Source of the DNA: a virus | Length of the DNA stretch: 64,000 nucleotides | Strand: one strand, 5' to 3' | Virus record (IMG/VR): IMGVR_UViG_3300038299_000184 | Coordinates: 1-64,000 of that record | Part shown: in pieces, positions 1 to 64,000 of the stretch | How positions within the stretch are numbered: the first letter of the stretch is position 1 | Layout: each line of letters begins with the position of its first letter | Notes under the pieces: generated by a model | The model's input: the letters and a program-made list of their open reading frames with translations, nothing else | Databases searched by the model: none | What the model was told of the DNA's origin: nothing | Made by a program: the position numbers and the translations under genes

Positions 1-98
1 CATACAATTCAACTCATGTAAGATACCGAGAAGCACTGCATATAGATTCCATAAAATCGTGGTGTGTAGTATAGGTTGTAAGTCTTACAAAAATAAAT

Positions 99-172
99 TG
101 GTGGTTAACTTAATGGTAAAGTAGCGGGTTTTTACCCCGTAAATAGGGGTTCGACTCCCTTACCACCAACCA
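99..172 (+). tRNA. tRNA-Lys(TTT)
   Basis: Acceptor TGGTGGT/ACCACCA, anticodon arm GCGGG-TT-TTT-AC-CCCGT, T-loop GTTCGAC, encoded CCA. Confidence 0.93.
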
Positions 173-175
173 TAT

Positions 176-291
176 TGAAACATACGTCTCGGATCGAAAC
201 AGGAGAATACTAGTAAAATTCCTAAAGTAGTATGGTTAGAGCGGGAGGTTAAAGCCTTTGGTATATAGGTTCGAATCCTATTGTTTCAACC
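176..291 (+). ncRNA. tRNA-like RNA with ~40-nt insertion in the D arm and a 6-nt anticodon loop
   Basis: Acceptor TGAAACA/TGTTTCA, perfect T arm ATAGG-TTCGAAT-CCTAT, TGGTTAGAGC D-loop remnant, stem GGAGG/CCTTT around TTAAAG. Confidence 0.6.
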
Positions 292-550
292 TTTACATCG
301 CATCTATATAGATGCGCGAATTATAACGAGTCCTGCCATGCCTTCCTTAATAAAAATATGAAAGAACTAACACTACATAATTTAATTGACCCCAAGACTG
401 ATAAGCCAGTGGTGGTCGCTCCGAACGATGATGCTAATTTTAAAGTATCCAGAGAATGGGCAAGAGCATATGGGTTGGCGGTGGCTAAAATTATTAAGGG
501 CACTAGGTAGATTTATATTGACATTTTTCCGCATAATGTATATCATAGAT

Positions 551-793
551 ATGATGAATAAATATCAAACAATACTAAACAAGTGGATAGATGTAAGCAA
601 CAGAACTATCGAGCCAGATTATGCTGAACGGATGTCTAACCAAGAATCATTCGTTAGTCGTAAAATTACAACAGTTGAGGATTTTGAATCCTTCCTAAAG
701 GAGATTACCAATGACGGTACTAAAAACCTTTTAGTAGGGGGTGGTATTAGGGAATATCCTAATGATTCTTACGGTATTAGAATTATTATTTAA
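551..793 (+). CDS. hypothetical protein
   Basis: 3' part of ORF 386..793; ATG follows a TTGACA-N17-TATCAT promoter. Confidence 0.55.
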   Translation: MMNKYQTILNKWIDVSNRTIEPDYAERMSNQESFVSRKITTVEDFESFLKEITNDGTKNLLVGGGIREYPNDSYGIRIII

Positions 794-843
794 CTATTAC
801 AGTTTCCTGTTGACGTTTTCCTCATTCTGTGTAGATTACTGAC

Positions 844-1164
844 ATGGCAACAAACTACAAAGTAACTCAGACTAAAGTCAATTTACCAGACGGATCTTTC
901 GATAAGAGGATTTTTATTAACGGTGTTAAGATTGCAACACATAGTAAATTCCCAAGACTGTATGGTAAGAACTTTGATAAGACTAAGAAATTCCACGATT
1001 TCAACTGGTGTTCGCACGGACTTGATGAGGTGCTTGGTGATAAAGCACAAGCATTGGTAGATGCAACACCATACGAACACCACGATAACCTCACAGGTGT
1101 AACTGGGGAATTCTACACCATGAAAGAAATCAAAGCAGTACTTGAGTCTGGATATTACGATTAA
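844..1164 (+). CDS. hypothetical protein
   Basis: 106-aa ORF; ATG 6 nt after TTGACG-N16-TAGATT. Confidence 0.75.
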   Translation: MATNYKVTQTKVNLPDGSFDKRIFINGVKIATHSKFPRLYGKNFDKTKKFHDFNWCSHGLDEVLGDKAQALVDATPYEHHDNLTGVTGEFYTMKEIKAVLESGYYD

Positions 1165-1176
1165 CCAATTTAAACA

Positions 1177-1322
1177 ACTTGCCAGTTGGGGTGACGACCT
1201 ACCGTCTTTAACACTGGCTCTTTACCCTCTGAGTCAACTAGGAGGGTGACGGCAACCTTAGCTGTAGTATCTGTAACCACAACGAAATTAAGGTAAGTGG
1301 TGACTCCTAGGAGAGACTAGGG
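1177..1322 (+). ncRNA. putative multi-stem ncRNA A
   Basis: No ORF; stems ACTTGCC/GGTAAGT, GCCAGT/ACTGGC, ACCCTC/GAGGGT, CCTTA/TAAGG, terminal CCTAG-GAGAGA-CTAGG. Confidence 0.5.
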
Positions 1323-1501
1323 AAACAACCAACATGGTCTAGTGATGAGCGAAGAGACCCAGAGCAGGTATTCACACCCCAGTAGAACCACCCAGACTGT
1401 TTGTAACGACATGGGTGGTACATGAGGCAGGTGACAGTGTGAGGAAACTATAGATAGTCCCTAAAACCCTAGCGTTCTGAAAGTAGTCACAATGGTTGTT
1501 T
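1323..1501 (+). ncRNA. putative multi-stem ncRNA B
   Basis: Closed by AAACAACCA/TGGTTGTTT; inner stems GGTCT/AGACC, CAGAGC/GTTCTG, TCACAC/GTGTGA, ACCACCCA/TGGGTGGT. Confidence 0.5.
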
Positions 1502-1509
1502 TATTTTAT

Positions 1510-1594
1510 GCTGGTGTGGTGGAATGGGTATACACAAGATCTTTAAACGGTCTCGGCTTCGGTCATGCAGGTTCGACCCCTGTCATCAGTACCA
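1510..1594 (+). tRNA. tRNA-Leu(TAA)
   Basis: AGATC-TT-TAA-AC-GGTCT anticodon arm, long variable arm, GTTCGAC, CCA. Confidence 0.92.
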
Positions 1595-1650
1595 TTTTAA
1601 GTAAATTGAAATAATTTATGTTTAGGGTTCGATTTATACTAATTAAGTAT

Positions 1651-2364
1651 ATGAGAACTTACAGGGATTATACCGACGATGATGTTATAAATTATGCTAA
1701 AGACGTTAAAAGTATCGCAGGGTTGTTACGAGCTTTAGGTTTAAAGGTGGCGGGTGGTAATTATGATAGTATTAAACGACAACTACATCGCCTTAAAGTT
1801 GATACAGAGCATTGGACAGGGTCTGCATGGAGTAAGGACGAACAAACAAAAGATTGGTCTCAATATAAAAAATGTGTCCCTCTCAAGAAGATATTAATTA
1901 AGGAGAGGGGTTTGGTGTGTGAATCATGTAGTAACACCGAATGGATGGGTAAACCTATCCCTATAGAACTAGAACACATTGACGGGGATCGTACCAATAA
2001 TGCTAAAAATAATTTAAAGTTGTTATGTTGTAATTGCCATGCCCTTACACCCACTTGGCGTGGTAGGAAGTTGAAGGGTGTTAAGAATCCATCGATAACT
2101 AGAGTTGATAAAACATGTAAAGATTGTGGGCGAGGGGTATCGCGTAGATCTATAAGGTGTAGAGGTTGTAATTTAAAAACATATTCAACCACTAGAACAC
2201 TTAAATTCGATCCCACTTATGAAGAATTATATCATAAGGTCGTGGTTGAGCAACTACCCCTTACTAAAATTGGTATCATATTTGGAGTATCCGATAACAC
2301 CGTTAGGAAGAGGTGTAAGAAATTTGGGATAGATCCAAAACACGTAAAAATTAAGCTGACGTAA
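1651..2364 (+). CDS. HNH homing endonuclease with zinc ribbons and C-terminal HTH
   Basis: ELEHIDGDRTNN...LLCCNCH motif; GVSDNTVRKR HTH; lies between two tRNA genes; start chosen at TAATTA-N5-ATG. Confidence 0.88.
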   Translation: MRTYRDYTDDDVINYAKDVKSIAGLLRALGLKVAGGNYDSIKRQLHRLKVDTEHWTGSAWSKDEQTKDWSQYKKCVPLKKILIKERGLVCESCSNTEWMGKPIPIELEHIDGDRTNNAKNNLKLLCCNCHALTPTWRGRKLKGVKNPSITRVDKTCKDCGRGVSRRSIRCRGCNLKTYSTTRTLKFDPTYEELYHKVVVEQLPLTKIGIIFGVSDNTVRKRCKKFGIDPKHVKIKLT

Positions 2365-2430
2365 CTCAATTGGTAGAGTGCCATACTTGTAATATGGGAG
2401 TTGTGAGTTCGAATCTCACCGTTAGCTCCA
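2355..2430 (+). tRNA. tRNA-Thr(TGT)
   Basis: GCTGACG/CGTTAGC acceptor, CCATA-CT-TGT-AA-TATGG, CCA; overlaps the HNH stop codon. Confidence 0.93.
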
Positions 2431-2507
2431 TAATTCTATTAAGACACCACTAGTATTAGGATTCGTAATTTATTACGCGAATTAAAACAGACACCATAAT
2501 TAATCTT

Positions 2508-2921
2508 ATGACTAGGGAAGAATTATCTGAGAAAATTAAAGACCATCTTAAAAAGTGGATCGAGGGTGAAAAGGAATTCACTCTGGAATCTGAAGGTGAG
2601 AATAGAATCAACATCTCGTTTAAACTTAAGGATGGTACTAATGGCACCATCGATCTTACCACCACTTATCATTGGCTCAATTTCGAGTTCTTTATGGATG
2701 ACACCACCAATCCTGTAAATACTTTAGAATGGATCATGGAACCTGTAGACTATGAAGAGTTTAGAGTATTTGGGGAACTACTGCCTTATGTAGAGTTCAC
2801 AGCATGGGGTGAAGGTAAAGAGCTAGGTAAGATGGAAACCATCGATGATAAGCCATTGATGCAAGATGAGATGTTTAAAGAGTACCTTAAAGCATTCGAG
2901 TATGTTGATTCAATGTTCTAA
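2508..2921 (+). CDS. hypothetical protein (acidic)
   Basis: 137-aa ORF, TAATTA-N5-ATG start. Confidence 0.75.
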   Translation: MTREELSEKIKDHLKKWIEGEKEFTLESEGENRINISFKLKDGTNGTIDLTTTYHWLNFEFFMDDTTNPVNTLEWIMEPVDYEEFRVFGELLPYVEFTAWGEGKELGKMETIDDKPLMQDEMFKEYLKAFEYVDSMF

Positions 2922-2936
2922 ACCATAAATAAGTAT

Positions 2937-3326
2937 ATGGACTGGGAGAAAACTTTCGAGTCAGCTATCCTCAAGGGGCTGAACTCATACATGAAGACTA
3001 AGAATATAGAGCACGAAGTTCTAGAATCTGATAATGATCTTATTGTAAACATCTATAAAATGGAGAGTGGTGACATAAATATTGTTAATTCATATGGTGA
3101 TCTATTGGTGGAGTATGCTGACCCAGATGCCACACACAGACGTTCTATATTCTTCAACCCCTCCAAGGCTCGTCTGGGTGACTTCGATGTATTCGAGGAC
3201 ATCATACCAGTAGTTAGGATATCCTCATCAATACCTAGTAAAGGTGGCTGGACAAACGAACAGATAGATGTTGACGATTTTAATACCAGTATTCACAACT
3301 GGTTGGATCAATTGGGTCTTTATTAA
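2937..3326 (+). CDS. hypothetical protein
   Basis: 129-aa ORF, TAAATA-N5-ATG start. Confidence 0.75.
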   Translation: MDWEKTFESAILKGLNSYMKTKNIEHEVLESDNDLIVNIYKMESGDINIVNSYGDLLVEYADPDATHRRSIFFNPSKARLGDFDVFEDIIPVVRISSSIPSKGGWTNEQIDVDDFNTSIHNWLDQLGLY

Positions 3327-3332
3327 TTTGAC
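3297..3332 (+). repeat. 36-bp direct repeat, copy 1
   Basis: AACTGGTTGGATCAATTGGGTCTTTATTAATTTGAC; 34/36 identical to 4207-4242. Confidence 0.9.
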
Positions 3333-3363
3333 ACCACCCTGTGGTTTGTGTATCATTGCCCCA

Positions 3364-4200
3364 ATGAGTACATTCAATAAGAAGACAGGTTATAAGATGG
3401 CAACCCGAGAGGTAGGCTATCGTGGGACTAAGTTCTCGCCATACTGCTTCCAAAGACAACTCCGTGATAAAAAGGATGATGGTGTCACCGACACACTAGA
3501 GGAGATGAAAAACTGTGTAGTGAAGCAGATTACATTTAAAGAAGCTCAGAACTTCATCCTAGAATTCGAATGGTTAGGTACTATGGGTACCACAAAATTC
3601 AGCTACGGTGTCTTCACCAATGATAGACTGACCGCTGTGTATTGTTTCGGACTAACCGCTGGCACCGCTGCACTATCCCAAGTATTTGGCGAAGAGAATA
3701 AGAAACGGGGTCTAGTATTAGTACGTGGTGCTTGCGCTCCATGGGCATACAGAAACATGTCTAGCTTTGGTATGGGCAAGGTTTTACCAGCACTACATAA
3801 GGAACGTGACATCGATTATCTAATCGCATACTCCGACCCAGAGGCTGGTGAGATAGGTACAGTATACCAAGCAACCAATTGGAACTTCTATGGTATGACA
3901 GCCCCTGTGAACTATCTAGTTCGCCCAGACGGTAAGCGGTCAGACCCAAAACTGATTTCAAAGTATGCCAAGAAGAAAAACATTACATACGCAGAACAGA
4001 AGCAATTGTTCGTAGACGAAGGTTATACCTTCGAGAGGGGTTCTCCAAAACTTAAATACTTCAAGATCATTGGTAACAAAACCATTCGAAAAGAACTCAC
4101 CAAACAGTTGAAAGTTCCTGTATATAAGTACCTTAAACGTATGGACAACATGGAAGACTTATATGGTGTGTTCAAGGCGCAGATTAAAAATTCAAAATAG
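3364..4200 (+). CDS. Mom-like (GNAT-fold) DNA modification protein
   Basis: LIAYSDPEAGEIGTVYQATNW resembles the Mu Mom-family signature. Confidence 0.65.
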   Translation: MSTFNKKTGYKMATREVGYRGTKFSPYCFQRQLRDKKDDGVTDTLEEMKNCVVKQITFKEAQNFILEFEWLGTMGTTKFSYGVFTNDRLTAVYCFGLTAGTAALSQVFGEENKKRGLVLVRGACAPWAYRNMSSFGMGKVLPALHKERDIDYLIAYSDPEAGEIGTVYQATNWNFYGMTAPVNYLVRPDGKRSDPKLISKYAKKKNITYAEQKQLFVDEGYTFERGSPKLKYFKIIGNKTIRKELTKQLKVPVYKYLKRMDNMEDLYGVFKAQIKNSK

Positions 4201-4206
4201 ATTTGA

Positions 4207-4242
4207 AACTGGTTGGATCAATTAGGTCTTTATTAAGTTGAC
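4207..4242 (+). repeat. 36-bp direct repeat, copy 2
   Basis: AACTGGTTGGATCAATTAGGTCTTTATTAAGTTGAC. Confidence 0.9.
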
Positions 4243-4272
4243 CTAATACCATAAAAATGCATAAATGCACAT

Positions 4273-4641
4273 ATGAACAAATTCGATAAACTAGTACAAC
4301 AAATATTAAACGAGAACACTGACAATGGACTCACCCAGCAACAGCACAAGGCGGTGTCCAAGACTGGGGAACTTTTAGGTCTTGAGTTTGATGATGTACA
4401 GCTCGTCGATAATGGCGAAACTGGTTATGTCCTACACTTATTTAAAGACGGTGAAAAATCTGCGCGGTTTGAGTACGACAAGGTAGATAATGAATGGTTT
4501 GTAAGTCAAGCTGGTGGTAGTGAGTTAAAGGTTGGTAAGATATCCTTTAACGGTGAACTGATCGAGGGCACACGTTACATACCCAACCCAAGATCTGGTA
4601 GGAAGCCTGTAGTGGAAATCAAACCACCCCAGAGGTCTTAA
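4273..4641 (+). CDS. hypothetical protein, possible internal head protein
   Basis: N-terminus MNKFDKLVQQILNE resembles a T4-type capsid targeting leader. Confidence 0.6.
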   Translation: MNKFDKLVQQILNENTDNGLTQQQHKAVSKTGELLGLEFDDVQLVDNGETGYVLHLFKDGEKSARFEYDKVDNEWFVSQAGGSELKVGKISFNGELIEGTRYIPNPRSGRKPVVEIKPPQRS

Positions 4642-4677
4642 TATACAAATCTACACCTACTTAGTATAATTAATATT

Positions 4678-5286
4678 ATGAGTAAATTTGGTTATATAAT
4701 AGAGAAAATCAACAGTATGGTGTCAACAGATTCCCGAATCGATGACATAATGGCTTTAGATGGGCAGGATAGGTTGGACTTACTAGGTAAAACCGAATTT
4801 GCTATTATTACATCCGACAGGGCAGATGGTCACAATGCAGCCATTGGGCAGGAAATTAAGGTAGCTAGAGATGGAGGGTCTAAGGAAGAGATGGAGGCTG
4901 TATTGGCTAGAAACAAGGTCGAGGTAGATGAAGGTAATGCTGCTATGAGGCCAAGTCTTGAAGACCGATTAAAATCCAGTGGGTTCAGTTATATGAAGGT
5001 AGTGGGTAAATTCCCCGAAGATATTACTGGTGTTAGTACGACTGAGGTATCATTTCTAGTATTACTAGACGAAGATAATATACAAGGTGGTATTGATACA
5101 TTAAATAAAATTGCACAAGGTTATAAGCAAGACTCTATTTTAGTGGGTAGTGGTACACAGACACCACGCTACAGTTTTGTTTCAGAAACCAAAATTGACC
5201 CTCTGGGTAGTACATTAGTGCCAGCAACATCTAGTGATGCTTACTCCACAATGTTCAAAGATGGGCAGTACTTCACAGTGTCTTAA
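4678..5286 (+). CDS. hypothetical phage protein
   Basis: 202-aa ORF, TAATTA-N5-ATG start. Confidence 0.75.
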   Translation: MSKFGYIIEKINSMVSTDSRIDDIMALDGQDRLDLLGKTEFAIITSDRADGHNAAIGQEIKVARDGGSKEEMEAVLARNKVEVDEGNAAMRPSLEDRLKSSGFSYMKVVGKFPEDITGVSTTEVSFLVLLDEDNIQGGIDTLNKIAQGYKQDSILVGSGTQTPRYSFVSETKIDPLGSTLVPATSSDAYSTMFKDGQYFTVS

Positions 5287-5341
5287 AAAAATATATCACA
5301 AAAAGCTTTGACACATTGCCACTATTTTGTATGGTCACCAC

Positions 5342-5923
5342 ATGACACAAACACTATACACCACGGACGACCTAAAAGCAGTAGTAGCAACTCTTAATAA
5401 GAAGGGTGCTGCATATAAGGAACAACCTAAGATCCGACTAATCAAAAGAATTCTAAAATCTTGGGGTAGGAGTATCGGACATAGTTTAAAGTTGGTTAAT
5501 GGTACCGCTAATACAATTTCTGGTAAGGTACAGGTTGAGCTAACCATCAACGGGGAATGCAACCGAAGCGATCTAGCATCCATCACCCTTGAGTGGGTTA
5601 AACGAATTCGCGGCTTCAGATTGGATAACCACCCACCAAAGGTTAATACTCGTCATGCTGCGATTACAGCCCAGAGACAGGCCGATCAATTATTTAACGA
5701 GGAGAAATCTAAGTTCGTTACCGTTGTGTTGGAAGCACTAGGTGGTAGTAATGCCACGACAATTGCAGTAGTAGAGTCCATTAAATTTGGACTAGATACT
5801 AATACGACTCTTGCAATCATCGTTGCAAAAAATCGACATAATCAATTGAGGTTACAATTGAAAACTACTCTTGAAGGTTTGAAGCAGGATTGGCATTCGG
5901 ATAATAAATTAAACAATAACTAA
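5342..5923 (+). CDS. hypothetical protein
   Basis: ORF after TTGACA...TATGGT; flanked by the AAAATATATCACAAAAAGCTT repeat. Confidence 0.7.
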   Translation: MTQTLYTTDDLKAVVATLNKKGAAYKEQPKIRLIKRILKSWGRSIGHSLKLVNGTANTISGKVQVELTINGECNRSDLASITLEWVKRIRGFRLDNHPPKVNTRHAAITAQRQADQLFNEEKSKFVTVVLEALGGSNATTIAVVESIKFGLDTNTTLAIIVAKNRHNQLRLQLKTTLEGLKQDWHSDNKLNNN

Positions 5924-5940
5924 AATATATCACAAAAAGC

Positions 5941-5968
5941 TTGCAAACTGGCATTAGGTTTGTATAAT
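5941..5968 (+). promoter_or_regulatory. sigma70-type promoter of tRNA operon 1
   Basis: TTGCAA-N16-TATAAT with A-rich UP element; near-identical to 14065-14092. Confidence 0.8.
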
Positions 5969-5991
5969 TAAAAACATCAGACAATAACACT

Positions 5992-6084
5992 ATGAACTCC
6001 TTTATCAACATTTCACATTCATCTTTCTCAATCTCGGATTGGGCGGTATGTGTGAGTGCGGATACTAAGAGGTCGTGGTTTTAA
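5992..6084 (+). CDS. attenuator leader peptide 1 (MNSFINISHSSFSISDWAVCVSADTKRSWF)
   Basis: 30 codons read directly; 8 Ser, 2 Trp, 1 Cys; lies between promoter and terminator upstream of tRNA-Trp/Ser/Ser/Cys. Confidence 0.8.
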   Translation: MNSFINISHSSFSISDWAVCVSADTKRSWF

Positions 6085-6117
6085 AATTTGAATAACAGAT
6101 AATTAAAATAAGCTACG

Positions 6118-6148
6118 ACCCAATTGGATAACTCCAGTTGGGTTTTTT
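6118..6148 (+). terminator. attenuator terminator 1
   Basis: ACCCAATTGGA-TAAC-TCCAGTTGGGT plus T run; competes with the 6071-6080/6111-6120 helix. Confidence 0.85.
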
Positions 6149-6244
6149 GTTTATAGGGTTTTTGAGGAGGTTACACCCGAAGTAATCGAACGTCCATAAT
6201 GATGGCTTACCTTTAGGGTAAAAGAGAAACACAAACAAACAAAC

Positions 6245-6318
6245 AGGAGTATCGTATAAAGGTTATTACAGTGGTTTCCAAAACCATTTATCTAGATTCA
6301 AGTTCTAGTGCTCCTGCC
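6245..6318 (+). tRNA. tRNA-Trp(CCA)
   Basis: AGGAGTA/TGCTCCT acceptor, GTGGT-TT-CCA-AA-ACCAT. Confidence 0.88.
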
Positions 6319-6323
6319 TTATT

Positions 6324-6408
6324 GGAAGATTCCGTCTACGGTGACAAAGTGGTTTTGAACGCCATGGGTACTGAAAGGTACGGGGTTCGAGTCCTCAATT
6401 TTCCGCCA
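6324..6408 (+). tRNA. tRNA-Ser(TGA)
   Basis: GTGGT-TT-TGA-AC-GCCAT, long variable arm, G73, CCA. Confidence 0.9.
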
Positions 6409-6414
6409 TTTAAC

Positions 6415-6501
6415 GGGGTGTTGGCTGAGTGGTTTAAGGTACCGCATTGGAAATGCGGCAGGGTCTAAACGCCCTCACTGGTTCAAATCCAGTACACCCT
6501 T
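6415..6501 (+). tRNA. tRNA-Ser(GGA)
   Basis: CCGCA-TT-GGA-AA-TGCGG, long variable arm, GTTCAAATCC. Confidence 0.9.
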
Positions 6502-6509
6502 CATAACAA

Positions 6510-6582
6510 GATGCCGTGGTAGAGCGGTAATACATGGGTTTGCAAAACCCTCAACACTGGTTCGAGTCCAGTCGGCATCTCC
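6510..6582 (+). tRNA. tRNA-Cys(GCA)
   Basis: GATGCCG/CGGCATC acceptor, U73, loop TT-GCA-AA. Confidence 0.9.
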
Positions 6583-6852
6583 TTATTCAACCACAATAGT
6601 CAGATCACCTTGATCATGAGAGATTGTCTTAACGGCAACCCCTTCAATGATAACTTGTGGTAATAGAAGATCTGGAATATCTTCTGTGTTGTTGTTAGAT
6701 CTAGTCTTAGCAACTTCCAATTCCTTTTCGGTGAACAGTAGACTAACTACTTCACCGTTTTCATAAACATGAACATGAACGTATTCTGCTGTAGCCGAGT
6801 TATATCTTTTGGTATTCTCAACACGCAGTAGACTCCCTAGTTTAGATTTCAT
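6583..6852 (-). CDS. hypothetical protein antisense within the tRNA cluster
   Basis: 89-aa ORF with TAATTA-N5-ATG on the minus strand. Confidence 0.7.
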   Translation of the reverse strand: MKSKLGSLLRVENTKRYNSATAEYVHVHVYENGEVVSLLFTEKELEVAKTRSNNNTEDIPDLLLPQVIIEGVAVKTISHDQGDLTIVVE

Positions 6853-6874
6853 GTTATTAATTAGTCAATTAAAT

Positions 6875-6951
6875 GCAAGATTAGCTCAGTCGGTAGAGCT
6901 GGGGGTTTACATCCCCTGTAAGCATAGGTTCAAGCCCTATATCTTGTACCA
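6875..6951 (+). tRNA. tRNA-Val(TAC)
   Basis: GCAAGAT/ATCTTGT, GGGGG-TT-TAC-AT-CCCCT, CCA. Confidence 0.9.
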
Positions 6952-7024
6952 TAGTTCGCTACCAGTGGTAGATGGATGTATAAAGGGCTTCCCGTTGTCC
7001 CAGCATAGCAAAACAACGGTATAT

Positions 7025-7108
7025 GGGGTGCATGGCAACATGGGTGTTGCATTTCCTTTGCAAGGAAGCATTCAAGTTAAAAGAGTTCGATTCTCTTGTG
7101 CTCCACCA
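7025..7108 (+). tRNA. tRNA-Ala(TGC), enlarged variable region
   Basis: G3:U70 acceptor pair, loop TT-TGC-AA, CCA. Confidence 0.85.
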
Positions 7109-7274
7109 TATGATAGAAGAAAATGAAGTAGAAGAAATAGAAATGTTCCCAGAGCACCAGTTCCCCGATTTTAGGGAGGCTGATTATGATCAGTGGGCTG
7201 CGGAATTTAAACACCACCTTGAAGATTTATTAGAATAGTTATTTACAATATCTGCATTTTTGTTATACACATTC

Positions 7275-7559
7275 ATGGTAAGAATTTTTACGACAATCAC
7301 TAATGACTCATTACAGGTAACAGTAACAGACTCATTGAAGAATACTGAAGAGATCCACACTATCAAAGATGTTGAATCTTATAGGAATTTTATCAAGGTA
7401 ATCGAGAGCGGTAAAGTTCCTTGGTTTGATAGGAATACACGAATTTCTAATTCGTCATCAATTAACTGGGCATCTAGTGAAACAGATAACCAGTTCGTGA
7501 TTGATATTGTCGATTATATTTTCCACGATGGAGAACGACCAAAAACTTTAAAGGGTTAG
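7275..7559 (+). CDS. hypothetical protein
   Basis: ORF track. Confidence 0.6.
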   Translation: MVRIFTTITNDSLQVTVTDSLKNTEEIHTIKDVESYRNFIKVIESGKVPWFDRNTRISNSSSINWASSETDNQFVIDIVDYIFHDGERPKTLKG

Positions 7560-7575
7560 CAACATAATTAGTTAT

Positions 7576-8193
7576 ATGTCTTTTAAGGATTTTTATAGTG
7601 AGTTTGTAATCGAGAGTTACGAAGGTGAGCAAACCTCCGTACACCCAGTCATCAAGGTTGGTGTGGGTCATGAAGATTATATGAAGTGGGCATTTAAGAT
7701 CGATAATAGGTTCGAAGATAATGCAGCCACTATCCATATGAAGAATGTTAGTATGGTACTGAACCATAATGCTATTGATAAAACTATCAGAAACACTGAT
7801 ATGAGTAAAACAAGAGCTGGTTCCAAACAACCCATCATCCTTCTTAAAGGTGAAATTGTTGCAGTAGATTTTGATGAGTCGGAGTTGCGTTTAAAACTCC
7901 AAGAGAGTTCATGGGAACCTGTTACATATAACCCCCACAAGAACCCCGAAGTGGTTTTGTCTAATACATTACCTAGCTGGTGGTGTACAGAGCCTAGGCT
8001 GGGTGATAATAGAGGTAAACCCGATTTCATCAAGAATCGCCTAGATGCTATGGTTGAGTATGGTGAACACCCCGATCAACCAACACAAGTCACACATAAA
8101 GATGGAAGTGGTAGATCAATATTCACAGCTAGGGAGGTACTACTAAAGCAGCACAGAGTGTGTAATGAAGATTATATGTGGATGTTGAAATAA
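7576..8193 (+). CDS. hypothetical protein, possible internal head protein
   Basis: MSFKDFYSEFVIES leader resembles the T4 CTS; TAATTA-N5-ATG. Confidence 0.65.
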   Translation: MSFKDFYSEFVIESYEGEQTSVHPVIKVGVGHEDYMKWAFKIDNRFEDNAATIHMKNVSMVLNHNAIDKTIRNTDMSKTRAGSKQPIILLKGEIVAVDFDESELRLKLQESSWEPVTYNPHKNPEVVLSNTLPSWWCTEPRLGDNRGKPDFIKNRLDAMVEYGEHPDQPTQVTHKDGSGRSIFTAREVLLKQHRVCNEDYMWMLK

Positions 8194-8231
8194 GATGTTG
8201 ACACACCACGGTGGTGATGTATAACCACCAC

Positions 8232-8498
8232 ATGAGAGCAATCATTTACGACAACCAAGTTTATAAGTCCGAACAATCTGGCACTGTAGTACTAGCCAAG
8301 GATAGACTATATGAGAGTGGTACGTTTGGTGCCATCGCCCTAAGTGGGGATGATGAGGGTAAATATCTTGAGGGTTGGTTCAGTGGTGATTTCACACCTA
8401 TTACTGACACCGACGAGGAAAGTCATTATGTAGAATGGGCACGGGAAAACAATTTCAGTGAGTACTCAACTCGTGACCCTAAACTCGGAAACAAATAA
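8232..8498 (+). CDS. hypothetical protein
   Basis: ATG 6 nt after TTGACA-N16-TATAAC. Confidence 0.65.
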   Translation: MRAIIYDNQVYKSEQSGTVVLAKDRLYESGTFGAIALSGDDEGKYLEGWFSGDFTPITDTDEESHYVEWARENNFSEYSTRDPKLGNK

Positions 8499-8514
8499 AC
8501 AAACACAACTTGTT

Positions 8515-9081
8515 ATGAAGAACGCAAAACCAAAAGATCCTTATAAAGTCGTTGAAGCTGCTTTGGATTATATCAGTCTCAATCTTTTAGAACCAACGCT
8601 ATTGAGAAACGTAAGATTAGATCCGAATAGTTTACGTAAACACGCTAAGATTCGTTTCGAAGGATTGCCGTTCCGAGATTATGACGATTTGACATTTCCT
8701 CATGGCGTAGAGGAGTGGTTGGATTATGTGTTCGGGGATGGCATGACTTATTCGGCTTTTTTAGCTGGGGAAGCTGCTAAAAAATCCATTATGGCTAGTG
8801 TTAAGCTACCAAGATGGACGGATATTTACAGACGGATGAAAGTGGAGAAACAGCAAGCTATCTACAACAAACTATCTTTCGGGGAAAGGTTTAAAGTCTC
8901 ATTCTCTCCTAGCAAGATCGAAATTCGTGAGGTAGTTTCAAAAGACGATAGGTCAAAATACATGCTTTGGGGAGCGAAGGAACGAAGGTATCTCGATAAG
9001 CATAACGACCATATAGACAAGTACTGGATCGACGAAGATGGAAATTACAAATACGATTTCGAATGCATACCTTATCTATAA
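8515..9081 (+). CDS. hypothetical protein
   Basis: ORF track, internal ATG. Confidence 0.7.
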   Translation: MKNAKPKDPYKVVEAALDYISLNLLEPTLLRNVRLDPNSLRKHAKIRFEGLPFRDYDDLTFPHGVEEWLDYVFGDGMTYSAFLAGEAAKKSIMASVKLPRWTDIYRRMKVEKQQAIYNKLSFGERFKVSFSPSKIEIREVVSKDDRSKYMLWGAKERRYLDKHNDHIDKYWIDEDGNYKYDFECIPYL

Positions 9082-9130
9082 ACATAAGGAAGCTGCTGAC
9101 GAAGCAGGGTAAACATATTAAATAATTTAC

Positions 9131-9205
9131 GGGACGTTCGTATAACGGCTATTACACGGGATTGTCTATCCTGCTATGAGGTTTCGATTACCTCACGTCT
9201 CGCCA
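9131..9205 (+). tRNA. tRNA-Asp(GTC)
   Basis: CGGGA-TT-GTC-TA-TCCTG, G73, CCA. Confidence 0.9.
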
Positions 9206-9206
9206 T

Positions 9207-9293
9207 TTTAAGTATTGTGGAAACACAGAGTATCGGTTGTACCGACTGAACATAGTAATGACTCTAGCACTAGACAGGTGTTACTTAAAACCC
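9207..9293 (+). ncRNA. tRNA-shaped RNA with expanded anticodon arm
   Basis: TTTAAGT/ACTTAAA stem, TGTG-GAAA-CACA arm, GAGT/ACTC enclosing TCGGT-TGT-ACCGA, 5-bp/7-nt arm AGCAC-TAGACAG-GTGTT. Confidence 0.5.
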
Positions 9294-9296
9294 TAT

Positions 9297-9371
9297 CGGA
9301 GGGTAGCTGAGACGGATTAGCATAGGTCTGAAAAACCTAAGAGGTGGGATCGTTACCCACACCTCCGACCA
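9297..9371 (+). tRNA. tRNA-Phe(GAA)
   Basis: TAGGT-CT-GAA-AA-ACCTA, CCA. Confidence 0.88.
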
Positions 9372-9415
9372 TTTAATAATTGACACCACTGGTTATTTAT
9401 TATACCACTAGGTAT

Positions 9416-9781
9416 ATGAGCAACCACGAAAGAGTCACAGACCTCACAGCTAGGTCTAAAGTAAAGCGAGGTACTACAGTTGATCTGATCAGCTCTAGGA
9501 GACGCAAGCCAGCCACTGATCTAATCGGTGCTAATAAAACACAAGACCGTAAAGATTCTTGTAAGAAACATTTCATGATGAGATACCGAGAACGGTATGG
9601 ATTCATTTGTAAGCATTTCATGTATTCAGAAATTTTGAAACTTGTTAGATCATCTAAACCATATGAACATTGCGTGAAGATGAATCGACACAAGTATGAG
9701 ATCGACCATAGTGGAACGACACTAAATATAGTTTATGATGATAGGTTGAACGTGCTGGTCACACTATTACCACCAAGGTAG
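9416..9781 (+). CDS. hypothetical basic protein
   Basis: ORF track; C-terminal VYD...LVTLLP. Confidence 0.6.
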   Translation: MSNHERVTDLTARSKVKRGTTVDLISSRRRKPATDLIGANKTQDRKDSCKKHFMMRYRERYGFICKHFMYSEILKLVRSSKPYEHCVKMNRHKYEIDHSGTTLNIVYDDRLNVLVTLLPPR

Positions 9782-9796
9782 TAGAGATACTAAAAT

Positions 9797-9873
9797 GGTG
9801 TAGGTAGCATAATTGGCAATGCCCTCGGTTGTGATCCGAGAAAATGCGGGATCATACCCCGTCCTATACCCCA
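9797..9873 (+). tRNA. tRNA-His(GTG) with encoded G-1:C73
   Basis: CTCGG-TT-GTG-AT-CCGAG; G precedes GTGTAGG and C73 precedes CCA. Confidence 0.9.
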
Positions 9874-9876
9874 TAT

Positions 9877-9951
9877 TGTTGTGTAGCTCAGAGGAAGAGC
9901 GCAGCTTTGATAAAGCTGAGGTCGGGATTTCAAAATTCCCCACAACAACCA
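9877..9951 (+). tRNA. tRNA-Ile(GAT)
   Basis: CAGCT-TT-GAT-AA-AGCTG, CCA. Confidence 0.9.
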
Positions 9952-9989
9952 TTTATTGACACCAATGGTATTCATTACTAAGTATACCC

Positions 9990-10235
9990 ATGTCAACACG
10001 AGCAGATAGAATATCTGACCACTACTCTATAGTATTCAAATATGGGTCAAAGTTTAAGACCATTATAACACCAGAGTCTGGTTGTGGGATATGCCCAAGC
10101 GAGGCATGGGTGTTTGGTGGGCCTATGACCAAGTGTGATAAAGAAATTAGTATGTCCTGTGAGCCTGTTATACAGTCACTAGATATACCAGTACACAGAA
10201 TAAAATCAACGGAAGATTTACTAGACAGGGTCTAG
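9990..10235 (+). CDS. hypothetical protein
   Basis: 81-aa ORF, TAAGTA-N5-ATG; 3' end overlaps tRNA-Ser. Confidence 0.5.
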   Translation: MSTRADRISDHYSIVFKYGSKFKTIITPESGCGICPSEAWVFGGPMTKCDKEISMSCEPVIQSLDIPVHRIKSTEDLLDRV

Positions 10236-10298
10236 GCTGGATTGCTAATCCAAGTACACCACTAGTGGTGTGGGGATCGTGCCCTCAATCTTCTGCCA
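10211..10298 (+). tRNA. tRNA-Ser(GCT)
   Basis: GGAAGAT/ATCTTCT, loop TT-GCT-AA, long variable arm, G73, CCA. Confidence 0.88.
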
Positions 10299-10343
10299 TA
10301 TTGTATGTGTTTCTCTTACACCATTCTATAATTATATAGAACT

Positions 10344-11090
10344 GTGACTATGGAAATAACATTTTTAACAACGTCAACAATTTCAGATATTCAAGTAACA
10401 CAATCTAGGTGCATTAAAAAATTCTTCCCAGATAGTGAACATGTGATTATTGATGGTAATAAGAGCTTCCCAAAGGTTTGGTACGAATGGCTGGATGTAG
10501 TAAAGGACAGCGAGTCGGATTGGTTTATACACATCGATGAAGATTGTTTCATAACATCCCCAGATGAAATATTAAAGCTGATCGAGGAGATGAAATCTGG
10601 TGGTTATGACATCGCAGGTTCGCCAGATGGTTATAATGAATTTTACCGACATGGTAATCACATGGCTATTAATTCATTTTTTATGGTATTGAATAAATCA
10701 GTAATTGATACATGGCACAATCGAACAGGTAATTGTCCTCAGTTTAAAAAGGATTGGATTGAAGAATATCCGTTTGAAAGGCACGGTGATTCGCATTTTA
10801 TATATAATGTTAAATTATTAGATGGGTACCATACATGGGTACCATATTCAGAACCATACTACGGATTTCTATGGGTGTTGAAGCAGAAGGGTTTGAAATT
10901 TAAATATATAGAACCTGTGTTCAATCCAACCTTCAGTACCACAGATCTGTTAAATGGTACAGTTAAACATATGTGGTTCCAACGCCAACGGAAGAGTGTT
11001 AAAGTAGTATCAGCAGCACATACAATATCTAATAAGGATAGATTTGATGGTATGTTATTATATATAAACCACCTTCTACTAAGTAATTAA
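10344..11090 (+). CDS. GT-A fold glycosyltransferase-like protein
   Basis: DWFIHIDEDCF DxD motif. Confidence 0.6.
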   Translation: MTMEITFLTTSTISDIQVTQSRCIKKFFPDSEHVIIDGNKSFPKVWYEWLDVVKDSESDWFIHIDEDCFITSPDEILKLIEEMKSGGYDIAGSPDGYNEFYRHGNHMAINSFFMVLNKSVIDTWHNRTGNCPQFKKDWIEEYPFERHGDSHFIYNVKLLDGYHTWVPYSEPYYGFLWVLKQKGLKFKYIEPVFNPTFSTTDLLNGTVKHMWFQRQRKSVKVVSAAHTISNKDRFDGMLLYINHLLLSN

Positions 11091-11094
11091 ATGT

Positions 11095-11241
11095 ATGAGT
11101 GAAGAAAAGAAAACACCATTCAAGCGAGGAGAAGTTAGGCGACGACAAGATGCCATCAAGTTTGAACCACCACTATACCCTAGACCTTCCAAGGACTGGG
11201 ACTTAAAGAAAGGTCAAAGAAAACTTGACTCTGGTAACTAG
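11095..11241 (+). CDS. small basic hypothetical protein (48 aa)
   Basis: TAATTA-N5-ATG; reads MSEEKKTPFKRGEVRRRQ... Confidence 0.45.
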   Translation: MSEEKKTPFKRGEVRRRQDAIKFEPPLYPRPSKDWDLKKGQRKLDSGN

Positions 11242-11272
11242 TGGTGTATTATGAATACATAATTAAATTTAT

Positions 11273-11616
11273 GGGGCTGATTTGGTTTCGACTTTAATCA
11301 ATAATTACCCAGTATCAACCAAGGTGGTTCCAAGACCTGCTGATAAGATCAACCAAAATGACGAAAATACAGTCGCTCTAGCTGCCTAGGCAGTGAGCCA
11401 CACAGGACTTCTATCAACCCTGTATGGCTAAGAGTAATAAGATAGTGCATTCGGTGTAAGACATCGACAGCTACCCATACAGGCTGTTAAATACAGGATG
11501 GTGAGTCAGATATCATACACTGACTAGTGTGAACAACGAAATGGTTCAAAAATGGTTGTAGACGTACTGAGATACGATGATTAAAACAAGCAGTTCAACT
11601 CTGCACAGCTCCACCA
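11273..11616 (+). ncRNA. ssrA: tmRNA
   Basis: 5' GGGGCTGA...TTCGAC; 3' T arm plus CAGCTCCACCA; tag frame ...NDENTVALAA-TAG ending at 11389; promoter TTGACT-N16-TATTAT. Confidence 0.95.
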
Positions 11617-11653
11617 TAATAGCCCACCTTGTAATGAGGTGGGCTATTATTTA
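11616..11653 (+). terminator. hairpin/terminator after tmRNA
   Basis: ATAATAGCCCACCT...AGGTGGGCTATTAT. Confidence 0.75.
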
Positions 11654-11698
11654 ATACAAGGATGCCCTAATTAGTAGTATAACCCCAACTATACTACT

Positions 11699-11944
11699 AT
11701 GAAAACACTACTAGGAAGATTTAAAAACTGGAAGACCACACTACTTGGTGCCCTTGCCGCTGCACTCATTGCTGCTGGTGGTTCACTATCAGAGGGTCAA
11801 GTAGATTACAAGATCATACTTGCTGCCGCTGGTGCTGCCGCGATTGGCTCTGTACTCAAAGACCCTGCTAAGAAAGTAAAACCTGTTAAGGGTATCGCTA
11901 AAGCCATTGTGGTTGATGAGGAAACTGGGGAGGATGTTGGGTAA
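11699..11944 (+). CDS. putative holin-like membrane protein
   Basis: Two hydrophobic helices, charged C-terminus. Confidence 0.5.
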   Translation: MKTLLGRFKNWKTTLLGALAAALIAAGGSLSEGQVDYKIILAAAGAAAIGSVLKDPAKKVKPVKGIAKAIVVDEETGEDVG

Positions 11945-12198
11945 TGACCGTATTTGGTGCACTTAAAATATTTGATATAATCAAGTTGGCACTGATGATT
12001 TGGTCTGCCACGAAACTACAAGCCCTACTAAAAAGATCTTATGAAATTGATAACGAAATTGATAATGCTGCCATTGATGCTACTAAGTCTGATATGCTGC
12101 GGATCAAGCGGCTTGCCGACGAAAAAGCAAGAATTGCTAAATACCTCAGCGTTGCTGACTCCGTACTCCGTGAAGTCCCTAAAGGGAAAGGAGTATAA
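11944..12198 (+). CDS. putative i-spanin-like protein
   Basis: N-terminal hydrophobic segment plus helical charged domain; overlapped by a lipoprotein ORF. Confidence 0.45.
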   Translation: MTVFGALKIFDIIKLALMIWSATKLQALLKRSYEIDNEIDNAAIDATKSDMLRIKRLADEKARIAKYLSVADSVLREVPKGKGV

Positions 12199-12298
12199 GT
12201 TTGAACAAGGTGTCTGGATAGGCACTGGTGAATCACTATACTCACAGGCTGCACTATCTGATGCGGTTTCCTCTGGCAGGGTACGCAACGGTAAATAA
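12041..12298 (+). CDS. putative o-spanin-like lipoprotein
   Basis: Signal peptide with lipobox-like LSLICC; overlaps the previous ORF in another frame. Confidence 0.45.
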   Translation: MKLITKLIMLPLMLLSLICCGSSGLPTKKQELLNTSALLTPYSVKSLKGKEYKFEQGVWIGTGESLYSQAALSDAVSSGRVRNGK

Positions 12299-12305
12299 TT
12301 TAATC

Positions 12306-12335
12306 AAGGGCTGTACTTAATTGTACAGCCTTTTT
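12306..12335 (+). terminator. intrinsic terminator
   Basis: GGCTGTAC-TTAATT-GTACAGCC-TTTTT. Confidence 0.8.
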
Positions 12336-12384
12336 ATTTGAAAACAATAGTTGACCTAAATGTTATATCGTGTATGGTCAACCC

Positions 12385-12624
12385 ATGTCAGAGAACATTC
12401 ACTATCGAGGTTATAATATCCAAACCATCACAGAGACCCTTGGGCTTAAAGGCCGAACCATCACACCATACAAATCCTTCGTCGTGAAGGGTGCCAAGGT
12501 TGTAGGCTCAGAGAGTTTCGCACCATTGTACAGAACCACTCGGGGTGGCTACCCTAAGTCGGCAGCACTCCGTGACATCAAGAACGATATCGACTGGTAT
12601 CAGAAACAGGGGTGGATCGCTTAA
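12385..12624 (+). CDS. hypothetical protein
   Basis: ATG 6 nt after TTGACC...TATGGT. Confidence 0.65.
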   Translation: MSENIHYRGYNIQTITETLGLKGRTITPYKSFVVKGAKVVGSESFAPLYRTTRGGYPKSAALRDIKNDIDWYQKQGWIA

Positions 12625-12858
12625 TATGGATTTATTCTGGAAATCATGGGTGGTTATTGTTGCCCTTTGGGTGGGGTTGTTCCTATTCTCAGACTGTGAC
12701 CCACCACACAAAATTGGGTCACAGACTGAAATGTTGCATGATGCAAGGGGTAAGACTGTAAAGGAATGTAGTGTTGACGGTTTGATTTTCACAATCAAAT
12801 TCACTGATGATACATCACTTAACTCAAGAATGGACAAACACTCACCAAAGGTATACTA

Positions 12859-13089
12859 ATGAAAGAATTTGAAGTATGGTCTGCGGGTTACCTTGCCACA
12901 GGTATGGAAGGTAGACCTATGAAGGCAAGGTGTGAAGGTACATGGGAGGGTAAAGACTTCCCAGAGGCTTGCCAGAACTGGGCAAACTCTTTGAAGCAAC
13001 CAGAGCTTTACACCCCCGAGACTAACCGTTATTGGGGTATTCATTTATTTGATAATGAGGTTGATGCCCGTAAACAATTTGGATATTAA
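12859..13089 (+). CDS. hypothetical protein
   Basis: 76-aa ORF. Confidence 0.6.
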   Translation: MKEFEVWSAGYLATGMEGRPMKARCEGTWEGKDFPEACQNWANSLKQPELYTPETNRYWGIHLFDNEVDARKQFGY

Positions 13090-13140
13090 ATAAAACTTAC
13101 AGAAAGGTGTTGACCTAATTCAGATTTATGGTAGTATTTA

Positions 13141-13368
13141 TACATCGGAAGGAACAAAGGGTTTGGCGACCAAGAGTGACTGAAGATAAATCGGGTTTCG
13201 TTGATATCGCCATTGATACGAATCAGTATGTTAGTACAAGTCCAATCAGAAAAGGTCGCAGGTTCGAATCCTGTCTAATCATCCACAGTGGTGTTTAGTA
13301 GCTCAGTTGGTAGAGCAGTTTTGTATAAAGACTAGGAGGGTGCAATTCCTTCCATACATTCCGATGTA
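13141..13368 (+). ncRNA. ncRNA containing a circularly permuted tRNA domain (YrlA/Y-RNA-like architecture)
   Basis: Closing stem TACATCGGAA/TTCCGATGTA; T arm (13258-13274) precedes D arm (13301-13316); own promoter TTGACC-N16-TAGTAT. Confidence 0.75.
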
Positions 13369-13382
13369 AAATAAATAGGATG

Positions 13383-13470
13383 GATTGATATGACAGACAA
13401 CTTGACGGGGTCGCGACCCCTCGGGAGAGGGGATATCAATTTAGACTAGTGGTGTATATCGTCAGTCTGA
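13383..13470 (+). ncRNA. putative structured RNA
   Basis: GATTGATAT/ATATCAATT stem with GGGGTCGCGACCCC and CCCCTC-GGGA-GAGGGG; TAGACT/AGTCTG hairpin. Confidence 0.4.
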
Positions 13471-13496
13471 AAAAATACTGAACTATCCACTACGAA

Positions 13497-13581
13497 GAAC
13501 ATAACAGTGGCTGGGTATAGCATTCCACAATGTGCTAGGGGTGCCCCCTAGAGATAACCAACTCAGTCACTGTTGTGGTTC
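13497..13581 (+). ncRNA. putative structured RNA (long closing helix)
   Basis: ATAACAGTGGCTGGGT/ACTCAGTCACTGTTGT 16-bp helix with G:U pairs; inner hairpins. Confidence 0.5.
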
Positions 13582-13646
13582 AAAACAAATTTTCCACATA
13601 ATTCAAATAAAACTTGAATACACTAAGTGGTGTGTATAAGTATAAT

Positions 13647-13724
13647 TGCGGGGTGGACAAGTCAGGTTAAGTCACTGGTCTCATAAGTCAGTCATCGAAT
13701 GTTCGAATCATTCTCCCGCAACCA
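13647..13724 (+). tRNA. tRNA-Met(CAT) (initiator versus elongator uncertain)
   Basis: TGCGGGG acceptor is fMet-like, but the anticodon stem CTGGT/GTCAG lacks three G:C pairs; CCA. Confidence 0.85.
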
Positions 13725-13730
13725 TATAAT

Positions 13731-14042
13731 ATGAACCTAAACGAACAAATCAAAGCCGACTACGAACAGTTGAAAACAACTAAACGTACTTGGCGGTTGG
13801 ATGAGACCAATTGTAAAGTGACAACCATACTCAATAGTATGGAAACCCACGAGCAAGATGCAGAGTTTGAGGTAGATGCTATGACAGGGGCAATGCTAGA
13901 ATGTAGTATGCACTTTAAAGGAACTCTTGACGAAGTGGTTCGAGATAAATCAATCCTAATTGGGTCATTAGTAGCTGGAACTAAGAAGGCACTAGTATTT
14001 GCCACAGACGATAGCACCACAAACGTGGTCAAAATAAAATAA
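13731..14042 (+). CDS. hypothetical protein
   Basis: 103-aa ORF. Confidence 0.65.
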   Translation: MNLNEQIKADYEQLKTTKRTWRLDETNCKVTTILNSMETHEQDAEFEVDAMTGAMLECSMHFKGTLDEVVRDKSILIGSLVAGTKKALVFATDDSTTNVVKIK

Positions 14043-14064
14043 TTCAAAATATATCAAATAAAAC

Positions 14065-14092
14065 TTGCAAACTGTAATAGGTTTACTATAAT
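14065..14092 (+). promoter_or_regulatory. sigma70-type promoter of tRNA operon 2
   Basis: TTGCAA-N16-TATAAT, homologous to 5941-5968. Confidence 0.8.
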
Positions 14093-14102
14093 TAAAAGCG
14101 TA

Positions 14103-14177
14103 ATGAAGAACAACACACAACAACAGTATCAACCTCAACCGTATCCTATGGACTCGGGTGGTTCTATTGTTGTCTAG
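14103..14177 (+). CDS. attenuator leader peptide 2 (MKNNTQQQYQPQPYPMDSGGSIVV)
   Basis: Codons 6-15 are exclusively Gln/Tyr/Pro; precedes a terminator and tRNA-Tyr/Pro/Gln. Confidence 0.85.
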   Translation: MKNNTQQQYQPQPYPMDSGGSIVV

Positions 14178-14204
14178 TAAGTTACATTACAGAAACAAAT
14201 GTTC

Positions 14205-14237
14205 AACCCGAATCCTTAATTGGTTTCGGGTTTTTTT
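14205..14237 (+). terminator. attenuator terminator 2
   Basis: AACCCGAATCC-TTAATT-GGTTTCGGGTT plus T run; 5' arm also complementary to GGACTCGGGT (14150-14159). Confidence 0.87.
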
Positions 14238-14264
14238 GTGTCCAGTAAAGGTCAAAACAAATAT

Positions 14265-14349
14265 GGGTGTGTTGGGCAATTGGTTGCCTAGCGGATTGTA
14301 ACTCCGTGGGCGAAAGTCGTTGTAGGTTCGAGTCCTACCATACCCACCA
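14265..14349 (+). tRNA. tRNA-Tyr(GTA)
   Basis: GCGGA-TT-GTA-AC-TCCGT, long variable arm, CCA. Confidence 0.92.
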
Positions 14350-14352
14350 TAT

Positions 14353-14426
14353 CGATACATAGCTCAACGGTAGAGTACCACCTAATGGGGGTGGAGATTG
14401 CGGTTCAATTCCGTGTGTATCGACCA
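14353..14426 (+). tRNA. tRNA with aberrant anticodon loop (Pro-like body)
   Basis: Intact cloverleaf with C1:G72, A73 and CCA; loop TAATGGG lacks U33. Confidence 0.65.
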
Positions 14427-14465
14427 TATCAAAAATCAAGCTGTAGAGATAAGCAGCAAATATAT

Positions 14466-14543
14466 CAGAGTGTTGGGTAATTGGCTACCCGCCTAGTTTG
14501 GATCTAGGAGATAATGCAGGTTCGAATCCTGTCACTCTGACCA
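14466..14543 (+). tRNA. tRNA-Pro(TGG)
   Basis: CAGAGTG/CACTCTG, CCTAG-TT-TGG-AT-CTAGG, CCA. Confidence 0.93.
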
Positions 14544-14546
14544 TAT

Positions 14547-14621
14547 AGGGATATAGTGTAATGGTTAGCACCGAAAACTTTGAATTTTCTAGTCTAGGTT
14601 CGAGTCCTAGTGTCCCTTCCA
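14547..14621 (+). tRNA. tRNA-Gln(TTG)
   Basis: GAAAA-CT-TTG-AA-TTTTC, CCA. Confidence 0.92.
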
Positions 14622-14674
14622 TATATATTGTTAAGTTTAACTTGAAAACTTGAACCAATCTACTAATTAAGTAT

Positions 14675-15418
14675 ATGAGTAGAAGAAGGCGTAGTGTTGT
14701 GTGGTTGATGCCAGAGGGTGAGTTTAAAGAACTAGTAGCCAATTCATTCTGTTATAGTGATATTGTTAGGGTGTTCAACTTTGGGAAGGTGGGTGGTAAT
14801 ATAAACACCATTAAGAGTCGGATAGCTGATTTGGGATTGGATATATCACATTTTGGAAATCCAGCGGTCATAGCAAATTCATACAGGGTGTTGAGTGAGA
14901 AGGCAGCTATCGATAAATGGTTTATAAAAACACCACATAAAATATTTTGTAACAGGTCTATTAAATGTTATATTAAAAAATTCAATCTTTTAAAATATGA
15001 GTGTTCAACAAATGGATGTGGTGTTAACACCACATGGTTGGGGTCTGAATTGATTCTGCAACTAGACCACATAGATGGTGATCGAAGTAATAACGTTTTA
15101 GGAAATTTGAGATACTTATGCCCCAACTGCCACTCACAAACTCCAACGTATGCGGGTAGGTCACTCAAAATACGACATGAATGTACTTCTTGTGGTGGTG
15201 TTAAACAAACCAAGAACTCTGAAAATTGTGCCAGTTGTGCTGCTATGATAAACTCTAGAATGAAGTTCGACCCAACATTCGACGAGCTACACCGCCAAGT
15301 ATGTATTGATAAAATTCCCTTCACAACTTTAGGTAAAGAGTATGGTGTATCTGATAATGCAGTGAGGAAACGTTGTATCAAACTAGGTATCGATCCAAAG
15401 ACTCGTTCCACTAATTAA
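14675..15418 (+). CDS. HNH homing endonuclease (paralog of 1651-2364)
   Basis: LQLDHIDGDRSNN...LCPNCHSQTPTY; KFDPT...GVSDNAVRKR HTH. Confidence 0.88.
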   Translation: MSRRRRSVVWLMPEGEFKELVANSFCYSDIVRVFNFGKVGGNINTIKSRIADLGLDISHFGNPAVIANSYRVLSEKAAIDKWFIKTPHKIFCNRSIKCYIKKFNLLKYECSTNGCGVNTTWLGSELILQLDHIDGDRSNNVLGNLRYLCPNCHSQTPTYAGRSLKIRHECTSCGGVKQTKNSENCASCAAMINSRMKFDPTFDELHRQVCIDKIPFTTLGKEYGVSDNAVRKRCIKLGIDPKTRSTN

Positions 15419-15424
15419 CACCAC

Positions 15425-15790
15425 ATGAAAGAATTTTGGAAAACAACTTTGTCAACTATAGCTGGTGTAGTGTTAGCAGCTCTCGTATTAGGTTTCTTTG
15501 GATTGATATATGAGAAGGCTAATAAGTATGATGCGCTCTTGGAGAGAGTAGAAATCGTCGAGGCTGGTCAACAGGAGACTAGAGAGAAGCTTGGTGACAA
15601 GATTGCCAAACTATCCGTAGAGGTCAAGGAGAGGCATGGTGACGAGGATAAGACACCACCTAAGTCAATCCCTTGGAGCATTACACCACCTTCACTATCA
15701 CCATCCCCTAGCCCAGTCCCTCATATAGATAATAATATCGATGCATATATCAAAGAGCAAAATAATATACGCGAGACTTTTAAACGTTAG
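15425..15790 (+). CDS. membrane-anchored coiled-coil, Pro-rich protein
   Basis: N-terminal TM, PSPSPSP segment. Confidence 0.65.
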   Translation: MKEFWKTTLSTIAGVVLAALVLGFFGLIYEKANKYDALLERVEIVEAGQQETREKLGDKIAKLSVEVKERHGDEDKTPPKSIPWSITPPSLSPSPSPVPHIDNNIDAYIKEQNNIRETFKR

Positions 15791-15828
15791 GTGTTGACAT
15801 ATAACACCAGTGGTGTATATTGAAGTTC

Positions 15829-16308
15829 ATGAGTAAATCAAACATTGAACTAAAAGAGGGTCAGAAAATTAGAATTTCTCACTACCGCACCGTTGATTAT
15901 GATACGGGAACCACCAAACTTACCAAAAGTCAACCACTACGGGTAAATAAATACGCTGGTAAATCATTCCGCAAATTTGAATTAGATGTACTTGTTAAAG
16001 CTGGTTATACCATTGGTACCAAGGGTGGAAAGACAGTTGCTACACTAGAAGATGTTGATGGTACAATCATCGCAGCAGGTGTATCAATCTGTTCTAGAGA
16101 AGATACATTCTCTCGCAAGCTTGGTAACAAGATTGCTACAGGGCGACTAGCCCAGATGATTAAAGATATTGATGTGTGGTGGTTCCCAGAGGTCGAGGCT
16201 GATATCGTAGCTGAGGCATATACACGGGTTGAAAGACCACACGAGGCTATTTGCCCACCATCTGTACCAGAACCAGTTTATTCGCCTAAAAAGGTACAAT
16301 ACAGATAA
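15829..16308 (+). CDS. hypothetical protein
   Basis: CS.ED.FSRKLG.KIA.GR segment typical of small phage proteins. Confidence 0.7.
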   Translation: MSKSNIELKEGQKIRISHYRTVDYDTGTTKLTKSQPLRVNKYAGKSFRKFELDVLVKAGYTIGTKGGKTVATLEDVDGTIIAAGVSICSREDTFSRKLGNKIATGRLAQMIKDIDVWWFPEVEADIVAEAYTRVERPHEAICPPSVPEPVYSPKKVQYR

Positions 16309-16508
16309 TGTTAATTGAAATATTGAATATCGCAACATCGGGATTCTGGCAATTTATAGCTGTCATATGTATACTATGTATACCCTTCAAATTTGTAATT
16401 AAGTTATGGGTTGGGTATATGAAGATGCTCACTGTTAAAAACCACGGGTATCCACCAGCGCACTGTGATGCACTAGGTAATGCCCATGATGAAGATGATG
16501 ACGAGTAG
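16308..16508 (+). CDS. small membrane protein
   Basis: Hydrophobic N-terminus; coupled start. Confidence 0.55.
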   Translation: MLIEILNIATSGFWQFIAVICILCIPFKFVIKLWVGYMKMLTVKNHGYPPAHCDALGNAHDEDDDE

Positions 16509-16526
16509 TAAATAGACCCACAAATC

Positions 16527-16556
16527 AAACCCATACGTTTATTCGTATGGGTTTTT
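16527..16556 (+). terminator. intrinsic terminator
   Basis: AAACCCATACG...CGTATGGGTTTTT. Confidence 0.8.
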
Positions 16557-16596
16557 GTTATATTGACACCACTGTAATCCGTTCATAAGTAATCAC

Positions 16597-16881
16597 ATGA
16601 GCGAAGTAAAAAAGTTGTACAGGGTAACGATTGGTGACACCACTACAGAATTAGATGAAGAGGCTATGTTGGCACTACAGAAGCAAATTAATGATGCTAT
16701 TGGTGTTAATAAAATACCTCTTGGATTTATTCCCAGAGGGACACCACCCCCAAGAGAGTCACCTATTACACCCCCTTACCAATCACCAGACATTTGGTGT
16801 GGTCTGGCTTCGGGTAGTATTATTAAATCACCTATTGATCAACTAGAAGAGTTCCGTGCCCCGTCAGAGCGAACCCATTGA
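16597..16881 (+). CDS. hypothetical protein
   Basis: TAAGTA-N5-ATG. Confidence 0.6.
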   Translation: MSEVKKLYRVTIGDTTTELDEEAMLALQKQINDAIGVNKIPLGFIPRGTPPPRESPITPPYQSPDIWCGLASGSIIKSPIDQLEEFRAPSERTH

Positions 16882-16919
16882 TTTGTTAGCTTTTATATAC
16901 TGTAGGGGTAATTAAGTAT

Positions 16920-18785
16920 ATGTCCGATGAACAATTTAAAATAGATAACCAAGTATTATGGGGTGATACACAAATACCCGATGCGAGAATTATCACACCC
17001 AATTGGATAGGTGACAACGAACAGCTACCCCAGAAGGGTACCGAGATTGAATTCCTCCCAGAGCACTATGTAGAGTATAAGAAGTGTAAGGATTCGATTC
17101 ATTACTTCGCTGAGAACTATTACACCATCACAGTAGGTGGTAATGAGAAGGAGCTTATGAAGCTCTGGAAGATCCAGAAGGAGGCACTGGATAGTTTTAT
17201 TGAACACAATAGAGTTGTAATGAACTCTTCGCGCCAGACATCGAAAACAACCCTCGTGGTGTTGTTCATTCTATGGAACTTATTGTTTGGTGATGGTCTT
17301 CAGAAGATCGGCTTGTTGGGTAACAAATATGATTTAGCAAAGCTCAACTTGGATAAGGTTAAGGAGGCATACGAACTACTCCCACTATTCCTAAAACCCC
17401 ACATTCTTAGGTGGAACGAAAAGTCAATCCTATTCTCTAATAATAACGAGTGTAAGATTCAAGCCACATCCTCTACATCATTTCGTGGATCTACTCTAAC
17501 CAGTCTTGTTATTGACGAGGCTGCTTTCATTAACGAAGGTGGTGCCAACGATCTTGATAAAGCAATTCTCCAATCATTGTTACCTACACTGGATGCTATG
17601 GGTCTTGGTGATTCCCCCGACAACTCTTTCTGTATATTGGTATCAACACCCTTTGGTATGAATAATGAGTTTGCTAGACTGTATCACCAAGCAAGAGAAT
17701 ATGAAAAGACTGGTGATCCTAAATTAGAAACACCATTCCATGCATTTGAGATGTTGTGGTCTGACCACCCAGAGCGAGATGAAGAATGGTTCCGAAAGAA
17801 GGTTGCAGAGATGGGGTCACTTGAGGCATTCTATGTGGAATTTGGTGGTAGCTTCACCATGGGTGATGACGCCAAGAAAGCTATCGATGTCGATGTCAAT
17901 ATATTCCAAAGTGAAAATAATATTTCTGACCCTATATTGACCCAGACAAAACATCTTGATAATGATAATGATGCCGAGGACGAATCTTTAAAGATATGGG
18001 AACTACCAAAGGCTAATAGAATTTATGGTGCTGGTGTTGATATTGCAGAAGGTGTGGGGGCTTGCTTCTCTACTATACAGATATTTGATTTTACAGACCT
18101 TCAAGATATACGACAAGTTGCAGAATATAGGAACAACACCATTTCTACAACCGAATTTCCATTAGTTTGTCTCCAGATATTTAACGCCTATAATCAGTGC
18201 TATGCAGCAATCGAACAGAACAACAGTGGTCGTGAGGTTATTAGTTCTCTGGTTCATGCTCATGGTTATAAGAAACTTGTTAGATATCACAGTAATGCAG
18301 ATTCTATGAAAAGGATGGTAGCAAATGGGGAGTATGGTGTCGTATCACATGCTAGTTCTAAGAATAAGGCAGTGGCTAATATGAGACACTTCCTAAACGT
18401 GGCACAGGTTGTTAAGATACGTTCCGAGGTATTGCTTAGAGAACTTAACGGGTTTGTACAGGTTATGGGTAAAAGTAATAACTGGACTTGGCAGAAACAA
18501 GGTGGTGCAGATTCTTATGATGATACCGTGGATGGTTTCAATTGGTGTCTGATGATGCTCCATGCACAGTTAGTAGAAACCTACTTCGATGTGGATAAAT
18601 TTGATAAGTATAGTAAACCCACCCACTTAATAGGGGAGATAATTAAATATGATGACCATCGTAAACATAACTTAGGTATGCCACTAAATGACAAGACACC
18701 AGATATACCTATATATACATCTAGCGGTGGTATGGAACAAGATGTTTCTGATATGTTCGATGTGGGCTGGTTACAAAATTTTTAG
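16920..18785 (+). CDS. terminase large subunit (T4 gp17-like)
   Basis: SRQTSKTT Walker A, LVIDEAAF Walker B, GVDIAEGVG and DDTVD nuclease motifs. Confidence 0.95.
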   Translation: MSDEQFKIDNQVLWGDTQIPDARIITPNWIGDNEQLPQKGTEIEFLPEHYVEYKKCKDSIHYFAENYYTITVGGNEKELMKLWKIQKEALDSFIEHNRVVMNSSRQTSKTTLVVLFILWNLLFGDGLQKIGLLGNKYDLAKLNLDKVKEAYELLPLFLKPHILRWNEKSILFSNNNECKIQATSSTSFRGSTLTSLVIDEAAFINEGGANDLDKAILQSLLPTLDAMGLGDSPDNSFCILVSTPFGMNNEFARLYHQAREYEKTGDPKLETPFHAFEMLWSDHPERDEEWFRKKVAEMGSLEAFYVEFGGSFTMGDDAKKAIDVDVNIFQSENNISDPILTQTKHLDNDNDAEDESLKIWELPKANRIYGAGVDIAEGVGACFSTIQIFDFTDLQDIRQVAEYRNNTISTTEFPLVCLQIFNAYNQCYAAIEQNNSGREVISSLVHAHGYKKLVRYHSNADSMKRMVANGEYGVVSHASSKNKAVANMRHFLNVAQVVKIRSEVLLRELNGFVQVMGKSNNWTWQKQGGADSYDDTVDGFNWCLMMLHAQLVETYFDVDKFDKYSKPTHLIGEIIKYDDHRKHNLGMPLNDKTPDIPIYTSSGGMEQDVSDMFDVGWLQNF

Positions 18786-18787
18786 AT

Positions 18788-19144
18788 ATGGACAAACGTA
18801 GAAAAGATATACAGGAACTATCCAATTTGGATAACAGACACCTTGAGAATATGTTTATTGTCAAGACAGATAGTGATGACAATTATTACTACGACTTAAC
18901 CGATTCGTTGTATATTAACCCAGACACGATGGACCCATTACTATTTGGTAGTTATGATATAAAGGGTGGTGATACCCTCTATAGTATTAGTGATAAATAT
19001 TACGGGACAACAAATCTTTGGTGGGTAGTAGGTACAACAAACCGAATAGATAACCCATTTGATATTGAGAACATGGTGGGTACAACCATCAAAATACCTA
19101 TTAAATCTGTGGTTGGTGAGATATTAGCGGTTATTTCAAACTAG
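18788..19144 (+). CDS. LysM-domain baseplate wedge protein (gp53-like)
   Basis: YDIKGGDTLYSISDKYYGTTNLWWVV. Confidence 0.75.
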   Translation: MDKRRKDIQELSNLDNRHLENMFIVKTDSDDNYYYDLTDSLYINPDTMDPLLFGSYDIKGGDTLYSISDKYYGTTNLWWVVGTTNRIDNPFDIENMVGTTIKIPIKSVVGEILAVISN

Positions 19145-19161
19145 TTATACTAATTAAGGTT

Positions 19162-20154
19162 ATGGAAAGATTCGGGGAATTCTACAAAAATTTTACCAGT
19201 ACATTAGTAACAGAAGATATAGAGGATATTAAGGATCAATTATCGTCAGAAGGCATCTTCTCATACTTTGGTAAGCAAGCTATAACTGATAGGTTTAAGT
19301 GGTATCAAGACCAAGGTATTGTACCAACCAAAAAGTTTTCGAAGAATGCTTCAGCATTACAGTCTACTCGTGTTAATAGAGGTGATGCCACAGGTAGTAA
19401 GACAGTAACAGTAGATGTTGATAAAAAGGAAGAGGCAGAGATGTTGACGTATGTATTCAAGTTCCTAGATCGCGAAGTTAGGGATCAACTTGAAAAGGCT
19501 TACAAGGACAATCCTAAGAAGGCTAAGAAATTCGCGAAACATTATAGTGATGTCACAATGCGTGATGTTAAAGAGGATGCATCCCAAATCAGTAGTGTAT
19601 TAACCAACTGGTTGACACTACGCCATGATAAGAATTCTAAGGTCCCTAAATCTATCAGACAGAAGATTGATTTCACTAAACTTCAACATAATGTTGATGA
19701 GGCTTATAAGAAAATTACTGGTGCTAAAATTAGTGATGATGCTAAAAGTAGTGTTGATGAGGATATGCCCGAAGGGTTTTCATTCGTCAAAGAGACGGGC
19801 AACTTTAGACTTTATAAATGGTCTGCTCTGGGTGACGTATGTACTACTGATCCTAAAGTTAGACAGAACTGGTTATCAGTGATCATTGATATTGCGGGTG
19901 AAGAGGATAAGAAGTGGTGTGTTGCTGATTCTGGGTTTGCCAAACAATACGGTGAGCCAGATGGTGATGGTACTTTCAAATACCCCTACTATCTATTAAG
20001 GAAGAAGGTTGGTGGTAGTTATGTTCCGTATGTATTGATGCACGGTAATTCACTACAATGTAAGAATGATGCAGATGTAGGTATTACACAAACTATGGCT
20101 GATGAGATCAAGCCAGCTATCGAAGAGCATATCAAAACCATCGTAATGGGGTAA
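19162..20154 (+). CDS. hypothetical protein, possible internal head protein
   Basis: MERFGEFY...LVTE leader; late-type start motif. Confidence 0.6.
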   Translation: MERFGEFYKNFTSTLVTEDIEDIKDQLSSEGIFSYFGKQAITDRFKWYQDQGIVPTKKFSKNASALQSTRVNRGDATGSKTVTVDVDKKEEAEMLTYVFKFLDREVRDQLEKAYKDNPKKAKKFAKHYSDVTMRDVKEDASQISSVLTNWLTLRHDKNSKVPKSIRQKIDFTKLQHNVDEAYKKITGAKISDDAKSSVDEDMPEGFSFVKETGNFRLYKWSALGDVCTTDPKVRQNWLSVIIDIAGEEDKKWCVADSGFAKQYGEPDGDGTFKYPYYLLRKKVGGSYVPYVLMHGNSLQCKNDADVGITQTMADEIKPAIEEHIKTIVMG

Positions 20155-20543
20155 TGTCACTAGATGAGCAAATATATAACCGTATTACCAAGTTCTTTAA
20201 GAAGGAATTTGGAGATATGGGTTTTAAATTATATGACGGTGACCACTTCTATAATGAATATGGTTCACCTAATGTGAAGATGTCAACATTGAAGGATTCT
20301 GATGGTATCAACATCACAGTGTTCAACGAGTTTGACTCATATATTGACGCAAACATTTATGTTGATAGTTTAGAGGAGTTTGATGTGTTCCTAGAATCCA
20401 TACCAGAACTGGCAGAAACTGTTAGTGTTGGTATAACAATTGTGGGTAAGGGAACCGAGTACGTACAATATAACTTCAAACCTAAAGACTCTAAAGTATT
20501 ACAACATATAGTTGATACAGCAAAAGCTAACTTTGACGGATAA
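20154..20543 (+). CDS. hypothetical protein
   Basis: ORF track. Confidence 0.7.
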   Translation: MSLDEQIYNRITKFFKKEFGDMGFKLYDGDHFYNEYGSPNVKMSTLKDSDGINITVFNEFDSYIDANIYVDSLEEFDVFLESIPELAETVSVGITIVGKGTEYVQYNFKPKDSKVLQHIVDTAKANFDG

Positions 20544-20548
20544 CTATA

Positions 20549-20998
20549 ATGGATCAGTTCATGAAACAACGACTTCGTGATGAAGTAGACGTAGCGACAG
20601 GTGACCGTGTGGTTGACTGGGTACGGTTTGGTGACATAAGACACCTATGGGACGCTGCACTGGCTACAGGCACACCAGAGGTGCCACAAGAGTACATAGA
20701 CAATGCCGATGAGTACTATGCCAAAGTTCGTGAACAAGAACGCCTAGAGGCAATACAGAGGGATAAAGACCTAGTACCCAACTTCATACAAGATATGAAA
20801 CATGCTCTAGGTGTCAATCTACAAGGAAAGGATACCTACAGGGAAATAGACCCATTCGGATTAGACAGGGGTAATCAAGCATATGAATCCGCTGTTAGGG
20901 CTGATATGGTGGCTAATAGAGAGGCTGCTGCATATACAAGAGAGATGAACGACATGGTTAATAAGATGTCTGGGGCTGATCAACTAGGTTCTTGGTAA
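20549..20998 (+). CDS. hypothetical protein
   Basis: ORF track. Confidence 0.7.
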   Translation: MDQFMKQRLRDEVDVATGDRVVDWVRFGDIRHLWDAALATGTPEVPQEYIDNADEYYAKVREQERLEAIQRDKDLVPNFIQDMKHALGVNLQGKDTYREIDPFGLDRGNQAYESAVRADMVANREAAAYTREMNDMVNKMSGADQLGSW

Positions 20999-21037
20999 AT
21001 ATACTAGCATTAGTGGTACCACGCCATAAATATAAGT

Positions 21038-22579
21038 GTGAGTTTAAGTGCAACATTTCCAGATGACATACCGTTAAGCAGTATTGAGGTTTTCGACCCA
21101 AGCGTGGTTAGAACCTTTTATAGTGAGTTTGTGTTCCCTTGGACACTGGAGGATTTATACCCCCAATATGACTTTTATACTAGTCATAACTTTAACAGTA
21201 TCCTCGATAAGGTTTACGACAACTTGGATTACTTAAAGGGGTTCGCAACGTTATATAATAATGTATTACCTATAGATAGCGTAACATGTGATGTTTATGA
21301 CCAAGTTGATAAAATTGGTATTTATATAGATGACATATATGAGATCACCTTTACACCGACCACATTAATAATATACAAATCTGGTGTAATTGATCAACAA
21401 ATTGATGAAACGGACTTTGGTAAATTTATAAATATTAAAAGTGTTTCAGTTGTGGGTGATTATATATACATTATCGATGGTGATTATGTATTAAAGCTTG
21501 ACATCACTATAACACCAGCACTGTTTGTAACATTCCTTGGGGGTTATGGCGGTGGTACGGCATCATATAAATTCAGATCCCCTACTCGTATTATATTTGA
21601 CGAAACCACACAACGGTTTTACATATGGGATAGGGGTAATAAGGTAGTTAAAATTTACACCAAGGAACTTTCCTTTGAATCTAACTATAGCCTAGGTGAT
21701 GCACTCGGCATGGACGTTGTTGGCGGGGTTATTCATAAAATTACAGATACTGAATATATAGATACTGAGAATGGGATATCTTTCAGACATGGAGTTGAAG
21801 CACCCAAGGGGTTAACTATAGATAGTTACCAAAGTGGGTTTTTATGGATATATAACAACACACAGATATTGAAATATACAATAGGTGGGTTGCATGTGGG
21901 TACATACAATATGACACACATTAGTGATGTATTTAGACACGGTACTAAACTATATGTTATAGATTATAATGGTGCTGAGGAATTAGTAGACCAGCTAGAT
22001 GAAGTAATTGCAAACTTGGACTACTCATACACAAAAACAATAAGTACCAGCAGTGGTCATAAATTCGAATTAAGTGATGTGTATATACACCCCGATGAGT
22101 TGGCAAGTGATTGGGTTATTAATGATACACTGTTTAAGACGTTCGACACATTAGACAAATTCAATGAATCACTAACTGGTGTGTTTATAGCTAATCTGGA
22201 TGCGGGTAGTAATCTGGGGGGTATTTCAACAGAGTCCCGACCAATTTCTGGTGTTGATATAAGTTGTGATTTTTACCAGACACAAGACGAGATAATATCA
22301 TGTAGTTCACTACAGAGACCTATAAAGTCTTTATATGGTTTAATGGACGATACACGGATAAGACTCACAGGTCTTGAAGTTATAGACGGGTTAAGCGGGG
22401 TAGGTGGGGTTACGTCACAAATTTGTTGGAGTTTGGGTGCTCAGAGTTGTGAGGGCATCACACCACAATTATTTAATACCAATTTCACCCCTCTTAGTTT
22501 CGTAGAATTATCTAACCCTATATTTGAATGCGACCCCCTAACAGGTAGTTGTTGCGTATCATCCAGTTTCGTTCAATAA
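21038..22579 (+). CDS. putative virion structural protein with beta-propeller/NHL-like repeats
   Basis: FRSPTRI...FYIWDRGNKVVKIY NHL-like segment. Confidence 0.55.
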   Translation: MSLSATFPDDIPLSSIEVFDPSVVRTFYSEFVFPWTLEDLYPQYDFYTSHNFNSILDKVYDNLDYLKGFATLYNNVLPIDSVTCDVYDQVDKIGIYIDDIYEITFTPTTLIIYKSGVIDQQIDETDFGKFINIKSVSVVGDYIYIIDGDYVLKLDITITPALFVTFLGGYGGGTASYKFRSPTRIIFDETTQRFYIWDRGNKVVKIYTKELSFESNYSLGDALGMDVVGGVIHKITDTEYIDTENGISFRHGVEAPKGLTIDSYQSGFLWIYNNTQILKYTIGGLHVGTYNMTHISDVFRHGTKLYVIDYNGAEELVDQLDEVIANLDYSYTKTISTSSGHKFELSDVYIHPDELASDWVINDTLFKTFDTLDKFNESLTGVFIANLDAGSNLGGISTESRPISGVDISCDFYQTQDEIISCSSLQRPIKSLYGLMDDTRIRLTGLEVIDGLSGVGGVTSQICWSLGAQSCEGITPQLFNTNFTPLSFVELSNPIFECDPLTGSCCVSSSFVQ

Positions 22580-23118
22580 TGGCTAGAAAAACCACATACA
22601 GCTCAGAGGTGGACCAAACCTACAAGGTTGATAAAGGCAGGAAAAGACCTAAATATCGACAAGGTTTATACAAACCTATAAACCCCCAGAAGTGTATAAA
22701 TTGCACAGATGGTAAGCCTATAGAATTTAGGTCTAAACTAGAGTTCGAGTATATGCATTTAATGGACAAATCAGACAATGTACTCAGTTGGGGTAGTGAG
22801 ACCGTATGGGTACCATATGTACATCCATTCAAGAATAGAGTTGCACAATACTGGACGGATTTTATAGTAAACACTAGAAACCACGGAATCTTAATAATAG
22901 AAATCAAACCAGCCAAGGAGATAAAGGCTATACATGAGAATGTTAGACCTAAGATGACGGGCAGGAAGAAGAAGTCAACCTTCTTGTACGAAACTAAAAT
23001 GTTTGAGATTAATAAAGCTAAGTGGATAGCTGCACAAGATTTCTGTAAAACCAAGGGTTGGAAGTTTATACAGTTATCAGAGAAGGATCTGAAGGATGGT
23101 AAAATACCATTTTTATAG
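22579..23118 (+). CDS. head completion nuclease (T4 gp4-like, TnsA-type fold)
   Basis: QGLYKPINPQK, FRSKLE, WGSE, Y..DF, IEIKP. Confidence 0.88.
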   Translation: MARKTTYSSEVDQTYKVDKGRKRPKYRQGLYKPINPQKCINCTDGKPIEFRSKLEFEYMHLMDKSDNVLSWGSETVWVPYVHPFKNRVAQYWTDFIVNTRNHGILIIEIKPAKEIKAIHENVRPKMTGRKKKSTFLYETKMFEINKAKWIAAQDFCKTKGWKFIQLSEKDLKDGKIPFL

Positions 23119-23351
23119 TTGATTTATAGAGGGCTGTACACTAATTCTATACATGGAACTAAAATTTGCAGAACTGAATACAATACACGGAATGCTTGAC
23201 GTTCAAATTATATCTATTGAAAATACATTGAACCATATAAAATGTGAAGATCAGATGAAGGTGTATAAAGATGAATCAACCAAACTGAAATCTTTGAGAA
23301 CTAAATTCAAAAAGATGCTTAAAGACTATTAACCGTCTCTAATTAATAGAG

Positions 23352-23921
23352 ATGGCAACTTCAAACGACCTACTCTCATTTAAAGAATGGTATGCTAAAA
23401 ATCCTAGCATACCATACACTAACCGTGTTGAAAAATATAACGATTACCTCAAAGGTGTGTTAGTTGATGAAGTTGTTGTGGCTGATGGTATTCAGCGTAA
23501 TGTAGTACGTGATAAATACAAAGCATTTCTTAGCAAATTGGTTAACATATACGATGACGACCCAGAAGTTATATCATTGTTAAATTTAGACCTAGATGAT
23601 CCACATCAACTAGCCTTAGCCATTCCAGTATTTGCCACGAAGATACGCGATATCGCCATATTCTATAGCAAGAAACGAAAAACCCTAGGAGACCTTAAGT
23701 TGGAACTTTCATTGAAGGGTACACCACAGGGTGTCGAGAAGGCTATAACCGATTTGTTCTATAACAAATACTCAACCAATGATGATTATACAGATCCTAC
23801 ATTAGGGGGTGTTGGTTTAATAGAGAACGTCCCACCTAGGGACTTTGTTGTGGATAATTTAGACATAGTTGTTGTAGAGCAGTACAATACAACCTCACAA
23901 CACCCTAACTCTAATAATTAA
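23352..23921 (+). CDS. putative virion structural protein
   Basis: SLKGTPQGVE (baseplate KGT motif); late-type start. Confidence 0.5.
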   Translation: MATSNDLLSFKEWYAKNPSIPYTNRVEKYNDYLKGVLVDEVVVADGIQRNVVRDKYKAFLSKLVNIYDDDPEVISLLNLDLDDPHQLALAIPVFATKIRDIAIFYSKKRKTLGDLKLELSLKGTPQGVEKAITDLFYNKYSTNDDYTDPTLGGVGLIENVPPRDFVVDNLDIVVVEQYNTTSQHPNSNN

Positions 23922-23925
23922 CATT

Positions 23926-25164
23926 GTGATTAATACAGATATAAAGGCAGTTGTGTCACACACAGTTGTAAAACGGTCTCCTGATAGTATTAAAATATTA
24001 CCAACTATGGGGGGTTCTTTAACACCCAGCTTCTGGGACGGTGTAGAGGTTCCTATATTATTACAACCTTATTTTGAGGAAATACCCGTTTATTATACTG
24101 ATACTAAGTCACCAAGTTTAACAGCATTCGGTGTGGACTCCTTTAAATTCGAAGATGTGACCGCTGTATCTGCCAACAACTGGGATTTTGGTGTTAGCTC
24201 ATGTGATGACACAGAAACGGGTTGTCATGTTGGTATACTAACACCATATATTTCGGGTGGTGCCATTGTGGATAAAACCGATGATTGTGGTAAGTTATCT
24301 ACACTAAGTGTAGGTACTTCTAATGACGGTTATATTAATGCATGTATGTCAGTTAGAGATGAATTAGGTACATTTAATATTATTTGCACAACAGCCAGTG
24401 GTTTGAATTTTAACTCTCTGGAAGACCCGTTTGCACTTAAACAACAAAACGCAAACACATCATATTTGGAATATATGTGTAAGTATGATGTGAAGGACGG
24501 ATTTGGTAGAGGTATCGTTTTTGGTAATGAAGAGTCGGAAGTGTCGAAACTGTTGAATATAGTATTTGGCGACGAATTTACCAATACTATAAATGAGAAG
24601 ATTCTCAACTTCGGTTCTAATATTAAAAGCCTTGATAAGGCTGATACGTTAGCCATAGACGATCTTGGTGAGAATTTAGGCGTACCGACCAGTGGTTTAT
24701 CTGAAGGCGTTCCTGTGGAGATACAGACCCTTCTAAAGCTTGCCAGTATAAAATACGAAGATCTGTTTGGTGTGGAGAATGTTGGTGGCGTCTACAACCC
24801 AAAGAATGTTGGGGTATTATTAGAACTAGGTGAAAATATAAGTGCGGGTGAAATACTTTTCACTAAGAAACAGGTTGAACCCGACTCGGAGTACCAGTCT
24901 TACATTGTCAGATCAAAAAACGTTAGCGAACAACTCACTGAAGGGTTTCTAAGTGGTGATGACGTATATCCGTTATCGGCTCTGGAAGATGGTGATTTCA
25001 ATACCACTGAATACTACTTCTGGCGTAATGTATTCGAAGGTGGTGAGATAGTTAATGAAATTATAGATCTCAGTACCATCGAAGAGATCCCTACAAAGGC
25101 AGAATGGGAAGCGATTATCAATAAGAGAATCCAATACTTTCTAGTTGTAAATCTACTTGGCTAG
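23926..25164 (+). CDS. putative virion structural protein
   Basis: 412-aa acidic ORF; TAATTA-N5-GTG. Confidence 0.55.
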   Translation: MINTDIKAVVSHTVVKRSPDSIKILPTMGGSLTPSFWDGVEVPILLQPYFEEIPVYYTDTKSPSLTAFGVDSFKFEDVTAVSANNWDFGVSSCDDTETGCHVGILTPYISGGAIVDKTDDCGKLSTLSVGTSNDGYINACMSVRDELGTFNIICTTASGLNFNSLEDPFALKQQNANTSYLEYMCKYDVKDGFGRGIVFGNEESEVSKLLNIVFGDEFTNTINEKILNFGSNIKSLDKADTLAIDDLGENLGVPTSGLSEGVPVEIQTLLKLASIKYEDLFGVENVGGVYNPKNVGVLLELGENISAGEILFTKKQVEPDSEYQSYIVRSKNVSEQLTEGFLSGDDVYPLSALEDGDFNTTEYYFWRNVFEGGEIVNEIIDLSTIEEIPTKAEWEAIINKRIQYFLVVNLLG

Positions 25165-25566
25165 TTTAGTAATTTTGACCCTGCCATCGGGCAGAATTTG
25201 AGCTTCATAATTAGCGGTCTTACTGTTGAGGGATTTAGGTTTGCCATCAGTTAAATCCATGGTTCTCCCACCAGATGTGTTAAGCATATCGTCAAATTTG
25301 GCTTTATCCATTACAACTACTTGGCTTTGGGATGCATCTTGTAGAGTACTTTTAACTTGACCCTTCTCTTCAGATGCTTCACGATCTCTTTGAGATATCA
25401 TAGATTTAGACGTATTGTCAAATCCTTTGAAATACTTACCAGCAACTTTACCGTTGTTGTTAATGTTTCGCTTACCGCCTTTAGTAAGGTCGGTTGTTAC
25501 TAATTTGGGAAGGTCACCTTGAAATCCTGCCATCAGCTCTTCAATCATCATAGAAAATGTGCTCAT
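25153..25566 (-). CDS. hypothetical protein
   Basis: ORF track. Confidence 0.65.
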   Translation of the reverse strand: MSTFSMMIEELMAGFQGDLPKLVTTDLTKGGKRNINNNGKVAGKYFKGFDNTSKSMISQRDREASEEKGQVKSTLQDASQSQVVVMDKAKFDDMLNTSGGRTMDLTDGKPKSLNSKTANYEAQILPDGRVKITKLAK

Positions 25567-25609
25567 AATACTTGACTTTAATTAGGGTATATAGTAGATT
25601 GGAATTTCA

Positions 25610-26662
25610 ATGATCATATTCCCAGAAAGTTACATCGAAGAGAAGTTCTTCAAACATGTTGGTTACCCCCAGAGGCGAGCCAATGGTGATATGGTAGGAT
25701 GCTGCCCTGTATGTATGGAAGGTAAGTCTTGGGGTAAGAAGAGGCGTTTTAATTACTTTGCAGACAAACAGGCGTGGGTGTGCTTCAATTGCAGTGAGAC
25801 ATTCAATACTATTTCGTTCGTTAAAACTATGGAGGGTGTTACATTCGTTGACATGTTGAAGGAACTTGATGAAGATGACTACATCGATATGTCCAATGGG
25901 AGGGAGTACGTCCAACTAAAAGAAGAGAAGCTTGATATTGACAAGCCTGTTGATACAGTGGATTTGTTTGATGAAGGACAACGAGAGTTTTATCATGATA
26001 ACTTCTTTGTTAAGAAGGCATGGATCGAGATCAAGCGTAGAAGATTGGATAGGGCTGTGAACCGAGGCGGTTTATGGTTGTCACCCAAGCATTGGCTTCA
26101 TAAGAACAGAATTATTATACCCTTCTATGATAATGAACATAAATTGATTTTCTACCAGAGTAGAGCACAAACTGATAAACAAGCTGAGATGGGTAAATAT
26201 ATCTCAAGTATGAATGGTAGAAAGATTTTTTATGGGCTTGAGAGAATTGATTATAGTATACCCAACAGTTTCATGTTTGAAGGACCTCTTGACACCTTCT
26301 TTGTTAAGAACTCCTTTGGTGGGGGTGGTATCAAATTGAACACTGATCAAAAGGCAGTTCTAAAGGACTTGGAAATGTTCTCAGATGTTATATACTGCCT
26401 AGATAACGATTTCGATAATGAAGATGTTGTTGACATATACCGAACATATATATCAGAGGGTAGGAAAATGTTTATGTGGGGTGGTGACTTCGAGGAGGTT
26501 AAAGATATCAACCAGTACGCAATCGATAAGGGTGTAGACGAAATTACACATGCCCAATTGCTTGAACATGTGTATTCGGGGGAGGGGGCTGCTGATATGT
26601 TAGAAAGTAAGTTATCTAAAATCAAGAGTAATAGGCCGTTCAACGACCCGTTCGCTATTTAG
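25610..26662 (+). CDS. DNA primase (T4 gp61-like)
   Basis: CPVC...CFNC zinc ribbon, IIIPFY, EGPLD and DND TOPRIM motifs. Confidence 0.92.
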   Translation: MIIFPESYIEEKFFKHVGYPQRRANGDMVGCCPVCMEGKSWGKKRRFNYFADKQAWVCFNCSETFNTISFVKTMEGVTFVDMLKELDEDDYIDMSNGREYVQLKEEKLDIDKPVDTVDLFDEGQREFYHDNFFVKKAWIEIKRRRLDRAVNRGGLWLSPKHWLHKNRIIIPFYDNEHKLIFYQSRAQTDKQAEMGKYISSMNGRKIFYGLERIDYSIPNSFMFEGPLDTFFVKNSFGGGGIKLNTDQKAVLKDLEMFSDVIYCLDNDFDNEDVVDIYRTYISEGRKMFMWGGDFEEVKDINQYAIDKGVDEITHAQLLEHVYSGEGAADMLESKLSKIKSNRPFNDPFAI

Positions 26663-27107
26663 ATTTCAGTGAATCAACTCTCTTCTGAAGGGATTCTTCT
26701 GAAGATGCGATCTGGTCAAGAACAATCTTGACTTCCGCAAGTGCAAGTGATGCTTTCTGAATAGGACGTTGTAATTTCTGAATCAATCCATCACCTATAG
26801 AATCTGATCTATCGTGCTTGGAAAGTAGTGATGTAAGGTTACCATCTTTCTTAGGATCAACCAAGTCTTGAATCATGTCTTCGATCTTATCAACCTTGGC
26901 ATAAACCTCTGCGAAGTTGTCCTCAACCACTGCTGCTGGGTCGAAACCTAGGTCATCAGTTTCGAAGTCACTAGCGACACCATCGGTGTCTAGTCCCGCC
27001 TCAAAATCGGTGGCTTCGTTTTCTTCGGGGAAACTTCTATCTCTGAATACGTCTTCCTCTTCGTTGAGTAAGTGTTTTGTGAATAGATCTTTAATAATGT
27101 CACTCAT
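26655..27107 (-). CDS. hypothetical acidic protein (possible prohead core)
   Basis: TAATTA-N5-ATG; N-terminal LLNE. Confidence 0.6.
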   Translation of the reverse strand: MSDIIKDLFTKHLLNEEEDVFRDRSFPEENEATDFEAGLDTDGVASDFETDDLGFDPAAVVEDNFAEVYAKVDKIEDMIQDLVDPKKDGNLTSLLSKHDRSDSIGDGLIQKLQRPIQKASLALAEVKIVLDQIASSEESLQKRVDSLKSK

Positions 27108-27164
27108 GTTTTTAATTATGCATTTAACCATTGTAATATATAAAAAAACGAGATAATATAGTGT

Positions 27165-28088
27165 ATGGCAGAAAATACCAACAGTTCCGTAGGGACTGAA
27201 TACAAGACAGTACTTAGAGAGACAGCATTGGAGCTAGTAGATACACTATCCGAGGTTGTTAATGAACGAATTCGTGACGAGGAAGTAGATAGGCTAAAGC
27301 GAGAGGAAGTATTTACAGACATTTTAGGGTCTAAGGTGCTTGACGACAGGTTCAACTTTAAGAAGGTTCTAATTGTTGTGGCGACATTACAGAAGGAAAC
27401 TACATATATGCAGTCTACCGAGTATAAAGCAATTGAGAAGATTGTATTTGATAATACATATACTGACCACAGTGGTGTATGTAGCCGTGTTGAGGTTGAC
27501 ATTATTAGTAATAACACCACGGGTCTACCAGAAGTGTATAATCGTTACGTAACCCCTGCCTATAAAGACTATATAGTTTGCTTCGTCCATGATGATATCA
27601 CAATTTACGATAATCATCTATATGAGAAGCTCACAGAAGCTCACAAAAATTATGGAGTGGTGGGGATTGCAGGTGCTACTAAGGTCAATCTACCCTTCCG
27701 TATCGACCAACCAACTGCTTGGCATATGCTTTCTATTGAGACACACCCAGACGGTGCTATTCGCCACCAATCTGGATTCGTAGCACACGAGTCTAATGGT
27801 AGGAAGTGGTCAACACAATTTGGGGTGGTGCCCCAAGAGGTTAAACTCATTGATGGATTATTCATGTCCTTCGACATTTCGGAATGCCTTAAGAACGGCT
27901 TTACGTTCGACACCGACTTCGATTTCCATCACTATGACATTACAGCATCCCTTAGAGCTAGAGAGGTAGGTATGCAAATTACCACTACCGACATCTTCGT
28001 ATCCCACAAGGGTCTTGGGGTTATGGATGAATCATGGGGTAGAAGTCACAGAAAGTTTGTAGAAAAGTATAAGGATTTCGTGGGTTAG
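27165..28088 (+). CDS. GT2-like glycosyltransferase
   Basis: CFVHDD, GVVGIAG, IDGLFM, FDFHHYD. Confidence 0.8.
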   Translation: MAENTNSSVGTEYKTVLRETALELVDTLSEVVNERIRDEEVDRLKREEVFTDILGSKVLDDRFNFKKVLIVVATLQKETTYMQSTEYKAIEKIVFDNTYTDHSGVCSRVEVDIISNNTTGLPEVYNRYVTPAYKDYIVCFVHDDITIYDNHLYEKLTEAHKNYGVVGIAGATKVNLPFRIDQPTAWHMLSIETHPDGAIRHQSGFVAHESNGRKWSTQFGVVPQEVKLIDGLFMSFDISECLKNGFTFDTDFDFHHYDITASLRAREVGMQITTTDIFVSHKGLGVMDESWGRSHRKFVEKYKDFVG

Positions 28089-28110
28089 TATTTGACATAG
28101 CCAACCAGAG

Positions 28111-28512
28111 GTGTTAAGGTCGGTCATGAAGAACTTTTATAAAGCAACATTGGAGCATACACCATTGGTGTCATACAACGAGAATTACCCATTATTCCCT
28201 GTAATGTCGGTTTTGTCGTTTATGTCACCAACACATGCCCAAATTTATAACAACCTTGCGAATCACCAACATTGGTTCTCAAGTGATAATGGTGCCCAGT
28301 TAAGTATTATGCAGGTGTGTACACCAAAGACTAGGTTTAACTATAATACACTATTTAAGAATTATGTTAAGAAGCCCCCCAAGGTGAAGACCCCCGATAC
28401 ATCTAAGCCAGAGAATTGGTTGATGAAGGTGTATGACGTACCTAGAAGAGTTGCCAAGCAATATCTTTTAGTGGATGGTGTAATGGATGAAGTTCGCAGC
28501 CGAATTAAATAA
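28111..28512 (+). CDS. hypothetical protein (weakly clamp-loader small subunit-like)
   Basis: Size and C-terminal VY.V.RRVAKQYL pattern. Confidence 0.35.
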   Translation: MLRSVMKNFYKATLEHTPLVSYNENYPLFPVMSVLSFMSPTHAQIYNNLANHQHWFSSDNGAQLSIMQVCTPKTRFNYNTLFKNYVKKPPKVKTPDTSKPENWLMKVYDVPRRVAKQYLLVDGVMDEVRSRIK

Positions 28513-28520
28513 TTAGAAGT

Positions 28521-28913
28521 ATGGCTATATTCAGAAGTACCTTTCACAACATAATGCAGAACAATGTGGTTGAGTTCAAATGGATTAGGCGCATACCTAA
28601 AACTGGGGCAGCTATAACACGAAGGGCATTAGGTACAAATAGTCATACATTACTCAACTCCGAATTTGGGTTTAAAGTTTTAAATTTCAGACCCCCAACC
28701 CAACCCAACCCAATAGATCAAGTGTCCTATAACTTGGTTACATACTGGGACATATTTAGACAGGAATATAGAAACTCGTCGTGTGAATCTCTACACATGG
28801 TCAACATAATACCTGTGACAAACCCTACTGAAATTAATAAGTGGTGGATATACTTTAGGGACACCATTAGGGATATGACACCAGATCAAAAAATCCAATT
28901 CATGGATAAATAG
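28521..28913 (+). CDS. hypothetical protein (SH3/WYL-like)
   Basis: VVEFKW...RRALGT...YWD. Confidence 0.45.
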   Translation: MAIFRSTFHNIMQNNVVEFKWIRRIPKTGAAITRRALGTNSHTLLNSEFGFKVLNFRPPTQPNPIDQVSYNLVTYWDIFRQEYRNSSCESLHMVNIIPVTNPTEINKWWIYFRDTIRDMTPDQKIQFMDK

Positions 28914-28948
28914 GTTGACTATGGTAAACAGAGCCTGTATAAATAGGT

Positions 28949-29233
28949 ATGAAGTTTAGAAAGTTTCCTATAAAGACCAAGCTTGAACTCGGACAGACCG
29001 TTTATATAAAACGCAGCTACAACCGAATTGATGAATTTAAATTCATCCAAACAACTCGAAAGGGGTTTAATTTTCTATCTATGTCAACCCACAAGTGCCT
29101 GTCTAGAAATCACTTCTATGATACGAGGTATTCTAATAAGAAATTACCAAACCAGTCTTATTATATTGTTGGGGTACCTGTAGATATACATCAACAGATA
29201 TATCACTACACAAAAAAAGACCACCTAAAATAG
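28949..29233 (+). CDS. hypothetical basic protein
   Basis: ORF track. Confidence 0.55.
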   Translation: MKFRKFPIKTKLELGQTVYIKRSYNRIDEFKFIQTTRKGFNFLSMSTHKCLSRNHFYDTRYSNKKLPNQSYYIVGVPVDIHQQIYHYTKKDHLK

Positions 29234-29262
29234 ATGGTCTTTCAATATGGATTGAATTAAAA

Positions 29263-29880
29263 TTACTTAACAACTGGTTGGTCATTAACTGCAAGCTTGT
29301 TAGCCTGTTTTGAAGAACCTTTAGCAACATAACAAGCAAGAAGATTCTTAAGGAAAGAAACTTTACCTGTACGAGCTTCGTTCTTGTCAGTAGCTTGTCC
29401 AGTTTTAGATGCGGAAGTACCTGTTTTGTTAGACTGTTTTGGAGAACCTGTATTAGTGGTGTTACTCATCTGGTTCTTAGCGACAGTAAAATCAGCACCT
29501 TCCATAGGAAGTTCGTATTCCGAAGTATCTTCATCACCCATGGTGTCTTCCATGTATGCAAGGAGTTCTTTAAGAATTGCTTCTGGAACTGAAACCATCT
29601 TACCCTCATCATAACCGCCTTCACCTTCAACATTAACATCACCTTCAACACTAACATCGAGTTCGGCTTCTTCAGCAATGATTGAATTGAAAACTGCATC
29701 AAACTTGGCTCCTGCTAATGAATTGGACTGGGTAACTGGTGCCTCATCTTCAATAACAACTGTCTTTGGCGCTTCTGTACTCTCTTCAACCACTGTCTTT
29801 GGTGCTGACCGTGTAGTCATTGCACCGAATACGTCTGAAAGTTTGCCCTGTGTAGATTTCTCAAATATGCTCTCGCTCAT
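29263..29880 (-). CDS. hypothetical protein, possible head/core protein
   Basis: Glu-rich; multiple V/IxE sites; late-type start. Confidence 0.55.
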   Translation of the reverse strand: MSESIFEKSTQGKLSDVFGAMTTRSAPKTVVEESTEAPKTVVIEDEAPVTQSNSLAGAKFDAVFNSIIAEEAELDVSVEGDVNVEGEGGYDEGKMVSVPEAILKELLAYMEDTMGDEDTSEYELPMEGADFTVAKNQMSNTTNTGSPKQSNKTGTSASKTGQATDKNEARTGKVSFLKNLLACYVAKGSSKQANKLAVNDQPVVK

Positions 29881-29938
29881 ACTATTAATTAGTCAATTGG
29901 TAAAGTTTTTTAATATAAATCGAATAAAACTTTAAATA

Positions 29939-30280
29939 TTAAAGTTTATTGTCTTCGAGGAATTGACGAGCTTCGGCAGTTGCTTTAGCATGAGCGGTGT
30001 TGAAATCACCTTTCACATAGTGCTCCTCACCTTTCCAGTTACCGTAACTAGCTACGATTCTTGCGGAATCATTAATACCCTTGACTATTAATATCACAGG
30101 GAAAATGTCACCACGAGACCATGACTGGACACCCGCTTGACCAGCCTGTCTACGTTCAGTACGATCAGTGAGTTCAGTACGATCCTCATTAATACTCTTA
30201 GATGGTGTAGGTGTAGTCATTTCACAAAAAATACTGGAAAGTTTCTCTTGTGCCGATAGGCTGAATATATCTTCGCTCAT
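29939..30280 (-). CDS. hypothetical protein
   Basis: TAATTA-N5-ATG on the minus strand. Confidence 0.65.
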   Translation of the reverse strand: MSEDIFSLSAQEKLSSIFCEMTTPTPSKSINEDRTELTDRTERRQAGQAGVQSWSRGDIFPVILIVKGINDSARIVASYGNWKGEEHYVKGDFNTAHAKATAEARQFLEDNKL

Positions 30281-30359
30281 ATTAGTAATTATCAAACAGC
30301 GGTAAAATTTAATAGAAAACTCTTGAAATTACCATAAAAACATATATGATAGATACCAC

Positions 30360-31880
30360 ATGAGTAATATCTTAGACGAAATAATAGATAATGGGGGTAA
30401 GGTTAAAACCAAAGGTAGTCTACGACACCCTAAGAAACAATCAACAGATACCCTAATAGGTGGTCAAGTAGAGGCTTATAACAATCTGATCAGATTTACA
30501 TTATCTGGGCACAACATGTATTGTTTTGAGGGTGTGGCGGGTGCTGGTAAATCTTTTTGTATTAACATGTTTCTTGAGGAGATGATACACTCCCACTGTT
30601 CTATGATTTGTGCTTGTGCCCCCACTCATAAGGCTAAAGTTGTACTACAACAGATGGCAGAGTTTGAATCCGAGAACCTAGACTACAACACAATCCATAG
30701 CTTACTCGGTCTTAAACCTATTGTAACCGTTAAGGGCGAAGAGAAGTTCGTCAAGGATGCAACAAACAAGAACAAGGTTGGTGATTACGATTACATCATA
30801 ATTGACGAATCATCGATGCTTGATGATACCCTATTTGCATATCTTATAGAAGAACTGGACAACCACCCACACCTTAAAATTATTTTTGTGGGTGACCATA
30901 AACAACTACCACCAGTAAACCACGTTTCGTCAGCCCCTATGGATGCAGATCGACGAGAGAAACACGAGATCGGTCATTCATACCTTACCGAGATCGTTCG
31001 ACAGAAGGGTACAAATCCTATTATTACGTTATCAAAGGAAATTCGTGAAGGTAGGTTTGAACCTAAAAACGATATCAATGATGAAGGTTGTGGCATTGTA
31101 CTAGTACAGTCTAAGGATTATAAAAAAGTGTTGAAGAAGCTTTTCACTTCTGGGAAGTATGAAGATAACCCCAATTATTGCCGAGTAGTTGCATGGACTA
31201 ATGCATGTGTAACCGAGTTCAACCAAAATATTCGTAAGATGATTTACCAAGGTAAGATCAGGGATGATGTACTGAATCTTAGAAAACAAGGCAAGACGGA
31301 TGATGAAATTGCGAATGTTTTGATGGAGGTATACCCATTTTACAGAGATGGTAAAATGAATCTGCCTAAGTATGTTATAGGTGACAAACTAATCGCAGAC
31401 AAACCAATATTCCACCCCGAATGTGAGAAGACAATCGTGTTCCAAACCAATGAAGAATTGATCATCACAGACATTGTACTTGATTCACGCCTATCTCTAG
31501 GCCAGATGTACAAGTGTTATGTAGCCACTGTTAAGAACCTATACACAGGTAAGTACGAAGAAATCGAAATGATCCACGAGGAAAGCCAAATCGAGTTCGA
31601 GCGTGATCTGGATAAACTTAGAAAAAAGGCTCTTGGTGTTGATGCCAAGAATGGCAAGGAACGTGTAAGACGCTGGAGAATCTACTACACCCTAGAGAAG
31701 CGATTCGCTAGACTTAAGTACGCACCATGCCTCACAACCTACAAATCACAGGGTAGCACATATGAGAACATTATCATCATCGCCCCAGACATCTTAAAGA
31801 ACCGTAAGAATCGCGAGATGCTTCAACACCTATATGTTGGACTCACACGCGCATCCAAAAGAGCATTTATATTCATTTAG
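30360..31880 (+). CDS. dda: SF1B DNA helicase (Dda/RecD-like)
   Basis: GVAGAGKS, APTHKA, IIDESSM, GDHKQLPPV, KSQGSTY, YVGLTRA. Confidence 0.9.
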   Translation: MSNILDEIIDNGGKVKTKGSLRHPKKQSTDTLIGGQVEAYNNLIRFTLSGHNMYCFEGVAGAGKSFCINMFLEEMIHSHCSMICACAPTHKAKVVLQQMAEFESENLDYNTIHSLLGLKPIVTVKGEEKFVKDATNKNKVGDYDYIIIDESSMLDDTLFAYLIEELDNHPHLKIIFVGDHKQLPPVNHVSSAPMDADRREKHEIGHSYLTEIVRQKGTNPIITLSKEIREGRFEPKNDINDEGCGIVLVQSKDYKKVLKKLFTSGKYEDNPNYCRVVAWTNACVTEFNQNIRKMIYQGKIRDDVLNLRKQGKTDDEIANVLMEVYPFYRDGKMNLPKYVIGDKLIADKPIFHPECEKTIVFQTNEELIITDIVLDSRLSLGQMYKCYVATVKNLYTGKYEEIEMIHEESQIEFERDLDKLRKKALGVDAKNGKERVRRWRIYYTLEKRFARLKYAPCLTTYKSQGSTYENIIIIAPDILKNRKNREMLQHLYVGLTRASKRAFIFI

Positions 31881-32004
31881 GTTTGATATCTATGACGTGG
31901 ACGATGAATAACATTTACATTAATTTTCTTGACGATGGGTGGATATCTGATATTGTTCTTGAACAAGAAGACACAAACAACTAATCTTCTAACAAACACA
32001 TAAT

Positions 32005-32808
32005 ATGTTCAAACGACTAATTACAATCATCAAAGGTCTATTACTAGGTCTCCTCGGTAAAGCTGAAGCGATAAACCCTAAAGCACTTCTAGAAGTGGAG
32101 GAGGAGAAACTTCGTGACACCATCCAAAAATTCAACGATCAAATCGCCTCCCATAAGGGTAAGGTCATTCAAGCTGAAGGTAAATTGGATACACTCAAGA
32201 AGAGTGCTGCGGGTCTTGATAGTAAAATCAAGACATTCATAAAGATGAAAAAGATGGATCTTGCGGGTGGGTGTGTTTCGAAACTTAAAATCGTCAATAA
32301 ATCCATTGTGGATCTTGAGGAGTTTATCGAAACCGCTGATGATATCTATGAAAATCTTCTAGCCGAACGTAAATTTGGTGTGGAGACAGCAAGGACTAAC
32401 CTCTATGAAATCGGTAAGAGCATTGATGAAGCAGAACTCCATGAGAGTATGGCCGAGATCAAAGAGATGTCAGCAGGTTTCACTGATCAGTTGAGTAACT
32501 CTGGATTAAGTCGCCTCAAGGAACAAGTTGAAGAAACGGCTGCATTGGCTAAAGGACGAGTGGAGGTAGCCACTGACTTGGCTGAATCCGAAGACCTTAC
32601 AACTTCTAGGGAATTCTGTGAAGCACAGGCTAGTAACGATCTAGCAGCCTACATGGCTGAACAGGGTATTGAAGCACCTACTCCAGTAACAACCCCTGTA
32701 GAAACTCTGGTAGAATCACTAACAGTACCTACAGCCCCTGTTAGTACGATGGGTCCTGATACATCATCCGATTCCAGTTACTCCCGTAGTGATACATCAA
32801 CTGACTAA
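32005..32808 (+). CDS. PspA/IM30-family protein
   Basis: MFKRL..IIKG amphipathic start, NPKALL, long coiled coil. Confidence 0.7.
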   Translation: MFKRLITIIKGLLLGLLGKAEAINPKALLEVEEEKLRDTIQKFNDQIASHKGKVIQAEGKLDTLKKSAAGLDSKIKTFIKMKKMDLAGGCVSKLKIVNKSIVDLEEFIETADDIYENLLAERKFGVETARTNLYEIGKSIDEAELHESMAEIKEMSAGFTDQLSNSGLSRLKEQVEETAALAKGRVEVATDLAESEDLTTSREFCEAQASNDLAAYMAEQGIEAPTPVTTPVETLVESLTVPTAPVSTMGPDTSSDSSYSRSDTSTD

Positions 32809-32821
32809 TAGTCTTAATTTT

Positions 32822-32854
32822 AAAAGGGTGTCGTAGAAATACGACACCCTTTTT
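32822..32854 (+). terminator. intrinsic terminator
   Basis: AAAAGGGTGTCGTA-GAAA-TACGACACCCTTTT. Confidence 0.85.
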
Positions 32855-32891
32855 GTTTGACAAATTCCATAAGTGGTCTAGAATATGGGTC

Positions 32892-33863
32892 ATGATAGAT
32901 ATACAATCAATCCGTGGGTTAGTACCACCAAATAAGAAGATCCGTTTTGTGGGTCTAGGCTGTGGTATGTACATTCCTCAGCTACTAATGGGGGCAGGTA
33001 GTTCAAGATGGCTACACTCTATCACCATCCCATACGCCAAGGAAGCCACTGAGGAACTATGCACCAAGAACGACTCTAAATTTGTATCTAAAGATCGCCT
33101 AGAGGATCTTATGGATAGCTTACCAGTGGTGGGTCACGATATCATAACAATCGCTGTAACTGCAAGTCTAGCCTTTGAAGGACAGCGCGAGGGTAGGATT
33201 AATAAATTCCTTATGCTTATTGAACATAATGGTGAAAGATTTTTTAAGGATATTGAGTTCTCTGGTATAAGGAGATTTACCAACACCAGAAAATTACAGG
33301 AGAAATCAATATGTCAATCAATCACAACATACTTTAGAGATAAGAGATCTGTCATTTATGCAGGAAGCTTCAACCCTATGCATGACGGACATGTTGAAAT
33401 ATGTCAACACATAAGAGACGCTAACATTACCTCACACCCTTTTGTGGTTCAACTAAGTTCAACACACCCAGAAAAGGGTACCACCCCACAAGAAGAACTG
33501 GATATTAGGGTTGCTGATGTTAGATCAAATTTTTATCGTGTATGTCTTGATTATTACGATATTGAAATTGTTGAAGCCCCTTACTATGCAAGCAAGTATG
33601 CATTATGGAAAGAGAGTTCATCACCAACAGAGTTTCTAACACTAGTGGTCGGGCATGATGTATGGGATCGTTATAAAAAGGGGTTCATTAAAAAACTTGG
33701 GGATAAGGATGATGTAGAATTTCTAGTAGTTGATCGTGGGAATAAAACACCATTTAATGATTCAGATCTTCTTGACATTATGAACCCACTGTCATACGCT
33801 CATGAAATGAAGAACGCGCACTTGAGTTCTACACAAATCAGAAACCAAACTAAATCAGAATGA
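32892..33863 (+). CDS. CinA-like domain fused to NMN adenylyltransferase (HxGH nucleotidyltransferase)
   Basis: GAGSSR...IPYA N-domain; YAGSFNPMHDGH and LSSTQIR. Confidence 0.75.
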   Translation: MIDIQSIRGLVPPNKKIRFVGLGCGMYIPQLLMGAGSSRWLHSITIPYAKEATEELCTKNDSKFVSKDRLEDLMDSLPVVGHDIITIAVTASLAFEGQREGRINKFLMLIEHNGERFFKDIEFSGIRRFTNTRKLQEKSICQSITTYFRDKRSVIYAGSFNPMHDGHVEICQHIRDANITSHPFVVQLSSTHPEKGTTPQEELDIRVADVRSNFYRVCLDYYDIEIVEAPYYASKYALWKESSSPTEFLTLVVGHDVWDRYKKGFIKKLGDKDDVEFLVVDRGNKTPFNDSDLLDIMNPLSYAHEMKNAHLSSTQIRNQTKSE

Positions 33864-34411
33864 GCGATATTGAAAACTACCCAGCAGAGGTAACCCAAGG
33901 ACCTACATTTAACAACGTACCAAATAAATCATACCAAACCACTTGTGGTAAGACCATCTGGGCATCACGTTCAGTATGTGTGTGTATCAAAGTAGTTCTT
34001 CGGGATGATGTTGGTACACCATACGTTCTTATCACAAAACGTGGTAAAGCTGTTTCCAATGAAGGTAGGTGGTGTCTCCCTTGTGGTTACATCGATTTTA
34101 ATGAAACTATCATTGAAGCGGCACAGCGCGAACTCTATGAGGAGACTGGTATCTATGTACCAACCTCGGAACTCAAAGAGTATGAAGTAATGGATACCCC
34201 TTCAAGGGATTCCCTACAGAATGTCACACACCACTTCTTGTTAGATCTCACAGTACCCGACCCAGAAGGTGTACTCCGTGGTGTTAATAAATTCATCGAA
34301 GAGGGTAAGACTAACGATGAGTCCACAGAGGCAGCTTTAGTTACTAAGCTTAATTATAAAGATTATGTTTATGCCTTCAACCACTCACAACGAGTTACCC
34401 CTACAGATTAA
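33860..34411 (+). CDS. Nudix hydrolase
   Basis: GYIDFNETIIEAAQRELYEETG Nudix box. Confidence 0.92.
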   Translation: MSDIENYPAEVTQGPTFNNVPNKSYQTTCGKTIWASRSVCVCIKVVLRDDVGTPYVLITKRGKAVSNEGRWCLPCGYIDFNETIIEAAQRELYEETGIYVPTSELKEYEVMDTPSRDSLQNVTHHFLLDLTVPDPEGVLRGVNKFIEEGKTNDESTEAALVTKLNYKDYVYAFNHSQRVTPTD

Positions 34412-34424
34412 AGTGTAAGTTTAT

Positions 34425-34458
34425 AAAAAAGGGACACCACAGTGGTGTCCCTTTTTTT
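34425..34458. terminator. bidirectional terminator
   Basis: AAAAAAGGGACACCAC-A-GTGGTGTCCCTTTTTTT between convergent genes. Confidence 0.85.
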
Positions 34459-34470
34459 GTGTAATTATTT

Positions 34471-36537
34471 CTAAGCCGTTGGTTCTCCCTCTTCGGGTTC
34501 CTCGACAGGTGCTTCACCTTCTGGTACTTCCTCAGCACCTTCTGGTGCTTCGTCCACAGGGGCTTCCTCAGCACCTTCAAGATCATCCAAGCCTTCATCA
34601 CCACCGAATTCTGGGGTGCCGCCTTCTAGACCATCTCCCATGTCCCCACCAAGTGCTGAACCACCACCCATATCACCACCGACACCAGCTTCAGCAGCCG
34701 CATCAGCTCTGAACTCTGGACCATTTTCAAGAACTTGTGTAATTTCCCAAGTTTTCTTAGCTTCCATCTTTCTCCATGCAAGGTGTTTCTTGATATCGTC
34801 ATCGGACATACCGAGATGTTCCTTGGCTAATAGATACACTGAGAAGAACTGGCTTGAAGCCATGCTGTTAAAGTTGTTCCATTTAAGGTCAAACTGTTGC
34901 TGCTCTCTTAGTGCTAGGAAAGTTGTTGGTAGGCTGAATAATATTTCAATATCAAATTCTCTAATCTCATACTGATCCCAGTAACTTAAACCCAATTCAT
35001 GAAGTAACTTCTCGCGCTCCTCGGGTTTGCACGATGGACGTAGGTTGTTCTTATAATAATCGAGTTCAACCAATTGTAAGTGTTGTTCAAAAATGGTTAC
35101 ATTAGATGGTTTAAGTTGTGTACCATTCTTAGTGTTCTCTGTTACCAGACGCGATTTACAACTTTCATTGTGTAATTTAATACCTTTCAACTTCAAGTGT
35201 GTAATAACACATTTCTTAAGAGCAGATGCAAATCTCTTTTGTACTGCAATAACACGTTCAGCGAACGCAAGCTCTTGCATAGTGATAGTCTGGCCATCAG
35301 ATTGTGCAGAGTCTGGGTTGAGTCGTGTAATAGGCACATGCATATCTTCATACACTTTCTGGTGGAAGTAATCTAACATACCATTAAATCCGCTACCGAA
35401 AGCTTGACTACCTGCAACTCTGGTAACACTAGCACCCTTACCGTCTTTATCGATAGGCACATAAAAATCTTCAGTGATTGAGATAGGGTCGAACTTGTCA
35501 AGTATATTACCTTTACCATCTGTACCTTTTTTCTTCTTAATACCATTAATGAAGTTTCTCATATAGTTACCCTTATCAGAATTAGACATATCACCAGTAG
35601 GTATCTGCCATAATAACCTTTCGGGACCGTTAGCAACCGCATTCATAACAATAGCCTCCTCAATAAGTGATAACTTCTTCTGGGCATCTTGACCCTTAAC
35701 GATGTATGGTATAACGACTTGATGATTACCTAAAGCCTCGTAGTCACCACTATTACAATATGTAACTTGGGAACTAGCCATCGGGATAGCATCATAAGTA
35801 GCAGTAGATTGTTGCATACGGTTAGAACGCTCGGTATATTTATTAAAGTTGGAGTTACTAGGTTTACGAAGTACGAAAGCCTCAATTTCTTCGTTGAAGT
35901 GGTTTCTATAAATTGGTTCGATAGTCTCTGGTGGTATAGACTTAACCCCTAATATACCTAGCTCTGGTTGCAGTATGGAGAACACATTCTCGAATGCAAG
36001 CTCACCAGTGGTGAGAAATTCTTTAAAGTAGTTTTGCCCACGGTCATCAAACTTGAAATAGTCTAGTACTTTAGCGATCTCTTTGTTTACGATCTCTTTA
36101 ATCTCTTCGTCGTAGTCACCCTTCAGTTTACCCACAACAGGCTCTTGCTTATCATGTGAAGCCATACATGAGATAGCTAGTTCGTGAATACATGACTCAA
36201 GTTTCTCCTGTTTGGCTAAATCTCTATAGTCATTGGTTCTGGTGAATTTGTTATCAGCCAAGCTGAATTGTAGTTGTTCACGGAATGATGGACTAGCCCA
36301 GTGTCCTAAAATGCCACCCCCGCCGTTCTTATCAGTTATCCAATCTGGTTTGATTGTAGATACTGATAACCTATCAGTTTCGCGCTCTCTAGTGTCACCA
36401 ACCCTATTCATTACACTAGCTCGGTGTATAGCTTTGTTAAGCTCCAGCTCTTGCTCTGCTTTAAGATTTTGTGTGTCTAATTGGTTGTTAGGTTCCTCAC
36501 CTCTAAGCCAATTCATTGGATTTAACATATTTCCCAT
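34471..36537 (-). CDS. portal protein (T4 gp20-like)
   Basis: KLSLIEEAIVM...PER, EDFYVP, YF..K.Y...HVP.TRL, IT.QEL.F. Confidence 0.88.
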   Translation of the reverse strand: MGNMLNPMNWLRGEEPNNQLDTQNLKAEQELELNKAIHRASVMNRVGDTRERETDRLSVSTIKPDWITDKNGGGGILGHWASPSFREQLQFSLADNKFTRTNDYRDLAKQEKLESCIHELAISCMASHDKQEPVVGKLKGDYDEEIKEIVNKEIAKVLDYFKFDDRGQNYFKEFLTTGELAFENVFSILQPELGILGVKSIPPETIEPIYRNHFNEEIEAFVLRKPSNSNFNKYTERSNRMQQSTATYDAIPMASSQVTYCNSGDYEALGNHQVVIPYIVKGQDAQKKLSLIEEAIVMNAVANGPERLLWQIPTGDMSNSDKGNYMRNFINGIKKKKGTDGKGNILDKFDPISITEDFYVPIDKDGKGASVTRVAGSQAFGSGFNGMLDYFHQKVYEDMHVPITRLNPDSAQSDGQTITMQELAFAERVIAVQKRFASALKKCVITHLKLKGIKLHNESCKSRLVTENTKNGTQLKPSNVTIFEQHLQLVELDYYKNNLRPSCKPEEREKLLHELGLSYWDQYEIREFDIEILFSLPTTFLALREQQQFDLKWNNFNSMASSQFFSVYLLAKEHLGMSDDDIKKHLAWRKMEAKKTWEITQVLENGPEFRADAAAEAGVGGDMGGGSALGGDMGDGLEGGTPEFGGDEGLDDLEGAEEAPVDEAPEGAEEVPEGEAPVEEPEEGEPTA

Positions 36538-36591
36538 ATGCATAATTAGACTAAAGTGCGTAAAAGACAAGAACATTGCATAATTAAATAC

Positions 36592-37290
36592 ATGTCCAAC
36601 AAATACAAACTTCTTTACGGTAACGCAACTGAAGAAACATATAAGTCACTAGATGTCGTAACTGAGCAGTCTAACAAAGACCAACCCAAGGCAATGTACC
36701 TAGAAGGTGTGTATGGAGAGGCAGGGAAGCTCAACAAGAATGGTCGTGTTTATGACTTCGATGATGCTCTTAAGGATATCGATAGATATAACAACGAGAT
36801 TATCAAATCAAATCGTGCATATAACGAACTAAATCACCCATCTACGCCAGATATCGATCTAGAGAGAGCATGTGATAGAACTGTATCACTTAGAATGGAG
36901 AGTGATGGTACAATTATTGGTCGTTCTCTTGTTATGGATACACCAATGGGTAGAATCCAAAAGGCATTAATAGAGTCTGGTGGTTCTGTTGGTAAATCAT
37001 CCCGTGCTATGGGACAGATTGCTGAGAAGAACCATAGAGGTGACGCATGTAACTATGTTAATGGTGTTCACTACGTTTGTTTTGACTCTGTACAAGACCC
37101 TTCAGTGGGTCGTGCCCTGCCAGACGCCCTACTTGAACAACGAGAGTGGATCATTGGTGAAAACGGTGGATTCCTAGCACAACCACTCGACGATTTCCGT
37201 TCATCACTCGATAATATACCTAAAGTTAAAAGAGATATGTATATCGCTGAACAGTATATCAAGTTCATTAATGCTATTGGTAGAGTTTAA
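36592..37290 (+). CDS. prohead protease (T4 gp21-like)
   Basis: NKNGRVY, ELNHP, DTPMG, SSRAMG, D.VQDPS. Confidence 0.92.
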   Translation: MSNKYKLLYGNATEETYKSLDVVTEQSNKDQPKAMYLEGVYGEAGKLNKNGRVYDFDDALKDIDRYNNEIIKSNRAYNELNHPSTPDIDLERACDRTVSLRMESDGTIIGRSLVMDTPMGRIQKALIESGGSVGKSSRAMGQIAEKNHRGDACNYVNGVHYVCFDSVQDPSVGRALPDALLEQREWIIGENGGFLAQPLDDFRSSLDNIPKVKRDMYIAEQYIKFINAIGRV

Positions 37291-38378
37291 ATAATTTCTA
37301 AACAACTAAGACTGGTAGGTGTGCATCCTTCGAGCACATCACCAGTCTTAAATATACCACAATGGCGATTGACGACACCAATCTCTACATTAGCAGCACT
37401 TAATTCGTCAGGTATAGTTATAATCATCTGGGTGTCATCGATAACCTGCCAATCTTCGAGTACATAAGCTTGGAATTCTGGGAATTCTGCACTCAATGTT
37501 TCACTCAAACAGAACGGGTTCCATGCTGATGTAGGTATTGAATAACCATCACATGGTGTTAGGAATACCCCATCTAAATCTTCGAATATACTACCATCCA
37601 CAATAACACTCTTACCACCACTAACACAAGGTGGTTTAAATCCTTTGATTGTTGGTAGTCCATTAATTGTGTATGTGTCGGCAACAACCATTTCAGACGA
37701 ATCATCATCAAAGTGGCAATTCAAATCTTGATCTATACCGATATTGTATACTATCTTCTTGATGACACCATCTCTATTAGGTTGCTCTCTGAATATCCAA
37801 CTTTCAACAGTCATACCCATATCAGCGATATAACGAATTTTATCCTCTGAACTAGTGTCTTGGGGATATGTCGTGCTGAAGTTACCATCCCAAGTGACCT
37901 TAGATCTGATCTCTTTACCTGTGTATGGCTCTTTCCATGAGATGTATATATATGGATTGAATACACTAAGGTAGTGTGCAATTATCTCCTCCATATCACT
38001 ACCTTTAGTAGTAACAATCTTTATATTGAAATTTACATCAATTGGTGTTGGTTTGTAATACTTTATCAAACCATCCTCACCAGTGTATTGCTCACTATAC
38101 ATAGTCTCGCGCTTTCCTTCGTTACGATTCACGTTGAGGGACATGCCCGACATAGTGACTGATATGACAGGGAGTTGTATTTGTCCATTGATTTGTATAG
38201 CCTCATGGATCTGACGAGTTTTGTGGCCATACTTAAGAGGGACTGCAATAGTTTGTGCAATAGTATCACGTTTACCTTTATCAGTATAGTTGTACCTATT
38301 TATCTTAACGCCATTAAGTGCTGATAGGAGGTGGAGCTTAACATGGGTTATTTCTCCATTACTGGGTTGGTGATTCAT
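37287..38378 (-). CDS. tail sheath stabiliser / tail terminator (gp15-like)
   Basis: IAVPLKYG, LPVISV, PTPIDVNF, FNPY. Confidence 0.8.
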   Translation of the reverse strand: MNHQPSNGEITHVKLHLLSALNGVKINRYNYTDKGKRDTIAQTIAVPLKYGHKTRQIHEAIQINGQIQLPVISVTMSGMSLNVNRNEGKRETMYSEQYTGEDGLIKYYKPTPIDVNFNIKIVTTKGSDMEEIIAHYLSVFNPYIYISWKEPYTGKEIRSKVTWDGNFSTTYPQDTSSEDKIRYIADMGMTVESWIFREQPNRDGVIKKIVYNIGIDQDLNCHFDDDSSEMVVADTYTINGLPTIKGFKPPCVSGGKSVIVDGSIFEDLDGVFLTPCDGYSIPTSAWNPFCLSETLSAEFPEFQAYVLEDWQVIDDTQMIITIPDELSAANVEIGVVNRHCGIFKTGDVLEGCTPTSLSCLEII

Positions 38379-38410
38379 ACTTTTAATTATCTCGTCACTA
38401 ATTAATAACG

Positions 38411-39184
38411 ATGGCAACTCCTCAAACATTTAACCCACTAGATAGCAACTCCTCAACTCTTGGTAATAGTTTTGACCCATTAAAGGGGGTAGGTGGTAAT
38501 ACGAATGCGGTTCAAGCATTATTAGGTTGTGATCAAACCGTTGGGACTAGGGCTTTAATGGAGGGGTTAGCAAATGAGGCAAACGAACTTTATGGCTTGG
38601 ATCTATATTACTATCGCCAAGATTACAACCCTAAGCTTGCACACCCATTATACGGTGACCAAACAGCCCCATTCCTCGGACCTTATCTAATAAAGGCTTA
38701 TGTGAACGTGAACAGTGATACTAGTCTATTATCACAGTTTGGTATTGAAAGTACTAACGATATAGACTTACAGATATCATACGAAGAGTGGAATAGTGTA
38801 TTTGGTGTTGTATCACCACAGGCTGGTGACAAGTTCGAAATCAAAGATTTGCTATGTAATAGACCAAGTGGATTTGTTAGAGCAATCTTCCAAGTGGTGT
38901 CACAGGGTGACTCTGACTTGTTCGAAGCTTCCAAGCGTTGGTTTATATCTGGACAGAGAAGCGACTTTACATGGTTGCCTAATGAGCCTAAAGAAGAGGG
39001 TGGTCAAATGGTACACAGTGATAGTATTGCTGGTATGCTTGATACACTAACACAACTGGGTGAAGAGGGTAACAGTGATAAGAACGCTCTGGATAGAAGC
39101 GTTGATGATGTCGCAGCATCGGATCTGAAAAATCCTAATGATGATGTATACGGTGGATTCTATATCGATGAAAATGATTTATAA
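38411..39184 (+). CDS. neck protein (gp14-like)
   Basis: YGLDLYYY, LYGD, LLSQFGI, PQAGD. Confidence 0.8.
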   Translation: MATPQTFNPLDSNSSTLGNSFDPLKGVGGNTNAVQALLGCDQTVGTRALMEGLANEANELYGLDLYYYRQDYNPKLAHPLYGDQTAPFLGPYLIKAYVNVNSDTSLLSQFGIESTNDIDLQISYEEWNSVFGVVSPQAGDKFEIKDLLCNRPSGFVRAIFQVVSQGDSDLFEASKRWFISGQRSDFTWLPNEPKEEGGQMVHSDSIAGMLDTLTQLGEEGNSDKNALDRSVDDVAASDLKNPNDDVYGGFYIDENDL

Positions 39185-39592
39185 TCAATCCAAGGGCGAG
39201 GTTTTCATTATATGGGCTAAGGGCTTCCTAGAGGATTCTATAAACCCACCATCCATAGAACATATATCATCTATAACCCGTGGTGTATCGGGCGAGAAGT
39301 GGTCTACATAGTTAGGCTGTTTGACTAGGGCACTCCATATGATATTAGCCGCACTAGGCGTAGCTAAACGTTTCTCGTGCCACAGGTGCCACTTGATGTC
39401 TCTACAAATGAGGTGTCGCTTCCACTTGGGTAACACCATTTTAATAGTGGTCTTGACCATATCATTATACTCGGTGTTACTACACCCCAACTCTGGGTGG
39501 TCTTCATTCTGAATCAAATTTTCATCACAGAATTGGATCATGCTCTCCACAATCTCATCTATTATCTTTGATTTACACACCGTCTTAACCAC
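39185..39592 (-). CDS. hypothetical protein
   Basis: ORF track. Confidence 0.6.
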   Translation of the reverse strand: MVKTVCKSKIIDEIVESMIQFCDENLIQNEDHPELGCSNTEYNDMVKTTIKMVLPKWKRHLICRDIKWHLWHEKRLATPSAANIIWSALVKQPNYVDHFSPDTPRVIDDICSMDGGFIESSRKPLAHIMKTSPLD

Positions 39593-39645
39593 ACACTATC
39601 TTACATTAAAGGTTGTAAAAGTCAATACTATAAATAAATATTACC

Positions 39646-40080
39646 ATGGACGATTTAGGACACTGGACTACCGAGCTTGACATACCCGATTATTTCTTTG
39701 GATTTCTTTATAGGATTACTAACACCACTAATGGCAGGATGTATCTGGGCAAGAAGCAAGCCAAGACCATGAAGAAGTTTCCACCACTTAAGGGTAAGAA
39801 ACGTGCTAGGCGTATTGAGAAGGATACTGACTGGAAGAAATATACGGGTTCTAGTAACTACCTCAATGAGGACATTGAAAAGTTTGGTAAGGACAAGTTC
39901 TCATTTGAGATCGTTAGATTTGGTGATTCCAAATCTGAGTTAGCATATCTTGAGACATACTATATCATGGTACTACATGCAGTTATCAAAGAAGAATACT
40001 ACAATGGTATTGTGAACATTAGAATAGGTGGCAATTGTAAACTCAATATCGACGATATTGACAATCTACCGACAATCTGA
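39646..40080 (+). CDS. GIY-YIG (Seg-like) endonuclease
   Basis: GFLYRITN...MYLGKK, YTGSS, YYN. Confidence 0.85.
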   Translation: MDDLGHWTTELDIPDYFFGFLYRITNTTNGRMYLGKKQAKTMKKFPPLKGKKRARRIEKDTDWKKYTGSSNYLNEDIEKFGKDKFSFEIVRFGDSKSELAYLETYYIMVLHAVIKEEYYNGIVNIRIGGNCKLNIDDIDNLPTI

Positions 40081-40266
40081 TCATTTGCGTTGTTTCTTAC
40101 GCTTAGACCGTTTTTTCTTTTTGAACATAGGTTTAACTCTCCTAGCATCACCCCTTGCATATGAGTCATCGTTAGTACGACCATCTTCAATACGAGGACT
40201 ATTTTGACCACCTAATATAGCGGTGTCCATAATCTCATTAATCACCTTCTGAAATTTACTTTCCAT
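40081..40266 (-). CDS. small protein with basic tail
   Basis: TAATTA-N5-ATG; MESKFQKVINE. Confidence 0.6.
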   Translation of the reverse strand: MESKFQKVINEIMDTAILGGQNSPRIEDGRTNDDSYARGDARRVKPMFKKKKRSKRKKQRK

Positions 40267-40301
40267 GTGATTAATTAGTCCCTCGAAGTATAATTAAGTA
40301 C

Positions 40302-40625
40302 ATGTCTCAAGAACAGCCTCAAAGTACCAGACCAGAGCTAAATTGGTGGAGTAGGATTATACAAAACCAGTTGGCTACTATAATCGCACTTATATTCATG
40401 TGTGGTGGTCTATATGTTAAGATAGGTGTCATGGAGGAAAACCTTCATGAGATGAAGGAGGAGCTTAAACTTGTTAGACAGTTAGATAAAGCAAATGAAT
40501 TGTTAAAGATTCGGGTTAATAATCTGGAAGAGTTTAAAAGATCGGTTGAACAATGGAAAAGGGATGAGGCTATGAGGAAACTTGACGAGGCCCTTAGGGA
40601 AAATGGTGGGTCTAAAAACGAGTAG
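40302..40625 (+). CDS. membrane-anchored coiled-coil protein
   Basis: One TM followed by heptads. Confidence 0.6.
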   Translation: MSQEQPQSTRPELNWWSRIIQNQLATIIALIFMCGGLYVKIGVMEENLHEMKEELKLVRQLDKANELLKIRVNNLEEFKRSVEQWKRDEAMRKLDEALRENGGSKNE

Positions 40626-40682
40626 TTTTACTTATTTTACACATTTTATCATTTTTACACAACAACAGACCTAATTAAAAAC

Positions 40683-41561
40683 ATGGAAGATAAATTCTTT
40701 AAAGATGTATTTGGAGACCAAGAGGGTGTTCTAAGTGAAAGTGCTCAAGGATTGGTTCTTGAAGCATTCAATAAGAAGGTGGACGAATTAACAACTGAGC
40801 GAGTTGATTTAGCACTTGAAGCTCAAGATATCGAACATAAGGATATGCTTCAAATCATTGTTGAAAAATACCAGAACAAAATTGACACTGAGAAGGCACA
40901 ACTTACAGAACAGATCGATGAAGATCATGCTAAGGTGGTAGAGGAAACTTTCGCCAAGTTGGAGGCAGACCGTGTTAATAAAATGGTACAGGTTAAAGAC
41001 CACTACGAAACACAATTGAACGAAGGAGTTTCGACACATGTTTCCACTCTAGTAGAGGGTGTTGACGCTTACCTCAACTCATTCCTTGATAAACACATCC
41101 CAGCAGACATGATCAAAGAGTCTGCTAAGAAGGATTATAGCAAGGATCTTCTTAAGAAAATTTCAAAGATTGTTACCATCGACGAATCAGTATCCACGGA
41201 CATCCGTGAGGGTATGATCGATGCCAATAAAACAATCACAGAACAGAAGCAGGAAATCGAAGGTCTCAAACGTGAGAAACTTCTTTCCGAAAAACTTACC
41301 AACCTCCCGATCCTTGAACAACAGTTCATCCGTGAGAGCTTTAAAGGTAAAACTGTAGACCATATCGGAAGGAATTTCGATTTTGTTCGCACATTATTCT
41401 CTGAGGGCGTTGCTGCACAGCAGACTTCGTCCCAAAATGTTGATCGTCCAATTGAGGTAGTCCTAGAGTCTACTAAGGTTAGCGAAGAAGGAGAGGTCAC
41501 TATCAACCCTGCGATGGCGGGATGGGTAGATTCAGTCGCAAACACAGGAATTTACGACTAA
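40683..41561 (+). CDS. prohead core scaffold protein (gp22-like)
   Basis: Helical and acidic; LVEGVDAYL; directly upstream of the capsid gene. Confidence 0.8.
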   Translation: MEDKFFKDVFGDQEGVLSESAQGLVLEAFNKKVDELTTERVDLALEAQDIEHKDMLQIIVEKYQNKIDTEKAQLTEQIDEDHAKVVEETFAKLEADRVNKMVQVKDHYETQLNEGVSTHVSTLVEGVDAYLNSFLDKHIPADMIKESAKKDYSKDLLKKISKIVTIDESVSTDIREGMIDANKTITEQKQEIEGLKREKLLSEKLTNLPILEQQFIRESFKGKTVDHIGRNFDFVRTLFSEGVAAQQTSSQNVDRPIEVVLESTKVSEEGEVTINPAMAGWVDSVANTGIYD

Positions 41562-41596
41562 GTTAGATAATTACTAACAACTATAATATATTTATT

Positions 41597-43096
41597 ATGA
41601 AACACGAAACACAATACATCGAAGAAGGTCGCCAAGCGTCACTTCTCCAGCGTTGGAAGCCTCTCTTGGAAGCTAAGGATGGGCAACTTGCCCCACTTAA
41701 AACTAAGGCGAAAGCTACAATGACCGCTATACTGTTAGAAAACCAGTATAACTACATGAAGCAGAACCCAGAGGTTTACGGACGAGTTCCAGAACTTGCT
41801 ACCGAATCCCTTTCCACCCAAGGTGGTACATTCACTGGTTACGGTGACGGTACTACAATTTCACCTGTTAACGGTGATCTAGGTAATTCTGTAAACCCTA
41901 CTAACAACGACTTTTACGCTAAAGGTGACTCACGTCTCCCTAACGTAATCATGCCGATGATCCGTAGAACATTCCCAGAACTACTTGCAAACGAAATCGT
42001 TGGTGTTCAGCCAATGAGCGGTCCAGTAGGTATGGCTTTTGCTCTTCGTTTCAAGTATGACGGAGAAAACCTTGCTGACTTCACCCCAGACGGTGGTAAC
42101 ACTGCAAACGGCGCAGCACCAGCTACTCGTTCATTCGGACAAGAAGCAGGTTATAACTACCTTAACACACAACACACAGGTGTTTCAAGTGCTAATCTTG
42201 GTGGTGACCAGAACCCAGTTCTTAGTGCCGCAGCACCATTTGCAATCCCAGCGATTGACCAAGGTGTTGCTAACCTACTCAAGAACCTTGAGTGTTCTAC
42301 AGCTCTTCCACAAATGTCCATGGGCATTGAGAAGACAGCAGTTGAAGCTGGTTCACGTAAACTTGCTCTTAAGTACTCACTTGAGCTTGAGCAAGACCTT
42401 AAGAATATGCACGGTATCTCTGTGGATGACGAAATGACATCTATGATGTCTTACGAGATCCAAGCTGAAATTGACCGTGAGATTCTTATCCGTATGCTTA
42501 ACATCGCCCTAAACGGTGGTGCTGGTCGCGGTTGGTCTACATGGACACCTGCTAACGCAGATGGTCGTTGGAGCGCAGAGCGTGCGGTTAACCTCTGGCA
42601 GCACATCCGTGTGCAAGCTCGTTTAGTATCACTTCGTAACAGACGTGGTGCAGCTAACTTCGCAGTAGTTACTCCATATGCAGCAGCTATCCTCGAAACA
42701 CTCCCGAACTTCAAGAGTTTCACAGTTGACGGAAACGTTGATCAGCAGGTTGGTAACAGCCGTGCAGGTACTCTTGGAAACATCAAGGTGTTTGTTGATA
42801 CTCGTTCAGAGTCACAATACCAGTCTGGACATCGTGCAGACCGTGTTGACTACATTCTCCTTGGTTACAAAGGAACTGAAGCATGGGATTCTGGCCTAAT
42901 TTACCTACCATACATCCCAGTTATGGTGCAGCGTACAATGGGTCCAAACGACTTCTCACCACGTATTGGCCTTGCAACTCGTTATGCGATTGCAGCTAAC
43001 CTTCACGGTGCTGAGAACTACTACCACGTAATCATCCTTAAGGATCTTACGACTGAGTTCGACGTTGCTGCTTCTGATAAGAAGTTCATGTGGTAA
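41597..43096 (+). CDS. major capsid protein (T4 gp23-like)
   Basis: LLENQ, IVGVQPMSGPVG, SRKL, QDLKNMHG, EIDREI, YLPYIP, TRYA. Confidence 0.97.
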   Translation: MKHETQYIEEGRQASLLQRWKPLLEAKDGQLAPLKTKAKATMTAILLENQYNYMKQNPEVYGRVPELATESLSTQGGTFTGYGDGTTISPVNGDLGNSVNPTNNDFYAKGDSRLPNVIMPMIRRTFPELLANEIVGVQPMSGPVGMAFALRFKYDGENLADFTPDGGNTANGAAPATRSFGQEAGYNYLNTQHTGVSSANLGGDQNPVLSAAAPFAIPAIDQGVANLLKNLECSTALPQMSMGIEKTAVEAGSRKLALKYSLELEQDLKNMHGISVDDEMTSMMSYEIQAEIDREILIRMLNIALNGGAGRGWSTWTPANADGRWSAERAVNLWQHIRVQARLVSLRNRRGAANFAVVTPYAAAILETLPNFKSFTVDGNVDQQVGNSRAGTLGNIKVFVDTRSESQYQSGHRADRVDYILLGYKGTEAWDSGLIYLPYIPVMVQRTMGPNDFSPRIGLATRYAIAANLHGAENYYHVIILKDLTTEFDVAASDKKFMW

Positions 43097-43142
43097 GTTG
43101 ATAGACACCCAAGTGGTGTCACCAACAACACATAAAAATTTA

Positions 43143-43172
43143 AAGGCTAACACTTCGGTGTTAGCCTTTTTT
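43143..43172 (+). terminator. intrinsic terminator after capsid gene
   Basis: AAAGGCTAACAC-TTCG-GTGTTAGCCTTTTTT. Confidence 0.9.
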
Positions 43173-43202
43173 ATTGACTTATAAGGTATAAAATGTATAA
43201 TT

Positions 43203-44672
43203 ATGATTATGGCTCAACGAACATTAACAACAGAGGAATTTAATAGAAGGGTAATTAGTAAACATGGTGATAAATTTGATTTATCTAAAGTGACCTACAC
43301 AGGTATGAGAGAGTGTGTGGAGGTAACCTGTAATGGTTGTAAACATAATTATAATACTAAGGCTAGGGTGTTACTAGATTCTAATTGCCCACAGTGCGCT
43401 CGAAATAGCCTAAAGAGTAGAGGGGGTTTAGAACATTTTATAGATCGTTCCAAAACACAACATGGTGATAAATATGGTTATGGAAAAGTGGTGTATAAAA
43501 ATAACGCCACACCAGTGCTTATCACATGCCCACACCACGGTGATTTTACACAATTACCTACTGTGCATTACAGATCTGGGTGCCCTACCTGTGGTAGGGA
43601 TAAGAACTTTTATGGTAAGAAGAAATTTAGTGTTATAGCAACCGATTTACATAAAGGTAAATACACATATGATAATGTCGATTACATAGGGTCTACTACT
43701 AAGATCGATATAACCTGTGATAAGCACGGTGATTTCAAACAAATGCCCTGTAGACACCTACAGGGGGAGGGGTGTCCAAAGTGTGCTTGTAGTAATACTT
43801 CATCCAAAGGTCAATTAGAGATATTTGATTATATTAAATCTATTACAGATACACCAATAGAATTAAACGTGTCCAACCTAATAGGTAGGAAACATTTGGA
43901 TATTTATTTACCAGAACTGAAAATAGCAATCGAATACAATGGTATTTATTGGCACTCAGAAAATGGTGGGGCATCTAAAACTATGAACTATCATCTAGAT
44001 AAATATAAAGCGTGTGAAAAATTAGGTATTAGGTTGATACAGATTACAGATGCTGAGTGGGTTCAGAAATCTGATAAGTTGAAAGGTTTGATAAACACCA
44101 TGTTACGATTAAACACGGTAAATGTCTTTGCACGAAAAACAAAGGTTGTTGAATTAGATGCAGTGGTGTCCAAGAACTTCCAGAATAAATATCACCTACA
44201 AGGCTCCCATGGTGCAAGATATCATTACGGGTTGGAATTAGATGGTGAGGTTGTATGTGTCATGACATTTTCCAAATGTAGGTTTGGAAATAAGTATGAT
44301 TGGGAATTAGTTAGGTACGTGGTTAAGGACGGATACAGTGTGGTGGGTGGTGCTAGTAAATTATTTAAACACTTTATAAGATCGTATGAAGGAACCGTGG
44401 TGTCATATTCTGATAATAGGTTTTTCACTGGCGGTATGTATAGTAAGTTAGGGTTTGAATATTCGCATGAGTCGAAACCAAACTATCACTATTTTATGGG
44501 TTATAATTTACCTAAAGTAAAAATGGAATCCAGAAACAAATACCAGAAACATAAACTATCAAAAGTGTTAGAAACTTTTGACCCACAGCTATCAGAGAAG
44601 GTTAACATGTTTAATAACGGGTTTGATAGAATTTGGGATTGTGGTAATAAGGTATGGGTTTATACACCTTAA
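43203..44672 (+). CDS. Hef-like homing endonuclease (zinc-ribbon repeats plus PD-(D/E)xK domain)
   Basis: Repeated HG.KY.Y..V.Y...CP.HG.F; LDIYLPELKIAIEYNGIYWH; RIWDCG. Confidence 0.8.
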   Translation: MIMAQRTLTTEEFNRRVISKHGDKFDLSKVTYTGMRECVEVTCNGCKHNYNTKARVLLDSNCPQCARNSLKSRGGLEHFIDRSKTQHGDKYGYGKVVYKNNATPVLITCPHHGDFTQLPTVHYRSGCPTCGRDKNFYGKKKFSVIATDLHKGKYTYDNVDYIGSTTKIDITCDKHGDFKQMPCRHLQGEGCPKCACSNTSSKGQLEIFDYIKSITDTPIELNVSNLIGRKHLDIYLPELKIAIEYNGIYWHSENGGASKTMNYHLDKYKACEKLGIRLIQITDAEWVQKSDKLKGLINTMLRLNTVNVFARKTKVVELDAVVSKNFQNKYHLQGSHGARYHYGLELDGEVVCVMTFSKCRFGNKYDWELVRYVVKDGYSVVGGASKLFKHFIRSYEGTVVSYSDNRFFTGGMYSKLGFEYSHESKPNYHYFMGYNLPKVKMESRNKYQKHKLSKVLETFDPQLSEKVNMFNNGFDRIWDCGNKVWVYTP

Positions 44673-44711
44673 ATTATATTGCCTTTTTTAAAGGTGTGTA
44701 TAATTACATTT

Positions 44712-45158
44712 GTGAGATATAAAGAGTTTCAAACAAATTTAGTTAATGAATGTGATATAAGTGTATTCTCCTTTATGGGGGACACTATGACATTAGAGGA
44801 ATCACGAACATCGTGTATTGATATGTTGAACTCGCCTTATGTATTAGATCTTGTGGAAACCATTGACTTTGTTATAAAACCTTCTGAAACTATATCAGTA
44901 GTAACAGGTGATAAACGTAGAAAGAATGTAGGATCTACTAGCGAATGTATAATATTACCCAAAGGATATAGAAACAGTGCTATGCTGTGTCATGAGGTCG
45001 CCCACACACTAACTCTGGACAGCATGGAACGACCACCTGTCGCATTCCATGGACAGGAATTTTGTTATATTTACATAAACCTATTGAGAAGGTTTATGGG
45101 TGATGACTTTGCACAAACGCTTATTGACGAGTACGTGTTTCAAGGTGTAGAGTTTTAA
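44712..45158 (+). CDS. HExxH metallopeptidase-like protein
   Basis: LCHEVAH...HGQEF. Confidence 0.65.
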   Translation: MRYKEFQTNLVNECDISVFSFMGDTMTLEESRTSCIDMLNSPYVLDLVETIDFVIKPSETISVVTGDKRRKNVGSTSECIILPKGYRNSAMLCHEVAHTLTLDSMERPPVAFHGQEFCYIYINLLRRFMGDDFAQTLIDEYVFQGVEF

Positions 45159-45685
45159 TCCTTAACTGCCTCATCAACAATATCGACCACATTACCTGCT
45201 TCGATATCCTTCATTCGTTTAATAAATTCATCGGGACTACCCACGAAGGTGTTATTATTCTGGGTAAGGTTTTTAACATTTGATAAAGCCTTACCTTCAT
45301 TCTTCTTATCCTCAATGGCTAGTCGGTGCTCTTGTTGAGTAGCCATCTTACGTTGATCAATTTCTTCCTTAAGTTTTAGGTTACGTCTAGTTTCAATAAA
45401 CTTAAGTGCTTTAATGGTGTTGTCAGTAGACTGTGCGAAACCCATCATAGTTCCCTCATAGTTATCACCAGACTTAATACGTGTGCTCAATTCATGAGCA
45501 ACCTCACCACAACTCTCTAGGAGCATAGCAACACCAGCCATTAGGCGGTTTTCAAAATCCTCTTCAGCAATCGGCGCTAGTTGTACAATGTCTTCTTTGG
45601 CTTTGGTGCCAAAATTAACATCACAACTTTCCTCTAGTTCGTCCATGAACCCCTTCAAATCATCCTCTCCATCTTCTCTTGACAT
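45155..45685 (-). CDS. terminase small subunit (gp16-like)
   Basis: C-terminal NNNTFVGSPDEF, typical of T4-like gp16. Confidence 0.6.
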   Translation of the reverse strand: MSREDGEDDLKGFMDELEESCDVNFGTKAKEDIVQLAPIAEEDFENRLMAGVAMLLESCGEVAHELSTRIKSGDNYEGTMMGFAQSTDNTIKALKFIETRRNLKLKEEIDQRKMATQQEHRLAIEDKKNEGKALSNVKNLTQNNNTFVGSPDEFIKRMKDIEAGNVVDIVDEAVKD

Positions 45686-45717
45686 AATCGTTTATTTGAA
45701 TATAATTATACACCAAC

Positions 45718-46158
45718 ATGGCTAATCACAAGAAAAACATCATATTCCTAGATTTCGATGGGGTTATTAGGGTACAAATGAAAGAGGGTCACCAGATTGA
45801 CAAGTTTGAGTTCTGTCCAGATCGTGTAAATACACTAGCAGCTATATGTAAAATGTTCGATGCTAAGATCGTATTGAGTACCGACTGGCGACAACACCCG
45901 AAAGTATTCGATTTTATACCTAGATTAATACCCTATATACATGAAGATTCTAAAACATTGGTTAAGGGTCATAGGTGGGAAGAGGTGTTTGATTGGTTAT
46001 CGTCCCATCCAGACACCGACAACTATGCGATTCTAGAGGATTTGGATGTACACTTCGAGGATGCACCCCAGATGATGAAGGATAGGATTGTGTGGTGTGA
46101 TTCCGTGACGGGTATTGATAAGGAAGGTTTTGCCAAATTGACTGACCTGCTAATCTAG
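45718..46158 (+). CDS. HAD phosphatase (RNA-repair type)
   Basis: IIFLDFDGV, IVLSTDWR, YAILED. Confidence 0.8.
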   Translation: MANHKKNIIFLDFDGVIRVQMKEGHQIDKFEFCPDRVNTLAAICKMFDAKIVLSTDWRQHPKVFDFIPRLIPYIHEDSKTLVKGHRWEEVFDWLSSHPDTDNYAILEDLDVHFEDAPQMMKDRIVWCDSVTGIDKEGFAKLTDLLI

Positions 46159-46437
46159 TATTGACCACATCGGAATTTATAGTAAGGTACACACATGGCT
46201 AAATTAACTATCGACGAAACTGAAAAGAAGTTGACCGAATTGGGTTCAGAGTGTGTAGGCGAACCCAATAACAAAGTTGCTAGGGCGCGACTCATGAAAA
46301 ATATCAATACCTTACTCGATGAGTGGAAAATACAAAAGGGTGCCTAGGCAAACAATAATAAGAATTCTGAAATATTATAAACCCTATCTTGACAAACCAT
46401 AGTAAACCTCTACAATAGCGACACCACTAAATAAATT

Positions 46438-47910
46438 ATGAAATTTATATTACCACTCCAGACAGACCAGTACAAGATGAATGGTCACTTCCGCATGTTA
46501 CCAGATGACGTTGAAACTGTTTATTCATACATGGAAGCCCGTAATGGTGCTGCATATGATGCAACTACATTCTTCGGTCTCCAGTACTACATCAAACGTT
46601 ATCTCCTTCCAGTTATTACTAAGGAAGATTTAGACTTCGCTGAGAAGTTCGCTAAACAGACGAACTTCCACGACAAACCTTTCAACCGCGAAGGTTGGGA
46701 TTACATCGTGAACGAACTTGGTGGTAAGCTACCTATTCGTATCAAAGCAGTTAAAGAAGGCACCACAGTTCCTACGGGTAATGTTTTGATGACCATCGAG
46801 AACACTGATGATAAGTGTGCATGGTTGACTAACTATATCGAAACACTGCTCATGAAGTTGTGGTACCCGCTCACAGTGGCATACCGTAGTAATCAGACAT
46901 CTGAATATCTTATGCAGGGGTTTGATGAATCATCTGACATGCCACGAGAGGTTGCTAAACACCTATACATAGATTTTGGATATCGTGGCGTGACTTCTGA
47001 AGAGCAAGCCGCTATCGGTGGCGCTGCACACATTCTATCTAACTATGGTAGTGATACAAATGCAGGCACACTTCTTCTACACGAATATTACAACAACAAT
47101 GTTTGGGGTGATGTTGGAGAACTTAACTATGGCGTTCCAGCGAGTGAACACAGCATTGGTACAGCCAAGGGTGTTGATGGTGAGTTTGAATATTACCTCA
47201 AAATGCTTCAAGAATTCCCAGACGGACTACTTTCAATTGTTGCGGATTCTTACAACGTGGAACGCTTCGTTACAGAATATACCAAAGAAATGAAACCAGT
47301 TATTCTAGAGCGTTGGATGATGGGTAAGGGAGAGTTGAATAGAACAATTCTCCGTCCAGATAGTGATCGATTTGAGGGTGATACACCCTCTAAACAGATT
47401 ATATGGTTCCATGAAGAACTCGACAAGATTTTTGGACACACTGTGAACAGTAAGGGTAAGAAAGTTCTACATCCCGCAATTGGTGTGATATATTCAGACG
47501 GTATCAGCGACACTGATATTAAAAATATTATTACCGATCTAATCGATGCGGGTTGGTCTGTTGAGAACTTGGCACTTGGTCAAGGTGGTGGGTTGCTTAA
47601 TGCAGGTGATAATAATACTCGTGACACAAATCGTTTTGCTATCAAGTGTTCTGCACAGAAACAAGGTGGTAAGTGGGTTGATATTCAGAAAGATCCATTG
47701 GATAAAACCAAAAAGTCTAAGTCTGGTCGCTTGATGCTATTCAAAGACAGTAAAGGTAATTACACCACATTAAAACATGATGCACTCCCAAGTTCTATTT
47801 ATGTTGGTGTGGATAAAATGTTGAAAGACGAACTAGTAACAGTATTCGAGAATGGTGAATTGTTAGTCGAATACACTGTACAAGATGTACGAGATCAGTT
47901 AGCATTATAG
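46438..47910 (+). CDS. nadV: nicotinamide phosphoribosyltransferase
   Basis: TDQYK, FFGLQY, DFGYRG, PASEHS, VADSY, RPDS, KKSK.GRL. Confidence 0.92.
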   Translation: MKFILPLQTDQYKMNGHFRMLPDDVETVYSYMEARNGAAYDATTFFGLQYYIKRYLLPVITKEDLDFAEKFAKQTNFHDKPFNREGWDYIVNELGGKLPIRIKAVKEGTTVPTGNVLMTIENTDDKCAWLTNYIETLLMKLWYPLTVAYRSNQTSEYLMQGFDESSDMPREVAKHLYIDFGYRGVTSEEQAAIGGAAHILSNYGSDTNAGTLLLHEYYNNNVWGDVGELNYGVPASEHSIGTAKGVDGEFEYYLKMLQEFPDGLLSIVADSYNVERFVTEYTKEMKPVILERWMMGKGELNRTILRPDSDRFEGDTPSKQIIWFHEELDKIFGHTVNSKGKKVLHPAIGVIYSDGISDTDIKNIITDLIDAGWSVENLALGQGGGLLNAGDNNTRDTNRFAIKCSAQKQGGKWVDIQKDPLDKTKKSKSGRLMLFKDSKGNYTTLKHDALPSSIYVGVDKMLKDELVTVFENGELLVEYTVQDVRDQLAL

Positions 47911-47911
47911 A

Positions 47912-48754
47912 ATGAAAATTTGTCTGATAAACGACACCACCAGTTGTCATGCTGGTAGCAGTAAGGTAATGGATAACATTAGAAGTTACCTTACTGCTCA
48001 TGAGATCATATATACCGTCCCAGTGATTGATCGTAAATTTATCGACGAATGTGATTTAGTTGTGGTGAATGCTGAAGGTAGTATCCACCACAACTCCCCG
48101 TGGGGTATCACAATTCTTCGCGTGTTAGCATACGCACAACTTAAAGGCAAGAAAACATATCTACTCAATGCACTCTATGAGAAGATGGATAGTAGATTTA
48201 ATCACATTATTGCTGGTTGTGATGTTGTTATGGCTAGGGAGTTATACAGTGCTCAAGTACTAACACAACTAAACCCCAACACCGAATTATTTCCCGACTT
48301 CTGTGTACTCAACCCAGTAGTTGTGGATGGTATTAGGGGTATTAATGGTGGTATTTATAAAACCCAAACACACCATGCAGCAGTGTATAGGAATTGCTTC
48401 CAAACTCTAAATTATGACAACTGTTCTATAGGTAAGAAATACTCATTCGATCAGTATGTTGCCACATATAAGAACATCGATATCCTTCTAACAGGTCAAC
48501 ACCACGCAGTATATGCTGCTATGTTAGCTGGCACACCATTCATTCCAACATTCGGTAATTCACATAATATAGAATCATTCCTTGACTGGATGGAAATTCC
48601 TGTTATGATGTGTGCTACACCAAAACAAGTTAAAGATGAAATTGTCATGATTGAAGGAGGGTTTTATAAAAACCGTTTTGAAAAGGCACAATCGAAACTA
48701 ATGTCATTGACAAACAAACTCGACATAAGACTAAAGGAAATATTTGATGTTTAA
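47912..48754 (+). CDS. polysaccharide pyruvyltransferase-like protein
   Basis: VVNAEGSIHH, ARE..S, PD, TGQHHA...AMLAGTPF. Confidence 0.7.
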   Translation: MKICLINDTTSCHAGSSKVMDNIRSYLTAHEIIYTVPVIDRKFIDECDLVVVNAEGSIHHNSPWGITILRVLAYAQLKGKKTYLLNALYEKMDSRFNHIIAGCDVVMARELYSAQVLTQLNPNTELFPDFCVLNPVVVDGIRGINGGIYKTQTHHAAVYRNCFQTLNYDNCSIGKKYSFDQYVATYKNIDILLTGQHHAVYAAMLAGTPFIPTFGNSHNIESFLDWMEIPVMMCATPKQVKDEIVMIEGGFYKNRFEKAQSKLMSLTNKLDIRLKEIFDV

Positions 48755-49301
48755 AGAAAACTATTGTGTTGTGGGTAACGCACCCTCAGAGGTTGGTAAA
48801 GGAAATGGAGAAATTATTGATGCTTGTGAGCAAATATTTCGTTTTAACAATTTCGTTACCTCTGATGACTACCAAAACGATTATGGATTATCCACAACAC
48901 ACTGGGTCACGACATTTGCAAGAGATATTAAACCTAAACTACAACCATACCAAGTGGTGTGCCCCCTACCACTTCACATACCCAAATATCTAAAACGCTA
49001 TTCATACACAAACGTAGATAAATTAAGAGGTCATCTAGGAACCGCAGAATTTATACCCGTAGAATACTTCGAAGAATTACTAACAATCGTTCCAAACCCT
49101 AGTACAGGCATTTCACTCTTGTTCTGGATGTGGAAGGAGTTGGGTACATTGGACGAAGACCGAGTCAAGGGGTTCACATTCTTTGACAAGTCCCAGAAGC
49201 ACCACTATTTTGACGAGCATAAAGCTTGTATGCATAAAGGTGATCTGGAGAAGGCACTATACCTCAAAATGATCAATGGAGATACCACAAAAATATTATG
49301 A
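48744..49301 (+). CDS. GT29 (sialyltransferase)-like protein
   Basis: CVVGNAP...ID....FRFN (L-motif-like), PSTG (S-motif-like), HYF...H...E. Confidence 0.7.
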   Translation: MMFKENYCVVGNAPSEVGKGNGEIIDACEQIFRFNNFVTSDDYQNDYGLSTTHWVTTFARDIKPKLQPYQVVCPLPLHIPKYLKRYSYTNVDKLRGHLGTAEFIPVEYFEELLTIVPNPSTGISLLFWMWKELGTLDEDRVKGFTFFDKSQKHHYFDEHKACMHKGDLEKALYLKMINGDTTKIL

Positions 49302-49684
49302 CCCTAAAACCTTCGAACCACTACTATGTCCGTGGTGTGAGTGTGATAATCTAGGGGAGGTTGTTACTGACACTATTGATTATACACCCTGTGAGAAGGA
49401 TATTATCTGCACAAATTGTGAAAGGGTTGTTAGTGCGTGGGCTTATGGTCATTACGACATAGAAGCATTTATAAACGTAGACAAAGGTAAAAAATATGAT
49501 TAATACAATAATAAAGCTAGTATGTGTACTAACGGTGTGTATGTTATACACATCTTGTAAGGATAATATAGATACACTACAAACCCTTCATTATGAGGGA
49601 CACTTATTCATATTATATGATGGTGGTTCATATGCTGGTGGTATTATCCACCACCCCAACTGTTGTAAGGACAACGAATAAACG

Positions 49685-50161
49685 ATGAAACATGAAATTA
49701 CAGTTACAGGCACTATCCGTGAAGACGCAACGGGTGTTCGTATTGTGTTTTCTGAAGATCTACACAAGCTACTAAACTGGCACCTACTAAAGGCTACTGG
49801 TAAGGTTATGATCACACCACTTTATGGTTCTAAGATCAGCCTATACAACCCTAACGCACATTCTATTGAGCCAGACAGAAGGGCTATGAGGAGATTGAAT
49901 GGAAAACGTGTGAACGTAGTCCTAGATATATCTAAAGCTCGCCTACGGCAGTCTGTGAAGGGTTACTGGGTATATTTCCTACAGGTAGATTGCCCAGTCG
50001 TTAACGATATCATCGAACAACTTGGTGTCGGGGATAACTTCTATGGTATGCACCAACCACACACTTCTATTGCTAATGGTAAGTACTTTACACAAGGTAT
50101 GCGCTACACTGTAGAGGACGGCTTCAAGCCTGTTGGAAAAATAAAGAAGAAAGGTCGTTGA
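49685..50161 (+). CDS. possible divergent 2H phosphoesterase
   Basis: PHTSI motif; the first Hx(S/T) motif appears degenerate (KIS). Confidence 0.3.
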   Translation: MKHEITVTGTIREDATGVRIVFSEDLHKLLNWHLLKATGKVMITPLYGSKISLYNPNAHSIEPDRRAMRRLNGKRVNVVLDISKARLRQSVKGYWVYFLQVDCPVVNDIIEQLGVGDNFYGMHQPHTSIANGKYFTQGMRYTVEDGFKPVGKIKKKGR

Positions 50162-50194
50162 CTTTATTCTGCGGTTGTGTATGTTTCTAGGCAC

Positions 50195-50890
50195 ATGAAT
50201 AAATTACTTAAATTCCCAAAAGCACAGTTCCCAAAACTTGTGTTCCTCTCTGATATGCACTACACACATGACCGTGAATTCCTTTGGGGTGATCGAGGTT
50301 TTTCTAGTGTTGAAGAGCACGATGCATTTCTAATCGAAAACTGGCATAAGCACATCGATGAAGACACAGTTGTTTTCAATCTTGGTGACGTTGTATTTCG
50401 TGATCCAGATGCAAAGAAGTTCGAGTTCATCTCCAATCTTCCATGCAAGTCTCACTACATGCTTTTTGGGAACCATAATTCGGGATCTAAAGAGGTGTAC
50501 AAGGCTAAGGTAAAATCAATCCTTGGTGACCAGATGGGTGAAGATTTCGAACTGTACCCAGTGCCTCACAACAACGTGATTTTCTGCGGCGAAGATCTAG
50601 TTATTCGTGTTGGTAAGAAGGAGATTCATATGAGCCACTTCCCTAAACGTATATGGGATCACATGGCGGGGTATGGTAAAAGCATACACCTCAGTGGTCA
50701 TAGCCACGGCAGCGATGAGGAGCGCAATGTTGCATCCACTAAGGGTAGATGTCTTGATGTAGGTGTCGAGAATGCATTGAAACATTCTGGCAACATCTTC
50801 TTCACCTATGATGAAATTATTGATATCATGGAGACAAAGGTTGTTCAACAACTTGACCACCACGATGAAAATACCGCACCATCTAGGTAA
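50195..50890 (+). CDS. calcineurin-like metallophosphoesterase
   Basis: SDMH, LGD, GNH, SHFP, GHSH, DVGV. Confidence 0.88.
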   Translation: MNKLLKFPKAQFPKLVFLSDMHYTHDREFLWGDRGFSSVEEHDAFLIENWHKHIDEDTVVFNLGDVVFRDPDAKKFEFISNLPCKSHYMLFGNHNSGSKEVYKAKVKSILGDQMGEDFELYPVPHNNVIFCGEDLVIRVGKKEIHMSHFPKRIWDHMAGYGKSIHLSGHSHGSDEERNVASTKGRCLDVGVENALKHSGNIFFTYDEIIDIMETKVVQQLDHHDENTAPSR

Positions 50891-52001
50891 CGCATATTAA
50901 CGATTTCTCAAACTTTCTAGGTAAGTAGTTTGAGAAATCGTCGGTGTATACATATTCTTGTATAAGTCGTAGATTATTCAATCCTGTAACTCTAATGATA
51001 GAGTGTCTGTGATTTCCTTGTACCCTATTGATTACACTATATTTGATATCCAATTTATCGAACATACTACATATTGGAGACCAGTCATATTCATAAGCCG
51101 CACATATAGAGAATTGTCTTGTAGTATACTTTTGATTCCAGTACCAGCACCCATCAGCATCTATAAGCCCCAGTAAGAACGTATTATACATATTTGGTGG
51201 TATATTATTAAGTATACCACCACACCCAACGCTACTTTTTAATTGGTAATCATTATCACACAGAAATTTATTGAAACTAAAATCGGTTATAGTTATACAT
51301 ACCTGCCGTTTCCTATTAGACCTTTGGCGTTCATAACTGCTATAAGACAAACCCTCTAAATCTAATATATTAAATAAGTGGGGGGCATCAGCCGCAACAA
51401 TTTCAATTTTCGAGTATGTACAAGAACGAGCGTTTTTATGTTCATACATATACCCGTCACCCCAAATAAATCCTAATAAATAACATATATTAGAGTTCAA
51501 TAATGGTGGTGTATATACAGGGTGTGTGTAATTATCAACCCTCTTACACTTTTTAAATTCTTTAGACATTTTAACCCCGAGTTTACCAGCCTTTGCCGAT
51601 ATCTGGCCAATTGTAAACCCGTTCAATTTATCAACACAACCCTCAGCACCTATTTGAGGGTAATGTTCCTTTATGATAGTTACATCAGATTTAGAAAAGG
51701 ATGCAAATCCTCTAGTTAGCCCCAAACTGTTAGCCTTCTTTCCTATCTGTGAAACACTATGTAGGGGTAGTAGCTGTGAACAACCTTGAGAACCTAGTGT
51801 TTGGTAAAACTCCTGTAAAATGTTAATATCGCCATCTGAAAACACCTCCTCTGTATCCCTGTATAACCCCATCTTAACAACCTTCTTTCTAATTTGTGAT
51901 AATGACAAATGTGGTAGTAGCTCCACACACCCACCAGCACCCATTGTTGGGTAGTTTTTGGTTAGAGTATCTTTATCATGTTGGGTATAGGTATATCTCA
52001 T
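50883..52001 (-). CDS. LAGLIDADG homing endonuclease with N-terminal HTH-like repeats
   Basis: YLLGFIWGDG and FLLGLIDADG; three ~45-aa repeats. Confidence 0.85.
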   Translation of the reverse strand: MRYTYTQHDKDTLTKNYPTMGAGGCVELLPHLSLSQIRKKVVKMGLYRDTEEVFSDGDINILQEFYQTLGSQGCSQLLPLHSVSQIGKKANSLGLTRGFASFSKSDVTIIKEHYPQIGAEGCVDKLNGFTIGQISAKAGKLGVKMSKEFKKCKRVDNYTHPVYTPPLLNSNICYLLGFIWGDGYMYEHKNARSCTYSKIEIVAADAPHLFNILDLEGLSYSSYERQRSNRKRQVCITITDFSFNKFLCDNDYQLKSSVGCGGILNNIPPNMYNTFLLGLIDADGCWYWNQKYTTRQFSICAAYEYDWSPICSMFDKLDIKYSVINRVQGNHRHSIIRVTGLNNLRLIQEYVYTDDFSNYLPRKFEKSLICVT

Positions 52002-52379
52002 AAGAGTAATTAGTAACTTTGTGGCACTATACAAGAAATAACGTAAAATAGTTATTTACATTATTTCAGTTTATGGCATGGTTACAACAACATACAGAAC
52101 AACTTCAATCTCACGATAATATGAATACAGATACTAAGTCACAAATCAACAACACCCTAAAGCAGCTAGACTACCAAGTATACCGCTTGATGGGTGATCG
52201 ACATAAGCAATACAGGCAGGACTTTATGACTTTAATCACGGGTAATAAACTACCTAAAGCCAAGTGCGGTATTAATGCACTAGAATATGCTCTTATCGAA
52301 CTAGCTGGTATTGATGTACTCGCGATTAGTAAGTTCGAGATCCCAGAGAAATTAAAGAACCACTTCAACCAATAAATTT

Positions 52380-53540
52380 ATGTACCATTCAATCACCAAG
52401 TTTAATACTACTGAGGGTAATCTAGACTTTGACAGACTCGTCAAAGAACTACAGGACAACGTAGATCTAGGATTCATCAATATGAAGACTAAGGGCGACC
52501 TAACTCTTTATGATTATTCCAAGAGCTGTACATATGAGCGAGCATGGAACGATGCTACTCGTATCGCTCGTGGTCTGGTTCTGGACATCCCTAACAAAGA
52601 AGTTGTGGCTCTTCCTTTCGAGAAGTTCTACAACCAAGGGGATGAACACGAACTCAATGGTCTCGAACTTGGTGATTTTTGTAAAGGAGGTTTCTTCGAA
52701 AAGATGGATGGATCTTGTGTCATCATTTACTTCTATAATGGGGAGTGGTGTGTTAACACCCGTGGCTCATTCGACTCTGATCAAGCTATCAAGGGTAAGG
52801 AATTACTTGACTCACAAATCGATACACAGCTCCTTATGAAGGGTGTAACATACATTTGTGAAGTAATTTATAAAGATAACAAAATTGTTGTAAATTACGG
52901 TGATCGCGAAGGTCTGGTACTCACTGGTAAATATTACTCTAAAGGTGATAGTGATATCTTCCACTTTGGTGAGGAATGTCTAACTGACCCACAATGTGTT
53001 AAAATTTTCTGTGAACTATTAGGGTTTCAACAACCACAAGTTCACTACTTCGGAAGTATTGAACAAGCGAAAGCTGCAACTGATTCGTTCACCAAGGATG
53101 AAGAAGGTTTTGTATACCGCTCTGGTAACGGAGTCCGTGTTAAGATCAAGGGTGATGAGTACTGTCGAGTTCATGGTTTGATCTCATATCATACACCACT
53201 GTTTCTATGGCGTGAATTCGTAGAGGGGGGTCACCAAGGTTGTCAAGAACGTAAGAAGGATATCCCAGAGGAATTATGGGATGAATTAGAAGAATGGCTT
53301 GACATCTTCGAGAAAAACCACCAGTATGTAGTTGAACAGGTTAAGGAACAGGCTAAAATCTTCGCACATCTGAGCAACAAAGAATTAGGTCTTGAAATGT
53401 CTGATATTAAACAGACTCACAAAGGTCTATTCTTCTCGCTCCGAAATGACAAACAATTCGGTACAATCAACTCCACGTCACACAGAACAATCTGTAACAT
53501 GTTCGAACCAACCAACAACACCATTAAGGAGTTATACTAA
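52380..53540 (+). CDS. RNA ligase 1 (T4 Rnl1-like)
   Basis: ARGLV, PFEKFYN, EKMDGS, EGFV, RVKIK. Confidence 0.9.
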   Translation: MYHSITKFNTTEGNLDFDRLVKELQDNVDLGFINMKTKGDLTLYDYSKSCTYERAWNDATRIARGLVLDIPNKEVVALPFEKFYNQGDEHELNGLELGDFCKGGFFEKMDGSCVIIYFYNGEWCVNTRGSFDSDQAIKGKELLDSQIDTQLLMKGVTYICEVIYKDNKIVVNYGDREGLVLTGKYYSKGDSDIFHFGEECLTDPQCVKIFCELLGFQQPQVHYFGSIEQAKAATDSFTKDEEGFVYRSGNGVRVKIKGDEYCRVHGLISYHTPLFLWREFVEGGHQGCQERKKDIPEELWDELEEWLDIFEKNHQYVVEQVKEQAKIFAHLSNKELGLEMSDIKQTHKGLFFSLRNDKQFGTINSTSHRTICNMFEPTNNTIKELY

Positions 53541-53727
53541 AATGAAAACAAAATCGATAAGACCTAAGAGGTCACTCAAAGCCAAGTTAAAGAATATATG
53601 GGAGACATTCCTTATGTTTTCAATTACCGCAATATTATGTCTGGTATGTGCCACCTTAATAATTTTACCAGTATGCTGGTTTGTGCTCAAGGTATGGGCG
53701 GTATGTAAATACATCTTCAGTTAAATC

Positions 53728-54084
53728 ATGGAATATTATATTACACTACTGTTTCTATTGTTCGCAGGACATGCTCTTGCGGATTACCCACTACAAGGTG
53801 ACTTCATTGGCAAGTTCAAGAGTCGTCATGCGCCTAATCCATTTCCAGACGAATGCCACCCGTGGCTGGCACTATTGTGTGCCCACTGTCTGATACATGC
53901 AGGGGTGGTATACCTTCTAACAAAAAACCTATGGCTTGCATTAATTGAGCTAGTTCTACACTTCCTCATCGATCTAGCTAAGAATGAGAAGTTTATCAAC
54001 TTCAATATGGATCAGAGCCTACACTTCTTTTGTAAGTTCTCATACGTAGCGGCATTAGCATACATCGGATTTTTCAACCAATAA
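53728..54084 (+). CDS. DUF3307-like membrane protein
   Basis: HALADYPLQ, H..IH, H..ID..K, DQ.LH. Confidence 0.75.
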   Translation: MEYYITLLFLLFAGHALADYPLQGDFIGKFKSRHAPNPFPDECHPWLALLCAHCLIHAGVVYLLTKNLWLALIELVLHFLIDLAKNEKFINFNMDQSLHFFCKFSYVAALAYIGFFNQ

Positions 54085-54133
54085 TATTATGAGATTAGGG
54101 TGATAGGATGATTCTACCACCCTAATTATATAC

Positions 54134-54868
54134 ATGAATATATTTTATGTATATGTGTATCTAGACCAGAGGTGTAAAGGGGTGTGGGAATATGGTGATA
54201 TGGTATTTAAACACCAACCATTTTATATTGGTAAAGGATCTGTCGATAGGATGACTAAACACCTAACACCAAGCATCATGAAGCAAAATAGGTTGAAGTA
54301 TAGTAAGATGAAGAGTATTATGAACGAATTGGGTGAATATCCATTACATTACAAAGTTGCAGAGAATTTGACAGAGTGTGAGGCATTCGAAATGGAGATT
54401 GATATGATATCACATTTCGAATGTAAACTAGCGGGTGGTATATTGACAAATTTGGACATGGGCGGTACGGGTGGCTCTAAAAGACAGGATATATATGAAT
54501 ACACTATGGATGGTGTGTTAATTAACAAGTGGTGTTCCCTTACTGAAATACGGCATGAATATAGTGACACTATAGGTGATGGTGTGGGTAATATAAGCAC
54601 TGCTATAAAAAGGGGTGGGTCTGCGTATGATCGTATTTGGTCTTACACCAAATTAGATAATGTAGGTAAAAATATAAAATACCAGATGCCTATAAAATAT
54701 GAAAACATTAAAATGGTTGACATAATAACAAAGGAAGTTATAATGGTTTACGAAAGTGCCCGCCACGCACAAGAGGATTTGGGGTTTGTCAAATCATCAG
54801 TTGGTAAAATTATAGATTGTATAAATGAAAAAACAAAAACAGCGTATGGGTACAAATGGGAGTTATGA
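54134..54868 (+). CDS. GIY-YIG endonuclease with NUMOD1-like C-terminus
   Basis: FYVYVY...FYIGKG...R, LTN...GG.G, KTAYGYKW. Confidence 0.82.
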   Translation: MNIFYVYVYLDQRCKGVWEYGDMVFKHQPFYIGKGSVDRMTKHLTPSIMKQNRLKYSKMKSIMNELGEYPLHYKVAENLTECEAFEMEIDMISHFECKLAGGILTNLDMGGTGGSKRQDIYEYTMDGVLINKWCSLTEIRHEYSDTIGDGVGNISTAIKRGGSAYDRIWSYTKLDNVGKNIKYQMPIKYENIKMVDIITKEVIMVYESARHAQEDLGFVKSSVGKIIDCINEKTKTAYGYKWEL

Positions 54869-55658
54869 CGATTTTAGTGTGAGGATGAAATGGTTCGAAA
54901 AGAATAACATTAACAACGTTTTTCCGAATGGAGTTCCTATCATTGCACGGATCGACGGTAGATCATTTTCTAAGTTCACCAAGGGGCTTAGGCGACCTTA
55001 TGACGAGGATATGTCTAAGTGTATGCAAGAAACCACAAGACACCTTGTGGAGCACACAGGGGCATGTCTTGGCTACACCCAGTCGGATGAAATCTCGCTA
55101 GTTTGGTACAACACCAATTATAAGTCCGAGATCTGGTTCGGTGGTAAGATGCAGAAGATGGTTTCACAACTAGCGGCTCAAGCCACACTAGCATTCTATC
55201 GACAAGCTGTTGACCGTCTACCAGAGGGTTATGCAGAGAAGTTACCAACATTCGATGCACGAGTGTGGTGGGTTCCATCATTGGGTGAAGCTTGTAATGC
55301 TGTACTATGGCGTGTTCGTGATGCGGTTAAGAATTCTGTTGCTATGGCTGCACACGACAACTTCAGTACCAAACAACTTCACAAGAAGAATGGTAATGAG
55401 ATGCAGGAAATGTTATTCTCTGAGAAAGGTATCAACTGGAACGATTACCCAGCATTCTTTAAACGTGGTGTGTTCTATCGACGAATCAAAACCCAGAAGG
55501 CATTGACCGATCTGGAGTTGGAAGAACTACCGCCATTACACCACGCCCGACTAAACCCAGAACTGTTAGTGGAGAGGTCTTCAGTGGTTTATGACGATAC
55601 AGACTTCTCTAAGGTTGAGGATAAAGTTAAATTTCTTTTAGGTGTTGACAATGATTAG
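54846..55658 (+). CDS. Thg1-like 3'-5' polymerase / tRNA-His guanylyltransferase
   Basis: RIDGRSFSKFT, YTQSDEISL, FDARV, DAVKNS. Confidence 0.93.
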   Translation: MGTNGSYDDFSVRMKWFEKNNINNVFPNGVPIIARIDGRSFSKFTKGLRRPYDEDMSKCMQETTRHLVEHTGACLGYTQSDEISLVWYNTNYKSEIWFGGKMQKMVSQLAAQATLAFYRQAVDRLPEGYAEKLPTFDARVWWVPSLGEACNAVLWRVRDAVKNSVAMAAHDNFSTKQLHKKNGNEMQEMLFSEKGINWNDYPAFFKRGVFYRRIKTQKALTDLELEELPPLHHARLNPELLVERSSVVYDDTDFSKVEDKVKFLLGVDND

Positions 55659-55682
55659 AAATCTGATTAAGTTACCCATCTA

Positions 55683-56036
55683 ATGGAAAACGAATATACA
55701 GAAACTAAACCGACCCTATACGCAAAGAGGGATTTAGAGGAACTTGGTGGGCATTACCTAAAGCATCTGAATGCTATGACCTCAGAGCAACTACATTCAA
55801 AATCCGATATTGCAGCAGAACTAGCCGCAAGGGATGTCGTGATTGAGGATCTGACCCCCGCCAGCACTACACAAGCAACTACATCCGATGACTACACCGA
55901 GGACGATAAACTATCCAACGATATCGAAATGATTTTGTCGAATTATAGGTATGCACTCGATCTTTATGGTGAACTAGATTGGGACAAACGCGAAGCATTT
56001 GTGAATAAAATTAAAGCACTAATCAAAAAAAAATAA
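55683..56036 (+). CDS. hypothetical protein
   Basis: ORF track. Confidence 0.6.
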   Translation: MENEYTETKPTLYAKRDLEELGGHYLKHLNAMTSEQLHSKSDIAAELAARDVVIEDLTPASTTQATTSDDYTEDDKLSNDIEMILSNYRYALDLYGELDWDKREAFVNKIKALIKKK

Positions 56037-56039
56037 ATT

Positions 56040-57101
56040 ATGGAACAAGCAACAATTCAAGAGATCCTAGAGATCAACGAACACCCTAATGCAGATGCAC
56101 TCGAACTGGCAACAATTCTTGGCTGGCAAGTAGTGATCAAAAAGGATCAATTCAAAGTAGGTGATAAAGTGGTGTACGTAGGACTCGATTCTATTCTACC
56201 ACCACACGAAGCATTCGAATTCCTAGCCAAACAGAAGTACCGCATCAAGACGGCTAAACTCCGTGGTGAGATGTCCTATGGTATTGTGTTCAGTATGGGT
56301 ACATTGATTAATGTCGCTATTGAGCAATATCGTAGAGACCATCTCATATCTTTAGATGTACCAGTGGGTCATGATTTCGACCACATCAACATTGGTGATG
56401 ATGTCACCGAGGTTATGGGTGTTAAGAAGTACGAGAAGCCTGTTCCTAAGTGTCAAGATGCTAAAGGTGGTTTCCCTACCACAATTCTTCGCAAGACTGA
56501 TGAGGAGCGTGTACAGAACATTCCACACATCCTTGACGAGATTGGTGACCGTGAGATCTACATCACTGTAAAGGCTGATGGTAGCTCACTAACAGTTCTT
56601 AAGGTGGATGATGAACTGTCAGTATGTTCCCGTAACCTGCTACTGAAGGAGCCAGAAAGTATCCATTCAGCTTCCAACTTCTGGGCTGTTACATATAAGT
56701 ATGGTTTGGATGAAATCCCTAGTGGTTACTATGTACAGGCAGAACTTATCGGACCTAGCATCCAAAGCAACCCACATGGTGTTGATAGTTTGGAGATTCG
56801 TGTATTCAACGTAGGAATCATTCGTAAGGGTAACACACAGTTGCCATTGGATTATGATGACATGGTCACTTTCTGTAACTACCACAACCTTCCTATGACT
56901 GAACTTGTATATCGTGGTAAGAAGAACTTCGAGACTATTGATGACCTTGAGGAGATTGCCAATGCTGTTAGATACGAGAACGGTAAGATCGGTGAAGGCG
57001 TTGTTATCCGCTACACTGAATCCGAAGATGATTTCAAGATGCAAAAACCCTTAAGTTTCAAGATGATTAGCCCTAAGTATGCATTGAAGCATGGTGAATA
57101 A
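56040..57101 (+). CDS. RNA ligase, DRB0094 (Rnl5) family
   Basis: HPNADALE N-terminal OB domain, KTDEERVQN, KADGSS, EGVV, SFKMIS. Confidence 0.9.
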   Translation: MEQATIQEILEINEHPNADALELATILGWQVVIKKDQFKVGDKVVYVGLDSILPPHEAFEFLAKQKYRIKTAKLRGEMSYGIVFSMGTLINVAIEQYRRDHLISLDVPVGHDFDHINIGDDVTEVMGVKKYEKPVPKCQDAKGGFPTTILRKTDEERVQNIPHILDEIGDREIYITVKADGSSLTVLKVDDELSVCSRNLLLKEPESIHSASNFWAVTYKYGLDEIPSGYYVQAELIGPSIQSNPHGVDSLEIRVFNVGIIRKGNTQLPLDYDDMVTFCNYHNLPMTELVYRGKKNFETIDDLEEIANAVRYENGKIGEGVVIRYTESEDDFKMQKPLSFKMISPKYALKHGE

Positions 57102-57640
57102 TATATTAACAATTTACTTAATTGGGTGTGGTGCAGCATTTCTGGTGTATCTCATTGGGACTATTTTTGATGACAGAAAATATTGGAATATCACAATCGG
57201 TAAACTATTAGGGGAGATATTACCATCACTCGTGGCATCATTATTCAGTTGGGTATTTTTTATACTTTACTTCGCTTATATTATAGCTGAACATATAAAA
57301 CCTTTAATTAAAAAACTACAGAAGTTAAAATGTCTCGATATTGTTATATTTAAACAGAAGAAATCCGATGAATGAAAGACCCGAACCACGAGCGTAATTT
57401 AGTTGACAAGAAGTTCTTAGAGGACTATCTTGATGCATACGAGCGCGGCTTCACACTACAAGTGAGAAGCAGTGGTTTGTGGTTTGATCTAGAAACACGA
57501 GGGTATATTTACGTCAGCTATGTGGCTGACATTTTCAACGGGAATAGTAAAGAGTGGTGCCTAATGACACCAATTGGTAAATTCTTCAGAAACAATATTC
57601 GAATCAAATTTGACGAGGTTGATATCCTCAATGAAATATA

Positions 57641-58048
57641 ATGCATAAATTACTACAAGAGTTGTTCCCTAAAGGGTTCACCAGCGAAACGCCAGACCCA
57701 GATTGGAATAATGGTGACTGTAACTTTCAAACTTACTACTATGATAGGTTCTCAAAGGGTAAGGCATTAGTGGTATGTGTTACTGAGGAATTTGGTGTGT
57801 ACCAAGTTAGTGTAGATAACCTAGATGTATACAACAAATCGTCACAATGTCCTATCCATTTTATACTCACAGAGGAGCAGACTGTGCTTAAGAACGCTAT
57901 CCGTAAAGTTCTACCAAAGGCTATTAAATACCTAGGAACTAAAGAAGGTGCTAGACATAGTAACACAGATTGGTATAATGCAAATTACTTCGACGAGGTA
58001 CTTAGTTCCGACTATATGCACCACCAGAGAAATAAATTATTTAAATAA
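57641..58048 (+). CDS. hypothetical protein
   Basis: ORF track. Confidence 0.6.
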   Translation: MHKLLQELFPKGFTSETPDPDWNNGDCNFQTYYYDRFSKGKALVVCVTEEFGVYQVSVDNLDVYNKSSQCPIHFILTEEQTVLKNAIRKVLPKAIKYLGTKEGARHSNTDWYNANYFDEVLSSDYMHHQRNKLFK

Positions 58049-58051
58049 ATT

Positions 58052-58774
58052 ATGAAATTTTTAATGAAATATGTAGGGGGTTCACAGCTCTATGGTTTAA
58101 ATACCCCAGAATCGGATGTAGACTGGCGTGGTGTTTATCTCAACACCGACCCAGAAAAGATCCTACGGTTTACTGTAGATGAATCTATCAGTACCACTGG
58201 TGGTGATGACGGTAAGGATGACGAGGTCTACTTCGAGCTGTGGCGTTACTTCGATATCCTTCGTAAGACTAACACACAAGCTGTCGAATCACTATTCGTA
58301 AGCCGTGACAAGTTTACAGTGCTTGACCCTATCATGGATCAAATCATCGACAACCCTAGCCAGTTTATCAACTCGGCAAAGCTTGTCGCATCCACCAAGG
58401 GGTATTCATACGGTGAATATCGACTTGCTATGGGTGAAAGAACTGGTAGACTCGGTGGATCACGTAAGGCACAACTTGACAAGTATGGTTTCAGTCCTAA
58501 GAACGTCTGTCAGATGATCCGTCTGTCAAGAGGTCTCCAGTTCTTCCAAGATACTGGAGTATTCCCTCTAGACCTTAAAGACCATCTACCAGAAGTGTGG
58601 GAGCTTGCATATGAAGTAAAGACACAACCTTCGAACTTTACAGTTGACCAAATCGATAAAATCTGCCTAGAATGCTTAGACCAAGTAAATAAAGTTGAAG
58701 ATCAACTAGGATGGACATTTGATACTAACACCGCTGTTGATATCATGAGGTCTGTATATAAAGAATATTTATAA
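58052..58774 (+). CDS. Pol-beta superfamily nucleotidyltransferase (RlaP-like)
   Basis: GGSQLYGLNTPESDVDWRGVY. Confidence 0.82.
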   Translation: MKFLMKYVGGSQLYGLNTPESDVDWRGVYLNTDPEKILRFTVDESISTTGGDDGKDDEVYFELWRYFDILRKTNTQAVESLFVSRDKFTVLDPIMDQIIDNPSQFINSAKLVASTKGYSYGEYRLAMGERTGRLGGSRKAQLDKYGFSPKNVCQMIRLSRGLQFFQDTGVFPLDLKDHLPEVWELAYEVKTQPSNFTVDQIDKICLECLDQVNKVEDQLGWTFDTNTAVDIMRSVYKEYL

Positions 58775-58775
58775 T

Positions 58776-59552
58776 ATGAAAATAGAACAACATAAGGGAC
58801 TGGATTTACCCGAATATAAAGAGAGCTTTTTCGAAAGGGTCTCTAGTAGTATCAGTAAGAAGTTTATAGTGACCGCTAAACGTGGTAGTAACTTTAAAGA
58901 TTATGAACAATTGTCACCCAATGACAGGGAGTTCCTAGGGTTATATAAAACCCCTTATGCATATGAATTCGATTCAGGTGATGAATCTTTATTCACAGGC
59001 AGGAGTCCATATAAAGATTTCTGGAAACATAATTATCCTGTTCAGTATTTCTTCCGTGATAATGTTAGATATTTCTTCCTTCATATTAAGTGGTCTATCG
59101 AGCGTAAGTATCGCAAACTTAAAAAGGTTTTCAAGAATGAGAATCATCGACACAACAACCTAATACCAAGAGAGTATGAGGATGATACATCCCTGTACGC
59201 CACTGTAATCTTTAAGATGTTTAAGAACTTTGAGAAAGAGTTCGAGCAGGGTCATGTTGACTGGGATTCCATGGAACACACTAGTGACTTCAAGAAGTGG
59301 TACAAGAAGACTAAGTGGCGTATTGAAGTGGTTCTACCTTATATACAAAAGCGAGATGGTGCAACATTTGAACCAATTCGCAACACTAAGAAGGCTGACT
59401 GGGCTGAGATACCCGAAGGTAAGGAAGGTATTTATCGTACCAAATTCCACTACCATTATAGATTCTCTCACTACTGGGAGGCTGTAGAGCTGAACATGGA
59501 GACTAAGATTCTAAAAGAAATCATCGAAAAGCGACAAATGTTCTGGACATAA
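58776..59552 (+). CDS. hypothetical protein
   Basis: ORF track. Confidence 0.7.
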   Translation: MKIEQHKGLDLPEYKESFFERVSSSISKKFIVTAKRGSNFKDYEQLSPNDREFLGLYKTPYAYEFDSGDESLFTGRSPYKDFWKHNYPVQYFFRDNVRYFFLHIKWSIERKYRKLKKVFKNENHRHNNLIPREYEDDTSLYATVIFKMFKNFEKEFEQGHVDWDSMEHTSDFKKWYKKTKWRIEVVLPYIQKRDGATFEPIRNTKKADWAEIPEGKEGIYRTKFHYHYRFSHYWEAVELNMETKILKEIIEKRQMFWT

Positions 59553-59579
59553 CCCAGAAGTGGTGTACACATATAAATC

Positions 59580-60002
59580 ATGACAGGTAAAACAGTAACA
59601 ATCATTCGCGGAGTCTCTGGCTCTGGTAAATCAACTTTCGCAACATTCCTCAAGATGTTGGCGTGTAACGAAACCCGCATCTGCTGTGCTGATGATTATT
59701 TCATCAACGACGAAACAGGTGTGTATGAATTCGACGTAACCAAACTGGGTGCCGCTCACGGTGCGTGTCGATTCAAGTTCAGCAACCTTATCACTGATGG
59801 CGTACCTCACATCATCGTAAACAACACCTCGACTAAGGTTAAGGAGTTCAAGGACTACGCCAAGGAAGCCGAAGATAACGGCTACAGGGTTCACGTAATT
59901 TGCATGGAGAACTTCCATGGTGGTGAGAACGTCCATGGAGTACCAGACGAAGTTCTGTTCAACCAGACCAAAAACCTTAAGAATAGCTTCAAACCTCTCT
60001 AA
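59580..60002 (+). CDS. P-loop polynucleotide kinase-like protein (AAA_33)
   Basis: IRGVSGSGKST, ADDYF, VNNT, NVHGVP. Confidence 0.82.
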   Translation: MTGKTVTIIRGVSGSGKSTFATFLKMLACNETRICCADDYFINDETGVYEFDVTKLGAAHGACRFKFSNLITDGVPHIIVNNTSTKVKEFKDYAKEAEDNGYRVHVICMENFHGGENVHGVPDEVLFNQTKNLKNSFKPL

Positions 60003-60789
60003 CATAATGAAAAAACTATTATTAGTAGTAATGTGTCTATCACTAGTTTCCTGCAATTACTTCGTCTTCTGGAAGGAAGAGATGGAGGTTATCGAAGAGA
60101 TGGATATGAAGCATGTCGGGTTTATAGGTGAGGATAGAATTGTTATAGACCACAAGGGTGAATATTATACGTACAGGCACATTATGGATAATGGTAATGG
60201 TGTATACAAGTTTTTAGTTCATGTTAGTGAAAGGGAACCAGCATATAATGTTTATTCACATAGGCCCACTCCTGCTCCAGCTCTGACGAAATTAATCAAC
60301 GAGTGAAATACATCTGATCCATAGGAAGCGGTTGTTGGAATATGGAAATAGTTCGGTGGCTACCAATACCCAGTAAAACTGAAATTACTCAAACCCGACA
60401 AGGGGGTGGAAAGCCCTGTAATATACAACACTAAAAGTGACAATCCAGATCCACGATGACGGTCTTTAAATCATCATCTTTCACAGATCTCCTAAATAAC
60501 CTCTTTAGGAATTTAGGGGATTTGTCGTATACATACAGACCCAACCGAAGGCGATGAACCAATCTACAGGGAACTTTCTTAGAGTGGAGGTCATGGTGGA
60601 ATAAAGCCCTTGCACCATCTATATCCAAATGTAGGCATTGCATACGAGCATCGTGCCTATACCCACACCAGTCAATATCATCCATTACGGACTGACCATA
60701 TTTTTTGATTATGCGTTTCCTCTCGAAAGATGGCAAGCTTGCACCATCGGATTTTATTTTATACATACCCATCATTGATAATTATATCT

Positions 60790-61281
60790 ATGGGTAAGTT
60801 CGATGATGCAGTTGGTGAGATTTTGTTTCTTTGTGAGAAGAAGCGTAAGCGCAAGACCACAACTAAGAGTAAGGTCGATAAGAAGTCACAAACTAATAGG
60901 AAGACCCGTGCCAAGAATGTTGAGATTTCTGGACACAAGTCTAAGATTATTTCATCAAGTGGTGTTTCTCGCCACACCGCTGAAGCCTCTAGTAAGGAGA
61001 AGTCCGAATCTAAAATTCATAAGTGTAGGGTTGACATCGTTAAAACCACTGGTAAGATAGATGACGCATCGTGTTCATGTAGTGATTACCAATCCCGATT
61101 CAGATACTACCGTAATAAGGAAGGTGTCGGGGCATGGGATACCATTACACCAATCAAGAGCATCTTCGACCCACACACTAAAGAGAAGCCAGAGATTATG
61201 AACCCTGATGGTGCTGGCTACATGTGTAAGCACTTAATAGCGTTCATAACTTATATAGATAATGTCAACAAAGGAACATAA
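60790..61281 (+). CDS. SWIM zinc-finger protein
   Basis: CSCSDY...CKHL. Confidence 0.7.
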   Translation: MGKFDDAVGEILFLCEKKRKRKTTTKSKVDKKSQTNRKTRAKNVEISGHKSKIISSSGVSRHTAEASSKEKSESKIHKCRVDIVKTTGKIDDASCSCSDYQSRFRYYRNKEGVGAWDTITPIKSIFDPHTKEKPEIMNPDGAGYMCKHLIAFITYIDNVNKGT

Positions 61282-61603
61282 ATGGGTACGTGGTATCGAT
61301 TTCGACAGGCACAATAGAAGCACATTCTATTGTACAGAATGTGCTGCATTATGTCTTACCAGTGAACAGGAATATAAGTCTCTTTTAGACCAGAAAGGTT
61401 GTACAAAAGCTAATAGTGATTTTGACGAGTTGTATTTTATAAAATCTAATGTAGAGAGGGGTAAGTGGGTTATGCTTTCCACTTGTATGACTATAACTGG
61501 GTCATGGGATCTAGCATCCACATATACAAGGAAGGGATACCCCGATGTATCAGTGTTTGATAGTTCAGATATAGAGGTTGACTTTACACCATATATTCAG
61601 TAA
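61262..61603 (+). CDS. hypothetical protein
   Basis: ORF track. Confidence 0.5.
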   Translation: MSTKEHKWVRGIDFDRHNRSTFYCTECAALCLTSEQEYKSLLDQKGCTKANSDFDELYFIKSNVERGKWVMLSTCMTITGSWDLASTYTRKGYPDVSVFDSSDIEVDFTPYIQ

Positions 61604-61608
61604 TTTAA

Positions 61609-62517
61609 ATGGTGAGCAGATTCCTTAACACTCGTCTATTATATGTACCTTCACTCAAGCGGTGTGTTAGGTTTAATGAGTTCCGTAACGAACACCTACT
61701 AGCCCTTTACAGAACTACTGATTCCCTGCCAGACTCTATATGTGCCCAGTGGGATATTATTGAGAATTGTATTGTGGATACCGATATAAATGTGGCTGAT
61801 TTAACACTGATTGATGTCTTATTCATATTCCTTGCATGGCGAGTGAATTGTGTTGGCGAGGAATTGGTGTATGGTAATGGTATCGATGATGTTATAGATG
61901 TCACTGAGTGGTTTGGTATATTGGAGGGTGTGGCTAATACAACATTCAAACACACCATGATTTTAGAGGTGAGTGGACTCACTCTGAATTTAGATCTACC
62001 GACATTGAAGGATGATATGGAGATGCAGCGAGTTTTCATGATGGGTGGTAAAGGTTACGATAATCGTGTCAGAGAAAATGCTGCAAGACATACTATTTGC
62101 TCATTAAGATCTGTGAATGACACACCCCTTGAGAGTTACTACGACAAGGAGAGGCTGTTCAACAGCCTACCACCCAAAGACGGTGCGGCCATTTTAAAGC
62201 ACACTACTGAGCAGTTGTATGATGTAATGGACGGTGTTGATATTAACCTAGGGTTGGATAATACAAATGTCAAGTTTGCTTTGGATCTAATACCAGTTCT
62301 CGTGAAGTTTATTTTCTCTGGTAACCCAGAGAGTATTTTACAGGAAAGTCTCTATATATCAAAGAAGTGTAACATAGGTTATGACGATTTTATGAAAATG
62401 TCTCCAATGGATAGTAAACATTTTATTGACTATATGGAGAAAGCGGGTAATGATAATGGCGAACAAGGTAGTGAAGGTGTGGAAGACCTAACCGACGACT
62501 ACTTTAAACAAGTTTAA
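61609..62517 (+). CDS. baseplate hub assembly protein (gp26-like)
   Basis: LTLIDVLFIFLAWR.NCVGE, LPT, MSP.D. Confidence 0.65.
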   Translation: MVSRFLNTRLLYVPSLKRCVRFNEFRNEHLLALYRTTDSLPDSICAQWDIIENCIVDTDINVADLTLIDVLFIFLAWRVNCVGEELVYGNGIDDVIDVTEWFGILEGVANTTFKHTMILEVSGLTLNLDLPTLKDDMEMQRVFMMGGKGYDNRVRENAARHTICSLRSVNDTPLESYYDKERLFNSLPPKDGAAILKHTTEQLYDVMDGVDINLGLDNTNVKFALDLIPVLVKFIFSGNPESILQESLYISKKCNIGYDDFMKMSPMDSKHFIDYMEKAGNDNGEQGSEGVEDLTDDYFKQV

Positions 62518-62518
62518 T

Positions 62519-63793
62519 ATGGGAGATAATAAAAATAAGAAATGTGATCTTTGTAATGAAGATGATTCAAGCGTCAATATCGCACAAGTTTCAACAGACC
62601 CCAGTGTCGTAATTTGTGAGGTGTGTGCAAGGAAAATTAACAATTACTTTATCGAGAAGCGTATCAAAGAGAAGGGTGGTATAATCAGCGATCTACCAGA
62701 TACTGAGGATCTATTCCCCTACGAAATTTCTGAAAAGTTGAGTAACTACATCATTGGCCAAGAAATTGCTAAAGAGAAACTATCAGTTGCGGTGTACAAC
62801 CACTACCTTCGTATTCAAGATGTCGAGGACGGTGAGGAAATGGATAAATCCAACATCCTAGCATTTGGACCTACAGGAACTGGTAAGACACTACTTGCTA
62901 AGACACTTGCTAAGATTCTAGACGTACCGTTTGTGGTCGCAGATGCCACCACAGTGACCGAGGCAGGTTATGTAGGTGAAGATGTCGAGAATATCGTACT
63001 AAAGCTCCTACGGGAGGCTGACGGTGATGTTGAGAAGGCTGAACGTGGCATCATCTATATTGACGAGATCGATAAGATTGGTTCAAAGAATGGTAGTACT
63101 TCAATTACTCGTGACGTATCGGGTGAAGGTGTTCAACAGGCTTTGCTTAAGATTATCGAAGGTACTGAATGTAATGTACCCGAAGGAGGTGGTCGTAAGC
63201 ATCCAAATCAGAATTACATCACAATCGATACATCCAAAATTCTTTTCATCTGTGGCGGTGCATTCGTAGGTCTTGATAAGATCATCGAGAAACGTCTCAC
63301 AGACAAATGTGAAACAGCCAACACCCGATTAGGGTTTGGTGCCGAAATGACCAGAGCGGGTTCTGTTGATCCCCTTAAAGGAATTGATAATATTTATGAA
63401 TATGCAGAACCAGCAGACATGTATAAGTTCGGACTCATTCCAGAATTCATCGGGCGACTCCCCGTATTCTGCCCTTTGAAAGAACTCACTCGTGATGATC
63501 TTATACGTATCATCACAGAGCCGTCCAATAACATCCTCACACAGTTCGAGAAGATCTTCACCAAGAGTAATATTGACATGAAGATTTCACCATCTGCCAT
63601 GGAAGCAATTGCTGATGAAGCCATCTTGAAGAAGACAGGGGCACGAGGGTTGCGTAGTATCTTTGAGCGTGTTTTCCACAACATCATTTACAACATTCAT
63701 GAGTACGTCAATGCTGATTCCATTACCATCACTAAGAACACCGTTATGAAGGGCGCAAAGCCTCGTATTAAATACCCTAAAAAGGTAGGTTAG
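62519..63793 (+). CDS. clpX: ClpX ATPase
   Basis: CxxC...ICEVC zinc domain, GPTGTGKT, GYVGEDVE, IDEIDK, RDVSGEGVQ, RKH, LGFG, GARGLR. Confidence 0.96.
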   Translation: MGDNKNKKCDLCNEDDSSVNIAQVSTDPSVVICEVCARKINNYFIEKRIKEKGGIISDLPDTEDLFPYEISEKLSNYIIGQEIAKEKLSVAVYNHYLRIQDVEDGEEMDKSNILAFGPTGTGKTLLAKTLAKILDVPFVVADATTVTEAGYVGEDVENIVLKLLREADGDVEKAERGIIYIDEIDKIGSKNGSTSITRDVSGEGVQQALLKIIEGTECNVPEGGGRKHPNQNYITIDTSKILFICGGAFVGLDKIIEKRLTDKCETANTRLGFGAEMTRAGSVDPLKGIDNIYEYAEPADMYKFGLIPEFIGRLPVFCPLKELTRDDLIRIITEPSNNILTQFEKIFTKSNIDMKISPSAMEAIADEAILKKTGARGLRSIFERVFHNIIYNIHEYVNADSITITKNTVMKGAKPRIKYPKKVG

Positions 63794-63830
63794 TGTTTGA
63801 CACACCACGTTAGTCATGTTATCGTCTTGT

Positions 63831-64000
63831 ATGAATTTATTACTAGGTGATATACATGGCAACGTCAAAGTTCTCTTGAAGTATATACACAGGGAATATG
63901 CCAAAGGCGGTACGATATACCAGATAGGGGATTTCGGTGTGTTTGATCTGGATGATCCGTATACCGAGGCAATCACTGAGGAGGATTTGGATGACATCAA
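63831..64000 (+). CDS. metallophosphoesterase (partial, runs off the window)
   Basis: MNLLLGDIHGN...QIGDFG. Confidence 0.75.
   Translation, partial: MNLLLGDIHGNVKVLLKYIHREYAKGGTIYQIGDFGVFDLDDPYTEAITEEDLDDI

What the first reader, a model, noticed from the sequence alone, without database searches (positions are those of the whole stretch)
5941..14621. Candidate new system: codon-matched leader-peptide attenuators controlling phage tRNA operons
Seen: two loci share one layout. Each has a homologous promoter (TTGCAAACTG...TAGGTTT..TATAATTAAAA), a 24-30 codon uORF, mutually exclusive antiterminator/terminator helices, and then tRNA genes. The two leaders have no evident similarity, yet each is enriched in the amino acids of its own downstream tRNAs. 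Leader 2 has Q/Y/P before tRNA-Tyr/Pro/Gln. Leader 1 has S/W/C before tRNA-Trp/Ser/Ser/Cys and contains no Q, Y or P. Known: this is the logic of trp/his/pheST attenuation, which normally controls biosynthetic enzymes or synthetases. Inference: the phage uses ribosome stalling to sense loss of specific functional tRNAs (host anticodon nucleases, tRNA decay, starvation) and makes the matching replacement tRNAs on demand, giving a closed feedback loop. I know of no description of this for phage tRNA arrays, but I could not search the literature.
Basis: partly seen in the sequence, partly recalled or inferred. Interest (0 to 1): 0.96.

Follow-up and report, generated by a model that had tools for sequence, protein, structure and literature searches.

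The report
Codon-matched leader switches before phage tRNAs
In this marine phage, two tRNA gene blocks each sit behind a tiny gene written in the codons those tRNAs read, followed by a switchable transcription stop, so the phage probably makes these tRNAs mainly when ribosomes read those codons slowly.

Summary
The window is the first 64 kb of a 128-kb marine T4-like phage record. It has exactly two units of shared promoter, 24-30 codon uORF, intrinsic terminator and tRNA block, with no promoter-like site after either terminator.

- **Codon match:** 21 of 52 leader codons match the unit's own tRNA block; 3 of 52 match the other block (p=4e-5).
- **Leader 2 switch:** a ribosome-position folding scan gives trpL/thrL-like behaviour in the window and in its one divergent relative. 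That relative lacks tRNA-Pro and has no Pro codons in its uORF. E. coli trpL and thrL, run as positive controls, behave as known.
- **Leader 1 switch:** ambiguous.
- **Other phages:** I found the same layout in two cultured flavobacterial phages: Tenacibaculum phage Gundel_1 (2 leaders) and Cellulophaga phage phi38:1 (3 leaders; 52/80 own vs 31/160 cross). I did not find it in four other tRNA-rich phages or in a 50%-terminase relative.

Leader-peptide attenuation of tRNA genes is the best reading (about 0.6). Nothing is shown experimentally, and the proposed triggers are inference. Ten literature searches found no description. Earlier agents of this scan reported the same theme on other phage DNA.

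The parts
5941..5968 (+). Promoter 1: TTGCAA, 16-nt spacer, TATAAT, followed by TAAAA. It shares a 21-base specified motif with promoter 2.
5992..6084 (+). Leader ORF 1: 30 codons plus TAA, peptide MNSFINISHSSFSISDWAVCVSADTKRSWF. It has 7 UCN Ser, 1 AGT Ser, 2 Trp and 1 Cys codon, and no Q, Y or P.
6036..6043 (+). Candidate antiterminator strand GGATTGGG (codons 15-18). It can pair with CCCAATT(G) of the terminator's 5' arm. It is otherwise held in a local hairpin with CTCAATC.
6117..6150 (+). Intrinsic terminator 1: 12-pair stem, 4-nt loop, T run.
6245..6582 (+). tRNA block 1: Trp(cca) 6245-6318, atypical Ser(UGA)-like 6324-6408, Ser(gga) 6415-6502, Cys(gca) 6510-6582. A convergent minus-strand ORF (6583-6852) follows directly.
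14065..14092 (+). Promoter 2: same motif as promoter 1. The ATG lies 10 nt after the -10 hexamer, so the mRNA is probably leaderless or nearly so.
14103..14177 (+). Leader ORF 2: 24 codons plus TAG, peptide MKNNTQQQYQPQPYPMDSGGSIVV. Codons 6-15 are ten consecutive Gln/Tyr/Pro codons.
   Evidence: homologue in L003
14150..14159 (+). Segment 2, GGACTCGGGT. It pairs 9 of 10 with the terminator's 5' arm (antiterminator). Otherwise it is buried in the long hairpin that spans the uORF.
14205..14238 (+). Intrinsic terminator 2: AACCCGAATCC / GGTTTCGGGTT with one mismatch, then T7. It sits 25 nt before tRNA-Tyr.
14265..14621 (+). tRNA block 2: Tyr(gta) 14265-14349, atypical 'His(atg)' 14353-14426, Pro(tgg) 14466-14543, Gln(ttg) 14547-14621.

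Best explanation
The two units are ribosome-mediated (leader-peptide) transcription attenuators that gate phage tRNA genes.

Proposed mechanism, all inferred:
1. A strong promoter starts a short, probably near-leaderless mRNA.
2. A ribosome translates the 24-30 codon uORF while RNA polymerase moves towards an intrinsic terminator just upstream of the tRNA block.
3. If the ribosome moves fast, or none loads, the strand that could pair with the terminator's 5' arm is covered by the ribosome or locked in the uORF hairpin. The terminator then forms and the tRNAs are not made.
4. If the ribosome lingers on the early codons, which are mostly codons read by the downstream tRNAs (Gln/Tyr/Pro for block 2, mainly Ser for block 1), that strand pairs with the terminator's 5' arm. 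Polymerase reads through and the tRNA precursor is made.
5. More of those tRNAs then speeds up decoding and shuts the unit off again. This is negative feedback on decoding capacity for those codons.

Shown: the sequence elements, the codon match, the predicted dependence of structure on ribosome position, and the recurrence in other phages.

Not shown: translation, stalling, regulated read-through, and the physiological trigger.
For: 1. Architecture. The shared promoter is found only at these two places. Each unit has one uORF and one terminator, and the automated pipeline finds exactly these two units in 128 kb. The scan lists no promoter-like site between terminator and first tRNA. The gap is 25 nt for block 2.

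2. Codon match. Own block 21/52 against the other block 3/52, Fisher p=4e-5. Against 920 small ORFs of the record: 12/920 and 5/920. Binomial tails against the phage's own proteome composition: 2.6e-5 and 4.8e-4.

3. Structure. All three leaders fold far better than shuffles, z -4.3 to -4.8.

4. Ribosome-position scan for leader 2. P is the probability that the terminator's 5' arm is paired upstream.
   - Window: P=0.19 with no ribosome, about 0.8 with the A site at codons 3-12 (0.63 at codon 2), and 0.2 or less at codons 15-24.
   - L003: P=0.09 with no ribosome, 0.78 at codons 2-11, and about 0.1 or less at codons 14-23.
   - The three-state switch score is reached by 1/100 (window) and 0/100 (L003) dinucleotide shuffles.

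5. Positive controls with the same script. E. coli trpL peaks at W10, W11 and R12 (0.72-0.83 against 0.06-0.07). thrL gives 0.99-1.00 at codons 2-14 and 0.19 or less at codons 16 to stop. Both score 0/100 against shuffles.

6. Homologue L003 (terminase 84% identical).
   - The uORF is kept, with an in-frame 3-nt deletion and 4 synonymous changes.
   - It lacks tRNA-Pro. All 3 Pro codons are replaced (by Y, S, L) and Tyr rises from 2 to 4.
   - 8 of 22 codons are Tyr or Gln (tail 1.5e-4).
   - Downstream lie a Tyr(GUA)-like element and tRNA-Gln.

7. The phage does not use Shine-Dalgarno sequences: 7 of 136 long ORFs have one, against 12% background. The lack of one before the uORFs therefore says nothing against translation.

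8. Independent lineages, checked by me.
   - Tenacibaculum phage Gundel_1, leader A: run YSYSCFSSWF before Tyr-like, Trp, Phe, Ser, undetermined and Ser tRNAs.
   - Gundel_1, leader B: NNLHIQQNNLP before Pro, Gln, Met, Asn and Leu. Own 22/41 against cross 5/41, p=1.2e-4.
   - Cellulophaga phage phi38:1: three leaders, own 52/80 against cross 31/160, p=7e-12.
   - In both phages the matched runs lie in the stall window that favours the antiterminator.
Against: - No experimental or expression data. No RNA run holds the stretch, and the contigs of four seawater runs carry identical leaders, so they give no variation.
- At equilibrium the full-length terminator dominates at nearly every ribosome position. 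Switching would therefore have to be kinetic. The same is true of trpL and thrL.
- With a ribosome on the stop codon of leader 2, the antiterminator is again favoured (0.80 in the window, 0.74 in L003). trpL and thrL do not do this.
- Leader 1 is ambiguous. The baseline is 0.53 and the antiterminator is favoured only at codons 9-10 and 23-26. With a stall at S13, 30 of 100 shuffles do as well. Trp17, Cys20 and Trp29 lie outside the favourable window.
- Pair-level covariation between the window and L003 is inconclusive: in helix 1:2 there are 1 two-sided change, 5 one-sided changes and 6 broken pairs.
- Block 2 carries an atypical 'His(atg)' tRNA that has no codon in the leader.
- Only two of about nine tRNA groups in the window have a leader.
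- A relative with 50% terminase identity and 25 or more tRNAs has no codon-matched leader.
- I found no such unit in four other tRNA-rich phages: three by pipeline, where the single terminator-tRNA hit in GAP32 lay inside an annotated gene and I discounted it, and one by eye.
- The tRNA blocks in the three phages have similar make-up (Trp/Ser/Cys-type and Pro/Gln-type). The modules may therefore share ancestry and not be fully independent.
Confidence: 0.6

Rival explanations
1. The units are small stand-alone genes: a structured small RNA, or a small peptide gene, with its own promoter and terminator. The tRNAs are made by constitutive leakage through the terminator or from longer upstream transcripts. 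The codon match would be a by-product of composition, RNA-structure constraints or shared ancestry of the modules.
For: The leaders are strongly structured (z about -4.4), and the terminated product would be a stable RNA of 140-175 nt. The terminator dominates at equilibrium. Pair-level covariation and coding signatures from a single homologue are weak. Attenuator RNAs and leader peptides can act in trans in other bacteria (rnTrpL and peTrpL; abstracts of PMC6614838 and PMC7298713 seen in the listing).
Against: This does not explain several results. Each leader is enriched for its own block's amino acids and not the other's. Pro codons vanish where tRNA-Pro is absent. The same own-block match recurs in Gundel_1 and phi38:1. 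The matched runs fall in the stall window that frees the antiterminator. A trans function would also not exclude attenuation.
Confidence: 0.2
2. The terminators are timing or insulating devices overcome by a phage- or host-encoded antitermination factor, or by a general loss of transcription-translation coupling. tRNA blocks would then be expressed at a set stage of infection, and the uORF would serve only to load a ribosome.
For: The two units share one promoter type found nowhere else in the record, which suggests co-regulation. Terminators ahead of delayed genes are common in phages (established knowledge, recalled). Three of the seven leaders examined (Gundel A, phi38:1 I and III) form the antiterminator by default and lose it only when a ribosome reaches the uORF's 3' part. 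Those would respond to any general slowing of translation.
Against: A general device needs no block-specific codon content, yet own-block against cross-block matches differ strongly in all three phages. I identified no antiterminator protein and did not look for one.
Confidence: 0.12
3. The leader RNA senses tRNA directly, like a T-box riboswitch, without translation.
For: The regulated products are tRNAs, and the leaders are structured with a terminator/antiterminator alternative.
Against: There is no Rfam match of any kind on either leader at E<=1, including T-box. One leader would have to sense three or four different tRNAs. The runs of matched codons are in frame with a conserved ATG and stop.
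Confidence: 0.03

Closest known systems
Multivalent leader-peptide transcription attenuators of enterobacterial amino-acid operons (thrL, sensing Thr and Ile; trpL; hisL; pheL; ilv leaders)
   Same: Both have a short leader ORF rich in regulatory codons, an intrinsic terminator before the regulated genes, and an antiterminator that uses the terminator's 5' arm. That antiterminator is favoured only when a ribosome sits on the regulatory codons. The same script gives the same type of profile for trpL, thrL and phage leader 2. Like thrL, each leader carries codons for several amino acids.
   Different: The regulated genes are tRNAs, not biosynthetic enzymes or synthetases, so the loop closes on decoding capacity itself. 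The element is in a phage. The mRNA is probably leaderless and has no Shine-Dalgarno sequence. The uORF runs through segment 2 rather than stopping before it. There is no sequence or Rfam-model similarity.
pheST (pheM leader) attenuation of phenylalanyl-tRNA synthetase in E. coli
   Same: Leader-peptide attenuation controls a component of the translation apparatus, rather than amino-acid synthesis.
   Different: pheM controls one amino acid and a protein-coding target in a bacterial chromosome.
T-box riboswitches
   Same: They couple the status of specific tRNAs to a terminator/antiterminator choice in a leader RNA.
   Different: T-boxes bind uncharged tRNA directly and need no ribosome. They control synthetase, biosynthesis and transport genes. 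No T-box model matches here, and the codons here lie in a translatable frame.
Codon-matched leaders before the tRNA blocks of Tenacibaculum phage Gundel_1 (MT732474.1) and Cellulophaga phage phi38:1 (NC_021796.1). They are unannotated as such.
   Same: Same layout and the same own-block codon match. The leaders also start MK(T/N), and the tRNA blocks have similar make-up (Trp/Ser/Cys-type and Pro/Gln-type).
   Different: These are podovirus and Callevirus genomes of Flavobacteriia, with a Bacteroidota-type promoter box right before the ATG. The window's phage is a distant T4-like myovirus with sigma-70-like promoters. I saw no nucleotide similarity between the leaders. The papers on these phages only count tRNAs or discuss host tRNAs (passages with the word tRNA read in PMC8776804, and PMC5335546).

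Membership tests
Ribosome-mediated (leader-peptide) transcription attenuators | A short ORF lies in the leader transcript between the promoter and the regulated genes. | tested here: met
   uORFs at 5992-6084 and 14103-14177 are the only candidates at each unit. uORF 2 is kept in frame in L003.
Ribosome-mediated (leader-peptide) transcription attenuators | The leader ORF is actually translated. | not testable with these tools
   No RNA or ribosome data. The absence of a Shine-Dalgarno sequence is uninformative, because the phage's genes lack them (7 of 136).
Ribosome-mediated (leader-peptide) transcription attenuators | The leader is enriched in codons cognate to the regulated function. | tested here: met
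   Own block 21/52 against other block 3/52, p=4e-5. 12/920 and 5/920 small ORFs do as well. Codon content shifts with tRNA content in L003.
Ribosome-mediated (leader-peptide) transcription attenuators | An intrinsic terminator lies between the leader ORF and the regulated genes, with no promoter behind it. | tested here: met
   Terminators at 6117-6150 and 14205-14238. The consensus scan lists no promoter-like site at 6145-6245 or 14236-14265. That scan covers sigma-70-type sites only.
Ribosome-mediated (leader-peptide) transcription attenuators | An antiterminator overlaps the terminator's 5' arm and is favoured when a ribosome stalls on the regulatory codons, but not when it passes or is absent. 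| tested here: inconclusive
   In silico only. Leader 2 is met in the window and in L003 (shuffles 1/100 and 0/100), except that the antiterminator returns with a ribosome on the stop codon. Leader 1 is met only for stalls at codons 9-10 (0/100) and not at S13 (30/100), W17 or C20. The controls trpL and thrL pass.
Ribosome-mediated (leader-peptide) transcription attenuators | The regulated genes encode amino-acid biosynthesis enzymes or aminoacyl-tRNA synthetases (the classical targets). | tested here: not met
   The downstream genes are tRNAs. This is the point of difference. The element works like the family but has a new class of target.
Curated Rfam leader families (Trp, Thr, His, Leu, Phe leaders) and T-box | A match to the family covariance model. 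| tested here: not met
   cmscan of window 1-17000 at E<=1 gives only tRNA, tmRNA and a few weak unrelated hits. Nothing falls on 5941-6244 or 14065-14264.

The most novel reading that the evidence does not exclude
Phage tRNA blocks are portable, self-regulating modules. Each carries its own sensor, a leader ORF that lists the amino acids of the tRNAs behind it, and a transcription switch. A phage would then produce exactly the tRNAs whose codons are being read slowly in the current host. The causes could be a mismatch with the host tRNA pool, loss of host tRNAs during infection, or cleavage of tRNAs by host defence nucleases. The modules would be gained, lost and edited together with their tRNAs, as with Pro in L003, and would be shared among unrelated marine phages (a T4-like myovirus, Gundelvirus, Callevirus).
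Probability: 0.4. Interest if true: 0.92.

Novelty: new variant of a known kind. Interest (0 to 1): 0.82.

Why it matters
Why phages carry tRNAs, and how they use them, is an open question. Current ideas include codon-usage compensation, replacement of decaying host tRNAs, and escape from anticodon nucleases.

A demand-sensing switch in front of tRNA blocks would show that phages measure decoding speed for particular codons and respond block by block. It would be the first case, as far as my ten searches show, of leader-peptide attenuation controlling tRNA genes. It would also give a simple, testable readout of which tRNAs limit a given infection.

The elements are short and modular, and two cultured phage-host pairs carry them: Cellulophaga baltica with phi38:1, and Tenacibaculum with Gundel_1. 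The idea can therefore be tested directly. The same elements could also serve as codon-specific translation sensors.

Tried and rejected
Searches for relatives of the leaders:
- blastn of the leader 1 region against GenBank phages found nothing. The leader 2 region hit only tRNAs.
- The exact promoter pattern and two leader 2 patterns, searched in IMG/VR, found nothing or only the L003 contig.
- The protein next to leader 2 found only L003 in IMG/VR and nothing in JGI metagenomes.
- A second metagenome scan with a DNA pattern found nothing.
- Four close homologues of that protein exist in the protein collection, but their contigs could not be fetched.

Sequencing runs:
- No RNA holder was listed.
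- Contigs of four seawater runs were laid on 5800-14700. The pieces listed over the leaders are identical to the window (X3: 5903-6192 and 14101-14402; X4: 14047-14336). They show the sequence is real but give no variation.

Family survey:
- A terminase alignment of 18 sequences gave 80 IMG/VR loci. 79 of these (L014-L092; L003 was handled separately) were scanned and hold only 4 tRNAs.
- The whole record of a 50%-identity relative has 25 tRNA-model matches over the cut-off. The pipeline found no codon-matched leader there. It found one promoter + uORF + terminator unit 143 nt before a tRNA-Met, with no evident codon match and with its own promoter-like site after the terminator.

Blind sample of cultured phages:
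- I found no such unit in Acinetobacter phage phiAbaA1, Bacillus phage vB_BcoS-136 or Cronobacter phage GAP32 by pipeline. The pipeline's only terminator-tRNA hit with small ORFs, before tRNA-Asp in GAP32, lies inside annotated gene GAP32_443, and I discounted it.
- There was none in Bacteroides phage DAC19 by eye.

Rejected leads:
- I recalled that an E. coli tRNA-Phe gene might have an attenuator-like leader. The pheV upstream region shows a plain promoter and no leader. pheU was not checked.
- Equilibrium folding as a test of switching was rejected, because the terminator dominates in the positive controls too.
- Pair-level covariation from two sequences is inconclusive.
- Leader 1 as a sensor for the whole 4-kb tRNA region (22 of 29 residues have a tRNA on the same strand at 6245-10298; tail 4e-4) is noted but not adopted. 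A convergent gene and several promoter-like sites lie in between.

Literature:
- Ten searches found no paper describing leader-peptide or uORF attenuation of tRNA genes. Only listings and abstracts were seen.
- Passages were read in PMC3082878, PMC8776804 and PMC5335546. I did not ask for supplements. The supplementary datasets of PMC5335546 may hold phage tRNA-region expression values that bear on read-through.

Full report
**What the window is.** The window is the first 64 kb of a 127,787-bp IMG/VR virus record that CheckV rates 44% complete. It encodes a large terminase, portal, major head protein, Dda-like helicase and NAMPT. Its head protein and terminase are only about 30% identical to T4-like phages in GenBank. 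Coded sequencing runs that hold it are labelled seawater or marine metagenomes. All tRNAs found in the record lie in the first 15 kb. ARAGORN finds 16 and 19 at a lower threshold, and Rfam adds a tmRNA at 11273-11616.

**The observation.**
- The promoter TTGCAAACTG-N12-TATAATTAAAA occurs exactly at 5941 and 14065 and in 0 of 100 shuffles. With up to 2 mismatches, the form ending at TATAAT has no further copy in the whole record.
- Behind it lie uORF 1 (5992-6084, MNSFINISHSSFSISDWAVCVSADTKRSWF) and uORF 2 (14103-14177, MKNNTQQQYQPQPYPMDSGGSIVV).
- Each uORF is followed by an intrinsic terminator: 6117-6150 and 14205-14238.
- Block 1 is Trp(cca), an atypical Ser(UGA)-like element at 6324-6408, Ser(gga) and Cys(gca). 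The atypical element is missed by ARAGORN and the tRNA model and gets only a weak tRNA-Sec hit. Its plain minimum-energy fold gives the acceptor stem but not the anticodon and T arms that I read by eye.
- Block 2 is Tyr(gta), an atypical tRNA called His(atg), Pro(tgg) and Gln(ttg).
- The promoter scan lists no sigma-70-like site between either terminator and its first tRNA. For block 2 the gap is only 25 nt.
- A pipeline I wrote (hairpin plus T run within 260 nt upstream of a tRNA, then ATG ORFs of 8-50 codons ending near it) returns exactly these two units from the whole record, each with one uORF.

**Is the codon match more than chance?**
- Counting codons read by the block's tRNAs, leader 1 has 10 of 29 and leader 2 has 10 of 23.
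- Of 920 ATG ORFs of 15-45 codons in the record, 12 reach leader 1's fraction. 5 reach leader 2's fraction, or 23 if His codons are included. Only leader 2 itself has a run of ten such codons.
- At the amino-acid level, own-block matches are 21 of 52 and other-block matches are 3 of 52 (Fisher p=4e-5).
- The uORFs were defined by position, not by composition, so these are fair tests.

**Are the uORFs likely to be translated?** There is no Shine-Dalgarno sequence before either. However, only 7 of 136 long ORFs of this phage have an SD-like 4-mer, against 12% of random windows, so this phage's host evidently does not rely on them. The ATG of uORF 2 lies 10 nt after the -10 hexamer, which implies a leaderless or nearly leaderless mRNA. 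The same spacing is kept in the relative. Translation itself cannot be tested here.

**The one divergent homologue.**
- A contig with 84% terminase identity (L003) has leader 2 at about 77% nucleotide identity.
- Its uORF reads MKTYTQQYQYQSYLMDAGSAVVV. The ATG and the stop position are kept, there is one in-frame 3-nt deletion, and four changes are synonymous.
- Downstream there is no tRNA-Pro. Instead there is an element with a 7-pair acceptor stem, a CUGUAAA anticodon loop (GUA, Tyr) and a T arm. Gene finders do not call it. It is followed by tRNA-Gln.
- All three Pro codons of the window's leader are replaced (by Y, S, L) and Tyr rises from 2 to 4. 8 of 22 codons are Tyr or Gln (tail 1.5e-4).
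- L003 has no leader 1 or Trp/Ser/Ser/Cys module at the syntenic place, so the modules come and go as units.
- This is one comparison only. Base-pair covariation from two sequences is inconclusive.

**Structure and switch logic.** All three leaders fold much better than shuffles, z -4.3 to -4.8. To mimic the order of events, I folded each transcript up to the terminator loop, with a 29-nt ribosome footprint made unpaired at each A-site codon. I then recorded P, the probability that the terminator's 5' arm is already paired upstream.

| Leader | No ribosome | Favourable stall window | Later codons | Stop codon |
|---|---|---|---|---|
| Window leader 2 | 0.19 | about 0.8 at codons 3-12 (0.63 at codon 2) | 0.2 or less at 15-24 | 0.80 |
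| L003 leader 2 | 0.09 | 0.78 at codons 2-11 | about 0.1 or less at 14-23 | 0.74 |
| E. coli trpL (control) | 0.06 | 0.72-0.83 at W10, W11, R12 | 0.07 at codons 13-14 | 0.07 |
| E. coli thrL (control) | 0.45 | 0.99-1.00 at codons 2-14 | 0.19 or less from codon 16 | 0.05 |

- In leader 2 the Q/Y/P run (codons 6-15) largely fills the favourable window.
- The switch score is reached by 1 of 100 dinucleotide shuffles for the window and 0 of 100 for L003. Both controls give 0 of 100.
- With the whole terminator present, equilibrium folding keeps the terminator dominant in phage leaders and controls alike. Any switching is therefore kinetic, as in the classical cases.
- One difference from the controls: with a ribosome on the stop codon of leader 2, the antiterminator is again favoured.
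- Leader 1 is less clear. The baseline is 0.53. The GGATTGGG:CCCAATT antiterminator is favoured only for stalls at codons 9-10 (His, Ser) and 23-26. Values fall to about 0.2 when the ribosome reaches the end. A stall at S10 beats all shuffles, while a stall at S13 does not (30 of 100). Trp17, Cys20 and Trp29 lie outside the favourable window.

**Does it recur elsewhere?**
- *Tenacibaculum phage Gundel_1.* I picked this phage from a tRNA BLAST hit list. It has two such units.
  - Leader A (MKTKLYSYSCFSSWFKNRAG) and a terminator precede a Tyr(GUA)-like element (Rfam tRNA 27.8 bits), an unannotated Trp(cca), then Phe, Ser(tga), an undetermined tRNA and Ser(gct).
  - Leader B (MKTNNLHIQQNNLPVFLEGFLYM) and a terminator whose 3' arm is repeated inside the uORF precede an inserted HNH gene, then Pro, Gln, Met, Asn and Leu.
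  - Own-block against cross-block matches are 22 of 41 against 5 of 41, p=1.2e-4. The set for block A includes the two elements I read by eye; without them, leader A scores 7 of 19.
- *Cellulophaga phage phi38:1.* This phage has three units with one shared promoter box.
  - MKTIMNIATDIRTKGVKLLGRSRVL lies before Lys, Ile, Gly, Met, Asp, Thr, Val, Arg and Ile.
  - MKTNMTYNNFSWYSNCSFSSYNVERLYLS lies before Tyr, Ser, Ser, Asn and Phe.
  - MNVTLLHQEPLEQLRLPSRVPYYGIDELS lies before Pro, Glu, Gln, His, Leu and Arg.
  - Own against cross is 52 of 80 against 31 of 160, p=7e-12. Counting only tRNAs up to the next predicted terminator gives 39 of 80 against 16 of 160.
- In four of these five leaders (not Gundel A, which holds the antiterminator by default) the fold scan puts the matched run in the antiterminator-favouring window. 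Three of the five (Gundel A, phi38:1 I and III) hold the antiterminator by default and lose it only when the ribosome reaches the 3' part. phi38:1 leader III regains it near the stop.
- The layout is not universal. I found no such unit in three other tRNA-rich phages by pipeline (the one hit in GAP32 lay inside an annotated gene and was discounted), in a Bacteroides phage by eye, or in a relative with 50% terminase identity and 25 tRNA-model matches over the cut-off.

**Interpretation.**
- The best reading is leader-peptide attenuation of tRNA blocks. This gives negative feedback on the decoding speed of the block's codons.
- It works like the thr/trp/his/phe attenuators, but it is not a member of any curated family (no Rfam match), and its target class is new.
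- What slows the ribosome in nature is not addressed by any result here. Candidates are host tRNA pool mismatch, loss of host tRNAs, defence nucleases, or starvation.
- Rivals are a stand-alone small RNA or peptide gene with a leaky terminator, stage-specific antitermination, and direct tRNA sensing. They explain the own-block codon match poorly.

**Prior knowledge.** Ten full-text searches found no description of this control for tRNA genes. The passages with the word tRNA in the papers on Gundel_1 and phi38:1 only count the tRNAs or discuss host tRNA genes. E. coli pheV has a plain promoter. Earlier agents of this scan reported the same theme on other phage DNA, including a Cellulophaga phage. 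I treated those notes as leads and tested the idea myself on Gundel_1 and phi38:1.

**Verdict.** It is a new variant of a known kind of switch, of high interest and directly testable in two cultured phage-host pairs.

Noticed in passing
window 11273-11616 (+): Phage-encoded tmRNA (Rfam RF00023, 53.3 bits, over the cut-off). ARAGORN does not call it.
   Followed up: no
window 14353-14426 (+): Atypical tRNA inside block 2. ARAGORN calls it His(atg). The Rfam tRNA model gives 50.4 bits. It folds as a cloverleaf with a 6-pair anticodon stem and a 5-nt loop, or with A at position 33 in the 7-nt reading. Its identity is uncertain. Leader 2 has no His codon, and L003 lacks this gene.
   Followed up: partly
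window 6324-6408 (+); L003 6164-6257; L007 7766-7838: Elements with a good acceptor stem, an anticodon-like loop and a T arm that standard finders miss or score below threshold: Ser(UGA)-like, Tyr(GUA)-like and Tyr(GUA)-like. The arms were read by eye. In the plain fold of the window element the anticodon and T arms do not come out. They resemble the 'rewired' tRNAs that another agent reported in this same genome.
   Followed up: partly
window 13141-13368 (+): tRNA-like region with a weak YrlA (Y RNA-like) hit at 13250-13321 (33.3 bits against a cut-off of 69) and a low-threshold ARAGORN call, Ile(tat), at 13291-13362. In the laid seawater contigs, many other organisms' contigs join here, as expected for a tRNA-like sequence.
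   Followed up: no
window 1165-1509 (+): A stretch of about 345 nt between a gene end and tRNA-Leu. It has no ORF of 80 aa or more and no Rfam match at E<=1. It may be a structured RNA.
   Followed up: no
window 8195-8225, 9380-9412, 9955-9990, 10255-10270, 11240-11252, 13440-13455, 13612-13645: A recurring CCACTAGTGG / ACTAGTGGTGT-like motif lies between or next to -35 and -10 elements of several promoter-like sites in the tRNA region. It is also present in L003's promoters. It may be an operator or a phage-specific promoter element.
   Followed up: no
window 14675-15418 (+) and 1618-2364 (+): The gene at 14675-15418, directly beside a tRNA gene, matches HNH endonuclease families (PHROG E 2.8e-41; weak Pfam HNH). 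The gene at 1618-2364 also sits beside a tRNA gene, and its internal ATG at 1651 has the same start context, but it matched no Pfam family. Gundel_1 has an HNH gene inserted between leader B and its tRNAs.
   Followed up: no
whole record G000: Shine-Dalgarno motifs are depleted before genes: 7 of 136 long ORFs, against 12% of random windows. This hints at a host that does not use SD-led initiation. The host is unknown.
   Followed up: partly
L096 (NC_021796.1 34500-39300) 754-861; L007 (MT732474.1): In phi38:1, leader uORF I overlaps the annotated hypothetical protein gp066. ARAGORN at low threshold finds tRNAs not in the record's annotation: Met, Ile(tat), Tyr, Ser(tga), Pro and Glu. Pro and Glu overlap annotated small CDSs. 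In Gundel_1, tRNA-Trp is unannotated.
   Followed up: partly
L094 minus strand, about 1123-1453 (record G003): In the relative with 50% terminase identity, a TTGCAA-type promoter, the uORF MKHIMSNINLGRSLFCKRSNSLRVC and a terminator lie 143 nt before a tRNA-Met. There is no evident codon match, and a promoter-like site follows the terminator. What it controls is unknown.
   Followed up: partly

What the first reader, a model, noticed from the sequence alone, without database searches (positions are those of the whole stretch)
5941..10298. Attenuator 1: Ser/Trp/Cys leader whose composition mirrors the whole 4-kb tRNA block
Seen: leader 5992-6084 has 8 Ser, 2 Trp and 1 Cys codons. GGTCGTGGTT (6071-6080, the last codons) pairs 10/10 with AGCTACGACC (6111-6120, counting G:U), overlapping the terminator base. 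GATTGGG (6037-6043) can also pair with the terminator arm. The first four tRNAs are Trp, Ser(TGA), Ser(GGA) and Cys. Of codons 3-24, 21 of 22 encode S, F, I, H, D, W, A, V or C, which is exactly the tRNA set found from 6245 to 10298 (only Asn is unmatched). Inference: one leader surveys nine tRNA families. Caveat: internal sigma70-like promoters (near 8198 and 9380) could also feed the distal tRNAs.
Basis: partly seen in the sequence, partly recalled or inferred. Interest (0 to 1): 0.88.

Follow-up and report, generated by a model that had tools for sequence, protein, structure and literature searches.

The report
Candidate leader-peptide attenuator before phage tRNAs
In an uncultured marine phage, a 30-codon mini-gene sits between a promoter and a strong transcription stop just ahead of a row of tRNA genes and is spelled almost only in the amino acids those tRNAs carry, so it may act as a trp-operon-style gauge that lets the tRNAs be made when ribosomes slow down, though nothing here shows it working.

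Summary
A promoter (5941-5968), a 30-codon ORF (5992-6084) and the best intrinsic terminator in 16 kb (6117-6144 plus a T run) lie 95 nt ahead of tRNA-Trp, Ser(UGA), Ser(GGA) and Cys. No other promoter hit lies between.

- **Codon match:** 24 of 29 codons after the ATG belong to the nine tRNA families found from 6245 to 10298. Only 2 of 644 small ORFs of this genome reach that share, the leader included.
- **Alternative pairing:** Together they cover the terminator's 5' arm, and 15 of 2000 shuffles did as well.
- **Second cassette:** one at 14065-14240 shares the promoter and the design. Its ortholog in the only relative found lost all three Pro codons and has no tRNA-Pro call downstream.

My best reading is a ribosome-read attenuator gating at least the four nearest tRNAs (about 0.48). 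The claim that one leader controls all nine families over 4 kb is weaker. Three internal promoters and a minus-strand gene intervene.

No ortholog of this leader, no natural variation in it and no RNA data could be found. This scan has noted the same idea before on other phage DNA. Six literature searches found no paper on it.

The parts
5941..5968 (+). Sigma-70-like promoter TTGCAA-16-TATAAT; likely start of transcription near 5975
   Evidence: 10 of 12 matches. It is one of only two TTGCAA-N14-18-TATAAT sites on either strand of the 127.8-kb record; the other heads the second cassette at 14065. The two align through TATAATTAAAA and diverge after it.
5992..6084 (+). 30-codon leader ORF MNSFINISHSSFSISDWAVCVSADTKRSWF; the proposed gauge of decoding speed
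   Evidence: There is no Shine-Dalgarno word, but the phage's long ORFs mostly lack one too. A matrix built from the -20..-1 context of 99 long-ORF starts scores this ATG above 39% of those starts and in the top 11% of 5124 ATGs. Translation itself is not shown.
6027..6043 (+). Tip hairpin CTCAATC / GATTGGG (regions 1 and 2a); 2a can instead pair with CCCAATT at 6119-6125
   Evidence: Fold, duplex. In the stall model, a ribosome with codons 8-10 in the A site frees 2a and the terminator's 5' arm becomes 0.80-0.90 paired.
6071..6084 (+). Region 2b: the last codons and the stop codon; pairs with 6106-6120 as a hairpin of about -15 kcal/mol
   Evidence: A ribosome at codon 24 or later, or at the stop, covers it, and pairing of the terminator's 5' arm falls to 0.27 (trailing ribosomes blocked).
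6117..6150 (+). Intrinsic terminator: 12-bp stem, loop of 4, T run
   Evidence: The fold of 5975-6155 has z = -5.97.
6245..6582 (+). tRNA-Trp(CCA) 6245-6318, Ser(UGA) 6324-6408, Ser(GGA) 6415-6502 and Cys(GCA) 6510-6582, spaced 5-7 nt apart; the unit most likely gated
   Evidence: No promoter-like hit on the + strand starts after 6081 and before 7208. The 6151-6244 spacer is unstructured, z = 0.26.
6583..6852 (-). Conserved 89-aa gene on the opposite strand, between tRNA-Cys and tRNA-Val
   Evidence: It is 65% identical in protein to the relative's 88-aa gene and 73% in DNA.
6875..7108 (+). tRNA-Val(UAC) 6875-6951 and an atypical tRNA-Ala(UGC) at about 7025-7108
   Evidence: In my own register, read, the Ala tRNA has G3:U70, A73 and an encoded CCA. 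The population variant T7052C turns a U:G pair into C:G in that fold's anticodon stem.
8198..8225 (+). Internal promoter TTGACA-16-TATAAC, ahead of ORFs that end before tRNA-Asp and tRNA-Phe
9131..9371 (+). tRNA-Asp(GUC) 9131-9205 and tRNA-Phe(GAA) 9297-9371
9380..9406 (+). Internal promoter TTGACA-15-TATACC, ahead of an ORF ending at 9781, then tRNA-His and tRNA-Ile
9798..9951 (+). tRNA-His(GUG) 9798-9873 and tRNA-Ile(GAU) 9877-9951
9957..9988 (+). Third promoter-like site (TTGACA ... TATACC), ahead of ORF 9990-10235 and tRNA-Ser(GCU)
   Evidence: Read by eye. Neither nor the regex lists it.
10211..10298 (+). tRNA-Ser(GCU), cognate to the leader's single AGT codon
   Evidence: relaxed ARAGORN only.
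14065..14240 (+). Paralogous cassette: the same promoter type, the ORF MKNNTQQQYQPQPYPMDSGGSIVV and a terminator, ahead of tRNA-Tyr, His(AUG), Pro and Gln
   Evidence: (duplex -14.7; 1 of 2000 shuffles as good).

Best explanation
The stretch 5941-6150 is a ribosome-read (leader-peptide) transcription attenuator that gates phage tRNA genes. At the least it gates Trp, Ser(UGA), Ser(GGA) and Cys at 6245-6582.

Proposed working, all of it inferred:
1. RNA polymerase starts near 5975 and a ribosome loads at AUG 5992.
2. If the codons are decoded fast, the ribosome reaches the last codons and the stop (6071-6084). It covers that segment, the terminator's 5' arm stays free, the 12-bp terminator forms, and a transcript of about 175 nt is released.
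3. If the ribosome is held up earlier in the ORF, segment 6071-6084 pairs with 6106-6120. That takes the G+C-rich base of the terminator.
4. A stall at codons 8-10 (Ser-His-Ser, inside a run of 6 Ser in 8 codons) also frees GAUUGGG (6037-6043) to pair with CCCAAUU (6119-6125). Nearly the whole 5' arm is then sequestered and polymerase runs on into the tRNA genes.

The result would be tRNA made on demand, with negative feedback once the phage tRNAs are plentiful.

Shown here: the parts, their positions, the codon statistics and the pairing potential. Inferred: translation of the ORF, any switching, and how far read-through reaches.
For: - **Architecture.** Promoter, ORF, terminator and four tightly spaced tRNA genes, with no promoter-like hit between the terminator and 7208. 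The tRNAs therefore need read-through of a strong terminator.
- **Codon match.** 24 of 29 codons lie in the nine families, reached by 2 of 644 small ORFs including itself, and by 1 of 644 at codon level. S+W+C is 11 of 29 (6 of 644). All nine families are represented (3 of 291). F, I, H and D take 9 of the 14 remaining codons (1 of 291).
- **Specificity.** Leader 1 has 0 Tyr, Pro or Gln codons. Leader 2 has 10 of 23 and sits before the Tyr, Pro and Gln tRNAs (Fisher p = 1.3e-5).
- **Pairing.** Complementarity to the terminator arm exceeds chance: 15 of 2000 shuffles as good for 6111-6128, 86 of 2000 for 6117-6128. In the stall model, pairing of the 5' arm is 0.85-0.90 at codons 8-10, 0.34-0.67 elsewhere in codons 1-23, and 0.27 from codon 24 to the stop (trailing ribosomes blocked).
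- **Start context.** It is ordinary for this phage, whose genes mostly lack Shine-Dalgarno words.
- **Second cassette.** It has the same promoter type (the only two such sites in 127.8 kb) and the same ORF-within-a-long-hairpin design.
- **Co-variation.** The second cassette's ortholog in the relative keeps the frame through a one-codon deletion and carries four synonymous changes. It has lost all three Pro codons and gained two Tyr. Neither ARAGORN nor Rfam calls a tRNA-Pro or His(AUG) downstream, only Gln plus a Tyr-like tRNA that I read by eye.
Against: - No ortholog of this leader was found, so neither the ORF nor the helices have comparative support.
- The four metagenome runs laid on it show no differences in 5548-6115, so natural variation offers no test.
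- At equilibrium the terminator wins. Stalls at codons 1-8 open only its lowest pairs (lowest pair probability 0.014-0.10) while the mean over all 12 pairs stays at 0.70-0.79.
- The Trp and Cys codons lie where a stalled ribosome would itself cover GAUUGGG. In the model they give only the weaker effect.
- The whole ORF lies in a long hairpin (z = -3.26), as a non-coding structured RNA also would.
- Not every tRNA of this phage has such a leader. tRNA-Met at 13647 follows a promoter directly.
Confidence: 0.48

Rival explanations
1. The ORF is incidental. The region is a structured non-coding leader or small RNA followed by a terminator. The terminator is either simply leaky or is overcome by a phage or host antitermination factor. 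It would then act as a timing gate for delayed-early tRNA expression.
For: - The leader alone folds as one long hairpin with z = -3.26, and the whole unit with z = -5.97.
- The tRNA region of phage T5 is annotated with several 'stable RNA with unknown functions', one of them directly after a promoter and ahead of tRNAs.
- At equilibrium the terminator is hardly displaced.
- There is no evidence of translation.
- From recall, not checked here: T4 tRNA genes are delayed-early, and its tRNA region also encodes stable RNAs.
Against: - This reading leaves the codon match to chance, at roughly 0.002-0.01, and in two cassettes of one genome with opposite compositions.
- It does not explain why the second cassette's ortholog keeps its frame and changes its Pro codons together with the tRNA content.
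- No Rfam family matches 5941-6244 at E <= 1.
Confidence: 0.3
2. The terminator belongs to the neighbouring genes. It would end the upstream operon, whose last gene stops at 5923, and might act in both directions for the minus-strand gene at 6583-6852. The promoter just happens to lie upstream of it, and the tRNAs are fed by unrecognised phage-specific promoters.
For: - In the relative, the matching junction beside the 88-aa minus-strand gene holds a hairpin terminator between convergent genes and no tRNAs.
- The phage has a recurrent (T)ATAATTA/CTAATTA motif just upstream of many genes that the sigma-70 scan does not model. One copy lies 11 nt ahead of tRNA-Val.
Against: - The terminator lies about 195 nt after the upstream stop codon and about 440 nt, across four tRNA genes, from the end of the minus-strand gene.
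- The promoter-ORF-terminator-tRNA order recurs at 14065 and is conserved there in the relative.
- No TAATTA motif lies between 6150 and 6244.
Confidence: 0.1
3. The ORF 5992-6084 encodes a small functional peptide, with its own promoter and terminator, that has nothing to do with tRNA supply.
For: It is an open frame with a typical start context, a promoter and a terminator. Phage genomes hold many tiny genes.
Against: - The protein search around it returned only the window's own neighbouring protein, and no relatives of the region were found.
- The composition tracks the downstream tRNAs.
- The paralogous peptide is poorly conserved in sequence in the relative: about nine replacements in 24 codons, by my count.
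Confidence: 0.07

Closest known systems
Multivalent leader-peptide transcription attenuators of enterobacterial amino-acid operons (thrL sensing Thr and Ile; the ilvGMEDA leader sensing Ile, Leu and Val; also trpL, hisL, pheL). Description recalled; pheL seen only in a search listing.
   Same: A promoter-proximal mini-ORF rich in the codons whose supply matters. An intrinsic terminator follows, with upstream segments that can pair with its 5' arm instead. The stop codon lies inside one competing segment, and more than one amino acid is read by a single leader.
   Different: The genes behind it are tRNA genes, not biosynthetic enzymes, so the signal would be tRNA supply or decoding speed itself. 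As many as nine families are represented rather than one to three. The sense codons are spread out apart from one Ser run. The antiterminator overlaps the terminator only in part. No Rfam leader family matches.
Stress-induced tRNA array (trn operon) of Anabaena sp. PCC 7120 (PMC8421152, passages read; PMC10272220, abstract read)
   Same: An accessory set of tRNA genes that is kept off and is switched on when translation is impaired.
   Different: Control there acts at the promoter, through direct repeats bound by the repressor TrcR. The words 'leader peptide', 'attenuat' and 'terminator' each occur 0 times in PMC8421152. That system is cellular, not viral.
T-box riboswitches (recalled)
   Same: A transcription terminator/antiterminator switch that reads the state of a tRNA.
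   Different: A T-box binds uncharged tRNA directly, without a ribosome, and it regulates synthetase and amino-acid genes. No T-box match appears in 1-20000 at E <= 1.
Stable small RNAs in phage tRNA regions (T5 RNAI, RNAIII, RNAIV, RNA2H and RNAX as annotated in AY543070; T4 species 1 and 2 recalled)
   Same: Structured RNAs of about 100-170 nt that lie among phage tRNA genes, in one case directly after a promoter and ahead of tRNAs.
   Different: T5 RNA2H has no ORF across it and no terminator is annotated after it. I saw no codon mirroring in the ten small T5 ORFs I translated, though that was a look by eye and not a test.

Membership tests
Ribosome-mediated (leader-peptide) transcription attenuators | A short ORF close to the promoter that is translated | tested here: inconclusive
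   The ORF 5992-6084 exists and its start context is typical for this phage. Translation could not be tested, because no RNA runs are listed.
Ribosome-mediated (leader-peptide) transcription attenuators | The ORF is enriched in codons tied to the regulated product | tested here: met
   24 of 29 codons lie in the nine downstream tRNA families (2 of 644 small ORFs reach this). S+W+C is 11 of 29 (6 of 644).
Ribosome-mediated (leader-peptide) transcription attenuators | An intrinsic terminator between the leader ORF and the regulated genes, with no promoter after it | tested here: met
   The terminator is at 6117-6144 plus a T run. No promoter-like hit on the + strand starts after 6081 and before 7208.
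Ribosome-mediated (leader-peptide) transcription attenuators | An antiterminator helix that excludes the terminator and depends on where the ribosome sits | tested here: inconclusive
   The complementarity is real (15 of 2000 and 86 of 2000 shuffles as good) and the stall model gives a switch from 0.90 to 0.27. At equilibrium, however, only the lowest terminator pairs open. There is no covariation to support the helices.
Ribosome-mediated (leader-peptide) transcription attenuators | The ORF and the alternative helices are conserved in relatives | tested here: inconclusive
   No ortholog of this leader was found. The paralogous cassette is conserved in the one relative.
Ribosome-mediated (leader-peptide) transcription attenuators | The regulated genes are amino-acid biosynthesis, transport or synthetase genes | tested here: not met
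   The genes behind it are tRNA genes. This is why I call it a variant rather than a member of a described family.
Rfam leader families (Trp, His, Leu and Thr leaders and the like) and T-box | A match to the family's covariance model | tested here: not met
   The scan of 1-20000 at E <= 1 gave 21 matches. None lies in 5941-6244 and none is a leader or T-box family.
Stable small RNAs of phage tRNA regions | Accumulates as a discrete stable RNA and needs no translation | not testable with these tools
   No RNA run holds the stretch. Only the strong fold is known.

The most novel reading that the evidence does not exclude
This phage runs a modular 'tRNA on demand' system. Each cassette is a tiny translated test gene written in the codons of the tRNA genes behind it. 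Cassette 1 would be a nine-way multivalent gauge whose read-through feeds the whole 6.2-10.3 kb block on top of the internal promoters. Because it reads decoding speed itself, it would also detect loss of host tRNAs to anticodon nucleases and answer with the phage's own replacements.
Probability: 0.2. Interest if true: 0.85.

Novelty: new variant of a known kind. Interest (0 to 1): 0.64.

Why it matters
Leader-peptide attenuation is a textbook mechanism, but I know it only for amino-acid-related operons. If it also gates tRNA genes, phages would have a direct feedback loop between decoding speed and tRNA supply.

That bears on two questions: why phages carry tRNAs at all, and how they respond to hosts that destroy tRNAs as a defence.

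It would also give a simple sequence signature for finding regulated tRNA operons in metagenomes: promoter, codon-matched mini-ORF, terminator, tRNAs. The cassette is small enough to test in a cell-free transcription-translation system.

Six literature searches found no paper describing this control. Earlier notes of this scan report the same pattern in other phage genomes. Those notes are not independent evidence.

Tried and rejected
**Searches for relatives of this leader (all empty or uninformative)**
- Megablast of 5300-10400 against GenBank phages found no match.
- blastn of 5925-6600 hit 6 Vibrio phage records, all only on the tRNA-Ser part.
- IMG/VR scans with the upstream protein and with protein 7576-8193 found nothing.
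- IMG/VR scans with the terminase and the 89-aa protein alignment found one and the same relative.
- IMG/VR scans with a terminator pattern and a tRNA-Trp pattern found nothing.
- The JGI metagenome scan with the 89-aa alignment found none.
- A 19-nt terminator word hit 18 metagenome stretches, all with unrelated context.
- An IMG/VR pattern from the second cassette found the same relative only.
- The protein database holds the upstream protein on 4 contigs, the longest 231,440 nt.

**Expression.** No RNA holder was listed among the 24 runs. This says nothing either way.

**Natural variation.** Contigs of 4 runs laid on 5300-14700 show a single difference, T7052C. The leader has none where it is covered (5548-6115).

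**Other checks**
- T-box or known leader families: no Rfam match.
- My recollection that old phage T5 papers discussed small ORFs tied to neighbouring tRNAs could not be confirmed in the papers searched and read. The ten small T5 ORFs I translated show no obvious mirroring.
- The absence of a Shine-Dalgarno sequence is not an argument against translation, because the phage's long ORFs mostly lack one.
- The leader-2 lines used wrong coordinates (a frame error) and are void. One search has the correct ones.
- Supplementary files of papers were not opened.

Full report
**Where the window lies.** The window is the first 64 kb of a 127,787-nt IMG/VR virus record, estimated 44% complete. Its terminase is at most about 31% identical to those of T4-like phages; all 2581 matching records are under 60%. 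The 24 public runs listed as holding at least part of 5300-10400 are mostly seawater or marine metagenomes. The phage is therefore uncultured, marine, large and only distantly T4-like. No close cultured relative exists in the GenBank phage set.

**The observation.**
- The promoter TTGCAA-16-TATAAT lies at 5941-5968.
- The terminator at 6117-6144 (12 pairs, loop of 4, T run) heads the terminator list for 1-16000.
- Between them lies one ATG-ORF, 5992-6084, encoding MNSFINISHSSFSISDWAVCVSADTKRSWF.
- Ninety-five unstructured nucleotides later (z = 0.26) come four tRNA genes spaced 5-7 nt apart: Trp, Ser(UGA), Ser(GGA) and Cys.
- Further downstream are Val(UAC), an atypical Ala(UGC), Asp, Phe, His, Ile(GAU) and Ser(GCU).
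- Ser(UGA) and Ser(GCU) need a relaxed ARAGORN threshold.
- ARAGORN calls the Ala gene Gly(TCC) with a poor fold. Rfam's tRNA model aligns its anticodon loop as UUUGCAA. In the register I read, it has G3:U70, A73 and an encoded CCA.

**Is the codon match more than chance?**
- Of the 29 codons after the ATG, 24 belong to the nine tRNA families of 6245-10298. All 24 are also readable by the actual anticodons under standard wobble.
- Among 644 ATG-ORFs of 20-45 codons from both strands of the record, 2 reach that share, the leader included. At codon level, 1 does.
- None of 2398 windows of 29 residues from the 99 long ORFs reaches 24. So does only 1 of 20000 stop-free mononucleotide shuffles.
- For the four nearest tRNAs alone, S+W+C is 11 of 29. 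That is reached by 6 of 644 small ORFs and by 76 of 20000 shuffles.
- All nine families are represented, as in 3 of 291 ORFs of 25-36 codons.
- F, I, H and D fill 9 of the 14 codons not taken by S, W, C, V and A, as in 1 of 291.
- The block end and the codon span were chosen after the fact, and the first stage scanned very many windows. These numbers are upper bounds on significance, but the effect is clear.

**A second cassette and the only relative.**
- The record has just two TTGCAA-N14-18-TATAAT sites on either strand. The second, at 14065, shares the promoter region through TATAATTAAAA with the first.
- It heads the ORF MKNNTQQQYQPQPYPMDSGGSIVV and a terminator, directly ahead of tRNA-Tyr, His(AUG), Pro and Gln.
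- Ten of its 23 codons are Y, H, P or Q, reached by 10 of 382 small ORFs. Leader 1 has no Y, P or Q at all (Fisher p = 1.3e-5).
- Both ORFs sit inside a long hairpin that pairs the start region with the stop region (z = -3.26 and -3.41).
- The single relative found is a 61.7-kb IMG/VR contig with 84% terminase identity. It keeps cassette 2 with the ORF MKTYTQQYQYQSYLMDAGSAVVV.
- That ORF has one in-frame codon deletion and four synonymous changes. All three Pro codons are replaced and there are two more Tyr (the counts are mine).
- Downstream in the relative, ARAGORN and Rfam call only tRNA-Gln. By eye I also read a Tyr(GUA)-like tRNA that neither tool calls.
- This is one comparison only, but it is the co-variation the hypothesis predicts.

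**Cassette 1 has no such test.** At the matching site beside the conserved minus-strand 89-aa gene (65% protein identity), the relative has unrelated upstream genes and a plain hairpin terminator. It has neither the leader nor the four tRNAs. That fits gain or loss of leader and tRNAs as one unit, but it is not a test.

**Structure and mechanism.**
- The terminator's 5' arm and the six bases before it (6111-6128) can be fully paired by two leader segments, 6034-6045 and 6073-6080. The duplex energy is -17.6 kcal/mol, matched by 15 of 2000 shuffles. The 12-nt arm alone gives -12.6 kcal/mol, matched by 86 of 2000.
- I folded the transcript up to the terminator loop with a 30-nt ribosome footprint made unpairable. 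With trailing ribosomes also blocked, the 5' arm is:
 - 0.85-0.90 paired when codons 8-10 are in the A site;
 - 0.34-0.67 paired for other positions up to codon 23;
 - 0.27 paired from codon 24 to the stop.
- A ribosome that finishes the ORF therefore clears the way for the terminator, and a ribosome held up earlier does not. This is the geometry of classical attenuators.
- At equilibrium on the full transcript, stalls at codons 1-8 open only the lowest terminator pairs (lowest pair probability 0.014-0.10, mean over 12 pairs 0.70-0.79).
- Any antitermination must therefore rest on two things. The pairing must form first during transcription, and the G+C-rich stem base next to the T run must matter for termination. 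I infer both and show neither.

**Can the ORF be translated?** It has no Shine-Dalgarno word, but the phage's 99 long ORFs mostly lack one too. Their starts sit in A/T-rich contexts, often with (T)ATAATTA or CTAATTA 5-8 nt upstream. A matrix built from those contexts puts ATG 5992 above 39% of real starts and in the top 11% of all 5124 ATGs.

**How far does control reach?**
- No promoter-like hit on the + strand starts after 6081 and before 7208. The four proximal tRNAs therefore depend on reading through the terminator.
- Beyond them the picture changes. A conserved gene on the other strand fills 6583-6852, and a TAATTA motif lies 11 nt before tRNA-Val.
- TTGACA-type promoters at 8198, 9380 and (by eye) 9957 precede protein genes that run into Asp/Phe, His/Ile and Ser(GCU).
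- No convincing intrinsic terminator follows until 12306, so read-through could in principle reach 10.3 kb. The distal tRNAs do not need it.
- The enrichment of F, I, H and D codons is real and is not explained by a unit limited to four tRNAs. It is the best argument for the wider reading, which I put at about 0.2.

**Rivals.**
- A non-coding structured leader or small RNA with a leaky or factor-controlled terminator fits the strong fold. It has precedent in the 'stable RNAs of unknown function' annotated among T5 tRNA genes. It leaves the two codon matches and the co-variation unexplained. I give it 0.3.
- A terminator that really serves the neighbouring genes gets 0.1.
- An unrelated small-peptide gene gets 0.07.

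**Comparison with what is known.**
- The unit works like the multivalent leader-peptide attenuators of amino-acid operons. It is not a member of any described family. No Rfam leader or T-box model matches, and the regulated genes are tRNAs.
- The nearest published case of an accessory tRNA operon that responds to impaired translation is the Anabaena trn array. That array is controlled at its promoter by the repressor TrcR (PMC10272220, abstract; PMC8421152, passages).
- Six full-text searches found no paper on leader-peptide attenuation of tRNA genes. The library lacks most subscription journals and I opened no supplements.
- Earlier AI notes of this scan describe the same idea in several other phage genomes and for cassette 2 of this genome. 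One of them was later priced at 30 in 100 for the bold reading. I used those notes as leads only.

**Verdict.** The most likely explanation is a leader-peptide attenuator gating at least Trp, Ser, Ser and Cys (0.48). It is a new variant of a known kind of control, of real interest, and it still rests on computation alone.

Noticed in passing
whole record; e.g. window 7565, 10329, 40683, 16920: The phage's long ORFs mostly lack a Shine-Dalgarno word. Many ATGs are preceded at 5-8 nt by (T)ATAATTA or CTAATTA, and one copy lies 11 nt before tRNA-Val (6858). This suggests a phage-specific promoter element giving leaderless or near-leaderless mRNAs rather than a ribosome-binding site.
   Followed up: partly
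window 8198, 9380, 9957, 13614; 20 regex hits on the + strand of the record: A family of early-type promoters, TTGACA followed by CCAC...GGTG-like words and TATAAC/TATACC, often only 6-11 nt ahead of an ATG.
   Followed up: partly
window 11273-11616: A phage-encoded tmRNA: Rfam RF00023 at 53.3 bits (cut-off 47), and ARAGORN calls a permuted tmRNA with the tag ALAA*.
   Followed up: no
window 7025-7108: An atypical tRNA-Ala(UGC) with an 11-nt variable region. ARAGORN miscalls it Gly(TCC). A population variant, T7052C, is seen in two runs and turns a U:G pair into C:G in the Ala fold's anticodon stem.
   Followed up: partly
window 13250-13368: A weak YrlA-like Rfam hit (33.3 bits, below the cut-off). 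Many metagenome contigs join backwards across 13317 to 13254 with anticodon-arm-like inserts. That is what ordinary tRNAs would give if this element is a circularly permuted tRNA, as another first-stage note proposes.
   Followed up: no
window 14353-14426: A tRNA-His with the anticodon ATG (A34), inside the second cassette's tRNA row. It is absent from the relative.
   Followed up: no
L002 6165-6255: The relative's first tRNA after its cassette-2 terminator looks like a Tyr(GUA) tRNA with a tiny D arm and a long variable arm. Neither ARAGORN nor Rfam calls it.
   Followed up: partly
window 4678-5286: The protein matches the S-adenosylmethionine lyase family (Pfam PF23780, E = 6.9e-9). It is a likely anti-restriction function, two genes upstream of the leader.
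   Followed up: no
window 6098-6107: A second ATAATTAAAA word, like the one in the promoter at 5964-5973, sits just before the terminator. Its meaning is unknown.
   Followed up: no

What the first reader, a model, noticed from the sequence alone, without database searches (positions are those of the whole stretch)
14065..14621. Attenuator 2: QQQYQPQPYP leader upstream of tRNA-Tyr, Pro and Gln
Seen: ORF 14103-14177 has ten consecutive codons (CAA CAA CAG TAT CAA CCT CAA CCG TAT CCT) using only the three amino acids whose canonical tRNAs follow. GGACTCGGGT (14150-14159), just 3' of the run, pairs 9/10 with ACCCGAATCC (14206-14215), the 5' arm of the terminator at 14205-14237. Inference: a ribosome stalled early in the run leaves this strand free and gives read-through, while a ribosome that passes it allows termination.
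Basis: partly seen in the sequence, partly recalled or inferred. Interest (0 to 1): 0.92.

Follow-up and report, generated by a model that had tools for sequence, protein, structure and literature searches.

The report
Leader-peptide attenuator gating phage tRNA genes
A 24-codon mini-gene written largely in glutamine, tyrosine and proline codons sits between a promoter and a transcription stop signal in front of this marine phage's tyrosine, proline and glutamine tRNA genes, and most likely works as a trp-operon-style switch that lets these tRNAs be made only when ribosomes run short of them.

Summary
Promoter (14065-14092), 24-codon ORF (14103-14177), ten consecutive Gln/Tyr/Pro codons (14118-14147), the 9-of-10 pairing of 14150-14159 with 14206-14215, and an intrinsic terminator (14205-14237) lie 27 nt before tRNA-Tyr, an atypical tRNA, tRNA-Pro and tRNA-Gln.

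A relative with 84% identical terminase has the homologous leader with Gln and Tyr codons but no Pro. Its block has a Tyr-like tRNA and tRNA-Gln but no tRNA-Pro. A relative at 50% has three such units. One leader contains HGTTVVVEHGEDTT in front of Glu, Asp, Gly, Thr, Thr, Val, Gly and His tRNAs. A second unit in this window (5992-6148) behaves the same way.

A ribosome-mask folding model gives the trp-type switch for this unit: a stall in the run frees the antiterminator, and passing it or not translating favours the terminator.

Nothing is shown experimentally. No RNA data exist, there is no Shine-Dalgarno (typical of this phage), and the atypical tRNA has no codon in the leader.

My four literature searches found no account of leader-peptide attenuation of tRNA genes. 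This scan has noted the same design in other phage genomes. Verdict: real, a new variant of a known kind, high interest.

The parts
14065..14092 (+). Sigma-70-type promoter: TTGCAA (14065-14070), 16-nt spacer, TATAAT (14087-14092). The predicted start is about 14098-14100, so the leader mRNA has a 5' UTR of only about 3-5 nt.
   Evidence: Best promoter match in 13000-15500 (10 of 12). The extended motif TATAAnTAAnA[AG]C occurs only here and at 5963 in the whole genome, both strands. It is conserved in L001 and G003.
14103..14177 (+). Leader ORF, 24 codons, MKNNTQQQYQPQPYPMDSGGSIVV, stop TAG.
   Evidence: Homologous ORFs keep ATG, frame and stop in L001 (MKTYTQQYQYQSYLMDAGSAVVV) and G003 (MKNIFQQQWQQPYPPMDGSRNCV). 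The window/L001 difference inside the ORF is an in-frame 3-nt indel.
14118..14147 (+). Regulatory run: ten consecutive codons for Gln (5), Tyr (2) and Pro (3). It lies in region 1, the 5' strand of the 1:2 hairpin (14120-14146).
   Evidence: The MFE fold pairs 14120-14146 with 14150-14173.
14150..14173 (+). Region 2. Its core 14150-14159 (GGACTCGGGT) is the antiterminator strand that pairs 9/10 with 14206-14215. The whole segment pairs with region 1 when no ribosome is present.
14205..14237 (+). Intrinsic terminator: 5' arm 14205-14215 (region 3), loop 14216-14221, 3' arm 14222-14232 (region 4), T-run 14231-14237.
   Evidence: -14.4 kcal/mol. It is conserved in L001 and G003 with 2 compensatory pairs among 11 pairs in 3 sequences and 90.9% of cells paired.
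14265..14349 (+). tRNA-Tyr (GTA), starting 27 nt after the T-run.
14353..14426 (+). Atypical tRNA with anticodon loop TAATGGG. ARAGORN reads anticodon ATG (His). The leader has no matching codon.
   Evidence: Rfam tRNA 50.4 bits.
14466..14543 (+). tRNA-Pro (TGG).
14547..14621 (+). tRNA-Gln (TTG).
5941..6148 (+). Sister unit in the same window. It has a homologous promoter (-10 at 5963-5968), the leader ORF 5992-6084 (MNSFINISHSSFSISDWAVCVSADTKRSWF) and a terminator at 6117-6148. Behind it lie tRNA-Trp, Ser(TGA), Ser(GGA), Cys, then Val, Asp, Phe, His and Ile.

Best explanation
This is a ribosome-mediated (leader-peptide, trp/his-type) transcription attenuator that gates phage tRNA genes.

Transcription starts at the promoter 14065-14092. 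The nascent RNA carries a 24-codon ORF whose codons 6-15 are only Gln, Tyr and Pro.

If Gln-, Tyr- or Pro-tRNA is scarce, the ribosome stalls in the first seven or eight codons of the run. It then sits on region 1 (14120-14146). Region 2 (14150-14159) stays free and pairs with region 3 (14206-14215) as soon as region 3 is made. The terminator hairpin 14205-14232 cannot form, and RNA polymerase reads on into tRNA-Tyr, the atypical tRNA, tRNA-Pro and tRNA-Gln.

If these tRNAs are plentiful, the ribosome moves on over region 2. If the leader is not translated, region 1 pairs with region 2. In both cases the terminator forms and transcription stops at 14237.

The result is negative feedback: the phage makes this tRNA set on demand.

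Shown from sequence and computation: all parts, their geometry, the alternative helices and the covariation of leader composition with tRNA content. Inferred: the start site, translation of the leader, stalling, and read-through.
For: (1) Layout. The order is promoter, ORF, terminator, tRNAs. Only 27 nt separate the T-run from tRNA-Tyr, and no promoter was called there. The tRNAs must therefore be transcribed through the terminator.

(2) Composition. Ten of ten consecutive codons are Q/Y/P, and 3 of 3 canonical downstream tRNA identities are present. Matched codons are 10 of 23 against 11% expected, binomial tail 8e-5.

(3) Covariation.
- L001 (terminase 84% identical) has the homologous leader with 4 Gln and 4 Tyr codons and no Pro. 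Behind its terminator lie only a Tyr-like tRNA (loop CTGTAAA) and tRNA-Gln.
- G003 (50% identical) has the homologous leader MKNIFQQQWQQPYPPMDGSRNCV ahead of Phe(aaa), Pro, Pro, Gln, Gly and Trp.
- G003 also has two non-homologous leaders. MNNVTNFNHGTTVVVEHGEDTTLP precedes Glu, Asp, Gly, Thr, Thr, Val, Gly and His. MKHIMSNINLGRSLFCKRSNSLRVC precedes Ile, Lys, Asn, Met, Leu, Phe, Ser and Arg tRNAs.
- Window unit 1 matches 22 of 29 codons and 8 of 8 identities.
- All tails are 0.004 or less under every block definition I tried. The cross-pairing matrix is highest on the diagonal or between homologues.

(4) Structure.
- MFE is the 1:2 hairpin plus the terminator, z = -3.66. L001 gives z = -4.59 and unit 1 gives z = -4.58.
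- The 2:3 duplex beats shuffles in 5 of 6 units: 4, 5, 22, 14 and 39 of 2000 shuffles reach it. The sixth unit fails at 355 of 2000.
- The gap from stop codon to stem is 25-34 nt in all six units.

(5) Switch model. The transcript was cut before region 4 and a 30-nt ribosome mask applied. With no ribosome, 0 nt of region 3 pair with region 2. With the A site on codons 14106-14133, 9 nt pair. The count then falls to 8, 6 and 3, and is 0 from 14145 to 14172. L001 shows the same pattern.

(6) Lack of a Shine-Dalgarno is normal here. Only 8 of 175 long ORFs have one. 28 of 175 have a promoter ending 4-10 nt before the ATG, against 72 of 5000 random positions.

(7) Contigs of three seawater runs are identical over the leader. 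A fourth variant has its 3 listed changes all upstream of the ATG, while its tRNA-Tyr differs at 34 letters and 11 gaps.
Against: - There is no experimental evidence of any kind. The start site, leader translation and termination are all predicted.
- The predicted 5' UTR is 3-5 nt without a Shine-Dalgarno, so initiation efficiency is unknown.
- One of the four downstream tRNA genes (14353-14426, ARAGORN His/ATG) has no codon in the leader. With it, 3 of 4 identities are represented and the tail is 5e-4.
- 13 of 23 leader codons are not Q/Y/P.
- With the full-length transcript at equilibrium, the terminator wins at 23 of 24 ribosome positions. Read-through therefore has to be kinetic.
- A ribosome exactly on the stop codon leaves region 2 free in the model.
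- Unit G003_A has no significant 2:3 pairing (355 of 2000) and no switch in the model. Units win_U1, G003_B and G003_C show the antiterminator even without a ribosome.
- In G003, protein genes lie between terminator and tRNAs, at least one with its own promoter.
- Only three genomes carry the units, and the three U2-type leaders are homologous, not independent.
- Block boundaries were set after I had seen the data.
- The L001 Tyr-like gene is not recognised by Rfam or by default ARAGORN.
Confidence: 0.75

Rival explanations
1. Reverse logic through transcription-translation coupling. A fast ribosome that follows RNA polymerase closely suppresses the terminator, so the tRNA genes are expressed only while decoding of Q/Y/P codons is efficient, and slow translation gives termination.
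For: The same parts (leader ORF plus terminator) are needed. Coupling effects on terminators are described (PMC5021804, search listing and abstract start only). In three of six units the model shows the antiterminator already without a ribosome.
Against: The stop codon lies 25-34 nt before the terminator stem in all six units, so a terminating ribosome cannot reach the stem. The specific 2:3 complementarity (4 of 2000 shuffles) has no role in this model. Positive feedback on tRNA supply is hard to rationalise.
Confidence: 0.08
2. The terminator is a constitutive, leaky damper of a strong promoter. The short ORF encodes a small peptide or nothing, and its likeness to the tRNA set has another cause.
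For: No expression data exist. At equilibrium the terminator is favoured. 13 of 23 leader codons do not match.
Against: Four non-homologous leaders in two phages each carry all identities of their own block, with tails of 0.003 or less. The Pro codons are absent exactly where tRNA-Pro is absent. Start, frame and stop are kept while the peptide sequence is not.
Confidence: 0.1
3. Translation-independent RNA switch. The codon run binds the anticodons of uncharged tRNAs directly, in the manner of a T-box specifier, and this stabilises the antiterminator.
For: The run displays codons complementary to the downstream tRNAs' anticodons.
Against: There is no T-box match, or any other cis-regulatory Rfam match, at 14040-14260 at E up to 1. 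An in-frame ATG and stop are conserved in all six units, and the indel between the window and L001 is in frame. The run is base-paired in the 1:2 hairpin rather than presented in a loop.
Confidence: 0.04
4. Chance: a low-complexity ORF that happens to lie before tRNA genes.
For: 55 of 147,476 ten-codon windows in the genome use 3 or fewer amino acids, so such runs do occur.
Against: It is the only Q/Y/P run, the identities match, and the pattern recurs in five further units.
Confidence: 0.01

Closest known systems
Leader-peptide transcription attenuators of amino-acid operons (trpL, hisL, leuL, pheL; multivalent thrL and ilvGMEDA leaders). Textbook knowledge, recalled. pheL paper PMC3082878 seen as abstract and passages.
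   Same: Promoter-proximal short ORF with a cluster of regulatory codons, 1:2 / 2:3 / 3:4 alternative helices, an intrinsic terminator, and read-through on ribosome stalling. Like thr and ilv, it senses several amino acids at once.
   Different: The regulated genes are tRNA genes, not biosynthetic enzymes. The codons name the tRNAs that follow, so the sensed quantity is most plausibly tRNA supply. It is phage-borne. There is no Shine-Dalgarno and the mRNA is nearly leaderless.
pheST (pheM leader) attenuator of phenylalanyl-tRNA synthetase in E. coli (recalled, no call).
   Same: Leader-peptide attenuation applied to a component of the translation apparatus rather than to a biosynthetic pathway.
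   Different: It controls a synthetase protein, uses a single amino acid, and is cellular.
T-box riboswitches (Rfam RF00230).
   Same: Leader RNAs with a terminator/antiterminator choice that read tRNA status.
   Different: T-boxes bind tRNA directly without translation and control synthetase or amino-acid genes. No T-box match was found here.
Anabaena sp. PCC 7120 trn operon, a silent 26-gene tRNA array induced under translational stress (PMC8421152, passages; PMC10272220, abstract).
   Same: An accessory tRNA array that is switched on when translation is impaired. This is the nearest published case I found of demand-dependent control of extra tRNA genes.
   Different: Control is at the promoter, by the repressor TrcR binding direct repeats. 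The words attenuat, leader peptide and terminator occur 0 times in PMC8421152.
Leaderless polycysteine short ORFs acting as cysteine-responsive attenuators in mycobacteria (bioRxiv 10.1101/834739, search listing and abstract start only).
   Same: Leaderless short ORFs whose codon content makes downstream expression depend on the supply of one amino acid.
   Different: They regulate protein-coding operons, respond to one amino acid, and are cellular.

Membership tests
Leader-peptide (ribosome-mediated) transcription attenuator | Short ORF with start and stop codon between the promoter and the regulated genes | tested here: met
   ORF 14103-14177 lies 10 nt after the -10 hexamer. It is conserved as an ORF in L001 and G003.
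Leader-peptide (ribosome-mediated) transcription attenuator | Cluster of regulatory codons for the amino acid(s) tied to the regulated genes | tested here: met
   Ten of 10 consecutive codons are Gln/Tyr/Pro, and the tRNAs that follow are Tyr, Pro and Gln.
Leader-peptide (ribosome-mediated) transcription attenuator | Intrinsic terminator between the leader ORF and the regulated genes | tested here: met
   Stem 14205-14232 at -14.4 kcal/mol with a seven-T run. Two compensatory pairs across 3 homologues.
Leader-peptide (ribosome-mediated) transcription attenuator | Mutually exclusive 1:2, 2:3 and 3:4 helices | tested here: met
   The 1:2 and 3:4 helices are in the MFE fold. The 2:3 duplex is -15.1 kcal/mol and reached by 4 of 2000 shuffles.
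Leader-peptide (ribosome-mediated) transcription attenuator | A ribosome stalled at the regulatory codons covers region 1 but leaves region 2 free, and a ribosome further on covers region 2 | tested here: met
   Mask model: 9 antiterminator pairs for A sites 14106-14133 and 0 for 14145-14172. Caveat: the stop-codon position leaves region 2 free.
Leader-peptide (ribosome-mediated) transcription attenuator | Leader is translated and read-through depends on charged-tRNA supply | not testable with these tools
   This needs experiment.
Leader-peptide (ribosome-mediated) transcription attenuator | Regulated genes are amino-acid biosynthesis or related protein genes (as in all described members known to me) | tested here: not met
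   The genes behind the terminator are four tRNA genes and then an HNH-like gene. I therefore file it as a variant that works like the family, not as an ordinary member.
T-box riboswitch | Match to the T-box covariance model (stem I, specifier loop, T-box sequence) | tested here: not met
   No RF00230 match in 1-16000 at E up to 1.

The most novel reading that the evidence does not exclude
The phage runs a demand-driven tRNA supply. Each block of its tRNA genes is gated by a 'menu' leader that spells the amino acids of that block. The ribosome itself then reports in real time which host tRNAs have become limiting, and only the matching replacement tRNAs are transcribed. Limitation could come from host shut-off, codon-usage mismatch or anticodon-nuclease defence. 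Leaders are rewritten in evolution whenever tRNA genes are gained or lost.
Probability: 0.55. Interest if true: 0.9.

Novelty: new variant of a known kind. Interest (0 to 1): 0.85.

Why it matters
How phages regulate their own tRNA genes is essentially unknown. They are usually treated as constitutively expressed codon-usage patches. A leader-peptide attenuator in front of tRNA genes would be the first case I know of in which the output of the regulated genes (tRNA) is itself the signal read by the ribosome. That gives direct homeostasis of single tRNA species.

It would explain why tRNA genes in these phages are grouped in blocks. It would provide a sequence rule, leader composition equals block content, that can be used to find missed or atypical tRNA genes. 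It would also make the idea testable that phage tRNAs are a response to depletion of host tRNAs.

The design recurs in this phage clade (six units in three genomes here). According to notes of this scan it also occurs in unrelated phages.

Tried and rejected
Relatives
- Megablast of 13900-14700 against 'phages' found nothing. blastn found only tRNA-level similarity, 37 records and none covering 80%.
- The 103-aa neighbour protein has 5 homologues in the protein collection.
- The same protein alignment found nothing in metagenome contigs or genome contigs. In viral contigs it found only the L001 contig.
- Exact-pattern scans for the terminator region found only the L001 contig and nothing in metagenomes.
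- A pattern for the promoter and leader start hit 4 contigs. Two were the known relatives. Two (L117, L118) were chance matches inside ordinary genes, and L118, although rich in tRNA genes, has no such unit.
- Of 79 terminase-related loci (909,211 bases), only one holds 2 or more tRNA genes, so no wider unbiased test was possible.
- G002/L005 (56% terminase identity) has single tRNA genes without a leader. No tRNA match was found in G004 or G005.

Phage T5
- I recalled that short ORFs in the tRNA region of phage T5 might be of this kind. The eight small ORFs I translated from record AY692264 show no such composition, so I dropped the idea.

RNA evidence
- No RNA holder was listed among 24 runs. 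The contigs laid cannot show RNA starts or ends.

Literature
- Four searches and one for the Anabaena array gave no paper describing leader-peptide attenuation of tRNA genes.
- The library lacks most subscription journals. Supplements were closed and not used, so older phage literature may hold something I could not see.

Other checks
- Rfam gave no family for the leader, or for the conserved element behind the G003 terminators.
- Codon choice within the run is not distinctive. CAA, TAT and CCT are common in the phage, and CCG is rare at 5%.
- The rewired tRNA-Arg near 115.2 kb has no leader unit.
- The extra tRNA on the L001 contig is Trp, far from the unit.
Full report
CONTEXT
The window is the first half of a 127,787-bp virus record (40.4% G+C). 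Its first 15 kb hold 16 ARAGORN tRNA genes, a tmRNA gene (Rfam, 11273-11616) and further atypical tRNA-like genes. Its terminase is only about 30% identical to anything in the phage collection. DNA contigs of seawater and marine metagenome runs hold the stretch.

THE OBSERVATION
- The ORF is at 14103-14177.
- The ten codons CAA CAA CAG TAT CAA CCT CAA CCG TAT CCT are at 14118-14147.
- GGACTCGGGT at 14150-14159 pairs at 9 of 10 positions with ACCCGAATCC at 14206-14215.
- The terminator has arms at 14205-14215 and 14222-14232 and seven T (-14.4 kcal/mol).
- The consensus scanner missed the terminator because the stem has one U.U mismatch. The same call gives the promoter TTGCAA-16-TATAAT (14065-14092) as the best match in 2.5 kb.
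- tRNA-Tyr starts 27 nt after the T-run. It is followed by an atypical tRNA (ARAGORN anticodon ATG), tRNA-Pro and tRNA-Gln.
- There is no room and no call for a promoter between terminator and tRNA-Tyr. These tRNAs can therefore only be made by reading through the terminator.

CHANCE
- In six frames of the genome, 55 of 147,476 stop-free ten-codon windows use three or fewer amino acids, mostly Ser, Leu, Val and Thr. The Q/Y/P run is unique, with 4e-5 expected from composition.
- Of 486 ATG-started ORFs of 20-35 codons, two reach its Q/Y/P share: itself and an unrelated minus-strand ORF at 125426.

STRUCTURE
- The leader transcript folds into a 5' hairpin plus the terminator. In the hairpin the codon run (14120-14146) pairs with 14150-14173. 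MFE is -41.9 kcal/mol, z = -3.66, and 1 of 200 shuffles folds as well.
- The alternative 2:3 duplex is -15.1 kcal/mol and is reached by 4 of 2000 dinucleotide shuffles of the upstream segment.
- With the full transcript at equilibrium, the terminator is kept at 23 of 24 ribosome positions. This is also the case for classical attenuators, where the choice is kinetic.
- I therefore folded the transcript cut at 14221, before region 4 exists, with a 30-nt ribosome mask:
  - Without a ribosome the 1:2 hairpin forms, and no base of region 3 pairs with region 2.
  - With the A site on any codon from 14106 to 14133, nine antiterminator pairs form.
  - The count falls to 8, 6 and 3 for the last run codons, and is 0 for A sites 14145-14172.
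- A wrinkle: with the A site on the stop codon, the mask ends at 14160 and region 2 is free again. Termination then requires that the ribosome is still over region 2 when region 3 appears, or that release lets 1:2 re-form.

RELATIVES
- L001 is an IMG/VR contig with a terminase 84% identical. It carries the homologous unit.
  - Its promoter and leader start, terminator and the 12 bases after it are conserved.
  - Its leader is MKTYTQQYQYQSYLMDAGSAVVV, with four Gln and four Tyr codons and no Pro.
  - Behind the terminator lie a tRNA-like gene and tRNA-Gln, and no tRNA-Pro. The tRNA-like gene has acceptor stem, T arm, CCA and the loop CTGTAAA (anticodon GTA). It is not recognised by Rfam or by default ARAGORN.
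  - The only other tRNA matches on that 61.7-kb fragment are Met and Trp.
  - The window/L001 difference inside the ORF is an in-frame 3-nt indel, whereas a 2-nt indel lies just after the stop.
- G003 is a 139,595-bp contig at 50% terminase identity. It has three units with the same promoter motif:
  - Unit A: MKHIMSNINLGRSLFCKRSNSLRVC, ahead of Ile, Lys, Asn, Met, Leu, Ile, Leu, Phe, Ser, Ser, Arg and Arg, plus a doubtful Tyr(ata) and one unassigned call.
  - Unit B: MNNVTNFNHGTTVVVEHGEDTTLP, ahead of Glu, Asp, Gly, Thr, Thr, Val, Gly and His. Fourteen consecutive codons come from exactly these six amino acids.
  - Unit C: MKNIFQQQWQQPYPPMDGSRNCV, the homologue of the present leader, ahead of Phe(aaa), Pro, Pro, Gln, Gly and Trp.
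- The window's second unit (5992-6084, terminator 6117-6148) has the leader MNSFINISHSSFSISDWAVCVSADTKRSWF. It lies ahead of Trp, Ser(TGA, found only at relaxed settings), Ser, Cys, Val, Asp, Phe, His and Ile.

COUNTS
- With blocks defined as all default ARAGORN tRNAs between one terminator and the next leader, every leader contains every identity of its block. Matched codons are 22/29, 10/23, 8/22, 19/24, 16/23 and 11/22, with binomial tails between 1.5e-5 and 1.5e-3.
- I set these boundaries after seeing the data, and I treated the A34 calls unevenly: Tyr(ata) was left out of unit A and Phe(aaa) was kept in unit C. I therefore recomputed under alternative rules.
  - With all ARAGORN calls included, His is missing from the present leader (3 of 4 identities, tail 5e-4) and Tyr is missing from unit A (8 of 9).
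  - With the weak Gly and the separately promoted Met added to unit 1, 8 of 10 identities are present.
  - With the A34 calls dropped, all identities are present.
  - All tails stay at or below 0.004.
- Pairing each leader with the other blocks gives lower enrichment, except between homologous units.

GEOMETRY AND PAIRING IN ALL SIX UNITS
- ORFs are 23-30 codons. The stop-to-stem gap is 25-34 nt. Stems are -12.3 to -17.4 kcal/mol, with 6-7 T.
- The 2:3 duplex beats shuffles in five units (4, 5, 22, 14 and 39 of 2000) but not in G003_A (355 of 2000).
- The terminator of the three homologous units shows 2 compensatory pairs of 11. Where region 3 changed in G003_C, both region 2 and region 4 changed with it.
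- The mask model repeats the clean three-state switch in L001. In win_U1, G003_B and G003_C the antiterminator forms by default and is lost when the ribosome reaches the end of the ORF. G003_A shows no switch.

TRANSLATION SIGNALS
- The leader has no Shine-Dalgarno, and the -10 hexamer ends 10 nt before the ATG. This is the norm in this phage.
- Only 8 of 175 ATG-ORFs of 100 codons or more have a Shine-Dalgarno-like tetramer.
- 28 of 175 have a TTGnnn-16..19-TAnnnT promoter ending 4-10 nt before the ATG, against 72 of 5000 random positions.
- A published case of leaderless short ORFs acting as attenuators exists for mycobacteria (10.1101/834739, listing only).

NATURAL VARIATION
- Contigs of three runs are identical over the parts of 14040-14660 that they cover.
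- A fourth run holds a variant. Its three listed differences in 14040-14236 lie at 14080, 14085 and 14098, upstream of the ATG. Its tRNA-Tyr region differs at 34 letters and 11 gaps.

WHAT IT IS
The best reading is a ribosome-mediated attenuator that senses the supply of charged Gln-, Tyr- and Pro-tRNA and gates transcription of the phage's own Tyr, Pro and Gln tRNA genes. This gives negative feedback on tRNA supply.
- It works like the multivalent thr and ilv leaders.
- It fails one feature common to all described members known to me, since the regulated genes are tRNAs. I file it as a new variant rather than an ordinary member.
- It is not a T-box.
- The rivals each explain less: reverse coupling logic, a constitutive damper, direct tRNA binding, and chance.

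LITERATURE AND EARLIER NOTES
- Four searches found no paper on leader-peptide attenuation of tRNA genes.
- The nearest published system is the Anabaena trn array, induced under translational stress but controlled at the promoter by the repressor TrcR (PMC8421152 passages; PMC10272220 abstract).
- My recollection about phage T5 was not borne out.
I did not check those claims on other genomes.
- One note on this genome describes 'rewired' tRNAs with the D-arm pieces moved. The L001 Tyr-like gene has the same look by eye: a short linker instead of a D arm and a long variable region with a GG-containing hairpin. That would make it a working tRNA-Tyr, but I did not test this.

VERDICT
Confidence is about 0.75. 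It is a new variant of a known kind, and of high interest.

Noticed in passing
window 14353-14426: tRNA gene with the anticodon loop TAATGGG. ARAGORN reads anticodon ATG (His) with A, not T, before it. Rfam scores it 50.4 bits. ARAGORN also calls A-starting anticodons (aat, ata, aga, aaa) for five tRNA genes of the relative G003, so this may be a class of phage tRNAs with A at position 34 or with shifted loops.
   Followed up: partly
window 11273-11616: A phage-borne tmRNA gene (Rfam RF00023, 53.3 bits, above the cut-off) lies inside the tRNA region, followed by a hairpin at about 11622-11650. ARAGORN did not call it.
   Followed up: no
whole genome (e.g. window 811-846, 5309-5344, 8198-8236, 12353-12388): Many genes start 4-10 nt after a TTGACA-type promoter, that is, as leaderless mRNAs (28 of 175 long ORFs against 72 of 5000 random positions). 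Only 8 of 175 have a Shine-Dalgarno-like motif. Other genes start in the context TAAGTATATG.
   Followed up: partly
L114/L115 (G003), reverse strand; my rc coordinates 818-865, 13160-13207, 20740-20790: Each of the three G003 terminators is followed within about 10 nt by a conserved element of about 48 nt (GCGGnGAGATTAAAATTCGnG..CCCC..GGCAGGACGnnCGCT). It has no Rfam match and no counterpart in the window.
   Followed up: partly
L001 6163-6254: tRNA-like gene with a 7-bp acceptor stem, CCA, T arm and loop CTGTAAA (anticodon GTA), but no D arm and a 28-nt variable region. It is missed by Rfam and by default ARAGORN, and resembles the 'rewired' tRNA-Arg noted at about 115.2 kb of this genome.
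   Followed up: partly
window 6324-6408, 7018-7108, 196-288, 13141-13368: Further tRNA-like genes that default ARAGORN misses. They are Ser(TGA) at 6324-6408 (relaxed ARAGORN), a weak tRNA at 7026-7104 (Rfam 29.9 bits), an unassigned call at 196-288, and a region at 13250-13321 with a weak YrlA-like match (33.3 bits, below the cut-off).
   Followed up: no
window 14675-15418 and 1618-2364: Two paralogous genes of about 247 codons among the tRNA genes, with a CxxC...HxDGDxxNN...CxxCH motif. The first gives weak HNH matches below Pfam's cut-off (21.9 bits against 24.8), and the second gives none. They are probably homing-endonuclease-like.
   Followed up: partly
window 6590-6853, minus strand: An ORF on the opposite strand appears to lie between tRNA-Cys and tRNA-Val, inside the block behind the first attenuator. 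Read-through transcripts would run antisense to it.
   Followed up: no
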